DNA of 61,243 bases, counting the filler, from Nemertoderma westbladi (taxonomy: Eukaryota > Animalia > Xenacoelomorpha), in the NCBI GenBank assembly GCA_032718475.1. It is 3 parts of 3 records of this genome, joined end to end, with 100 filler letters (N's around TTAATTAATTAA, not from the genome) between each part and the next. Parts side by side here need not be neighbours in the genome. Positions count along the whole stretch, not along the records: positions 1 to 28,504 come from JAUCBJ010007808.1; 2 more parts are not named here. One strand, given 5' to 3'. Numbering within the stretch: position 1 is the first letter of the stretch; each line of letters starts with the position of its first letter. Positions 1 through 61,243 of the stretch are shown here, piece after piece. The notes under the pieces were generated by a model, which was not told the DNA's origin, did not search any database, and saw only the letters and a list, made by a program, of their open reading frames with translations. A program made the translations under genes and the position numbers.

Positions 1-375
1 ATATCTCGGCGACCATATGAATATCGAACCCGAGAACGCAAGCTGGAGAGAACCATTAAACCGAGAAAGTTCCTCACCACTCACGGTCCACCCACCGCTA
101 GTGTCCAGACGACCCGTCAAGGACCCGTAGGAGCTGCTGTCCTGAGACACGCTCTAAAGGCCGTTAGACCTCGCTCCACTGAGGTTGATATTAATCAACC
201 AGGTACTTCGACCGGCGGGTATACCGATCGTAACCCTACACCTTCTGATGCAATTGTATTGCACCCTTCGCCTCGGAGCTACAGCCCTCCTCGTAAAGTG
301 GCTCGCCCCAAAGAGAAAAGGACTCTTGCTGGCCTCGGGAAACTGCGTAAACGCCGTCCGCGTAAGAAAGACTAA
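1..375 (+). CDS. 3' end of an ORF running in from outside the window; probably the last ORF of an LTR retrotransposon
   Basis: Frame 1 is open from base 1 to TAA at 373-375 (ISRRPYEYRTRERKLE...GLGKLRKRRPRKKD*). It is basic and Pro-rich, and a PPT-like tract and LTR follow about 70 bp later. Confidence 0.55.
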   Translation: MSRRPYEYRTRERKLERTIKPRKFLTTHGPPTASVQTTRQGPVGAAVLRHALKAVRPRSTEVDINQPGTSTGGYTDRNPTPSDAIVLHPSPRSYSPPRKVARPKEKRTLAGLGKLRKRRPRKKD

Positions 376-453
376 CTGTTTAGAGTATCTTTAGGTTTTA
401 GAAACTGTGATTTTTGTATTTTATAGACTGAAAATCCCATTTTCTGGGAGCGG

Positions 454-1697
454 TGTAAAAGCCTTTGCTGAATTGCCCCGTTATTTTTATTATCTTTTAC
501 ATTAAAATACTCTGTAGTTGATTTAATAGGTGTAAGAGACCGTATTATTGCTGTATCGGTGTTTTTAGAGGATCTAAGAGCTATTTCCTCCGTATGTGTA
601 CTGTGAAAGGCATAGTTGATGATTCTATGGCAATTCGTGACGCAATAGGTGATAGCTACTCTTGAACAGTAGTTACTATGACTACGGTTAACAGCTGATA
701 TTCATACGTGTTGATTTTCTTTGTTCTACGGCGTCTCTCAGTTCAGTCAGCCAATCAGAGCGTTTTTATGGCTCTTGTACAGAAATTTCCGAGAAATCAC
801 GTAATGCTTTATGTGCAGTGTTTACATTCTGTCCTGAGCCAGGAGAGAGCGGCTTGGAAACATTTTGTGCTTTTCTGTTTTAGTCTAACACTAGTAGGCT
901 TAATTATAAGGACATATATCCGTTATCTGATGTCTGATCACTGATGAACTAAACATAACTGACTGATGATCTGCATGTACCACATACCTGTGCATACGTT
1001 TATATTGTTATACTGCTATTTACTGTCGGTTCTTCATAATATGGTTGATGAATTATTATATTTGGAATAACGATAAATAACCCCGAAAACCCAATATTCT
1101 TGATATACCGAAGGTAAGAGAGAAAGGTTACATATAACGATTGTGACTTATGTTAAAGTGGTTTGAAGTGAATCTAATGTTATTTGATAGACCCTACATG
1201 AGTCGGTCCGTGTTCCTTTTATATGTGGCTAAAATCAGTGAAGATCGGCAGATCAGTGTGCAGTATTGTGCAGCATTGTGTATGAGTGAGTCTGATAACG
1301 AAGCATTTCCTAAAGAATGCGCCATATATGTGAATTATAACTAAGCCATATCGTTGTGAGTAGTTTAAGTCATAACTCTGTTTATATAGATAGAGCGCCA
1401 CGTCCTAAAGGAACTGTTAATATTCCCCGAAGGTGAATAATATTGTCAGAGATTATATAATACTGTCAGTCGAATAATACATTAAGCTTACATAGCAATA
1501 AGATTAAGCCGTCGAACCCAATCTCCCGGGTATATCCAGCGGGTGAATGATCGCGCACAGATTGGTTTCGACTAGTGTAGTGAATTAAATACTTGTCATA
1601 GGCTAAAAGTGATTTATTATCTAGAAGACATCCTAATTTGGCGGGTTAAACTGCCAAAGGTCTGAAAGCGCGAACACGGAGGTTCCTCCGGGTTACA
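454..1697 (+). mobile_element. Putative 3' LTR (about 1.24 kb)
   Basis: Begins TGTAA directly after the purine-rich GGGAGCGG (PPT-like) and ends TTACA, giving 5-bp inverted TG...CA termini. Non-coding interior. The partner LTR is not in the window. Confidence 0.6.
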
Positions 1698-2229
1698 ATA
1701 TGAGCTCCGGCCGGAGCCGGAAGTTTGGAGGTTGATAATTCCAGTGTATTATTATAGTAGACATAGACAGCTATGTGTACATGAGACGGGGGATTTGATG
1801 CAAATTCGTGCTCGGCGAATTAATATCTCGCCTCAATGTCAAATTATCAATTAAGGGAAATGAGCAGTAAAATACATCCCCCAGAATACAATGAACTTTT
1901 TTCGACCATTGAAAAACCTGCATTTTTTAGTACTAAAACATCTGTAAAAATTTTCAAAGTCGGAGTGGCAGTATTATCTTTTGTGCATCTGTTGGACCAT
2001 AAAATTATCTTCAATAATATATATAACTTTACTAGGATCCAAAAAAAAATATCATTCTGAAATTAAGTCGAATCGTGTGGGAAACTTTTTTGGCCACTTT
2101 TTGTGAGTTTGGGCCTTAGGTGACTGCGTCGCCGCACTCATCGAAATATTTTGTAGTTCTATTGGAGAAACATAATGGCTGCTGTAAAATGATACATCAC
2201 CCAATGGCTATCTGTGTCAACATTATTAT

Positions 2230-2510
2230 GATCATTACTATGATATTTACATTATTCATATATACATCTTTTTTTGAAACCTCTACAATTATCCTTCTAA
2301 GTGCCAAAATGGGCTCCATGGTCCCACGACCTTTACGGAACCCATTCTGGTTTCCACGGAGCAGTCTCTCAATGGGATCCCTGATGCGATTTAATAGAAT
2401 CCTATTGTATAGCTTTGCAGCAATCGAGATCAATGAGATTCCCCGAAAAGAACCATAGAGTGTTAGGTTGCCCTTCTTGGGAACTGGCACCAACTTATTT
2501 GTTTTCATTT
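2230..2510 (-). pseudogene. RTE-like non-LTR retrotransposon RT fragment
   Basis: LVPVPKKGNL...FRGISLISIAAKLYNRILLNRI...NQNGFRKGRGT..ILALRRI, the N-terminal RT motifs; similar to 55881-56438. Confidence 0.85.
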
Positions 2511-3241
2511 CTTGTGGGTCTATCTTTGTCCGGTACATGTCTATTTTGATGGGGTGAATAACCTCCAAACACTCTGTTATTTTAAGGGGGGGGGGGGGGG
2601 GAGACACCATCTACTCAACTGGCGCGATTGGTCTTGAAAACATTCTAGAAGTTGACTAATATTTCACTTAGTAATAAATGTAGGAAAATAAATGAATTTG
2701 GCGAATTTTATCAAATAATATTGACAATTATAAATAATATTGCAGTTCGATTAACACATTAATATTGCATAACAAATATTGCATAGTTAGTAAGAAAGCA
2801 CTAAATTATAGTTAAAAGGCTACCACTGACTGCATAAAGCCTTCAAATGTTAACCCGACTAAAAACATAATAAAGAACCTCACAGGCGAATGTAAAAATA
2901 TTTTATTCCAAAATTTCATCATTATTGATGTTCTTTGTCACAGTGATATGTTATAGCACAACAAACGGCTGGTAGTTGCCGAAACTGTAACAAAGTACAC
3001 AATTATTATTGTTTGTTCTGCAGTTGAAATTTCTAAGTTTGGGTAATTAATTATATTCTTTGTCGCGGTCGGGTGACTTTATAAAGCTTTTAGCTGACAT
3101 ACACATACACACATACAAACAGAAATAAACTAAATTGTCAGACTCAGAAGTAATATAAACTCCTTTATCGTATGGAATCCTAATTATTAGTTTTATAAAA
3201 TAAATAAAGTTAATAACGCGATTTACACAATATTATCTAAA

Positions 3242-4984
3242 CTATTCCTCAACCGATTGTTTGCCTGAAGTTATATTGTTTGTATTGACTTTAAGGAAGC
3301 CAAACAAGGAATCTAGACTGACCACGTTGTACTCGCACTGAGACAGAAACCCCTCGACCACGTCACCTAGACAACCCATGGCCTTGGCAACCGCGGACCC
3401 GGTGTAGCCCCAGTCTACGGACTGCCCCCTAGCGGCGGCAGCGGCCTCCCCTTCGTCGAACAGGTAACGCAGGTAACACAGCTGGGAGTGCAGCTCGGCG
3501 GCGGAATACTCCGGGTACAAACCGGTCCGATCGAGCGGACACAGCGGGTAGGAGGCGGGAATCCGGCGTAATCTATGGGACTCCTCGCACAGCTGCCACC
3601 CCCGGCAGTACCGCGCCACGTACGTCCGACACATTCGCGACAGCTGATTGGCCAGCAAAGGCCAGTGGTCGCTGGGCGCCGTCCTACACTTACTGTTCGC
3701 GCAGACACCGAGGAACGACACGGCCTTCCCGTCGCTAACCGTAAAATGTTCCGCTATTAGATTATCCGCCCCGCAATCGCAACATTGGAACAGGAAGGGT
3801 TCCGCGCCCTTGAAACGTTCCTCCATGTTCAACTCTATGGTCGGGGTGTCCGACTGTCCGTCTCGGTGTCCGGACGTCCGACTGGATTGTCGGAAGGCGG
3901 AGGGATCCAGTCCCAACAGCCCCGCTATTACGTCGCTTCCCATCCCCTCGATCGGCTCTAATATTCGAGACACAACCGGATGGATTTGACTCGATAGGTA
4001 GTAATGAGTGTCCAACTTGAGCTTCTTACCAATAGATTGTCCCGAAACTAACTTACTTTCTGATCGATTCTCTTGGCTATCTATCTCCTCCTGTTTTAGC
4101 TCCACTTCCCCCTGTATTTCCCCGTGTTTCCCTTCCCCCTGTACCACCCCTCCCTCCCCCAACTCGCTGGGATGGTAAGCCCTCTGTGTGGCCGACGCCC
4201 CGCTCCCGTCCACGCATATAACGTAACCCACGGCGTCGCCCGCCCGCAACTTCCTACCGCCGCGCACGTTCAACCGCATCGCTACCTGAACGTGCGGTAA
4301 ACCCTTCTTATCCGGGTAATCCTTCGGCTCCTTAGTCAACTGCTTCACTATAACGTATTTCTCGAGATCCACTCTATCCCCCTTGACTCTCTCCCCGACG
4401 GACTGCAGCTCGCTGTGTACTGACTGGATGATATCGTCTCGGGGTTTACTAGAGAGCAACTCATCTACAACGTAACCGCCGACGTCCTTGGCGAGTTGAC
4501 ACCAATCCCTCCGAACGATATCCAAACCTTTGAGTTCCGTTTCAGTGTAAATCGAACCATCGGACGACCTGTGCAGCGCCAAGGCGGCGTACTTCTTTTT
4601 CCTAAGTAACAACATCGACTTATAAACCCCGTCTATATCGATCTCCAGCAACTTAAAGAGTTTATTAACTTCGCTTTTTATTTTATTACCGAGTTTCAGA
4701 GCGACATCGAAGTCGGTGGCGTTCGAGTTGACCATGATGGAGTCGGTATCTCCGTAGACGACCTCCAACCCCAGGGAGGACTCGACCAGCTCCTTGGTGC
4801 GCTGGAGGGTCTCCCGACCGACGCTGGTCACTAGCGCCGCCAGCGGCAGGGCGTAGAACCTCGAGGCAGCGAACCCCAGACAGCCATACATGGAGTTCGC
4901 GGTTAGTTTGAGGGCCCGCTGCCGGATGTCCAATTGCGTCATCTCTTCGGGACTCGTGTCCTTCGCTTTCATCAACGATTTCAC
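3242..4984 (-). CDS. POLA1: DNA polymerase alpha catalytic subunit, exon 2 (3' exon)
   Basis: Family-B motifs KLTANSMYG, YGDTDS, KKKYA, KGLDIVRRDW and a C-terminal Cys cluster. Acceptor tttttAG|GTG at 4985/4984 joins exon 1 in phase 0 (RRKQ|VKSLMK). Confidence 0.97.
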   Translation of the reverse strand: MKSLMKAKDTSPEEMTQLDIRQRALKLTANSMYGCLGFAASRFYALPLAALVTSVGRETLQRTKELVESSLGLEVVYGDTDSIMVNSNATDFDVALKLGNKIKSEVNKLFKLLEIDIDGVYKSMLLLRKKKYAALALHRSSDGSIYTETELKGLDIVRRDWCQLAKDVGGYVVDELLSSKPRDDIIQSVHSELQSVGERVKGDRVDLEKYVIVKQLTKEPKDYPDKKGLPHVQVAMRLNVRGGRKLRAGDAVGYVICVDGSGASATQRAYHPSELGEGGVVQGEGKHGEIQGEVELKQEEIDSQENRSESKLVSGQSIGKKLKLDTHYYLSSQIHPVVSRILEPIEGMGSDVIAGLLGLDPSAFRQSSRTSGHRDGQSDTPTIELNMEERFKGAEPFLFQCCDCGADNLIAEHFTVSDGKAVSFLGVCANSKCRTAPSDHWPLLANQLSRMCRTYVARYCRGWQLCEESHRLRRIPASYPLCPLDRTGLYPEYSAAELHSQLCYLRYLFDEGEAAAAARGQSVDWGYTGSAVAKAMGCLGDVVEGFLSQCEYNVVSLDSLFGFLKVNTNNITSGKQSVEE

Positions 4985-5745
4985 CTAAAAAATACAAAAC
5001 TTAGGTAAATATAACGTTGTCATTTGGAGCACTTCATTGTGATCAAATTGAGACAACTTCGTAAATATTCAATCAAGGACATCAATATAATTAATCAAAT
5101 GGCTATTGGACCATCCATTATTGCCAGCTCTCGTCTGACAAGCTTGTCTGTCAGTCTATTGGTTGTCCGGTTTCTGCAAATGTTGACGCATGTGTATAGC
5201 TGCCTCGGGTAGCCTGCTTGAGGTGAGGGCGCAAAGCAGGAGAAAGGCTACCCCTTCCCTCCAATCCTAATAATAAAACATTTTTTTTTTATAAAATGAG
5301 GGGGGGGGGGGTCATTTACACCTTTCCACATCAAATATAAAGGGGGCCCCGATATTCCCAATTACCTTGGCAGGGGCCCACTTTTTCTTCTCGGCGGCCC
5401 TGGTGGTAGGAGGAGGGTGAGGGGGGGGGGGGGGGGGGGGGGGGATTAGTGTTTGCTATCCAATAGTGTGCGTAAGATATTATAGTTTCATATAAATTTA
5501 GACTCTGAATACTTTTGTTAGTAAATTGCGTTGTCAAACACTCAATAATAATGTTAAAATGTTAATAGTTAAAATAGCCGTGAAGCTTATGACCACCAAT
5601 TCCCTAATCAGTAGAAAACTGTTAAAGAAAACAAAATTTAGAGAAATTTGAACCAGATTAATACGAGTCAAATTAAAAAAAAAAAAAGAAAAGAAACATT
5701 ATTCTAGAACGTAAAGATTTTCTAGGAGACTCCAGGTTACTTTAC
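4985..5745 (-). other. Single GT-AG intron of POLA1 (761 bp)
   Basis: Canonical donor and acceptor; removal restores the continuous conserved sequence EIRKLVDRRKQVKSLMK. Confidence 0.92.
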
Positions 5746-8256
5746 CTGCTTCCTTCGGTCCACCAACTTCCGTATCTCCTGTGGCAACACCCCCAACTCA
5801 GTAACGTTGCTAGGCACTTCCGGTATGACGTCATCCTCACCATGACGCCAATCCACTGTAGTGAAGCAGACGTTGTACTCCTGTATGATAGAGGGATAGA
5901 GACTGTTAAAATCCAGTAGGATGATGTACTTATCGTAGAAACCGCGTTTCGGCTCCAACACTAAACCCCCTGAGTATCCCGCCTTCTTGGACTTCTTCCG
6001 GTTTCCGGTCTGCTTGTCCGGACAGATGAAGTCGAGTTGGTTGAAGGCGTGGAGCAGCAGGAACTCGTTGCGTTCCGAGCGCCCGCCAATCAGAGTGCGA
6101 GACATCACGTTACCCGCGATACAGGTGATCTGGTAGGCCAACGGGAGGATGTTGAGTTGGTAGGCGATCCGTAGAGACAGCAAGGCGTCCGTCCAGGTCG
6201 CCTCCACCAACTCCATGAGACTCTTAGAGTCCTTGAAGCAGTGTAGGACTTCCTGCGGCTCGTAGGAGCGACGGGATTCCCGCAGCACGTGTCGGGCGAG
6301 CTCAGTAAGGTCGTAGCCTTTAGCGCGGATCAGCTCCCGGGCGGATAGGCCGACGTCGAGGAGGAGGCGACCGGCGGGGAGCGCGGCGCTACGAGACGGC
6401 AGCACGGAGCGGCGAAGACGCCCGAACCGGGACCAGTTGGCGACGCGGTCGCCGGACAGCTGGGCCAGCAACGCGTCCAGCCCGAAGCCGGACAGATCGT
6501 GTCCGACCAGCACGTCCGGGTCCATCCGGTGCAGCTTGGCGAGGAGGTAGCCGAGCAACGCGCGTTGGTTCGCGGAGACGTCGACGCGGATTCGGTTGCG
6601 AGCGAGGGAGTCGTGGAGGTCGTAGGGGAGGGAGCCGGAGCGGGGAGGGGCGAGTCCGAGGAAGTATGCGTCAAACCCGGGAGGTCCGGGGGCCGGCCGG
6701 TCCAGTCGGAAGTCCGACTGGAGGAGTCCGACGACGCCGACCACCTCGTTGGCGTTCCGCTCCGGGTTGTAGAGGAACCGCGGGGTTACCGAGAGGATGG
6801 AGAGCGGCGGGGGCGGAGGTTGTGACGCGGACGGCTCAATGGAGTTCGGCTCGACGGATACTTCGAACCGAGCCCAACTGAACCGACTCTTAGACGCCTC
6901 TGGTTGCTTTATGTCCAACCAACAGGGACCTTTAATCTTCCGGAGGAGGAGTATCGCCTCCAGGGAGGAGGTCGTCGTTCCGAATACCCGGGAGAACGTC
7001 TCCCCGACGGTGTCCGGGGATATCGCCGGATATTCCGGGGAATATCGGACCTCGAGATAGTCCGAACCGGACGGCACGTCGCCTAACTCGAAGGCGTACT
7101 TCTTGTAAACCGGACGGGAGCGGAACTTGCCGATGTTGAGATTCTCCGAGAGTTTGCTGAACTCCTCGTAGACGTCCTTGAGGGTGACGTCATCGCCGCT
7201 TCCGGTGCGTCGCTTCCGGGGCAGCAGGAAGATCCGTCGGTCGACGTTCCGGACGACCGCGCAGCCGCTCGCGTACCGACGCGCCGACGGGAACCAGACC
7301 TTCCCGAAGAGATAGACGACGCCGGGTTGCTTCGTCGCGTCGCTGTAAGCGTCCAACCAATAGAAACGCAGCAGCTTGTAGCCGCACCCGCTGTCCATCA
7401 CGGGGAGGGAACTTGTGTCCACCTCCTCCGGAACCTCCGGACATTCCGGGAGATCCAACTCGTCCCAGTTAAACGCCTTCTTATCGCACTCTTTAGTCTC
7501 CATCGGTTCCTCCTTAACTTCTACTGCGACGTTCTCTTTGACTTCCTTCGGTTGTTCGAAATCGGAATCATCGTCATCGGGGATCGTGTAATCGGAAATT
7601 GTTTCCGGTTCCGGTTTAACCGGAAGATTAGGTTTGAATTGATCTTTCTCGACTTTAGTTGGTTTGCTGGTAATGCCTTCCAGTGGATCGACGACGAACG
7701 GGTTCCCCTCCCGGCCTGCGTTGCTACTCCGTTTGATTTTCTTTTTTATCTTCGTCGGGAGGGGCCTAATGGTATCCTTGGAGGATATCCCGCTCAACAT
7801 CTCCTTCAGCAAGGTATCCTCCCCCAAAGTGGCGGCTTTCGGACCCGATGAACCGGAAGCAGTCATATTCCGGAACATGTTGTCTATCCCTTTAAACCCG
7901 TGTCCGGTTGCCAAGGATTCCGGACGACAGACTTTCTTGCGTTTGGGTTTACGGGAAGGCTCTTCATCCTCCACTAGGTCATCGTCGAATATTTCTCTTC
8001 CGTCGTCCAGGTAACCATCAAGGTTTCCCCCGTCGGCTATAAAACCCTCCGCCTGACGGGCCGTTACAAGTTTGGAGTATTTATCCTCATCAACAACGTC
8101 GTAGACATCATCCACATCCCCCACCTCGTATTTGAACCGTTTACCGCTTCTCTTCAGCTCTTTGAACCTGTCTAATGCCTCCTGCTTGGCGTTGGGTTTC
8201 TTGCTACGTCTGCTTCGACGGTGGTCGCCATCATCTCCGTTATTAATTTCTGCCAT
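5746..8256 (-). CDS. POLA1: DNA polymerase alpha catalytic subunit, exon 1
   Basis: ATG at 8256 (MAEINNG...RRSRR). Pol-alpha N-terminal acidic motif DDGREIFDD, FYWLDAY, GGRSERNEFLLLHAF and DFNSLYPSIIQEYN. Donor CAG|GTAAAG at 5746/5745. 837 codons; total protein about 1417 aa. Confidence 0.95.
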
Positions 8257-8514
8257 GTTCCAATTTTCAATTCTGCAATTGTAAGTTGTAACAAACTGGT
8301 CAATGACGAAGAATGAAGAATACTGATAAACAGACAGACAGACAGACAGAACTAGGAAGCTGAGGAGGAGGAAGTACAGGTATAACCTACTGACATACTG
8401 ACAACTGTTCAACCACACAATTTTAAATGAAATGTACAATACCGCGTAGCGGTACCGGGTACAATTTGCTGATTTGCCATTCTGCCATTAGATATCAGGC
8501 AGTCAGGTTAGATA

Positions 8515-8851
8515 ATAGGCAGATAGGGGCCTACCTTTCAGCCGTTAAGCCCTAACGGTAGAACGGCTGAACGGTATTATCTAACCTGCTAACCTGATCA
8601 AGGCTGCAAGGTTAGGGCTACCTGGCAGCCTGGCTACAGAAAGTGAAAGATAGATCTGCCTGCAACCAGTAACCAGTCTTTTAGAAAAAAATTTTCTATC
8701 CTCTGCTCTGATCAGCTGATAGTCTGATCCTGGGTGCCTGGCTGCATTGAAAAACAGTGCAGCTGCAGCATAGGCCTGGCTGCCTGGTTCAGGTTCATCC
8801 ACTGATCCATCATCCCGCCGACTGGCCGACGTTAGGCCCCTATCTGCCTAT
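8515..8851. mobile_element. MITE upstream of POLA1
   Basis: Perfect 19-bp inverted repeat ATAGGCAGATAGGGGCCTA (8515-8533) / TAGGCCCCTATCTGCCTAT (8833-8851). Confidence 0.75.
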
Positions 8852-9418
8852 CACCTTATGAGCCTATCTGATTCTGATTGGCCTACTGGCCTATCGAGCG
8901 ACTACAGGTGTAGGACAGCAGGAGCAGCTGAGCAGGACTGCATCGAAAATTTATTCGATTTGGGTGTTAAAGAATACACCCCCAACAGCCCAATTTCACC
9001 ATTATCTGTTTATTGTGAATCGGGAGAGTTACCCACCCACCGCTGCACCGTCAGACGTGTAGAAGCCTACATCAGTCTGTCAGTACGCAGTTACAGAGTT
9101 AGGTACCGTACCTATTCAGCTGACATCTATCAGCTACTGAGCTAGTCAGCTGAAACCAAGGACTCCAGTACAAACTGATAGTATTATTTGTACCGGCAAA
9201 CCGTTGCCGCTCACAGTCCTATAGAGAGAGATTATGTATACTTAGTCCAGTGTAGTGGTCAAGTGGTAGCTCTAGCTGGACCTGGGGCGGCGGCGGTATT
9301 CATAAATGTAACTAACTAGCAACTTAGTCCTAGTCACAGCAAGTTAGTAAGTGCTTGTACTAATTCGGTATTCAGAGAAGTTGGTGCTACTTATTACTAA
9401 CGTATTTAGTACTAGTTC

Positions 9419-11168
9419 TTGTTACCAGAACAGGCCGGTGGACAAAAGGGCCGCGGTTGCGTGGAGCACATTTTAACTCTACGGTTGCTGATGTCATCTG
9501 CCTTGAGAGTAAGGGGTCGTTGTCTTTACATAATCTTCGTAGATTTTGAGAAAGCCTACGATAAGGTAGTCAGAAATAAATTTCTAGAACTATTATGTGA
9601 GATGGGTTGTGGTAAGACCATGTTCAATGCGTTGCAATCGATCTACAAGAATGCAACTAATATCCTAGGTAACACGCAGATTGACTCGTCTATTGGGATG
9701 AAACAAGGAGCGCCCACTAGTATTTTCGGGTTCATATCATACACAAACCATCTTGGCCAATAACTTAATACCTTACCGTTGAACGGATGGTTGGGGGTCC
9801 TTCGGGTTCTCCTTTTGATGGACGATGCTGCAATGGTGGCGACTACGCATGATATGGCATCGAAACAACTAACAGTACTAAACAACTATTGCAAGGAGTT
9901 TGGAATGATAATAAACTTAAAAAAGACAAAAATATATGTTAGTTACTGGCACACGGAATGTGGACAGATGTGATCTCGTCAGCTCTGATGGTTCTCTTGT
10001 TGTAAAAAAATGTGGAATCTTATGTGTATTTAGGTACAGTTTTTCGCCAAGATGCGTCATTGACTAGATCAATATCAGATCAGATGAAGTTGAAAATACC
10101 GCATCAGTTGAAATTCAGCCAATTCCTTCTGCGCAACCCAGATATGCCTTTCACCATGAAATACAAGGTGTTCGATGCAGGATTGATGTCGAGCATCTAT
10201 CTTATACTCCTGCGAATCGTGGTTCGATGCTTCACTAATTTCTGTAAATAAACTGTACATGTCGTTGGTAAAACAACTGTTAGGCGTGAGAAGTACTGCT
10301 CCAAATCTACCATGTTTAATTGAGTTAAACTTACCCCCGTTGGAGTATATGGTAAAGTCAAAACAACAACGATTATTTAAATCGCTAATTCACAACCTAA
10401 ATACAGATATTCCACTATACAAGGCACTCGCGATAGCACGGGACTCAAAGAGCAAACATGCAGACCTCATCGATTCCTTCGTTGGCCGGCATCCTTTAAA
10501 CTTCGAGGAATAAGGAATGAAATTGATTAAATTTAAGTTGAACAGCTGTAGTATTGACGCAACAAAATTGTTACTGTACAAAACGATAAACGAAAATTTA
10601 ATAACCCCAAAATTTTATGGCGAATGCGCAAGCGACGCATACAGGAAAGCGTGGTCTAGACTGAGGATTGGAAGTCACAATCTTCCGGTCGAAAAAATGC
10701 GATGGGCAAAGGTCCCTAAAACAGACCGATATTGCGTGTGTGGGTCGAATTGTAATAACGAACACCATATTTTCATAGTGTCCACTGCTGGCGAATGTAC
10801 GGGAAGAATTTTTCAAAACAAACATACCAACGTCACTCAAGGACCTTTTTGAAATGTATGACCAGTCCGTGGTGGCGAAGTACATTTTTAAGGTATTCGT
10901 TTTGGTGGAGAATGATTGGTAATTGAAATGAAGTTGACAAGATGTTGATGAGAGGGATATGGTAACTTAAGCTTGCTGAAATGTAATGTTTTGAATTTGT
11001 GTAAGAATTTAGTTAGAATTAATTTAGTATTGAACTTGTATTGAAATTGAAATGTGTAATATTTGTTTTATTGTATTTGTTTTATTGAATTGAAATTGTG
11101 TATTATTTTGGACTGTATTATTTGTATATTATGTACTGATATTCGGTCAATAAACTATCTATCTATCT
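9419..11168 (+). mobile_element. 5'-truncated, frameshifted non-LTR retrotransposon (RT, C-terminal region and 3' UTR)
   Basis: EQAG...IFVDFEKAYD, GMKQGAP, LLMDD, YVYLG, RLRIGSHNLPVE...CVC in successive frames. Ends with AATAAA followed by a (CTAT)n tail at 11149-11168. Confidence 0.85.
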
Positions 11169-11314
11169 AAACTGGTATTCATAGAATTTAGTCTTGCTTA
11201 AGTTAGTATTAGCTGTAACTTATATTTCAAGTCACATGAAGATGTGACTAAGTAGGTAGGAATGCTTACTACTTCTATATTGGCTTTCATACAAACAGTA
11301 TAGTTATTGCAGAT

Positions 11315-11515
11315 AGTGGCGCACTTTGACCGCAAGCGAAAATCGTGATCTTCAGCGCAAATTGACCGCACATTGATATAATGTATAGTTTATTGTTTTG
11401 GTTAGAAAATACTGCCACTGGAACCTGCTCCTTTCCCTTAATGTTTTTATTTAAATTAAATTAATTTTTCAAACCCACTAAAATTTATTTTGTGTTTGCG
11501 GTCAATCCGCGCCAT
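11315..11515. mobile_element. Small MITE-like element
   Basis: Imperfect inverted ends AGTGGCGCACTTTGACCGCAAGC / GTTTGCGGTCAATCCGCGCCATT; internal segment shared with 31742-31794. Confidence 0.45.
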
Positions 11516-12228
11516 TGACGGAACACATTATACTGTACTCCTCTCTTGTTTTTCTGTCCTTCTGTGTCCGTTGCAAATGTGTCGCAGAGAAATGATCAGA
11601 TATCTAACGATATAAAGCTTGTTGTTTTTTAAACAACCATCTGCCGTAATGTTTCCACATTTAAGATTGAATTCTTTGAATGGTGTGCGTAGTGTTCCTA
11701 ATTAGCTTTTCCAAGCTGCACTTTATTGCCGAAGCGAAATAAATGGTTTTTATTAAGGGTAGCCATTTACAGTATCGCCTTAGTAAAAATAATCATTTTT
11801 CACTAAGTTTTAACAGAAAAATTATTCAAATATTCAGTTCCACTAAAATATATTAATTTTCGCTAAAATAAATATAAAAAAGTCACTAAACAGCTAAATA
11901 AGGGAATGGGGTTATTTTAACCAAAACACTAAAGGAATATCAATATTCTATATCTTTGGATTTGATATTAGTTTTTTGATATTACAATTTTATTTTTGAT
12001 GATAAAAATAAATTTATTTTAGTGGAAGAAAAATATATATTATTATGACGGAGATTTATTACAAAACATTTAATTTAGAGGAAAAAAACATTATAAATTA
12101 ATTATTAATTTGTACTTAATAGAAATGGAGATCAAATTAACTAAATAAATGAATACGAGTCCATGTTCTATATAACAAATACAGGTAAATGTTTTCTGAT
12201 ACATAACGTCTAAAACTGTTGCGGGTCC

Positions 12229-15995
<3,767 letters not shown>

Positions 15996-16149
15996 GAAAA
16001 AACATTAAATTTAATGGAAAAGTAAATTGTACATATGAGTGAAGTAAAGAATTATTATATATTATAGTATTACAGTATATGAATAAAAATCAATAATAAT
16101 AAGGGTAAACCCGACCACTATAACATTTATAATACAATAATTATTGTCT

Positions 16150-16838
16150 GCTTAGTATTGGGTTGTGAGGTCTTGACCCCCTAGGCCTGCTCTGTCACCG
16201 AACCCCGGACCACACCAAGAACGCCGGCTAAGGCAAAGGGATGATGACCTTACAGTAGGAGGGCGAATAGCAGCCTCCTTAATGCCTCCGAGTAACGCTG
16301 CTAGACCGCGCTCCCGCATTGTGTCCCGTCTCCCAACAAGAGTCTCCACCAGGTGTCCTATGAAGACTTATGCTTCATGCCACCAGACCCCATCTGATGT
16401 TCCTGCGACATCTGATAACATTCTGCGGTCATCACACATCGTCCACTAATAATATTGCATTAGTGGCCAATAAAATCGATGGAATTAATAATGTAAGCCA
16501 TACCGATAAAAGTAATGCAATAATCATTCAGACAGGCAGGACTAGGAGGGCGAATAGCAGCCTCCTTAATGCCTCCGAGTAACGCTGCTAGACCGCGCTC
16601 CCGCATTGTGTCCCGTCTCCCAACAAGAGTCTCCACCAGGTGTCGTATGAAGACTTCTGCTTCATGCCACCAGACCCCATCTGATGTTCCTGCGACATCT
16701 GATAACATTCTGCGGTCATCACACATCGTCCACTAATAATATTGCATTAGTGGCCAATAAAATCGATGGAATTAATAATGTAAGCAATAATGTAAGTAAT
16801 AAAAGTAATGCAATAATCATTCAGACAGGCAGGACTAG
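16150..16838 (-). mobile_element. 3' RLE fragment of a second CRE-like family with a local tandem duplication (about 287 bp)
   Basis: SDGVWWHEAEVFIRHL...VRSSSLCL...GPGFGDRAG aligns by eye with CDGVLAPQADKLLRTI...IRGASHCL...GLGLDDGAG of 51955-52971. Segment 16256-16542 is repeated at 16543-16838. Confidence 0.65.
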
Positions 16839-16931
16839 CTACCGGTCTTAAGTCGAAACTGAAAGCTTTTTTGACATACGATATAGTACCAATACTGCTA
16901 CTAATAGGCATGCTAGAACTAAATTTAGTAA

Positions 16932-17121
16932 GGCCGCGTTCACACTACCGAGTCAATGTCAAAGACAAAATGTAAAAAAAATAACAAAAAATTTATCTTT
17001 TTCTAGAACGCCATTATGTATTATATTAGGCCTATATAATGTATTATTATTTATTATTGCTAGCTTAGCTATATTTATTTTCTTTTGACTTTGACTTTGA
17101 CTCGGTAGTGTGAACGCGGCC
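16932..17121. mobile_element. PIF/Harbinger-type (Tourist-like) MITE, 190 bp
   Basis: TIR GGCCGCGTTCACACTACCGAGTCAA / TTGACTCGGTAGTGTGAACGCGGCC, flanked by TAA on both sides (3-bp TSD). Confidence 0.9.
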
Positions 17122-17262
17122 TAACAGTTTATGAATACCGATATTTTTTAAGAGCTAGTTGTAACTAAATTAAGTCAATGCTCTAACTAAAGTGGGTTGG
17201 TTTTAGTAACAGATAGCTCTTAATAAGCATAGTTACAGCTACAGTATTACTAAAAGCTGTCA

Positions 17263-19809
17263 CTAAGTAGCTGTAACTAATGCGACTATTTCCTCGCAAA
17301 TTCGTCTATTTAGCATCCCAAAACCTCGACCAATTCCTCGTGACCGATCAGTTGTCACTACAGTTGGTAGAACGTCTGGGAACGCGCGAGAAGCGGACGA
17401 CGCAGACCCAAGAGTAGCTTGCGCCCCCTGTTGATCAGCTGGTGTATGTCCCGATCCTCCTACTGGATCTCTAGGAAGCGATACCGTATCCCGAGTAACT
17501 CGAATGGTCGGCTCAACTCCCTTGCGTTCTTCTATATTAATAATTTTCTTTAATTGTTGGCCCACTTTCTGGACCCGTATGATCCTACCCTGTCCGTCCT
17601 CCCGAGGGTGACGTGCAGACGGCGCAACCGGAGTGGCTGGTATATTCGTCGCCTCTAGGACCTCTTCTTCCTCGAATACACTCGCTCGTATACGTTTATG
17701 GTAAAACACGGCTCGGTACGCCCATGCGACGGTTAACCAAGCTCCTTTGTTCCGCTTTTCAGTTCGGAAACGATCGAATTCACCATACGTAATGCGATTA
17801 ACGACTTTCTGAAAATTCCACGTGTTTTTGTTATCCGGGTGAATCTGTAGTAGATACTCGCGCACTACTCGGAATCCGCTGTCGTGGGGCAAAATATCGA
17901 CAACCTCGATAAGTTCGTCATATTGGGGCATAGCGGAGATATATCCTTCCGACATCATTGTTTGAGGATTTACCGCCCAAAATCCGAGATGCGCTCTCAT
18001 CGGAAACCGTCTTCTTTGTGCCGATACATGTTCGTCGGCTAAATCTTCCCACTCATCAAATAACTTCCTCACGAGTTTTACAGATTCGTGTTCATAAGGT
18101 ATGTCTCTTAGTTGGCATTCAGATGCTCGATGTCCTTTTATATTGCAGTAAGTACATTGAGCCATAAATCTCCAGCAAGTATAAAAGGTATGAGACCCTT
18201 GATCCCCACACCATCCACAGATTAGCTGAGTCGTAGTAATGTGCTTTCCACTGCACTTTGTCATATGATGTCCAGCGACGCCACATTTACTACACATCGT
18301 ATTGGCAGGGTACCACACTCGTTCGTATATAAGATCTCCAATCGGTCGAGCGCTTCCTCCCATACTATAATCGTAATCATCTGGGTCTATGGGTTGGTAG
18401 GTTTCTGAAGGTTGTATACAAACTATAGCATCTGTTGCTTCAAGTTGTCGAATCTCCGTCTGAGATTTCTTCGGGAGGTTCCTTTCTATCTCAAGAAGTT
18501 CCTCCAAAGGATCGTCGGCGATCGTAGTAGTTACTTCGAAATCATCACCAAGGTGACCGATAGGCGCGCGCGTCTGCCGTGATTCTTCCGTAATTTCCAC
18601 GATACGTTCTCCTTCATAGGGTAACAATGTAAACATAGATGGTCTTTCGATAAGAGATCCCGCACAGCGAAGATACACGTCTCGAAATATACTAAATCCT
18701 GCTCGAGTAAAGGCATTACACTGAGCGTCGGAGTTGTAGAAGGGTTCAAGGAATCGTCTAAACACGTCGGTACGAATTCTCCCTTCCATGTAGAACGTAT
18801 GATCTTCTCCGAGACAAAGTGGATGTCTTTTGAGAGTCCGAGACACAATGTCGGCGATTAGGCAAACATTCACTGACGACTCTATTGCTAAATAATATTG
18901 TAAAACCGCTCTTGGAGGTGACGTAATAGCCCAATACACGCATCCTCTCCATTTAAGCTGTGATTCAAACTCACTCATATCTGGAGTATCACCTTCTCCA
19001 TAAGTTTCAATATACTTGTTTCTCTTATTTTCCTTATAATCCCAATTGAATAACAGGTAGGAAATGTATCCGGTTCCAGTCTTCTGAGTATTATACTCAC
19101 TAAAATATCCCTGTTCTATAGACCACAAAATAAGAGGTCGAGTGTCGACGTAAGGTGTCGGTAGTCGGTCATCGCTGTCCGTCATGCCGGCGAAGTCGCT
19201 AATTAAGTCCTCCCTTATTCCTGATCCAATCTTTACAACAGTTTTATCTAAAATCATGTTTCTTACCATCTTCGGTAGCATTCTAGCGTCAATATTACAA
19301 GCTTGGTCCATCTTCTTTACTATGTCGGTGATAAGATGGTGTCGCTTTGTATTCGCTGGAGGTATCGGCATTCGTTTGTCGCTCCTCTGTCTACTGAAAA
19401 CGTGCAGGACTCCGTCCGCCGCTCTAATTTGTATAGTCTTAGAAGTCAAACTCTGCTGATGACTGCCGCCCTCGTTATCGTAAAACATGTAACCATTTTC
19501 CTGAAACGATCTGAACGTCCTATTCCATTCATCCAACAATTCTTCCGAAGGTTGCCAAATCTTCTCTATGTCCTTATCATCTTCGAAACGAATAACCTTA
19601 CCTCGCCAATCCGCGGCAATATCTGTATCCGACTCGAAGGTTCCGGTTCCAATCCATAAACGAATCGTCTTGGTTAAATATCCTTTCAAATTACTCGGAG
19701 CTATATTGGCACCAGCTCTATCCAGTTCCTTAAAGTCTTGAATATGAGGTGGAACGTTGTACACGACCTTTTGAGTAATATGTCTACGTAAATCATATAT
19801 CTTACTCAT
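17263..19809 (-). CDS. 848-aa accessory protein: DEDD (WRN/RNase D/MUT-7-like) 3'-5' exonuclease plus three CCHC zinc knuckles
   Basis: Exo I FYDNEG, TIQI, Exo II LDKTVVKIGSGIRED, YVDT and Exo III-like QYYLAIE. Knuckles CSKCGVAGHHMTKC, CGWCGDQGSHTFYTC, CTYCNIKGHRASEC. Uninterrupted and intronless. Confidence 0.75.
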   Translation of the reverse strand: MSKIYDLRRHITQKVVYNVPPHIQDFKELDRAGANIAPSNLKGYLTKTIRLWIGTGTFESDTDIAADWRGKVIRFEDDKDIEKIWQPSEELLDEWNRTFRSFQENGYMFYDNEGGSHQQSLTSKTIQIRAADGVLHVFSRQRSDKRMPIPPANTKRHHLITDIVKKMDQACNIDARMLPKMVRNMILDKTVVKIGSGIREDLISDFAGMTDSDDRLPTPYVDTRPLILWSIEQGYFSEYNTQKTGTGYISYLLFNWDYKENKRNKYIETYGEGDTPDMSEFESQLKWRGCVYWAITSPPRAVLQYYLAIESSVNVCLIADIVSRTLKRHPLCLGEDHTFYMEGRIRTDVFRRFLEPFYNSDAQCNAFTRAGFSIFRDVYLRCAGSLIERPSMFTLLPYEGERIVEITEESRQTRAPIGHLGDDFEVTTTIADDPLEELLEIERNLPKKSQTEIRQLEATDAIVCIQPSETYQPIDPDDYDYSMGGSARPIGDLIYERVWYPANTMCSKCGVAGHHMTKCSGKHITTTQLICGWCGDQGSHTFYTCWRFMAQCTYCNIKGHRASECQLRDIPYEHESVKLVRKLFDEWEDLADEHVSAQRRRFPMRAHLGFWAVNPQTMMSEGYISAMPQYDELIEVVDILPHDSGFRVVREYLLQIHPDNKNTWNFQKVVNRITYGEFDRFRTEKRNKGAWLTVAWAYRAVFYHKRIRASVFEEEEVLEATNIPATPVAPSARHPREDGQGRIIRVQKVGQQLKKIINIEERKGVEPTIRVTRDTVSLPRDPVGGSGHTPADQQGAQATLGSASSASRAFPDVLPTVVTTDRSRGIGRGFGMLNRRICEEIVALVTAT

Positions 19810-20846
19810 ATCGCTAAAAACAACTGCAGGAAGAACTCCAAGTTCGAAATGATTTCTGGATGATCCACGATGGGTATTTCGTACGTCGTATCCTGTCGGA
19901 CTGGTATACTAATAGGAAAATTGAGTGTCGTACTCAATGGTTTCGTAGTTGAAGTACTATATGGTTGCATTTCTCTTGTCCTCTCCGGGGATGCAATCTG
20001 TAGTCTCTGAATAACGTTTTGAGCAAAGTTTATGCTCTCGAAAACTTCCGGTGTCATCTCCTTAGCTGGAGTTTGATCGTGTGACGTCCAATGGTAAGGT
20101 AGGCTCGCGAGTCTTCCGCCCCATTCTTCCATCTCACCTTTCTCGAAAGCCTTGTAGGCTCTGTATAGGCTAAGAGCTTCTTTCTTTTCGCGGGTTGACT
20201 GATTTGCCTCGTCCAGCGTAAGTTCAAATACATTGGGTTCAACAACCTTAGGTGGGTAAATGACAGTTTCTCCCGCCTTTGGTCCGGTCATAGCAAATGA
20301 ATGATATGGATTCGATAAAGGATACCCTCCTTCCTGGTAGCGTAGTTGTTGATGATTCGAACACCTCGCCAATATCGGTTCGGGATTTTCCTTATTCAAA
20401 CGCATCGGAATCGCATTTCGTTGTTCGCGCATACAAGAACCACATTGATAATAAAGTTTATACACTGAAAATGCTTCCTTGGTTTCTCTATCGTCCCCTC
20501 GAGTTCGTCTGTAAAGATGCATTCCATCAAATTCATCTCTTACCGCGGGCATAGGTTCGTGCGCCTTTAGGTATTGCATGGTATGATACAAACGACTAAT
20601 TTCAGTATCGGGGTCTTCGCTAATGTTGGTTTGGCGCAAACTTTCGATTCTTTCGTTTAATGCGTTTTGCCTTCTCTTTAATACATTTGAGTCATATTTA
20701 GTTCTCGCGAGTTTCGCTGTACTTTCCGATAATTCTTTTATACCGAATATAGTATAATCCTTGGCTCCAAATCTTTCGAATGGCGCTGCTGCCTCCTCTT
20801 GGATATCATATCCCCATCTCGGCTCTCCTTGTATCCCTTTCTCCAT
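19806..20846 (-). CDS. 346-aa accessory ORF of unknown function
   Basis: Uninterrupted ATG-to-TGA ORF with a coiled-coil-like segment (LKRRQNALNERIESL) and CGSC...CSNH. Its stop overlaps the next start (ATGA). Confidence 0.65.
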   Translation of the reverse strand: MEKGIQGEPRWGYDIQEEAAAPFERFGAKDYTIFGIKELSESTAKLARTKYDSNVLKRRQNALNERIESLRQTNISEDPDTEISRLYHTMQYLKAHEPMPAVRDEFDGMHLYRRTRGDDRETKEAFSVYKLYYQCGSCMREQRNAIPMRLNKENPEPILARCSNHQQLRYQEGGYPLSNPYHSFAMTGPKAGETVIYPPKVVEPNVFELTLDEANQSTREKKEALSLYRAYKAFEKGEMEEWGGRLASLPYHWTSHDQTPAKEMTPEVFESINFAQNVIQRLQIASPERTREMQPYSTSTTKPLSTTLNFPISIPVRQDTTYEIPIVDHPEIISNLEFFLQLFLAI

Positions 20847-21509
20847 AATTAGGGGTGTAGTTACATAATCATTACTACTAGAGGGAATACAACAGAGTTT
20901 GTAGTTAGTTGTGAGGAGACGTGAGAGTTTCGTCTGCCCTTTGGGCTCGACAACGCTCTAACCTCCTACCCATAGCCTAAGATCTAGGGTTTCTTTAATG
21001 ACACGCTGCTTCTTATCTAAAATTTTTTGCCGAAAAAAAACGAATTTGGGCTAAACTGGCTGTGAGTCTAAAATACTCACCTTTTGATCCCAAACTATTA
21101 TCAGAAAATAAGCAATCAAGAATTAGTAATAAATATAGGGGAGTCTATTTATTGACGTAACTTATTGAAACAAGACCGTGTAAAATTTAATTAAAATTTT
21201 AAGAAAGGCTCGCAAGTCTTCCTCTCTTGTTTCTCTAATTTTAAGTTCCACCCGACTGTACCCTGAAATCTATTCACTGGAGAAAATTTTAAAAATTTTT
21301 CAAATCCAAATGGATTGTCTAAAATTTCGAAAATGTCTCAATATTGTGAGTTCCAAGTAGAATTCCATTTCTTATACCTACAAATCCCGCTCCTATGTGA
21401 CACATAAGGGTACTACCCTCAATGTTCACATATAAAGACAATGGAATTCTACCGCTGTCCTTACTACGGTGTACAGGTACGTGGAAATCTATTTGTAAAC
21501 TCCTAATTA

Positions 21510-24500
21510 TTTACTAGTATTAGGTGGAGATTTGTAGTCTCCAGACTCGTTACGAGTCTCTTCAAGAAGTACGAGACGTTGAGTCGGTCTGTCTACTGTA
21601 CGACCGTCAATTGTCCGTTCTTGTCACTCCATCCATAGATGGATGTGTGGCTAAAATTACACCTGTTATCCAGAAGCGTCTTTTTAGATTCACTTCTGCT
21701 AACAGCACGTGATCTCCCGGCTTTAATGCGCGGGTGTTATTGTACCATGTTGTTCTGGCAGAAATAGAGGGCAAATAATGGTTTTGCCATATTTCCCAGA
21801 ATTTGTTAGCCAGTAGTTGCGTGATTTTCCACGCTTTTCTACCGTAACTGTCGCTTTCTATTGGAATAGAAATAGGTGTCAAAGTTGTCGGTGCCTGCAT
21901 AAGCAGGTGTGCCGGTGTCAAAGCAAACTGAGATTGTTTGTCATCGGGTACTAATACTATTGGTCTAGTATTTAGTATTGCCTCGATTTCAACAAACAAT
22001 GTTGTCAGTTGGTCGTCTGTCAATGTGGTTTACTGGAATGACCTTTGCCATGGCTGTCTTTATAGATCTAATCAGTCTCTCCCAGACTCCGCCTCTCCAA
22101 GGACTATCTGGAGGATTAAACTTCCAAACAATTTTGTGAGGTTGTAGTTCGTTCGAGATTTGATCATGATCTAATTTCTTAAAGGCTCTAGCAATCTCAT
22201 TCCGAGCACCAACAAAGTTTGTCCCTTGGTCTGAGTACAAGCATTTCACTAGTCCGCGTCTAGCGATAAATCGCCGCAGTGCTAGTATAAACGCGTTGGT
22301 GGAAAGATCCATCACACGTTCAATATGAACTGCCCTACTGGACATACATGTGAAAATCAGTCCCCAGCGTTTTACTAGTATACGTCCACGTTTCGTATGT
22401 ATGGGACCAAAGCAATCAATTCCAGTCTCTGTAAAAGGTGGTCTGAATGCTTGAAGTCGTGCTTGTGGAAGTTCACTCATTTCTTGGGTACCTATTCTAG
22501 AATGTACCTTTTTACAAATAATACACGTACGTGTCACTGAACTTAACGCTTTACTGTGTCTAATTAATACAAATCTTGTACGTAAGTAGGAAAGACAGTG
22601 GTGTCTTCCAGCGTGTTTCAGATGTAAATGTGCGTCCAGTATCATTGCACGTTGTAGTTCGTGATGCTGCGGTATTATTATTGGGTATCTAAAGTTCGTG
22701 TTAAAGTCAATGTTTTGAAGCCGAGATTTATGACAAATTAAGCCATTATAAATAATCGGACTCCAACTCAGTATTGGTGACGACTTGATTGGTAGACCTT
22801 GATTTATAGATGTGAATTCGCGCGCGAAATATCGCAGTTGGTAATGGCGAATTAATTTAATCTCACACCTGTCAATCTCAGCCAATGTAAGTCGACGTGT
22901 AAAGTCACGTTTGCCTTTTGCGTATTGTACAAAACGTACAATCCACGCTAACTTTCGGCAAGCGTTTGACCAAGAGTCTGTTAGGTTTACAATACGATCT
23001 ACGTAAGTATTTGTGACGTCATCAGGTAAGTCAATGGAGATTTTGGAAGGTTTTGAATTACTAGAAGGGCCCACGGGTCCGCCGGTAAGTATTCCCTTGT
23101 TGACTGTTGATCCGTCCGGGTCTACAAGTAATTTGTCCTTCTTTGTCTTCTTACCTTGATTGTCGGTACTTTGTAAGTCGATCGTTAATGGTGGTTTGAA
23201 CTCTATGGGGTCAGCAGGTTTCGGTAAACTTATTTTTCTGCCGACATTAATCCCAGGTTTCACCATAGGTTGCAAGTTCGGTATGTCTCTTGAGCGCAAA
23301 GTAACACCTGTATTTACATTAGAGTGGGTACTACCCACATCTGCAATACATGAGGTTTCACCGTGCTTATGGTTGCTCAAGTGTGTCAAATTTGGTAGTT
23401 TGTCAATACAAGGCCGCTCCAATAGGGAAACTGCGGCTTTACTGTTAGTCAATACATTACTAATGTCCGGTAGAACATTTTGTGATGTTTCTGACAAAAT
23501 GTCTAGTCGACTGTCTAGTAATGTGTCTGGCGATACGTCTGGTAACGTATCTGGTTGTTTGTCAATAGAAGGCCGCTCCAATAGAGAAACTGCGGCTTTA
23601 CTATTTGTCAGTATGTCACTAGTGTCTGGTAGAACATTTTGTGACATGTCTGGCAAAACGTCTAGTTGACCGTCTGGTAACGTGTCTGTTGGACCGTCTG
23701 GCGATATGTCTGGTGTAGAAAGGCTCGCAAGTCTTCCTCTCTTGACCTTTGAAGTTATATCCTTCCATTTCGCCTTCGGTTTTTTCTTAAGTTTAGCCGC
23801 CGTTGTCTTTTTCTTTGCCTTCCCCTTTTTTGGTTTCTTGATTTCGGCGTCCTTAGGGATAGTGTTAGACTTGTTGTCATATAATGGTGGCCAATTTAGT
23901 GTTGATCTTTGTAAGAATTGAGGTCCGTGTTGCCAAAATTCTTTGTTCTCCGGTTTACAGAATTCCTCAGGCATCATTCCTCGCGACGCAATATCGGCTG
24001 GGTTTTGTGGTCCGGGACAATGTCGCCAATCCTCTTTTATTGAATGGTCTAGAATTTCCGCGCGACGGTTAGCTACGAATGTCTTGAATTCAAGTGTGTC
24101 GTTGTTTATGTAAAATATAACCAACGTCGCGTCAGTCCAATAAAATATCTGTAAACTTGACTGTAGTTCTGTCTGTATAAGGTTCACGATGGTGGTTGAC
24201 AGTGTTGCGGCTTGTAGTTCAGCTCGTGGTGTCGTCATATACTTAGTAGGCATTGTTTTAGCCTTAGAAGTAATGAGCGAAACATCGAATTCGTCTGAGT
24301 CTACTTGTTTGCGCAAGTACGCTGCCACACCAAAACCGTTGTCACTGGCGTCAGAAAAACAATGTAATTCCAAGTTGTCAGGAAATGTAGTTTGTAATGG
24401 AAAGTAGATTCTGGGTATGGAATAATCCTCTAGCGAAGATAATTCCGCCTCCCAGGTCTTCCATAAGTCCACTTGGTCTGATGAGATCGGCTCGTCCCAT

Positions 24501-26340
24501 GTTAGTCCATCCTTCCAAATACTGCGCATATAAATGCGGGCTTGCAGTATAATTGGACTGATGAATCCTAATGGATCGAACAATCGGCTCAACTTTGACA
24601 AGCATGATCTCTTTGTCAGTGTGTTTTCTTGACTGTCCAGTCTCACTTTCACTCGAAAGTTGTCCATGTTTGGGTCCCAAAAGAGCCCCAACACCTTGGT
24701 CGTCGGTAGTGGTTCGAACTCTAGGTCTATGTCACCACCTCCACGCTCAGTCGTTCCGAATGAATCTACTAATTTGGCACTGTTTGAGGCGAATTTGGTG
24801 AGGTTAAAACCTCCGCCCGCTAAGCAGTCCCGTAATTGATGTGCTACTGTTGTAGCACGTTCTACTGTGTCGCAACTCTGTAAACCGTCGTCAACGTAAA
24901 AGTCACGCTCCACAATCCTAATTATCTCCTGGGTCATACAGGTGTTTCTGATCCCTAGCGGCCTGCTTTAGGGCGTACATCGTGCAATTTGGGCTGTCTC
25001 TGGCACCGAAAACGCGAACTTGCATTTGGTAAGTCGCCGGTGGTAGACTTAAGTCTCCTTCCGGGTACCAGAGGAACCGCAAACTGTCTCTGTCTCGCTC
25101 TAACGCTTTCACTTGGTGAAACATCGCTTCAACGTCGCAAGTAAAAGCTACTTGACGCTGACGGAAGCGCATAATCACCCCCATAAGATAATTATTCATG
25201 TTTGGTCCATCCATCAACTCACTATTGAGGGACATTCCCTCAAACAGAGCCGCACAGTCATTGACTACGCGTACTTTATCTGGTTTGTCGGGGTGTCTCA
25301 CATAGTGATGTGGCAGGTAGTATGTCTGGTTAGTCACTATCTCTGGGTTAGTCATTCGGATAGCGTATCCCTTAGTCAAATACGTCTCCATCTGAGTGTT
25401 GTACTGCAGATGGGCTTTCTCGTCCTTTAATAGACGTTGCCGTATTGAGTGTAGACGTCTTAAAGCCAGTGGGTAGGTTGTTTATAAGTTTAGGACTTTG
25501 GCTACGCCATAACATCCCCACCTCGTAATGTCCGTCTTTCGTCTGGCGGATAGTATCTTCCATGATCTTCAGAGATTGTTTCTCCTGTTCCGACATACAA
25601 GGTTCGTAGCTACCAGGTTCAGCTGTATCTTGTTCTAACCACCTGATAGTCTTCTCTGTTAATTCTTTGTCTAGTACAGCTTGTTCCAATTGATGATTTC
25701 TCAACGCGTCATCATCGATCTCGACGGGCATTGTTGAGGTTGTTGGGGTAGGTAGACTCGCAAGCCTATCATCTGTCGTCGATGGAATCTCTAGCTGACT
25801 CGTCTTCTCCCCAAGTTCTGAACTCACCTTGTGGATTAGCTGCTCCTTGTGACTTATCATACTAGTTACACGTCTGTCATGTTTTGTCGACTGTAGTGTA
25901 GTATGGTCCACATCGTGTGAAAAGGAATGGATTGAATTTGTAGTTAATAAACTACATGTACTTTGTACATCTTCCTCATCACTTATGTCTAGTGTGCGCA
26001 CAGGCGCTCGAGTATACCACCCTATCGGCGTTCTACAGGCGTATGCGTTTCCCGCTACGACTGCCGATGGTCTGGTTTCCCACACCTGATGTAGGTTGAA
26101 TTGGTCCGTCCCGATCAGCATTGCTACCGATCTATAATTGACAGGACATTCAGGTACACCAAGGTGTCTGAAATACTTACGGTCCTCCAAGGATTGTTCT
26201 GGGACCGGACCTAGTAGGTTACTAAAGTCTTTGGTGGCCGCAAAAGTCAGATCCTTGAAGGGTAACAAAGACCTCTCCCTCTCGCTGTGTTGCGATTTTG
26301 GAAGAAGAGAGTCTAAGTCCAACTTAACTCGTTGTAACTT
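21510..26340 (-). mobile_element. BEL/Pao LTR retrotransposon pol (protease C-terminus, RT, RNase H, integrase), frameshifted and 5'-truncated
   Basis: MLIGTD, TPIGW, YYLPHHYV..KVRVV, DVEAMFHQV, LRFLW, FGARDSP, FYVDD, LHCFSDAS, TPRAEL, WRHCPGPQNPAD, HHCC finger, GIDCFGP, SDQGTNF, GGVWERL, EIEAILNTRP. Split over four ORFs. Confidence 0.95.
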
Positions 26341-26629
26341 AATGATAAAAACTATTTCAGTTGGAGTTTTACACGCCCATATAATGCAGTAATGTATAAT
26401 ATCAATAAAATATAATTCAATTACCAATTAATTTCGCCCCTCGGGGCATCCTCAGGGTTCGCAACAACAACAAGCTCTATCGTACTACTAAATCGAACCA
26501 ACTACATTACTGTAATCTGATAATTACAGAGTTTCAACTCACTACTGCAGTAGCCGGCAGTACTGCAGTACCGGTACCTTGGTACAAGCAATTAATGTTG
26601 AGACGTTAAATCAACAAAATTTAAATCAG

Positions 26630-27890
26630 TAGAGTATGTAGGAGAAAATCAGACGGACATTCATATTGTACAGTAGGGGGCATTTATTACAGCTACAGTA
26701 TAACAGTAGTAGGATGGGTCCAATTAAATATAGGACAATAAATTTATTTCAGTAACGTTTCGGGCCACAAGGAAAACGTACTGTAGAAAAAGACCGGACG
26801 TATAAAGTTATTAGCATTATGACTACAATTTCGCCCAATAACACTGTAAAATCATTTTATTCTACAGGGTGTTACAAGCACGATAACCAATCAAGGAAAA
26901 CGTACTGTAGAAAAAACCGGCAATTTACCAAATATTAGCATTATAACTACATATTGCATCAAATAACACTGTAAAATCAATTAGTTCCCCGGGGTGTTAC
27001 AAGCACGATAACCAATCATGAAAAAACGCGGCCGTTATAACCTTGTATCTCCAATGAAAAAACATACGGAATTTTCAGCACACATGTACTGTATGTAAAA
27101 TTTGAGTTGGGACATTTGAGTCAATGTGTAGGCAAAGCCCATCAGCTTTCACATTGTACAGTAGGGTGGAACTGTTTCAGCATAAAAATATAAACCACAA
27201 GGAAAACGTAGGTATTTTCAGCACACATGTACTGTATGTAAAATTAGAGTTGGGGCATTTAAATGAAAATGTAGGCAAGACCAAACGGGATTCATATTGT
27301 ACAGTAGGGTGGAACTTCTATCACAGGGAAAACGTACTGTAGAAAAAACCGGAAGTTACAAAATATTTGCATTATAACTACATATTGCATCAAATAACAC
27401 TGTAAAATCACTTAGTTCCCCGGGGTGTTACAAGCACGATAACCAATCGTGAAAGAATGCGGCCGTTATAACCTTGTATTTCCAATGAAAAACATACGGT
27501 ATTTTCAGCACACATGTACTGTATGTAAAATTTGAGTTGGGACATTTGAGTCAATGTGTAGGCAAAGCCCACCAGTATTCGTATTGTACAGTAGGGTGGA
27601 ACTGTTTCAGCATAAAAAAATTTATATAAACCACAAGGAAAACGTACTGTAGAAAAAACTGGAAGTTAAGTAGGGTGGAACTGTTTCAGCATAAAAAAAT
27701 ATAAACCACAGGAAAACGTACTGTAGAAAAGACTGGAAGTTAAGTAGGGTGGAACTGTTTCAGCATAAAAAAATATATACCACAGGAAAACGTACTGTAG
27801 AAAAGACTGGAAGTTTCCAAAATTATTAGCATTATAACTACATATTGCATCAAATAACACTGTAAGATCATTTAGTTCCCCGGGGTATTA
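26630..27890. repeat. Complex tandem repeat region downstream of the Penelope ORF (units up to about 430 bp, with sub-repeats)
   Basis: GAAAACGTACTGTAGAAAA recurs near 26773, 26897, 27328, 27639, 27712 and 27786. TTTTCAGCACACATGTACTGTATG recurs three times. Confidence 0.8.
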
Positions 27891-27921
27891 CACTAAAAAT
27901 AATGAGTTGATAAATATACAA

Positions 27922-28504
27922 CTATACAGCTGGTCTCACTTTGTTCCACGGGGGGTTGAACTGAAAAATATAATTCGCTTCCGCATGTACTCTTGATTTG
28001 TTGTCCCGGAATTGGCGAAAAACCGTGATCCTAAAACTCTCCCAAGGGCACATACGGAAGTGTTCGCACAATAAAAACTCTGCTAGTTCATGGTAATCTT
28101 GGGGTGGTTGTTTCCTATACCCGTTTATGACCGATTTATGTTTAGATACTCTCTCGGCCAGCTTTTGCTCGGTCTGGCCAATATAAAAACCCCCCGGGTG
28201 GTCTTTGCACGTGATTGCATATAATACATTTGACGATACACACGAGAAAGAGCCCGTAACACGATCACCCCATGGTAGTACAGGAAGGTCAAACAAAAAC
28301 GGGCACGTAAGGCACCCCCCGCGTCCACATGGTGCGTTTCCCTGTCCTCTTGATGAGTCGCGTTTCACTATCAAGGAATTCCCCAAGTTTAGTCCACCTC
28401 TCTTCGTGACAATAACCTTAGCCCCTACCTCGGCTAAGGCGCGTTTGTTGTTGACCAACACAGTCTTTACGCACGGTCTAAAAGTTCCATCAATTTTGAA
28501 ATAA
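27922..28504 (-). mobile_element. Penelope-like element C-terminus with GIY-YIG endonuclease (cut by the gap)
   Basis: CGRGGCLTC...FSCVSSNVLYAITC...FYIGQT...LAERVSKH...HF...AEANYI...WN. Confidence 0.88.
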
Positions 28505-28604
28505 NNNNNNNNNNNNNNNNNNNNNNNNNNNNNNNNNNNNNNNNNNNNTTAATTAATTAANNNNNNNNNNNNNNNNNNNNNNNNNNNNNNNNNNNNNNNN
28601 NNNN
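28505..28604. other. Assembly gap with artificial linker
   Basis: 44 N + TTAATTAATTAA + 44 N; the 12-mer has stops in all six frames. Confidence 0.97.
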
Positions 28605-29078
28605 CAAAAACTAATACAGTAAGGCCTAAATTATGTGAAAGGTATATCCACATTTTCCACAATCCTGCAATCCAGTTTCGCCTATCAATTATTTAAAATT
28701 TATTAGCACAACCGGTAGGCCTACCATTACCGTATTTAAATGGTAGGCTACACAGTAGGCCTATAGCAGTACCAGTGCCGGTACCGGTACTAAAATACAG
28801 AAATACCTGCTTTATACCTACATCTGTACATACAATACAGCAAAATAGTGCTATATATATACTAACCGGTACTGATAGCCTGAGAGAACAGCAGTAGAGA
28901 AACCGGTAGCATGGAACCTAACATTAGACTTTTGGATGACATAAAAAATCAAAAAAAATTGACAAAAAAAGGATAAAAATGGACAATAAAAATTATTGCG
29001 TTGAGTGTAGAGGGCTTCCATTAAATGCTAACGTGTATTGTAACTGTACAATAGTACAATGTTAAGAATGCCACAGAA

Positions 29079-30573
29079 GATTTCAGGTCAAAATGTCGAA
29101 AGAGTCAAATTGTCGAACAGGTCAAAATGTCGAAAGAGTCAAGTTGTCGAACAGCCATGTCAAATTATCGAAAAAGCTTTCGACACAGACATGCCAAATT
29201 GTCGAAAGAGACATGCCAAATTGTCGAAAGAGACATGCCAAATTGTTAGAAATAGCCGGAAGCGTCCAATAGAAGCGTTCGATAGAGCCCTCCAATCTGT
29301 CGATATTAAGTACCAGGAGTATGGAGGACATGTAGCTGCCGAAATTAAGGGGAAACCATCTGCTGGGTACGGCTTCGTGTGCTGCTTCGAAACCGAGTGC
29401 ATGGTGTGGTGGGTGGAGAGCCCCATGTTTTAGGATACGCTCTGATGAAGGGACAATCGGAAGGAAGCTACATCAGGACGTTTACTGCTTTAAGATATAA
29501 CATTTATCATCTTTGCGGTGAAGGTGGCAGAATTAATACAGCTAAGTGGCTTTTCGATTTCGAACTTGCAGTAATAAATGCTTGCAATATAGTTTTCCCA
29601 ATGGTGACCATGTTAGGTTGTGCTTTTCATTTCGCTAAGGCCATAAACGAGAAGCGAGACAGCCTTGGCCTCAAAGGTGTTTGTGTTGAAGATACAGCAG
29701 AGGGTAAAACTGTAGTAAAGTATTGGTTCAAAGAGAGTCGTTCTTTACCATTCCTTCCTGATGGGTATCGCTATCGGGTTGTCTATACTCTGATCAATGA
29801 ACAGCTACCAAACCTGTCCGCTTTAACAGCCAATAAAGTTTTCCAATATCGACAATATTTCATTGGATTTTGGCTTCGGCAGGATGTATTCATCAGATGG
29901 GGACAGTTCGGAAATACCGGCCCTAGGACCAGCAACTTTGCTGAAGGTTTCCACAATGGGCTTCATTCCCGGCTCACCAGCCTCCATCCGTGCCTTGGAG
30001 AGATCCTGGAATTTTTCCAGTTAAATCAACATACTTCCCAGCAGCGCATGAAGGCCTTGCTAGAACCGAATACTATTGCTGTTCCCAAACCAAAGTCTCC
30101 ACATATCCAGATACGGGACCAACGCTTGGTTGAGGAGATGGGGCGATTCGCAAACTACATGGATTTATGACCTAATAACATTTATTATAATGACTGTAAG
30201 ATGTACATGCGTTGTTTGATGGTCATTGGACTGGTACCCCAGGCTTTAGAGGGGTAATGCCCAATGGTCAGCTAGTCAAGATAACTCTTACTGTATAGGC
30301 CTATATTGCCCATTGCTATTGAGATATTATACACAATTCGTTAGCCATATCAATTATCAGGTTTCCAATTTCTCAGGTTCAACAATTTAGTATCAAAATT
30401 CAAAAGTATCTAAAAAAGGATAAACGCCATATTGTCGAAAGGGGTGCGCCATATTGTCGAAAACAAATTCGACATTTTGACATGCCCAAAAACGTTTTTG
30501 ACAATTTTACTCTACTTTTCGACAATTTGTCTCTTTCGACATTTTGGCTCTTTCGACATTTTGACCATAAGCC
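29079..30573 (+). mobile_element. Internally deleted MULE (Mutator-like) DNA transposon
   Basis: TIR cores GGTCAAAATGTCGAAAGAG / CTCTTTCGACATTTTGACC with sub-repeats. 8-bp TSD CCACAGAA at 29071-29078 and 30574-30581. Confidence 0.88.
29379..30170 (+). pseudogene. MULE transposase, C-terminal part
   Basis: GYALM...SY...FDFELAVINA...FP...GCAFHF...RTSNFAEGFHN. The first catalytic Asp region and N-terminus are missing. Confidence 0.85.
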
Positions 30574-31619
30574 CCACAGAATAGGAGGACCCTTAGTAGT
30601 CAACTGGAGCGGCAGCCAATGTCGTAAATATTCATTCCAGAACAGGTATTTTTTTTTTACATGAACATTACAGACAAGGAGACACATAGTATATATGGAT
30701 GAGTTGTTGATTCTATATTGGTTGTCTGATTCGACGGCTGGGGTATCCCATCCCAGTAATACAATAAGGGCTTCTTCCATCTAATAATGATTAACACACT
30801 ACAATATATACTGTAGTATTATTTTGCGTGGCTTGTGTTATGGGCGCATTACTCAATATTACTGTATTTAGTGTAATGTGAGTAAGTGTAGGCCTACTGT
30901 GCCCTGCCTGGAGGTTCGTAGTTGGTTGTGAGGGACTCTTTATTTATATTATTTTCAAATTAGCTGTTATTATTGCTATTTTTTTCAATAAAATATTTAA
31001 AAATAATTTAAGGAGGAGAAATTATATATGGTATAATACGAAATTAATAAAATAATAAATACTACAATGAGTGGAAGATCGTTTGAGAAAGACGTTTGGT
31101 TACACGAAGCGGCTGAAAAAGATGCAAGCGAAGTAAAAGCTGAGAAGTATTACACTATTAATTGGTGCTACTCAAATTGAAATTAGTGCACCCATTACTG
31201 AACCGCCGCCACCACGCTACTACCGAGACTGAGACTCCTGAACAACATTCAACTACGAACTACATCACCATAAATTTCGCAAATCTCTGCTAATTCCGAA
31301 CCTGATCTTTCAATCATGGTGCGGTTGAGGTACAACGCTTAGCCATGAAATGGGTACAGTCAGAGTCAATATAAACATAATTTTCAGCCAAGGTCTGTAA
31401 AGAAGGCACACTTTTTGAGGGGCATCAAATTGTCCTTTGGCTTATGGCCTCACCATATGGGTATGGGTGGGTATGTATCTGAGCCCCTTCCGCAAACATC
31501 GGTACAATAACGATAAACCATTTGATAATAATTTTTATAAAAATTAAACTTGCCGAGCCGCTCCGGTTATTTATTACACCCAATATTTTACTGGGTAAAA
31601 TTCGCAATTCATAAAAAAC

Positions 31620-31869
31620 AGATAAGGAGGGGGGGGGGGGAACTGGACGCAAATAATAATTAATCCCTTTCCAGGGGAAATTCGACGCAACTAACAGATG
31701 ATTACTCTAAAAAATAAAACTGTAACCTGTTATATTGTGTTTAGTTTATTGTTTTGGTTAAATTAACGTGCCACTGTAACCTGCTGCTTTCCCTAAATTG
31801 AGAATTTAACATTGAGGCGGGATATTAATTTGCCAAGGCGGGTTTTGCGTCCAGTTTTCCCCCCTGTCT
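31620..31869. mobile_element. MITE
   Basis: Inverted repeat (G)nAACTGGACGCAAA / TTTGCGTCCAGTTTT(C)n. Confidence 0.65.
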
Positions 31870-33513
31870 CATAAAAAAACACTATATTGACATTGCTTGC
31901 CTATCCTGTCTGTCTGTATTGAATATGGATCCTCGATATTAGACTTTGGGCCAACCGCCAACCACTTATTTAGTCCATCTGACAGGCTGACTGACTAAGC
32001 AAGCATCATCAATAATCACATGGACGACCTTTGGTATGCTATGCAATAATAATAGGCTGATACAATGCACACATTACACTACTATTCAACCAACGAAACA
32101 ATTAATGGAGAGGGGCCACCTCATTTAACAGATAGCAGCTGCGAAGAACAACCAATGAGAGACCTCGCTGTTTCATAACATAATCAGATAATAGCCAGGC
32201 AGGACGAGACGAGACCAGTATAAATTGGCACACAAAACCAGAGTAGATACTAATGCTGACTCATTCACACTTAATGTCTAATAGTTCGGTTTTAATACCT
32301 TTATACCTTTTTGAAAGAGTCATTAGGTAGGCAATCGTGACTCCATATAATACTGTACATACAAACAAGAAACAATACAATAATACTCTAGTTTAGCATT
32401 TGATCAACGGCAACGCAATGATGCAAGGATTTATTCTAACATTAGTCTATCCTTGTATCAACTACTGTATAATTTTATAATATAAATATCGATTCTTTTT
32501 TATTGGCATCACTGTATCATTGCTGTAGTTAGACACATGTTTGTTGTTGTGTAATACAGTATAGTATACTGCTCACTCTTATTGAGATTACTTCATATGC
32601 TGTAATGAAGCTCCGGATATATACAGTAGGTTTATAAATACTGTATAAGCACTACATCGAAGTTCTTTATTTAGATAAGCTTTGAGGTAAAACTGTAACG
32701 CAATTGCAATTCGCAATTTCTAATATTGTAAATAGTAGGTCCTGCGTCCTGGCCTTTCATCCTAAATCAATTACAGTACATATGTATTGCTATTGTTGCT
32801 ATTGCAGTGCAGTAATATGCGCATACGGTATTGCTAATTCCCTATTAATTGTGTATACAGTACAATAACTATGGGAGTAATCAGTAAATGTATAATCTAA
32901 TGACTTTTAGAACAGATGCACTTTGCTGCTTTGAGACACACACTGTATTCGTATCGTATCGTATCCAAGGCGAGGTAGGTACGCCTTGATCATTTTTGAT
33001 TTCTTTATTTTTTTCACATTTTCCACCACAAATATTGCATTACAAGTGGTGTGGTGGCGTGGAATAGGAGTTTTATAGATAGTAAGAATACTATCAGATG
33101 TCATGTTGAGGGCCTATGATCCATAATAACATAACAGTATACATTAGCTCTATGAACGCAGATTAGTAGACCATCTTCTGAATTAGACTGTCGTTTAGCA
33201 ACTAAATAAACATTCCCCGTACTTCAGTGAGGGTAAGGTACATGAGGTCCCAGACCCCGCATGGCTGCATTGTTCATGCAGTCAGGGTACAGTGGTACTG
33301 GTACAGTGGTAGGCTTACCGCCAGACCGCTGTGCTGTTGCTGTACTGGTAATACTGTTTGCACCCCCACCCCGTCCAAATCACATATTTTTTCTACTAAA
33401 TTTAAATCTAAGCAGGCCTATTTCAGTATTTCAAATGTTTTTAAGTTTTAATTTACCCATAAATACCGGTACCGGTACTGAAATAGGTTGTTATTACCAT
33501 TTCTGCATTTTGA

Positions 33514-34320
<807 letters not shown>

Positions 34321-34607
34321 GTCAGTAGTACCTCTACCGGCACCGGTACCGGTAATGACTCACTGACTCTAGGTTTTTGTTTTTGTGCTCGTAGACCATT
34401 TGTGTTGGTTAAATAACTACAGTTTGTTAAATTTCGACCTAGCCGCGGAACCGTAAACCGTAGTTTAACCTTCACCTTTAGTTCCATCATCCTCGTTATT
34501 AGTTATGCAAACTCATTACTTTTTTGTGCTTTATTTCCACATAGAGATATAGAATGTACATTTATTAGAATTATTAGTCGTTTAGACTCTTGATTTTGAT
34601 TTATTAG

Positions 34608-35981
34608 TAGTGTTGAGAACTGAATCAATTTTGACTAATTTCAGTTACAGTTACAGTTTCAGTATTCAAAGTTTTGCATTTCAGTTACAGTTACAGTTTC
34701 AGTATTCAAAGTTTTGCATTTCAGTTACAGTTGCAGTTTCAGTATTCAAAGTTTTGCATTTCAGTTACAGTTACAGTTTCAGTATTACAAAGTGTAACAT
34801 TTCAGTTACAGTTACAGTTTCAGTATTACAAAATTGAGCATTTCAGTTTCAGTTATAGATTCAATATATATGATCTCACGTAGTAAGCAGTCATCTGAAA
34901 CTAAAAATGAGGCACTTTAATATATTACTGTAATATACGCTAATAATAATGTTCATTACGAAACGTCCTCTTTCTAGAGCTAATAGGTAGTTGTTGTAGG
35001 AAAGTTGGACCCACTCTATGGTAATACTTTGTAACTAATATACTAATAGTATGTAATGAAAGTGGCACGTCACAAGATCACACTAAAGGCACCCACATTT
35101 TACTGTACATCTTGTTTCAGTGCTTGTACACTTATTGTTATCATTTATTGTTTTGGTTATAAAGCCATGGTTCTGAATCCTGCTCATTTTCCTTAATTCG
35201 TAATTTGTTTTAGTAATCATATATTTATTGTTTTGGTTAGACCCACCTCGATAAGCTGCTCCTTTCACTTTTAAGTTTAATTTTGTAATTTATAATGGTA
35301 AACTTGATCCAAATTTAATTTACAGTGTGCCTCTAGTGTGATTGTGATATTAATAGTACCGGTAAAAACATTAATAATTAATAATGTAAAATCCGTTAAT
35401 ATCCCTCTACCATTAGGCCTAACTTTTCTTTGTTTATCTAAAACATTTACATTTAATATGAAGCCAAAGTGGTGATAAGGCTGATAATAGTCTAATAGTT
35501 GAGCCAGATAAACATAGACTATATGCTACTGTAGATCTTCGTTCACTAACTTGACTCGCCAAATAAATCACATTTGAGCTAAGTGGACAATGGGTCTTTG
35601 ATTTTATATTGTGTAATATTATGGTTTTGTTCAGAAGTGGAAAAAACGAGATTGTTTTTTTTATAACAATGTTTTAAAAATGATACCTATGGTAACCACT
35701 GTTATTCATTTATTAAACTATACTCTATACTTTATTACAATACTGTTTTAAATGCTCATTCATGTTAATTGTGTGATTGAGAACTGAATCGGATTTTGTT
35801 AATTTCAGTTTCAGTTTCAGTTACAGTATTCAAAATACGTAATTACAGTTTCAGTTACAGTTACAGTATTCAAAGTTCGCAATTACAGTTACAGTTATAG
35901 TTACAGTATCAAAAAAATCATCAAAACCATTCAGTTACAGTTGCAGTTACAGTATAATTACAGTTACAGTTCTCAACACTA
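34608..35981. mobile_element. Non-autonomous hAT-type element (1374 bp)
   Basis: TIR TAGTGTTGAGAACTG / CAGTTCTCAACACTA. 8-bp TSD TTTATTAG at 34600-34607 and 35982-35989. Subterminal arrays of CAGTTA-rich repeats of about 41 bp. Confidence 0.9.
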
Positions 35982-37387
35982 TTTATTAGGTTAACTAAAT
36001 TGCTCGGGGAAGCCAATCTGATCCGAAAGAATCCACGACGTTTAATTAGCGGTTCATCTACAAACAATAGTTTACGCACTAAACTTCGTTAATTATCGCT
36101 TCAGCATTCATTTTAGGTTAATATTTTGGTAATACTCACTAGTGTTTGTATTAATGTTGTATCATCCATCACCTCTTATTCACACAAGATAGAAACCGTT
36201 TCGCAAACTAGTTACCTTTATCCTAGACCTCTTTCGCTATGTTTATCATTTAGTTACGTAAGTTTCTCACAGGGTTTTGCTGCCGTCATTTGCGTCATTC
36301 ATATAGAAACCAGCCGATTTCGAGAAAAATTAATTTTTGAGTTATGTATCCCATAAGACACGCAACTTAATTATGTTCTCATTATTGAAGGGATCTAGAC
36401 TGTAACACAATGTCTGTCTGTTTGTCTGTTAAAAAATAGAAGTATAGTAGCTTCTAAAATTTCGTTTGTAGGGGTTTATTGATCGGAAAAAATCATTTCT
36501 GATGTCAGTGTTCATGTTTGGAGAGCTCTAGACTATATGTATGTCTGTCTGTCTCATTCTCGGTCTGTCTGTCCATCTGTAAAATAAATAAAGAAGCTTG
36601 TATGTATATGTTTTTCTCGTTGTGGAGTTTTTCCCTGGTCGGTGAAATTAATTTCCAACTTGTTTTAATACTTTACTCTGCTAGTATACTTCTTTATTTT
36701 TTTATCGGACAGACAGATATACCCACAATCCGACAGACATACAAACAGTCAGAGTCAATCAAACATGTAAACTGAAATGGGAAATTAAATTACTTACATA
36801 CTACGAAAACTCTATAACGAAAATTTTAAGTCAGCTAGTGAGCATTATAATTTTTTGACAGACAGACTGACAGACCGAAAGACCTCCGATCCAGTCCGAC
36901 AGATAAACGAAGGGTCTAGTTTTTTTCAAACATCTAGTTTCTTTATTCTCCATTTTCTCAAAATAAATGACCGTAATCGGCTTGTTTCTGTAATATATTC
37001 AGGTATACTTACAGATAACCGCACATATTATAGATATTACGGTGTTGTATAATAATTATTATCATTGATATTCACAAGTTTTCAGTTATAATTATTAAAT
37101 ATAGAGTTACAATCATTTACCTACCATTTTCAATACACAGGTCCATCAAAGTGTCCTGTTATTAGTGGATTTAATGCTTTAATTATTTACATCTTTGTGT
37201 GAACAGTAGCACTTTTCACTTTCACCGTTATGACCCGAGTTTAACATGTAAGGAGCGAGCGCAGCGAGGGAGGTTTACATATATATAAAAAGTTCTTTAA
37301 CGCTGAATAGTAGTTACTTATCACAACCATGGTATACCTAATTTTGTTACATAATTATGGCCTAATTTTATCAGCGTTCTGAACGCT

Positions 37388-37448
37388 TAATTAAACTCTG
37401 TTAATTAAACACTGTTAATTAAATTCTGTTAATTAAACTCTGTTAATT
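37388..37448. repeat. 14-bp minisatellite (AAACTCTGTTAATT) x4
   Basis: Direct tandem copies are visible. Confidence 0.8.
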
Positions 37449-37944
37449 TCTAATGTTAAGGAATATTGCTGAAATTCATATCCACCATTAATGCAATTAA
37501 TTGCCACAGTTTCTGTAACAACTTTACAGTAAATATTCTTACACTTAGCTACAATGGCTATCATCAATGGAGAATACTCAAGGCGTGTTCTAGAAGTTTA
37601 TGGTTACTAAGTTAGTGTTTACTTTGCAGCGTCCCGTCTTAAAGATCACAATGCTGCAAAGTGGTTCTTTGCAGCTTTGCGAGATTATCCCAGAGTGCTG
37701 AAAAGTTGACTTAGTAGGCCTAGCTAGGCAAAAAATGTCAAGTTCGTTGAGAACACCACGATGAAAATTGCGGTGTTTTCCGCTTACTTTTTTTTTAATA
37801 TCGAATATTAGTCATTTCCTCTCACCAACCCTATTATTTTAACACTTAACGCCCTTTAGATAATAACAACACTACGGGGACTCTGTGTAACTACGGTAAC
37901 ACAATAAATTATGAAATCGCACCCTGGGGCCAGGAAAAGTTATT

Positions 37945-38030
37945 AGTGGATGTACCATTACGATGTGATTGTTAGTGGCTGTACCATTACGATGTGATTG
38001 TCAGTGGCTGTGGCATTACGATGTGATTGT
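37945..38030. repeat. 29-bp tandem repeat x3
   Basis: AGTGGCTGTACCATTACGATGTGATTGTY repeated three times. Confidence 0.8.
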
Positions 38031-38418
38031 ATCAGACGCACAACGTCTGTCCAGGTGCTTGGGGCGCTTCTTTAATTGCGTAATGATTTCAACCAGCCAA
38101 GTAAACTTTATAACATCCATTTTCCCTATATTCCTTGAGATTTTGATAAAACATCATCGCGCCAATGTCTATAGCCAGCGGGAATAATATTGAAATCTAC
38201 TAAAAGCATCAATACAAACAGTATTATTTAACAATGTGTAGCGCCACTATCTGATAATCCTTGAATTAGGTGTGTGTATGGGATTATAATTAGGCCTACA
38301 GTAGTTCACCTCTATTATTGAGAATTATAATTATTTTTCCTTTCATATATATTCATTTTTTTCATTCATACAGCATACATTCATATTTTTATAATATAAT
38401 TTCTAGCTAAATAAACTT

Positions 38419-41400
38419 AGCTGAGGTGAAGCAGAGCGGTTCAACTGAGGTGAAGCAGAGCGGTTCAACTGAGACGAAGCAGAGTGGTTGAACTGAAGTG
38501 AAGCAGAGCGGTTCAACTGAGGTGAAGCAGAGCGGTTCAACTGAGGTGAAGCAGAGCGGTTCAGCTGAGGTGAAGCAGAGCGGTTCAGCTGAGGTGAAAC
38601 AGAGCGGTTCAGCTGAGGTGAAACAGAGCGGTTCAGCTGAGGTGAAACAGAGCGGTTCAGCTGAGGTGAAGCAGAGCGGTTCAGCTGAGGTGAAGCAGAG
38701 CGGTTCAGCTGAGGTGAAACAGAGCGGTTCAGCTGAGGTGAAGCAGAACGGTTCAGCTGAGGTGAAGCAGAGCGGTTCAGCTGAGGTGAAGCAGAGCGGT
38801 TCAGCTGAGGTGAAACAGAGCGGTTCAGCTGAGGTGAAGCAGAGCGGTTCAGCTGAGGTGAAGCAGAGCGGTTCAGCTGAGGTGAAGCAGAGCGGTTCAG
38901 CTGAGGTGAAGCAGAGCGGTTCAGCTGAGGTGAAGCAGAGCGGTTCAGCTGAGGTGAAACAGAGCGGTTCAGCTGAGGTGAAGCAGAGCGGTTCAGCTGA
39001 GGTGAAGCAGAGCGGTTCATCTGAGGTAAAGCAGAGCGGTTCAGCTGAGGTGAAGCAGAGCGGTTCAGCTGAGGTGAAACAGAGCGGTTTAGCTGAGGTG
39101 AAACAGAGCGGTTCAGCTGAGGTGAAGCAGAGCGGTTCAGCTGAGGTGAAGCAGAGCGGTTCAGCTGAGGTGAAACAGAGCGGTTCAGCTGAGGTGAAGC
39201 AGAGCGGTTCAGCTGAGGTGAAACAGAGCGGTTCAGCTGAGGTGAAGCAGAGCGGTTCAGCTGAGGTGAAACAGAGCGGTTCAGCTGAGGTGAAGCAGAG
39301 CGGTTCAGCTGAGGTGAAGCAGAGCGGTTCAGCTGAGGTGAAGCAGAGCGGTTCAGCTGAGGTGAAGCAGAGCGGTTCAGCTGAGGTGAAACAGAGCGGT
39401 TCAGCTGAGGTGAAACAGAGCGGTTCAGCTGAGGTGAAGCAGAGCGGTTCAGCTGAGGTAAAGCAGAGCGGTTCATCTGAGGTAAAGCAGAGCGGTTCAG
39501 CTGAGGTGAAGCAGAGCGGTTCAGCTGAGGTGAAACAGAGCGGTTTAGCTGAGGTGAAACAGAGCGGTTCAGCTGAGGTGAAGCAGAGCGGTTCAGCTGA
39601 GGTGAAGCAGAGCGGTTCAGCTGAGGTGAAACAGAGCGGTTCAGCTGAGGTGAAGCAGAGCGGTTCAGCTGAGGTGAAACAGAGCGGTTCAGCTGAGGTG
39701 AAGCAGAGCGGTTCAGCTGAGGTGTAAGCAGAGCGGTTCATCTGAGGTAAAGCAGAGCGGTTCAGCTGAGGTGAAGCAGAGCGGTTCAGCTGAGGTGAAG
39801 CAGAGCGGTTCAGCTGAGGTGAAGCAGAGCGGTTCAGCTGAGGTGAAACAGAGCGGTTCAGCTGAGGTGAAGCAGAGCGGTTCAGCTGAGGTAAAGCAGA
39901 GCGGTTCATCTGAGGTAAAGCAGAGCGGTTCAGCTGAGGTGAAGCAGAGCGGTTCAGCTGAGGTGAAGCAGAGCGGTTCAGCTGAGGTGAAGCAGAGCGG
40001 TTCAGCTGAGGTGAAGCAGAGCGGTTCATCTGAGGTAAAGCAGAGCGGTTCAGCTGAGGTGAAGCAGAGCGGTTCAGCTGAGGTGAAGCAGAGCGGTTCA
40101 GCTGAGGTGAAGCAGAGCGGTTCAGCTGAGGTGAAGCAGAGCGGTTCAGCTGAGGTGAAGCAGAGCGGTTCAGCTGAGGTGAATCAGAGCGGTTCAGCTG
40201 AGGTGAAGCAGAGCGGTTCAGCTGAGGTGAAACAGAGCGGTTCAGCTGAGGTGAAGCAGAGCGGTTCAGCTGAGGTGAAACAGAGCGGTTCAGCTGAGGT
40301 GAAGCAGAGCGGTTCAGCTGAGGTGAAGCAGAGCGGTTCAGCTGAGGTGAAACAGAGCGGTTCAGCTGAGGTGAAGCAGAGCGGTTCAGCTGAGGTGAAG
40401 CAGAGCGGTTCAGCTGAGGTGAAGCAGAGCGGTTCAGCTGAGGTGTAAGCAGAGCGGTTCATCTGAGGTAAAGCAGAGCGGTTCAGCTGAGGTGAAGCAG
40501 AGCGGTTCAGCTGAGGTGAAGCAGAGCGGTTCAGCTGAGGTGAAGCAGAGCGGTTCAGCTGAGGTGAAGCAGAGCGGTTCAGCTGAGGTGAAGCAGAGCG
40601 GTTCAGCTGAGGTGAAGCAGAGCGGTTCAGCTGAGGTGAAGCAGAGCGGTTCAGCTGAGGTGAAGCAGAGCGGTTCAGCTGAGGTGAAGCAGAGCGGTTC
40701 AGCTGAGGTGAAACAGAGCGGTTCAGCTGAGGTGAAGCAGAGCGGTTCAGCTGAGGTGAAGCAGAGCAGTTCAGCTGAGGTGAAGCAGAGCGGTTCAGCT
40801 GAGGTGAAGCAGAGCGGTTCAGCTGAGGTGAAGCAGAGCGGTTCAGCTGAGGTGAAGCAGAGCGGTTCAGCTGAGGTGAAGCAGAGCGGTTCAGCTGAGG
40901 TGAAGCAGAGCGGTTCAGCTGAGGTGAAGCAGAGCGGTTCAGCTGAGGTGAAGCAGAGCGGTTCAGCTGAGGTGAAGCAGAGCGGTTCAGCTGAGGTGAA
41001 GCAGAGCGGTTCAGCTGAGGTGAAGCAGAGCGGTTCAGCTGAGGTGAAACAGAGCGGTTCAGCTGAGGTGAAACAGAGCGGTTCAGCTGAGGTGAAACAG
41101 AGCGGTTCAGCTGAGGTGAAACAGAGCGGTTCAGCTGAGGTGAAACAGAGCGGTTCAGCTGAGGTGAAACAGAGCGGTTCAGCTGAGGTGAAACAGAGCG
41201 GTTCAGCTGAGGTGAAACAGAGCGGTTCAGCTGAGGTGAAACAGAGCGGTTCAGCTGAGGTGAAACAGAGCGGTTCAGCTGAGGTGAAACAGAGCGGTTC
41301 AGCTGAGGTGAAACAGAGCGGTTCAGCTGAGGTGAAACAGAGCGGTTCAGCTGAGGTGAAGCAGAGCGGTTCAGCTGAGGTGAAACAGAGCGGTTCAGCT

Positions 41401-41858
41401 GAGGTGAAGCAGAGCGGTTCAGCTGAGGTGAAACAGAGCGGTTCAGAGCTGAGGTGAAACAGAGCGGTTCAGCTGAGGTGAAACAGAGCGGTTCAGCTGA
41501 GGTGAAACAGAGCGGTTCAGCTGAGGTGAAACAGAGCGGTTCAGCTGAGGTGAAGCAGAGCGGTTCAGCTGAGGTGAAACAGAGCGGTTCAGCTGAGGTG
41601 AAACAGAGCGGTTCAGCTGAGGTGAAACAGAGCGGTTCAGCTGAGGTGAAACAGAGCGGTTCAGCTGAGGTGAAACAGAGCGGTTCAGCTGAGGTGAAAC
41701 AGAGCGGTTCAGCTGAGGTGAAGCAGAGCGGTTCAGCTGAGGTGAAACAGAGCGGTTCAGCTGAGGTGAAACAGAGCGGTTCAGCTGAGGTGAAGCAGAG
41801 CGGTTCAGCTGCGGTGAAGCAGAGCGGTTCAGCTGAGGTGAAGCAGAGCGGTTCAACT
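38419..41858. repeat. 24-bp satellite array, about 143 copies
   Basis: Unit AGCTGAGGTGAA(G/A)CAGAGCGGTTC, head-to-tail with no spacers. Confidence 0.98.
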
Positions 41859-42929
41859 CGAAAAATTACCTCATTTTTATGATTACAAGTTGTGGGAATG
41901 TGTAGACCAAATCTTGAACAAATTTACCAACTGTAGGCCTATAATTTTTAAGTATACAATTAATTTTATCTTCTAGTAGATAATAATAAATTTCCATGAA
42001 AGAACAGACTGAAAATGCCGCTATTTACTGCAATTAGCATTATTAACTAATTAACTGCTTTGATATTAGGTTCTCGTTCTCGTCTCTAAGTCCACACGTA
42101 AATTCTGCTTGGAAAATTTCTAAACGTTTGCTAGACTACACGTGTAGTGTACCAGGCTTGATTAGATTTCATCGAGGATTGACCGATTTATTGACCGATA
42201 CTGTATGGATGCTCGGAACTTGATAAGCCTAATATTGCAGAGATATCGCTACAACTTCATAAAGCAATGAGAACTATATGTGCAATAGGAAACTATGTTT
42301 CTAATGGAATTCTATGTAAACTCTTTGGTATGATCAACCTGGAAGATTTCCTATACTTCAAAACTGCGTCATTTACCTACAGCATCTTAAATTGTCCTAA
42401 TAGAAAGGTTCTTTTCTTCTTTCATCATTTAATCTGTCTGCACCTTGCAGGTCTGTCTAGTGCTCAGATTTTTTTCCGTTATGGTGTCTCCGCATGGCAC
42501 CTCGGTTTACCAAGTTTGTCTTCTCTGAGTGTCTCTAGATACAGTTTCAAGGCCATACGGAATCGACATGGAAAATCTCAAGCCACCGAACTGAGTCCTG
42601 CTAGTCAGTATAAACTCTTTTTTATTGGTACCATACTGAGTTGCACCACTGGCTCACATGCAGCTCGCCATTTAGTGGTATTGGACTTTTATAATCTTTA
42701 TCAATAATAATAATACCCATAAAAGTATAAGTATAATAAATAATACTTAATCAATAATACTCCTAATGATATGGCATCTGATTAGGCTCAAAATCCAATA
42801 TTTCACTCTTCAATATCAGTATGGTGTTCTTCAATATCAATATTGCGAGTAATATCAATAATATTACATCATCATGCAATATTATTACACCTTAATGCAA
42901 TATATATTGAATATTCAATAATTAACAGA

Positions 42930-43272
42930 AATTCAATCAATATTGTGCAAATATTGATTCAATATACAAACATATTGAATCAATATGTTGACATGGTGGC
43001 AACATATTGAATCAATATGTTGACATGGTGGCAACATATTGAATCAATATTTGCACATATTGCACCAATAAGTTGACACGCTGGCAACATATTGAATCAA
43101 TATGTTAACATGCTGGCAACATATTGAATCAATATGTTGGCAACATATTGAATCAATATTCTGCCAACATATTGATTCAATATGTTGCCAACATATTGAT
43201 TCAATATGTTGCCAACATATTGATTCAATATGTTGCCAACATATTGAATCAATATGTTGACATGTTGGCGGG
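42930..43272. repeat. Array of palindromic repeats of about 24 bp (probable transposon subterminal region)
   Basis: CAACATATTGAATCAATATGTTG repeated about 10 times in both orientations, ending ...GTTGGCGGG. Confidence 0.75.
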
Positions 43273-43500
43273 AAATTTAAATATGGCTTACAGATTGTTC
43301 TACTGAAATACAGTACTGCAGTACAGTGATAGTGGTATAGGCCTACAATCCCGTACCGGTACCGGTTAGTGGTGTTAATCACAACCATTGCTAATTGTTG
43401 ACATACTTACAGACAGTATTATATCTAAATATTCTGAATGTGGGACTGTCTAGCGTCTATATGCTACATTACTGTAGTATCCTATAGTGTGCTATGGGCT

Positions 43501-44304
43501 ATGGCAGAAGAAACTGAGTCAAGTGATTTATTTTTAATTGACCTGGAAAATACTCTTAATTCCTGTATAAGGTTTTCTTCAGGAATACAAGCACGTTTGG
43601 ACTCAGAATATTACGACTACCTCCAGAGGGCGTTAAATCACTTTATTACAACTATTCAGATAATGCTGAATGACTCAGAAGTTACAACTGTTTCCGGTAA
43701 CAATACAGATAGTCAACTTCCTTTATTAGCTCAACTAGCAAGTGAGTTAAAGGAATGGCGATTATGGTTTTCTAGTATTGCCCCTCCTGGAAGTTGCACA
43801 TCTTGTGTTTCATTACCATCTTTTTCATTTCCTTTGGTTAGTTTATCTCATGATAATGCACCAGTAGTTGGCCGCCCCCATTACTACATTTCTAAAGAAA
43901 CTTTGGAGGAATTGCGGGATATCGGCTTCACTTGGGTGCAAATTTCGGAAATGTTTAGTGTTAGTCGCTCCACGATTACACGACGGGTTTCCGAATTTGG
44001 GATTCAAACATGGAGAACTTTCAGTACGATGTCTGACGATGAACTCAAAACTATTATTAAGGATATACATGGGCAGTATGGTAATGCTGGTTGTACTCTT
44101 GTTTATGGAATAATTATGTCTAGAGGTATTCGTGTCCCTAAAAGCCGTGTTCATCAACTTCTGACTGAAATCGATCCAATAATGTCAGCGCAACGTTGGG
44201 GTGCTTTAGTAAGACGCCGGAAGTACAGTGTATCAGGTGCTAATGCACTCTGGCACATATACGGACACCATAGTCTTTACCATAGTCTTAGTCTAGTATA
44301 TTAG
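43501..44304 (+). pseudogene. Truncated IS3EU-like (integrase-fold) transposase
   Basis: GRP...HTH (FTWVQISEMFSVSRSTITRR), SDDEL, G.......RGIRV, IDP, RRRKYSVSGANALWHIYGHH. The consensus WHIDG Asp reads Tyr here, and the ORF stops immediately afterwards. Confidence 0.75.
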
Positions 44305-44308
44305 TAGG

Positions 44309-45933
44309 TCACTCATTACCGAATGACATTCCGAATGTCAAGGCCTTATCAAATGCTACCTCGAAGTTTTCATATGCTATATGAACAGTGGGTATAGTAA
44401 GTGTCTCGAAACAGGTTTCTGAAAATGGTAGAGCTCGTTCCTCATCATTTTGGGCAAACTTCAATTTTAGATGATCATTAAAGCCACTAGCAGGTAAAAA
44501 CGTTGCTCCAGTGGTGAATTGTAATATTAGATTTGTCACATTTCTAGTTAGCCCACTTTCACCAACAGGTAAGAAGCGACCATTTGATCTTTGAAGATAC
44601 TCCTTAAAATGAGACTCCGCCCAAATCTCGTGTTCTTCAACAAGATCAGAAGAATATGAGAACAGTCCAAATAGTGTGTCAGGGTCCAAGTGCTGTCGCC
44701 CAAATAAGGGGAACATTTCGTCTTGATACTTCTTCAAAACATCATATAAACCAATATTACGTAATCCTTCCGCCATACCTTCTATATGGGCTTTTTTTTT
44801 GTAGACAAGCTCATCCATGAGAATAATATCTATAGCTTCCTCTGCGTTATCACTTGTAATAACACATTCTGTCCCCCAGCCACTATCAGCCATCGAATGT
44901 AGCATTGTAGGATCACAATATAGCTCATCTATTAATGTATCTTTAACTTCTTGCGATTGACTGAACTTTATTTTCTCTAACTGATTAATAACCATATGTT
45001 TTGCCTTATACGATGTTGAATTAGGCATATCTGCACAAACTAATGATTTTATAGGGTCCCCACCCAAAACGGACTCCAAGAAATAGCTCGCAATAGGTAT
45101 CGCAGGACCGCCTTGAATAATTATATATGAAATTGCCATACCTGAAACTTCAACTTGTTGAGGAGTGAGACAACGTTTAGGTATATTACCCTTCTCTGTT
45201 TCATCAAAGTACTCCCTAACTAAACAAGATGAAAATTCACTCAAAAATTCATTTTTGAGCCCACCAATATCAACGCCATTTTCGTCTTCATATATAACAT
45301 GCAGTTTTGGTAGAGGTAACTTTGGAGTACGTTTGTACCTCTTCATCAATGTGAGGCCCCTTATCCACTCCTGACCGCGGGATAGCGATATTGTTTCGAG
45401 TTGATCATCATCAACCAAAGTCTGTTGTACATGTCGCAAAATAGTTGCTCCATCAAAACCATGAAATGTACACTCTGTAGATTCAGTATTAGATTGGCCT
45501 GCATCTATTGCCTGTTGTGTTACAGTTGAAGACGAATTCTGACTACCATCTGTTGCTTCGTCTATCTGATTATCGCCATTAGAGGCAATGGGGGTTGCGG
45601 GTGTATCTTCTATCTCTACTTGTGGTTCCTCACTAGAATTAGGGAAATTTAATCGTGTTTGTCGTCTTGTAACTGGTGCAGAAACACCCGAAGCATCAGA
45701 ATCATCACTTTCTACTCCTGGTAGCTTTTCAAGCAGTTGTATGTATAATGGCGTATTATTTCTGTATAGATTTCGAAGAGCATTTCCATCGAAAGTGAAA
45801 TCAGAACTAAAGTTCCAATCGTGTACTTTGACTCTTTCAACTTTCACAAACTTGAAATCAGTTTTATCCACATTTAAACCAGAGATGATATTTTTAATCT
45901 GGTTAGCGATATCATGAGCATTATCCATATAAT
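44309..45933 (-). CDS. HECT-domain E3 ubiquitin ligase (G2E3-like), last exon
   Basis: ENGVDIGGLKNEFL, ILQFTTG...LPASGF, LPFSETCFETLTIP (catalytic Cys intact), FDKAL..FG. Acceptor tttacAG|AT at 45934/45933. Confidence 0.85.
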
Positions 45934-46367
45934 CTGTAAACAATTAATTATATTATATGATGGCTAATACATACATATAGGGAAATCCACTACCGGTATC
46001 TGTATCTGACAGTCTAGAAATAATCTTCAGTCTGACAGTCAAAATTAAGTCATTACGGACAAAAAAGTAATTTCATAAAAAATTCGCCCCAGGTTTATAT
46101 AATATACAGATAATAATAATGATTAGGGTCTATAACTAACTACAGTACAGCAGTAGATCTAGATGCAAACTATTTCACTAGACAAATAGCCAGTAGACAA
46201 AACTAGACAGTAGACAAATATTTAAAACAATAAACATCAAGGGGCGATCCGACTCGCACCCATATTTTAGCCCCCCCGCCCTGTAACCTGATACCGGTAG
46301 TAAATACAGAAATAATGGGTAAGTAAAGGCTGAAAGGTGACAAAATTTTTGACTCTGATTCACTTAC

Positions 46368-46500
46368 CAAAAGTAATACCAGAAAATTTCCAAACAACAT
46401 CGCCGTGTAATGTCTGTCGTTCATTAGTATGAAATGGTCGCAGTATCTTCAGCTCTTTGAAAGTCTTCGATTCTATTCTATCTATAGCCAGTTTAGGTAG
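46368..46500 (-). CDS. Putative upstream exon of the HECT gene
   Basis: 133-nt open segment (LPKLAIDRIESK...WKFSGITF) between an AG and G|GTAAGT. Its phase-1 end joins the HECT exon in frame (G+AT = Asp). Confidence 0.6.
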
Positions 46501-46673
46501 CTACATTTAGATTACATTACATTTAGATATTTACATGTACTGCATTGTTGGACATCAGCAGTACACTACTGCTCTATGATGTTGTACTGATGGTACCGGT
46601 ACCGGGCATGCTGCCTACTGGAACACAGTAATTCTGTAATAAATACCCTCTATTTTAAGTATCTCAGTTGAAT

Positions 46674-47552
46674 ATGGCCTCTAAGAATCCCAATAAACAT
46701 TCTGGAGGTGGACATCGAAATAAATCGCACTCCCATCACCTGAACGATGACAGCTCGCTTCGTTCCGGTTCCCGGTATTCCCCCATTACTACCGTAGATG
46801 CGGGGGATGCTGACTCCGACGTGTTTCCCGATTATGACACTGATTTAGGAAAAATTCTCTCCGCTATGAATAGCCTCAGGGACCACATGGAAGGTAAATT
46901 CGACTCAGTCTTCCACGAATTGTACACCATTCGTGATTCGGTTACGGATCTGAAAGAAAACGTAAGTGAGCTTTCTTCCATCCTGGAAGGTAAGATTAAC
47001 AACCTCTCTGAGCGAATAACATCCTCAGATAGGATGCATCTGAGTGATCGTGTATATAGTCGCCGTTGGAATATTATTCTGTATGAAGCGCAAACCATTT
47101 CTCTATCCGGTAAGGAAACAAATGTTGAAACGAGGAAAATCGTTACTGATATTGCAGTCAGTATTGGCCTCCCCAACCCTCATCTTGCCGCCTGTCATCG
47201 CCTTTCCCAAAAACCCAAAGCCCCTATCATTCTGAAATTTGTCCAACTAGAAGATACCTCTAGTTGGCTATCTAAATGGAAACAGTTCAGCGAGAAGGGT
47301 TTGACGATTTCTCAAGATATACCCGCTGAACTACAACCTATACGGAGGGATCTCCTCCGTATGAAGAAGACGTTCACAGCGGATATACGGTCAATGACAC
47401 GGCTTGTTATCGACTACAAGCACTATCCCTTTATCTATCTACGTCACCGCAACGGAACTGTTACTACCTCCACTATTGTTCCGACGGTTCCGGTCATTCC
47501 TGACATACGTCATTCAGTATCCGTTCCTCGTGATTTGGGTGACAGTGCGTGA
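46674..47552 (+). CDS. LINE ORF1 (coiled coil + RRM type)
   Basis: Heptad segment followed by RRWNIILY...ACHRL...PIILKF...ISQDIP, typical of CR1/L2-group ORF1. Confidence 0.8.
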   Translation: MASKNPNKHSGGGHRNKSHSHHLNDDSSLRSGSRYSPITTVDAGDADSDVFPDYDTDLGKILSAMNSLRDHMEGKFDSVFHELYTIRDSVTDLKENVSELSSILEGKINNLSERITSSDRMHLSDRVYSRRWNIILYEAQTISLSGKETNVETRKIVTDIAVSIGLPNPHLAACHRLSQKPKAPIILKFVQLEDTSSWLSKWKQFSEKGLTISQDIPAELQPIRRDLLRMKKTFTADIRSMTRLVIDYKHYPFIYLRHRNGTVTTSTIVPTVPVIPDIRHSVSVPRDLGDSA

Positions 47553-48449
47553 GTTAGCACGTTGCGCATATTGGGGTTCATAATCTGATCAGGCCTGTAT
47601 GTTAAATCCTGTACCGGTACATTATAAACCATACAGCCATACCTGATAAAAACCACTCCTGAATTCTAATGTCTAGTTTGTTTTTTGATCTGCCCTTCAT
47701 GTGCCCGTTTATCTGGTGTTAGTAAAAATAGTAAATAGTAGGTACGCCTAAAGATAGGCTTATACACAAAGAATTTAAGGGTCCTACTTTAATTGTTCAC
47801 TTCGTTATTATTAAGTACTTTGTTTTAATCACCTAGAGGGTACCAGAGCCGGATGTGACATTAATAAACCCGTATTTCTTTTCGCTATGGTTAGATTAAA
47901 TACAAACGATCTTCTGGTGTTTACATCAATGTTAAAATAATATTGTCAATAATATTATTATATATATATTGTCAATATTGTTAATAAATTATCGGTAATT
48001 TAGTTAAAATGTTAAGGAATATTTTGATAATAGTTAAATTTAATACACCCTTTTATCTGTTATCTGTTGGTCGCCAACCCAAATAAATAACTAAATATAT
48101 ATAATGTCGATAATTTTAAATTCAATTAAAATAGACACTTCGTTTTTCCTTCCAGTCAGTGTTCAATAAACATATATTTGTTCTGGTTATATAAATATTA
48201 ATCGCCACCTATGTTGATTGCCTTGTTAAATTACCCTGAGGTATTATTTCTTTTGTGTTCCTTTATAATTGTATTTTACTTTGTTTTGCGTTGCCCCATC
48301 CAGTACGTACCATTAGGCAACATTGCCTAACTTGTTCTGTTCGAGTTCTTTGTATTGTGTTTTACAAGTTATACCTTATTTAGTTTACCAATACCCACCC
48401 CCCCCCCCCCCCCCCCCACCCACCCCCCGTCCCCTCCCTCCTACCTCCA

Positions 48450-51427
48450 ATGTCGCATTGCCCCTCCTCCCTCCCTCCACTTTCATGTAACTTCTGCTAC
48501 GCAAAAATTTTAACGTCCACTCACTTCTTCACCTGTTCAATATGTTCAAATACTTTCCACATTCCCTGTGGTACTCATCTGTCCTCAGGTGAGGTGAGCG
48601 ACCTGTCTCGGTGCTCTGCTGGTATCTATTGCCTTTTTTGCTATTCAGATATCTTTCCCTTTTCTAAAATTAATTCAGAAGATTCCGACATATTTGATCC
48701 GCCTTCCGGTACTAACTCCTCGGAATCCGACTCATCTACGTCGGATATCCTAAACCAAACGTTCAGTCAAATCGATCCCGACCAAAATCTAACTAATCTA
48801 AATATAGACGTAGGCAATTACTCAGAATTAAAATTTAATAAAGAATTCAATGAATTAAACCCAAAATCATCCCTCTCTGTTTTTAACCTTAATTGTAGAA
48901 GTCTTCCAGCAAATTTATCGGCAATAACTGACTTTCTATTATCATTGTATAAAAAATTTGACATACTTACTTTTTCCGAAACTTTTATTTCCGAGAATGT
49001 TTCAAACGATTCCATTAAAATTCCCGGTTACCAAGGTCCATTCCTTGACAATCGAAAGTATGGCATATTAAAAAGAGGGGGGACAGCAATTTACGTAGCT
49101 GATGGCTACGATGTTGTGGAGAGGACTGATTTAAAAATAGATTCCGTAAATGGCCCTGAAAACTCTTGGATTCAAATCCAACGCCCCCGCATGAAATCTC
49201 TAATTATTGGTACACTCTATCGTCCTGAAACTATATCTTTTGAAACCTTACTCTCCGTTCTGGACGACTCTATTGCTACTCTAACTAATCGTAACTATGA
49301 CGTCATTATTACTGGCGACCTTAACATTGACCTTCTAAAGACTACTCCGAACTCTAAACGCTATACGGAACTACTAAACTCATACGGTTTCCTACAACTA
49401 ATCAACCAGCCTACTAGAGTAACTCCCTGGTCCGAATCTCTAATAGACCACATTATTACTAATATCACTACCTCTATATCTAAAGCTGGCACATTTCAAA
49501 GTAAGATAGGCACTTCAGATCACCAACCTACATTCTCAATTTTTCAGAAATACTCCTGCTTTTTTACTCAGCCAAAAAATCATACCGTATTCGACTACTC
49601 CCAATATAACCGTAACAAATTTCTAGAACAACTTAAATCGCCATCTACCTGGTCTTATTTCTCGGACGACATACCTAACTCAGAAAAATTCAATAAATTC
49701 TACGAAAATTTAACCAATATCTGCTCGCTTCACGTGCCTAAAAAATCTATCCCCCCAAAGAGAATTACAATTAAACCCTGGATGACTGACAGTTTGTTAA
49801 ACTGTACCATTAAAAAAAATTACCTTTATCGCATCTATATTAAACACCCATCAGAGGCCAATCATAATAATTTTAAAAAATATCGCAATAAATTAACTTC
49901 TACTCTACGGGCTGCGGAACGTAACTACTACTCCTCTCAATTTGAATCTAACTCTAACAACACTCGCAAAACGTGGCTTATCATTAATTCAGCTCTAAAT
50001 AGATCTACTAAATCAAAGGCTCCAAAAAAATTAATATTATGCACCAATAATTCAACTGAAACAATTACAGACCCAACCCGCATTGCAAATGTCTTAAATA
50101 CTCACTTCGCTACTATAGGTCCTACTCTCGCTAATGAAATACCCACTTCTACCCGTTCTCCCCTCCGCTATATTAATCACACTAAATCCAACTCGTTCTC
50201 TCTAGTAGAAACCTCCCCACTAGAAGTAGAGTATCTATTGCATAATCTAAACCCTAAATCTTCATCTAATGACAACTTTCCAACTAAATTATTAATTCAC
50301 GCTGCTAAACCTATCTCGACTCATCTGAGCTACCTAATCAATTTATCGATCAAACAGGGCTTCTTCCCTAAAGTTCTCAAATATGCTCAAGTTATTCCAT
50401 CTTATAAGGGAGGGAGCCCCTACGATCCTAACAACTTCAGACCTATATCATTGCTACCTGTGCTATCCAAAATATATGAACAAATAATTAAACTACAACT
50501 TATGACATACTTAAACAAATATTCTATTCTTACATCTTCACAATTCGGCTTCAGACCGAAAATAACAACTACTCATGCTCTCCTATCGGTAATTGAACGA
50601 ATTCATGACTCCCTAGATACTAAAAACTCTACCTGCGCTATATATATAGACCTGAAAAAGGCTTTTGATACCCTAAATCACAAAATATTACTAAAGAAGC
50701 TTGAATCTTATGGTATCAGAGGCCTACCTCATAAACTAATAGCTAGCTTTCTATCTGACCGAACCCAATCTGTCACTATTGACAACCACACCTCCTCTCT
50801 AGAACCGCTAACCTGTGGTGTCCCTCAAGGCTCCACAATTTCTCCAATTCTATTCTTACTCTATATTAATGACCTCCCAAACGCTTCTCACTTACTAACT
50901 GCACTATTTGCAGATGATACTACTCTTTTTCAATCTAATCATAATGTTAATAACCTAATTAGTAATACTAATCTAGAATTACAGAAAATTTCTGATTGGC
51001 TAATAGATAATCGGCTCTCTCTCAACCTAACTAAAACTGAATATACTATCTTCTCTAATACTGTAAACTCTAATACCCAGGTTCCACCAATCCAAATAAA
51101 TTCTCGTAATATTAAACGTACTGTAAGTACAAAATTTCTCGGAATCTGGGTAGATAAACACCTGAATTGGAAGTCTCATGTAGGGAGTGTATTAAAAAAA
51201 ATATCTAAAATATCTGGCATATTTTATAAGCTCCGCTATATTTTTCCTCTCCGTATTCTCCGTCTACTCTATTTCTCTTTAATTCATCCCTATCTACACT
51301 ATGGCATTCTACTTTGGGGTGGTACATATATTTCTACTTTAAGGCCTCTCCGTATTCAAATAAACAAACTCATTAGATGCATCACCTTTAGCCACTATCA
51401 AGCTTCCTCTGCCCCTTTATACAAATC
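48450..51427 (+). CDS. CR1/L2-group LINE ORF2: PHD-like finger, APE endonuclease and RT; open until the gap
   Basis: CNFC...CSIC...HIPC...CLFC; NLNCRSL, SETF, GDLNID, IDHI, SDH; FRPISLLP, QFGFR, DLKKAFD, GVPQGS, FADD, KFLG. Confidence 0.93.
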
Positions 51428-51527
51428 NNNNNNNNNNNNNNNNNNNNNNNNNNNNNNNNNNNNNNNNNNNNTTAATTAATTAANNNNNNNNNNNNNNNNN
51501 NNNNNNNNNNNNNNNNNNNNNNNNNNN
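51428..51527. other. Assembly gap with artificial linker
   Basis: 44 N + TTAATTAATTAA + 44 N. Confidence 0.97.
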
Positions 51528-51954
51528 TTTATTTCAAAAGTGTATGTAATATGTAATAGTTATATGTGAATGATCATTAACATGGTAATAATATTAACGA
51601 TAAATCGTTGTTTGCTTTCACTCCTTTGTTCACATTTTAAATACCATACACATATTACACAGGTCGTATTCACTCACCCCTAGAGTCCAATCAGCCTTTC
51701 ATCCCCTGCTGACAATAAAATGAGGACCAATTGAATTAAGGGAGCAAACAAAGGATAAGAGTAGCGCGCATTCCTAGCTTCGGGTAGCAGCTATCGAAAG
51801 AGGAACGTTTAGGTCTATGTTAAACCCCCATCTGATGGCGTGTTTCTGCAACAACGTCATAATGTAACCAACTGCAATAGCATAAACTCCATCTCCACAA
51901 ATAAGTCTCTATCTACCGCCAATCAATATCTTCGGTTTCTTCCGCATTGCCTCA

Positions 51955-53057
51955 TCAAATTCGAGATATACCTGGTATCCCTGCGCCGTCGTCCAGCCCG
52001 AGCCCGCTACGCCATTTCGTCCGCGACCCTCTAAGGCAATGGGAAGCCCCGCGTATGATAGCCAGCTGGACCCGGGTACGGACCCACCCCATCGCCATGC
52101 TGTAGGGTCTCCCCCACGTCCGGTGGAGCTTCTGGGCAATGGTCCTGAGGAGCTTGTCCGCTTGGGGGGCCAACACTCCGTCGCAGGAGGCAACGTATGG
52201 CGAGAAGTCGCCACGCCGCGCCCAGACTGCGTCGGAGTAGAGCCGCTTCTTCTCGTCTTCGGCTGACTCGAGGACTGACATCGGGGAGCGCCCCGCATAA
52301 GACCCGGCATCAAGGTTAACCAACCTGATGTCGATCAACGCCTGGGTCTGCGGGTTAAACGCCCCCCGAATGCCCACGTCACACCGAAGACCAGACGCTC
52401 CGTCGACCCCCTGCTGCTCCCGAACGACCGGCTCGCAAGTAACATTGCGGGGCCCGAACGCTGCCGCCGCCAGGTCGCCCACAACGTCCCGTAGCTCATT
52501 GTGGCGCTGGATGACGAGACCTCCTTTCTTGCAATTTAACCCGTGGTTAAGATCGAAGGGGGCCCCGCACCCATCGCACCGGCTCGGAACCGAGGCGAGG
52601 GGCCGACCATAGCGGATGGCCACCGCATCACGGAACTCACGAGGAGAAAGGTCGAGGTGATGCTCTGCATGGGGGAGACAGGAAATCCAGCCGCTGGTAC
52701 GGTAGTCAACAGCTCGTTGTACTGTGCGTCGTCGGGTCTGTGACATGTCTTCGATCGCCTCCTTGAACCCGGTCTCCTCCCGTGCAAGCTGTAGTGTACG
52801 CCCCACTTTGCGAGCCCCCTGAAGACAAGCGAGGTGATCTACCAGGGAGAAGGTTTCAACCCCAATGATTGCCCGGCTGAGGGACCGAGTTCCGGCTCGG
52901 GATGTGTCGTAGGAAGGAGTAGCTTCCACTAACGGGTCACGTAGGCCCATCCCTCCTATGCGGGGGGACAAGGAGAACAGCTGGCGTTCGTTAGAGGATA
53001 TTTCGCCTCCGAGTAGGGCAGGCAGAAAACGCTGGGCTATGGCCTCCTCGAGGATTC
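51955..53057 (-). mobile_element. 5'-truncated CRE-like non-LTR element (RT thumb, CCHC, RLE endonuclease)
   Basis: GGMGL, EFRDAV..RY, CDGC...HGLNC..GG...RHNELRD, EP, RCDV.IRG, IDIR, EDEKKRLY. Confidence 0.88.
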
Positions 53058-54913
53058 GGTAATACTATTTTATAGATATTCCCACATAATCAAAATGTTC
53101 TAGAACATTGTGTATTTATTTAATAGAATAAATGGCCTGCAGCGGAAGAAAATACATGCAAAATTCGAATGTCCATATCTCAGCTATTTCACAACCAAAT
53201 TCAAATATTTTTACATATTTGGAATCCTTGCACGGTCAGCTTTCTACTAGTAAGTACCAACAAATCACTAAATGTTTGAAGAATAACTGCGGTGTAACTG
53301 GTGCAATATCGACGGAGACACTTTTTTTAAACGCTTGTAGCTTAAGAATGAAAGCAAAAAAAAAATTCTGGCTCACCCACGGATGAGGAGGGAGGTGAAA
53401 CTATCTCTGTTTCAAATTTCATGCAATATTATTAAGATTTGTAGAAAAATTTGGGGGAAGCCATGTACCTGAATAACGACACTATATTCCAGGACATGGT
53501 GTATGTACTGTATATGATCTTCCAAATACAAACAGTGCTAGACAAAAAGTTTTAGGCAGATGATAACTGATGGATGACCTTGGGGGTGGTGGCCGGGTGG
53601 GGGGGTTCTGGATCACTAACGAGCTTATGTGACTAGGGGGTGGGGGGGGGGTGCCAAAACGGTGATAAAAAAAAACAGACAAAAACGGTAATATTGTGAT
53701 GGCGGTGATATTTGAAAGACCCCTAAATGATAAAATTGGTTTTTGATCAAATTCTAGGAGGCCTAACTATAAACACATAATCTAATCAACATTTTTCATT
53801 TTCATATATCATCAGAAATGAGAAGGGAAAGTAATTTTCTTTTAGGACAGCTACATATTTTTCCCTTTCATACAGTATGGTTATATGGTATAGCTTTAAT
53901 GGTTTGGTGTTTGGAAAAGCGGAAAGACCAATGTGGCACGATGGAATCACTGATTTTGACATTCTGCAGCTGTGAAGTTTTCATAACAATTGACGTCAAA
54001 TTGGTGGGCGCGTTATTAGGTTATCCGGCGTAATTTTTGGATGGATTCCATATTGGCTTAGAGGCCGTCCAGAATTCCCACTGTTAAAGTTTCCAACAGA
54101 GTGCGGTTGGAATGTTTATTTATCCGCATTTGTTTACGCCTAACAAATCGCCGTTAAACTGAACTAATGAATTCGAATTCCCACTTGAACACTCATTCTT
54201 CAACTTATCGGATTATGCAACAAAACTTCAGATTTTATTTTACACTTATCGGGGTCCCTTCCTCAAAGAAAGTACAATCAGTGCAAACTGAAAAACAACT
54301 ATGTTAGAAATAGTTGGACTAATTCTGTAATTGCTAATAGCATCTGACTGCCTGACTGCCAGTGAGAGCCCAATATTTAGAATGCTGGGATGAAATTGGC
54401 TGTGATTGGCTGGTTTGTACATCAACCATCTACACCAACAGACAAGAAATTAAGGGAGTCCAAGAATTCAAGATACTTTATTGAGGTGAAGCGAATGAGC
54501 TAAAATCGCATTCTGCTCTATATCAATATCTAATCGTATGTATTTTTACTCCAATGGGGGAGAGTGCGAGACCTCTTTCTTCTCCCCTTAGCATAGCATC
54601 CATAGAACATAACACTGATCTGCTCAGATACCGATTAGATGCTCAGATCTGCCCACTAAATCTTAATCTGTGTTCATGGAGGGTGGTTGATACAGGTGGT
54701 ATAGTACAATAGAGCACGGCATTTGTCATGTGTTGTCTCTAGCTGATGTTTAGGGCTGCACTTAGTAGTCTTGTGTAGCAACCATAAATTCGGTGTTCAA
54801 GTGATTTCGTCAGTGTCCAGGTCTCACCCCCGTATAAAAATACACTTTCCACCGTGGCTCGAAAGAACTTAGTCTTCAGGTTCCTGGAGAAATCTGATTT
54901 CCAGATGATTCCT

Positions 54914-55488
54914 TCGAATACATAAGGGAAGGGCATGGGCAGCCTTGAATAGGCTTTCCAGGATTTGGAACTCACCGAGAATTAATCGGAAACTTAAGGT
55001 CCGATTGTTTAGAGCAGCAGTAGTTCCAGTACTCCTCTATGGGATTCCATGTTGGGCTCTAACTGCTGAGGACACCAAATCTCTGCATGGCACATTCACA
55101 AGAATGCTACGCCGGGTTCATTGTGTCAAGTACAATGCACACATCTCCAACCAGACACTATATAACTTTGGAGGTGTCTCATTGGTTCCACCAATCTTGG
55201 CACTACAACAAAGTCGCCCCCGCTTTGCAGGACATTGCTATCGCCATGAGGACCAGCCAGTGCATAATCTTGTGCTTTGGCAGCCTCATGGAGTGATAAG
55301 CATGGTGCAAAGCCCATGACTTTCTTGAGATGCATCTTAAAGGACACTGGCGTTGAAGATGCGGATGATCTAGCAAATGTCATGGGTGATAGGGAGTTGT
55401 GGCGGCGCAATTTTGTCGACAAGCCGGCACAGCATCCTTTAAAACTGCAGCTGCAATGCATCATGCTGATCCTAGTAGAAGAAGTAGT
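54914..55488 (+). mobile_element. 3' fragment of another RTE-like family inserted antisense
   Basis: AWAALNRLSRIW...LFRAAVVPVLLYG...FAGHC.R...LVLWQP, ending in an AGT/AGA-type tail. Confidence 0.8.
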
Positions 55489-57664
55489 ATCCATTTTGAT
55501 AGAGCTTCCCATGCCTTTGCTTTCCTAACTTCTATATCTTTTTTGCTACTCTCTCTCTATCCATGACCCAAGGTACTGGAAGTCGTCAACCTTCCTTAGT
55601 TGATTATTATCAATTGTTGTTAAGTTCCATTAACATTAAAAGCCATGAATTCGGTCTTGGTAGCATTTATATGCAATCCAACCTCCTTAGCAGCCCTCTC
55701 CACTTTACTCAGTAGAAGCTGTGCATCTGCTAGTGTATTAGAGAGCAGGGCGATCGATGTCATCTGCAAAGTCAGTATCTGTGACTGCAGTTGCCGGTTA
55801 TCTACTACTTCTGCGTTCTTGTAGTGTGAATCCCAGATCCTCACCCTTTGTGGCTGTCCTCATTGCGTAATCCAGTACAATTACTGTACATAGTAATGGC
55901 GCCAATGTGTCACATTGCAGTATGCAGCCAGGATTGAGAAGAACTCAGTTTCACCATCTGGTGAGAGTACCTGCACTTCTGTGTCACAATATAATAATCC
56001 AATGCTAGCCACAATTACCTGTGGTATTCCATAAGCTCTTATGATTTCCAGCATTTTACCTCTATGGATTGAGATGAATGCCTTCTTGAAGTCCACAAAA
56101 GTCATGACTGCGGGGAGATTATTTGACTTAATTCCTTCAATCAGTCTTCGTAGTGCAAGTATCTGAGCTATTGTTGATCTATTTGGTCGAAATCCGTTTT
56201 GGCTCTTACGCAGTAATTTCTCTATGCGAGGCCTAATCCTATATAGAATCATTTTATTGTATATTTTTGCAGCTACCAAAAGCAGACATATCCCACGATA
56301 GTTTGTTGGTATACCGAGGTCTCTTTTCTTAGGGAGAGGCTTTAGTTGACCTTTAGTCCAAATTGGTGGTGGCTTTTCCCCTTTCAGCATCCGGTGGCAA
56401 ACATCCAATAATGGTCTGTTTAGCACTGCTGTTTCCATACCTCTGCAGGGATTTCATCCACTTGCTTTATGATTGGACATGCTTTAATGCTTCTATGGAG
56501 TTCGGCGGGTGTAAAGTCCCCTGTTTCTAAAGGTAGCGTCTTGTCATATATTTTCCTTGTACTGTAGGACTGACCTCGATGTTTGGTGGCCGCCCAAGCA
56601 AGTTGCTGAAGTGATTTTTCCACTTCCCAACACGTTCTTCAGGACTATCAGCTTTGAGGCACCCCTTAGCACAACTTCTCCGTCCAGACACCTCATTTAA
56701 AGTTTGCCAGGTAAGTCTTGATTGTTGCTGTATGTGAGCAGTTGTAATTGCTTCAATATTGTCCTGTATGTATTATACGTATTTATATTTATATATACGT
56801 ATATTTATATTTATATTTATATGTATATTTCCTGGCTGATGTTGTAGGCCAATTTAAGATCTTCCTTAGCTTTCTCAACCTTGTTAATGTTTTCGGTTGT
56901 TGGTTGTTCGATTTTTACTTTGTAGGCTATCTTAAAGATCTTCTCTCTTACAACTAACCTCAGAGTCTTGCCATGGCACATAATGTTTTCGTTTGGATTT
57001 CTGTGGAATGTGCCTCTTGGCTGATTCCTTGTGTGCTTTTATTATATTCTGGTATATTGAATCGGTAGAATGGCCTTCATCCATTGACTGAAGTACTTCA
57101 AAGCGATCTTGAACTTCTACTGTGTAAGCATCCTTTACTGCATTGTCAGTTCTGAGTTTCTCCCAGTCATAGTTGATTCGTTTGCTTGTCCTGGGTTTGC
57201 TGGCTCTCAAACTGAGTCTGATCTCTGCAGTCACAATTCTGTGGTCTAAACCAATTAGGTTGAACGAGATGTACAGTATGCCTCGAAGTTCATCATGCTG
57301 TTTCTCCACTTTTTGTTCATAAGCATGTAATACAGCTGTGCTTTGTATCCATTAGGGTATTGAAAGGTCCATAGCTTCCCCTTACTCTTTTCGGATGTGG
57401 TGTTTGTTGGTATCAATTCACATTCTTAAATTAGGTCTACGAGTAAGCACCCCTTTCTGTTCGAACTGGTGTTATAGGTCTAACCCTTGATGTCTTCTGG
57501 GCCAATTTGAGCATTCAGGTCACCAGCAATGGCTTTGACATTGTGTTTCGGAATGTCCTTTATAAGTCCAGACAGCTCTTCATAAAACTTGACTGCTTGT
57601 TTTGGTTCTGAGGCATTGGTTGGACTGTAGCAACAACATATTACTGTTGTCTTGGGATTCCCAT

Positions 57665-57923
57665 TTTGCAGGATATTGCTTTCGCCGAGAGGACCAGCCA
57701 GTGCAATAATCTTGTACTTTGGCAGCCTCATGGAGTGAATAAGCATGGTGGACAGCCCATGACTTTCTTGAGACGCATCTTAAAGGAAACTGGCCTTGAA
57801 GAGGCGGATGATCTAGCAAATGTCATGGGTGATAGGGAGTTGTGGTGGCGCAATTTTGTCGACAAGCCGGCAAAGCATTCTTAAAAATGGAGCTGCTATG
57901 CAGCATGCCGATCCTAGTAGTAG
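57665..57923 (+). mobile_element. Shorter 3' fragment of the same RTE-like family inserted antisense, with TSD
   Basis: Highly similar to about 55225-55488; (AGT)n tail. Flanking direct repeat TGGGATTCCCAT at 57653-57664 and 57924-57935. Confidence 0.85.
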
Positions 57924-60044
57924 TGGGATTCCCATCAAATGTTGCAATCATGACCCTGGAATTTATAGATTCGATGTTGTTTAGAGTCTGAAGTGCAAAT
58001 TGGCTTAGCAAAATTCCTACTCCACCAATTGATGCATTGGTCGAATTTGTTTCTGCTGCCCTTGTTACTGATGTCCATCCCTTTCCAATGTCATTATACT
58101 TCATGGCAGTGTCTTCATTACAAATCCGATGATCTTGGATACAGATGATGTCGATGTTATATTCCATTGCCAGAGCAACCATGTCACCCTGTTTGCTATG
58201 TGCTTTCATGTGTGCGTTCATTGTGGCAATCTTTAGTATCATTCTTTAGTTACATTTCAACTGGTTGGTTATTCTTTGTTCTCTGTCTTCTGTTCCAGTA
58301 GCCGATTTTTCGACCCCAGCCTGGTGTACCACTGGGGGATGCGGTCCTTGTTGACCCGGGCGACGACCGAGCCAGTATTTCTCATGGAGGGTTCTCATAC
58401 TCATATCTTTTTCAATTGCGGGAGTACTTCAATAGCGGGATTACTGCACCTAATAGTGCCCACGTAATAACCATCATATTTCATTGGTTTCGACATTGGT
58501 TTTCACTTTGTAATCTGTGGTTACTTCAGCCCTTCTATGATCTGCATGATTACAACATATCCACCATATATGAATGACAAAATAGCATCCCATTGTCTGC
58601 TGGTTCAAACTTCATAATATTAATTGGTAGGTCAAAATTTAGTTACCGACTGATACACCATCTGGCCACCATCACCATCAGTAATTATTTAGTATGTTTT
58701 TTGTCAGGTTTTCAATAAACTTATGTTTAAGCATCTTCATCACCGTGTATCATTATTTATTGCTGATTGATACTGTACTGCAATCATCAGCTATTGGGGG
58801 AGAACGGATTATTGTTCACTTGTTCTTCGTTGCCCCATATCATAATCTATGTGCTGAGGCTGACTCGTTGCCAAACTGCAATCAGCAGATGGTGAAGTGA
58901 AGGAGAACCTATTGTTTTCAGTCGTCATCATTGAAATAACATGTTGAAATAGCTCGCTCTACACTCTAATGCTCTATCCATATTATTATAAACATAATGT
59001 TTGCATTATCATTAATATTTTATATCAAAACAATACCATTTTTACTGTTTTGTTTGTTTAACAAACACAGTTTCAGGTTGAACCAACAGATCACCATACT
59101 GCACTGCCAAATAATAGGCCTATTTGCTTATAAGACAGTACAGTACTGTACAGCTGTGTTTGACTGCTTTATTACTATACACAGCATTGCAGTCCATGAC
59201 TACAGTATTCAATTTACTTCATTAGTAAAAATGACTTTAATATTTATTTTAAATTTTAACCAATTTTATCAAAGAATGCAGTATGTAATATCCATTTAAT
59301 GTTAAGTTTACTTTAAAAATCCTCTTTAAATTAAATTCACTTTTCAAGTAATAATTCTGTGTTTTGCAATGAGTACAGTAGCATTTATTACATACTGTAT
59401 ACCGGTATTCATATGACAGGTATGAAGGAAGAAGCTAATAGTGTGACTTGTTTTTGTAGGTCCATACTGTACTCCGTAGGCCTACCCATATGGGCGGCAC
59501 GTATTCATTTTTATCAAATATCCAGATATCCATAAGTCATCCAAATGGCAAGTGACTTTCAGACTTTTGACTTAGGACACCAGCTGACCAGTTTTTTGTT
59601 TAAAAAATTGCCACAACCCCTTTATGACAGTACTGTATGACTTATGTCTATGAGGGGTTGGGAATTTTACAAATGATAGCTCAAAAGATAGGCTTATTGT
59701 GTTTGTGTTGTTACTAATTTATCAGCTATATTTATAAAATTGGAGCTGCAATAACATCCTGGTTATCTAATTAAATATATATCTATATCTTATGGTTATA
59801 ATTATTACAACCACTAATTATATATAGTCCATATATCCAAGTCACCCATGTTAATGGTACGGTACATTTTAACTAACACATAAAAAACCGATATACAGTA
59901 GGCCTACTACTGTATAAGATTTACAAGTCCTACAGTAGTACTGTAAGTAAAAGTACTGCACTGTATGAGTAGGCTACCGCTACATATTTAATAAAGAAAA
60001 TAATGATAAATCAATATACTCTCATGTACAATGTAATGCATATA

Positions 60045-60605
60045 CGTCGGGGAGAAGTTCTATTTTCAACTGAGTTGAAATTTAAACTTTATTTTTTAAA
60101 ATTCAACTTTTTATTAAAATTCAACTTTTGGAGTAGAGTTTAAAATTCAACTTTCTGACTTTTTTTAAATTCAACTTTTGGCGTAGCTTTATTACTGCTT
60201 TAGAAATAATGAAATATGGAATTGGAATCCATTTCTGGTATTCCAGTATTCCATTGTCTGATTGTGTAATAATTATGACATAAAGCCAGAAAGCGGTAAT
60301 TTAATACATCTAATAAATTCCCGTAGTACCGGTATTTCAGTATTTCAGCTAATTTGCAAATGTAATCACTTAAAATGTTTTTAAAAAAAGTATTCCCGAC
60401 GGTGAAGGTTTTTATTCCATCGGTAATGAGGGTTAATTGTTCGAGTTACATCCATAAAAACAATAAAAACACCCCTTCTGTGACGTCTTGGGGCCCTTCT
60501 GCGCCTCCTGCCATTATAGAGATGAATTTACAACTTAAAAGTTGAATTTAAAAAAAAAAAGTTTTAAATTTCAACTCAGTTGAAATTTGAACTTCTCCCC
60601 AACTG
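60045..60605. mobile_element. Tc1/mariner-type MITE
   Basis: Imperfect TIR of about 45 bp (GGGGAGAAGTTC..TTTCAACTGAGTTGAAATTTAAA and its reverse complement), flanked by TA. Confidence 0.85.
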
Positions 60606-61243
60606 TATACAGTCAGACAGTAGGATAGCCTCAGAGGCAGAGGTTAAACGTTGTTTCCATGGCTGAATGAATGGAGGTCCCTTTAAAAACAATCAACAGA
60701 TAAAAGCATGCAATAGCGAATGCAGTAAATGTACAAATCATTCAAATTTTGAAGGATAATTAAGTCAATAATAATTGCTGCAAACATTTAGTATTTTAGG
60801 TGGTGATGTTGGCCTATTAGATATAATGAAATAATAATATAGCAGGGAACACGGCAACATCCATCCTACTGTACTGTAGTAATTTATTAACCAATGAATG
60901 ATGGTTGTTCTTGTACAGCTGGTATTAATACATCAATTATTTGGAAAAAGAAGCCAATAGGAAAGCTTAAACGTGTGGGCAAGTAGCTAGCCAGCAAGTG
61001 ATACTTTACTGTGCTTCAGTGATGCACACTGTCGTTATATTAGGGTGCATGGTTGGATTGTGGGGTGGGTGGATGCACTGCACAATGAAGGATACTCTTT
61101 AGAAAACTATTCCCACCCACCAACCAGCATTGTTGTAATTTGTAATACTGTTTAAGTTGGAAAAGGAATGTATCACCTTTTCAATAAAAGCAAACCGCAA
61201 ATACAATGCTACAGTGGCGCTGCCACAGGGGGACCGGGGGGGG

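Follow-up and report, generated by a model that had tools for sequence, protein, structure and literature searches.

A high-copy BEL/Pao LTR retrotransposon family in Nemertoderma westbladi almost certainly carries an accessory gene (an ORF3) downstream of pol. The gene product is a predicted RNA-binding 3'-5' exonuclease, and we give about even weight to the reading that this enzyme trims or destroys host small RNAs and thereby helps the element. Hereafter, 'the window' refers to the whole stretch of DNA that was analysed, 61,243 nucleotides from assembly GCA_032718475.1. The gene encodes, in order, an uncharacterised N-terminal domain, a predicted DEDDy exonuclease domain, three CCHC zinc knuckles and a conserved tail. 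DEDDy ORF3s are already known from rotifer LTR elements; what is added here is the BEL/Pao carrier and the knuckles.

An extra gene downstream of pol in a multicopy element

The element lies on the minus strand at 17281–26332. Its pol remnant (21507–26332, minus strand), identified from ORFs and Pfam matches, has a reverse transcriptase (RT) with a YVDD motif, a Pao RNase H region and an integrase with a DUF5641 tail, in the order of a Pao-type pol (PF05380, E=2.4e-42; PF18701, E=1.7e-16). The last pol stop is at 21507–21509, and the accessory ORF starts 660 nt downstream, after a spacer (20847–21506, minus strand) over which depth is continuous and on which two contigs of run X4 lie (20825–21290 and 21296–21846). 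Summed contig depth in public runs, which is a repeat signal and not a copy number, was 24,665–88,124 (run X1) and 13,834–65,474 (run X2) over 17302–26174, and 65–267 in the flanks. In both runs, depth stepped more than 100-fold at each end of 17281–26332 and was even over pol, spacer and accessory gene, indicating that a single high-copy BEL/Pao family contains both pol and the extra region. The proposal that the extra gene is element-encoded and linked to BEL is thus borne out.

Both ends of the window copy are cut. Loose contig ends occur at 17281 (runs X2, X4 and X5) and at 26332, other copies run on beyond both positions, and an X4 contig of the flank takes a different continuation after 17280. 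Because the repeat ends at 17281, the 848-aa ORF takes its stop and its last five to six codons from flanking, non-element DNA (17263–17280, minus strand). No LTR-like repeat pair was found in the window and gag is also absent from the fragment, both because this copy stops short at 17281 and at 26332.

The original prediction described two ORFs downstream of the BEL integrase, and their coordinates, strand and neighbouring BEL pol stand (20846–19806, 346 aa; 19809–17263, 848 aa; both on the minus strand), but they are not two genes. The two frames overlap at 19806–19908 (minus strand), where the window copy has a frameshift at about 19.83 kb. In each of two comparisons, contigs of four out of four runs differ in length from the window near this place and read through in a single frame. 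The change at 19816 is synonymous in the downstream frame alone, and those at 19845 and 19917 are so in the upstream frame alone. Since other copies lack the frameshift, the two ORFs form one gene of more than 1,180 codons. The supposed orphan ORF is therefore its N-terminal part (19834–20846, minus strand), which has no match in Pfam, NCBIfam or PHROG; X4 contig 16 crosses the junction and has a frame-keeping length difference near 20627. The overlap of stop and ATG between the two ORFs was considered as translational coupling and rejected, as other copies read through it.

The accessory cassette had also been taken as intact, and as retained while pol decayed. It is broken by the frameshift and by the cut at 17281, while the window keeps an uninterrupted stretch for the exonuclease and knuckles (residues about 45–640). 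The pol frameshifts lie near 25.5, 24.9, 22.0 and 21.6 kb, and contigs of other copies differ by indels at the first three of these places, indicating that pol and the accessory gene decayed together in the window copy. This copy is a truncated, LTR-less fragment with both genes broken, and not a tamed host gene.

The accessory gene may be expressed by splicing. A candidate 3' splice site at 20878–20912 (minus strand) consists of a CTAAC branch-like motif, a pyrimidine tract and a YAG whose last base is 20878, with the ATG 31 nt downstream. Among the repeat's 644 AG sites on the minus strand, it alone has all of these signals, at thresholds set post hoc from that very site. The loose end of one contig from run X4, a run whose kind is a guess, falls exactly on 20878. 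Together, the strong acceptor and the matching contig end suggest an env-style spliced subgenomic mRNA. Run X5, which we guessed to be RNA, was left out of the expression evidence. Two joints among copies (18605–20691 and 18717–20707 in contigs) mark derivatives that lack the N-terminal domain and the exonuclease; we rejected them as introns because, read on the coding strand, they do not have GT-AG boundaries. The protein is not env-like, as had been noted. No membrane anchor was found in the part encoded in the window, the true C-terminus lying outside it (highest 19-residue hydropathy 1.38 and 0.96), and fold searches returned no viral glycoprotein.

A predicted DEDDy exonuclease with zinc knuckles

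DEDDy exonucleases are recognised by a D-x-E in Exo I, a D in Exo II and a Y-x3-D in Exo III. Motifs, homologues and fold searches place such a domain, of the RNase D/WRN/PF01612-like type, at 18832–19677 (minus strand), with predicted catalytic positions D111 (19479), E113 (19473), D201 (19209), D222 (19146), Y306 (18894) and E310 (18882). A phmmer search gave six matches, four of which share both the exonuclease and the knuckles with the window protein at 19–23% identity; the other two (P0001 and P0004) matched by the knuckles alone and were dropped. These four homologues (P0002, P0003, P0005 and P0006) have the same exonuclease-knuckle layout and keep the acidic catalytic positions, without the N-terminal domain, and a profile built from them finds the window ORF over both domains (E=1.3e-34). 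The first five catalytic residues are invariant in all five proteins (alignment A1), and the last Exo III position is Glu in three (the window protein and two homologues) and Asp in two. The exonuclease motifs first read from the 848-aa ORF are present and kept in all four homologues. Word-index protein searches with the window protein, alignment A1 and P0006, covering near lengths only, found no relative, and no related locus appeared in metagenome contigs, viral contigs or a phage tblastn search.

Family and structure searches point to the same fold with modest scores. PF01612 was not matched at the Pfam cut-off in the window protein, and appeared below cut-off in one of the four homologues (E=0.2). 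Residues 40–275 of homologue P0002 scored 0.94 in the Atlas to a PF01612 cluster (34% of members); all seven structure rows for P0002 align to PF01612 parts (TM 0.57–0.61 by query), and two rows for this homologue reach the Atlas bar for PF01612. The model of the window protein is of low confidence (pLDDT 43, pTM 0.39; single-sequence model, pLDDT 30). Its best fold-search match had Z 6.1 (rmsd 4.4, 133 residues aligned), and its matches include Nibbler (5.8), Exd1 (5.6), and TbRND (7c42) and Egalitarian (5.0 each), values at which (Z <8) a match may reflect merely a common arrangement. Judging by titles and recall, we take 49 of the 50 rows listed to be DnaQ-like exonucleases or polymerases holding one. 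With Foldseek, nothing in PDB or BFVD matched at E<=0.001. The DnaQ-like fold that had been proposed for checking is what the fold search returns at modest scores, and the protein very probably adopts a DEDDy version of it. We predict that it is probably an active nuclease.

The three CCHC knuckles (18115–18294, minus strand), also part of the original prediction, are confirmed by motif and profile matches at residues 506–519 (18294–18253), 531–545 (18219–18175, CX2CX5HX4C) and 552–565 (18156–18115). Their best profile matches are retroviral nucleocapsid and Lin28 knuckles, with TbRND (7c45) at E=0.0021. A block after the knuckles (17911–18048, minus strand) holds seven residues invariant in all five rows of alignment A1 (E588, A591, R600, F610, P615, Y630 and L633). 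An Atlas search with the corresponding part of homologue P0002, from the knuckles to the tail, returned no named family and a best score of 0.87, which is a lead only.

The suggested comparison of dN/dS among copies gave a clear answer for the 40 variants listed in 18800–19950, of which 28 are synonymous, against an average of 12.2 under the null (P<1e-4; omega ~0.19), and none changes D111, E113, D201, D222, Y306 or E310. Among other copies, 26 of 35 variants are synonymous; those private to the window copy look neutral (two of the five fixed in X1–X3 and 4/14 of the top variant rows being synonymous). Judged from these variants, the accessory gene is under purifying selection in the family.

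Known relatives and possible roles

The closest precedent is the DEDDy exonuclease ORF3 of the bdelloid rotifer LTR retrotransposons Juno and Vesta and of Athena/Terminon (Rodriguez, Kenefick and Arkhipova, 2017; PMC5408684). The rotifer ORF3s and the window gene have in common a DEDDy exonuclease of RNase D type that follows pol in the place of env, the lack of a membrane domain, and an acidic motif with one Asp-to-Glu change; the rotifer ORF3s are also described as separate spliced units, as is suggested for the window gene. The rotifer carriers are Juno and Vesta rather than BEL/Pao, and the elements are low-copy with no sign of selection, in contrast to the high copy number and synonymous excess seen here. 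The window-type protein exceeds 1,180 residues and has an N-terminal domain, three CCHC knuckles and a conserved tail, and the text on rotifer DEDDy ORF3s mentions no knuckles. In the Trypanosoma brucei RNase D, TbRND, which trims small RNAs, a cluster of CCHC zinc fingers comes after the DEDD exonuclease, and RNA binding and cleavage require the knuckles (Gao et al., 2021; PMC7797062). TbRND is a host mitochondrial enzyme with four fingers beside the nuclease, whereas the window protein has three after a linker of about 180 residues and belongs to a mobile element; we treat the resemblance as one of layout, which need not imply homology. The host small-RNA DEDDy proteins Nibbler/MUT-7, EXD1, EXD2 and Egalitarian share the predicted fold and stand among the top search rows, but none gave a significant sequence match (best EXD2, E=0.024), and there was no sign that any of them was the donor.

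Nematode BEL/Pao Cer elements reportedly carry extra 3' domains (Malik et al., 2000), and an RNase D-like domain has reportedly been mentioned for them. Like the window element, they belong to BEL/Pao and code for more than pol on the 3' side of the integrase; they differ by a phlebovirus-like env and a YVDN RT motif, against YVDD and no env here, and the literature passages checked do not mention an RNase D-like domain in them. In the freely accessible literature searched, we found no exonuclease ORF in a BEL/Pao element and no DEDDy ORF3 with knuckles. The BEL/Pao carrier and the knuckles may therefore be new; DEDDy ORF3s in LTR retrotransposons as such are not, having been published in 2017 in a paper that calls these exonucleases previously unreported in retrotransposons (PMC5408684).

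Counter-silencing is our best guess for the main role of the accessory protein, at slightly under an even chance. A spliced subgenomic mRNA, like that of env, would express the protein apart from Gag-Pol, and the knuckles would grip single-stranded RNA so that its 3' end reaches the two-metal site, the part played by the four-knuckle domain of TbRND. The nuclease would then likely bind and trim or destroy host small RNAs that target the element, a substrate we purely infer. Produced separately from Gag-Pol, the protein would work in trans within the cell, which fits counter-defence better than proofreading. Counting against it, the rotifer DEDDy ORF3s show no clear correlation with copy number and are still hit by small RNAs (PMC5408684).

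The same paper offers a replication aid as the first role for the rotifer ORF3s (PMC5408684). Here, such a nuclease would trim the 3' ends of element RNA, primer or cDNA, or edit RT errors, with nucleocapsid-like knuckles in the particle, a role we consider unlikely. The nucleocapsid and Lin28 matches of the knuckles favour it, as do the Pol I, Klenow and WRN exonuclease domains, which tied with the RNA enzymes in the fold search; as Pol I is level with the small-RNA enzymes, DNA is also a possible substrate. However, the accessory protein lies outside the Gag-Pol polyprotein and likely has its own spliced mRNA, derivatives without the N-terminal domain and exonuclease occur among copies, and to our knowledge most BEL/Pao elements replicate without such an exonuclease. 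It is less probable still that the protein is a catalytically weak or dead RNA-binding adaptor, akin to Exd1, Egalitarian or Maelstrom, whose task would be to export, localise or shield element RNA. The fold-search scores of Exd1 and Egalitarian (the latter also at E=0.2), the Glu in Exo III, the large N-terminal domain and the work of inactive DEDD derivatives in piRNA biogenesis (PMC5408684) speak for an adaptor; against it, the five invariant residues with Asp or Glu at 310, kept in all five proteins at about 20% identity, show the pattern of a working two-metal site. Least probable by far, and largely refuted, is that the gene was captured from the host or inserted separately and rides along passively, or that the cassette was domesticated here as pol decayed. 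In the window the long ORFs seem open, no contig among those listed spans pol and exonuclease, and no LTR brackets them, but depth is continuous with pol and falls at shared ends, and the window copy is frameshifted and truncated, with neutral-looking private variants.

The low-copy rotifer DEDDy ORF3s raised the question of whether retrotransposons of animals may encode anti-silencing enzymes themselves. The window extends it to another retrotransposon superfamily and contributes a high-copy family with a clear synonymous excess, catalytic positions conserved across remote homologues, and a knuckle cluster resembling that of a small-RNA trimming enzyme. In its fullest form, which we hold only tentatively and think unlikely overall, counter-silencing would mean that retroelement-borne RNase D and zinc-knuckle proteins are an unrecognised family, with remote relatives in other eukaryotic DNA, and that this one, from a very successful BEL/Pao family, would be an animal transposon's enzymatic suppressor of small-RNA silencing that binds and degrades piRNAs or siRNAs, is made from an env-style spliced mRNA, and so may have aided the family's amplification.

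A BEL/Pao family and its accessory gene

The BEL/Pao pol remnant in the window ends at 21507 on the minus strand, with matches to PF05380 (E=2.4e-42) and DUF5641 (E=1.7e-16) and an integrase zinc domain; the fragment contains neither gag nor an LTR. Two open frames follow on the same strand, one of 346 aa (20846-19806), starting 660 nt past the end of pol, and one of 848 aa (19809-17263) with motifs D111-x-E113, D201, D222 and Y306-x3-E310 and three CCHC knuckles. The frames, exonuclease motifs and knuckles of the original prediction are thus all present in the sequence, and, as it had also proposed, neither ORF has a hydrophobic stretch fit for a membrane anchor.

Five public sequencing runs (X1-X5) contain part of the stretch, and we aligned their contigs over 14500-28500. 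Summed contig depth, which is not copy number, was 24,665-88,124 in X1 for every bin from 17302 to 26174 vs 65-214 in the outer flanks, and 13,834-65,474 over the element vs 92-267 in X2. This step of >100-fold spans pol, spacer and accessory region equally in both runs. Loose contig ends at 17281 (X2, X4, X5) and 26332 (X1, X4, X5) indicate that other copies extend past both ends of the fragment. No single contig among those listed spans the integrase-to-exonuclease stretch, which X4 contigs tile (18944-20787, 20825-21290 and 21296-21846). The accessory region belongs to a mobile BEL/Pao family.

The two frames represent one gene broken in the window copy. Every run aligned carries a length difference near 19.83 kb (4/4 and 4/4 in two alignments), within the part shared by the two open frames; the contigs concerned have both frames in register. 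The coding effects of variants fit this: 19816 is synonymous in the downstream frame alone, and 19845 and 19917 are synonymous in the upstream frame alone. The 346-aa frame is therefore not the separate orphan ORF originally proposed. Flanking DNA supplies the final 5-6 codons and the stop codon of the 848-aa ORF, so the family's gene, with the frames joined, exceeds 1,180 codons. Nor does the picture of an intact cassette beside a decayed pol hold, as the accessory gene is itself frameshifted and truncated, and the frameshifts of pol (near 22.0, 24.9 and 25.5 kb) are likewise places where other copies differ. Because the length difference accounts for 10% of depth in X1, 49% in X2, 54% in X3 and 100% in X4, and further contigs end loose near 19.83 kb, a minority lineage of copies may have the split form. 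Two independent deletion derivatives, with joints 18605-20691 and 18717-20707 (X2; X4 and X1), lack the N-domain and exonuclease and keep the knuckles.

Around the element, the window's DNA to the right of 26331 is attached to different sequence in X2, and X4 depth at 17302-18235 and 23840-24306 is 10-20x that of the rest of the element, with outer flanks uncovered, unlike X1 and X2. A 159-nt tandem duplication (23390-23707, 81%) lies in a long low-complexity insert that separates the RNase H region of pol from its integrase, and a short, high-depth MITE-like element with 61-nt inverted ends (16928-17125, 84% complementary) adjoins the BEL break point. A 287-nt tandem duplication (99% identity) occupies 16256-16789. 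At 12360-16004 (minus strand; X1 and X2 depth 157-267) lies a broken non-LTR retrotransposon with a reverse transcriptase (PF00078, E=5e-14), an upstream Ulp1-type protease ORF (PF02902, E=7.8e-10) and what we take, by its motif, to be a likely restriction-like endonuclease tail. DNA polymerase alpha (5737-8487, minus strand, at least 916 codons open) and triosephosphate isomerase (33571-34320, plus strand) are intronless over these stretches, reflecting either an intron-poor animal-like genome or retrocopies. The window also holds an ORF at 27922-28503 (minus strand) that we presume from its motif to be GIY-YIG-like, with no Pfam match, a MULE transposase fragment (29349-30170, plus strand; PF10551, E=1.2e-05) and a minisatellite (38309-42000) built of about 150 repeats of 24 nt, with a strong GC skew. 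N runs with the TTAATTAATTAA linker at 28505-28604 and about 51428-51538 mark scaffold joints, which leaves the order of the sequence on either side uncertain.

Predicted fold and homologues of the accessory protein

A phmmer search of 1.84 billion representatives returned six matches, two of which we set aside as similar to the knuckles only. The other four (P0002, P0003, P0005 and P0006; ENA records, 558-715 aa, 19-23% identity) share the layout exonuclease, variable linker, three knuckles and conserved tail, and lack the N-terminal domain. D111, E113, D201, D222 and Y306 are invariant across the alignment, and position 310 is Asp or Glu. A profile built from these four alone had a single match in the window, the accessory ORF (E=1.3e-34).

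Sequence-library matches gave hints only (EXD2, E=0.024; DnaQ, E=0.15; Egalitarian, E=0.2), as did the PF01612 match of P0005 (E=0.2). A structure model from five sequences was poor (pLDDT 43), and Foldseek found no significant match in PDB or BFVD, EXD2 being its first row. A wide structural search placed the Pol I exonuclease domain first (Z 6.1, rmsd 4.4, 133 aligned), then Nibbler (5.8), Exd1 (5.6), Trypanosoma brucei RNase D (TbRND, 5.0), WRN (4.8) and RNase D (4.7); judging from the entries and their titles, we take 49 of the best 50 rows to be DnaQ-like. In the Atlas, P0002 had a feature score of 0.94 to a PF01612 cluster and PF01612 in 7/7 structure rows. Together, structural search, Atlas and sequence motifs make the protein a likely DEDDy exonuclease, a predicted fold that fits RNA and DNA substrates alike.

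Selection, expression and candidate targets

The accessory gene is under purifying selection within the family. Among the best-supported 40 of 56 variant places in 18800-19950, 28 were synonymous, where 12.2 were expected on average under the null (20,000 draws, P<1e-4; omega about 0.19), and none of the 40 changes a predicted catalytic residue. Five of the 40 show a fixed difference from the window in X1-X3, and these seem to be private to the window copy (two synonymous, three not); 26 of the remaining 35 are synonymous. The 14 top variants elsewhere in the element, many near-fixed, include 4/14 synonymous changes, as expected under neutral decay of the window copy.

One of the X4 contigs ends loose precisely at 20878, a candidate splice acceptor on the coding (minus) strand with a YAG end, pyrimidine tract and CTAAC motif, 31 nt 5' of the ATG. 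Of the repeat's 644 AG sites, it alone passes all criteria, with thresholds taken from 20878 itself, and it ranks sixth of 644 on pyrimidines alone. The site and this single contig, from a run whose kind we guessed, suggest a spliced subgenomic mRNA for the accessory gene, or a DNA copy of one.

Splicing of the mRNA leader to 20878 would yield a soluble protein separate from Gag-Pol. By analogy with TbRND, whose knuckle domain is required for RNA binding and efficient cutting (PMC7797062), the knuckles may hold single-stranded RNA while its 3' end is shortened at the DEDDy site. Host piRNAs or siRNAs are a plausible target, at somewhat under even odds, and that the protein suppresses small-RNA silencing is a more speculative step. 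The nuclease might instead act on RNA, primer or cDNA of the element itself, to which we give about the same rather low probability as to suppression. That it does no cutting seems improbable. The nuclease-less derivatives show that a copy can spread without encoding the nuclease itself, consistent with a product that acts in trans.

Relation to known elements

Our literature search found no report of an exonuclease ORF3 in BEL/Pao, nor of an exonuclease-knuckle ORF3. Malik et al. in 2000 reportedly noted that Cer elements of nematodes encode an RNase D-like domain; the passages of other papers checked make no mention of it. RNase D-like DEDDy ORF3s occur in the rotifer LTR elements Juno and Vesta, and also in Athena (Rodriguez et al., 2017; PMC5408684), and are the same kind of thing as the BEL/Pao gene. 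That paper offers the same two candidate roles weighed here and states that DEDDy exonucleases were previously unreported in retrotransposons; two reviews restate its account. The high-copy BEL/Pao family described here has a genuine accessory gene; its carrier and architecture are new, its kind already described.
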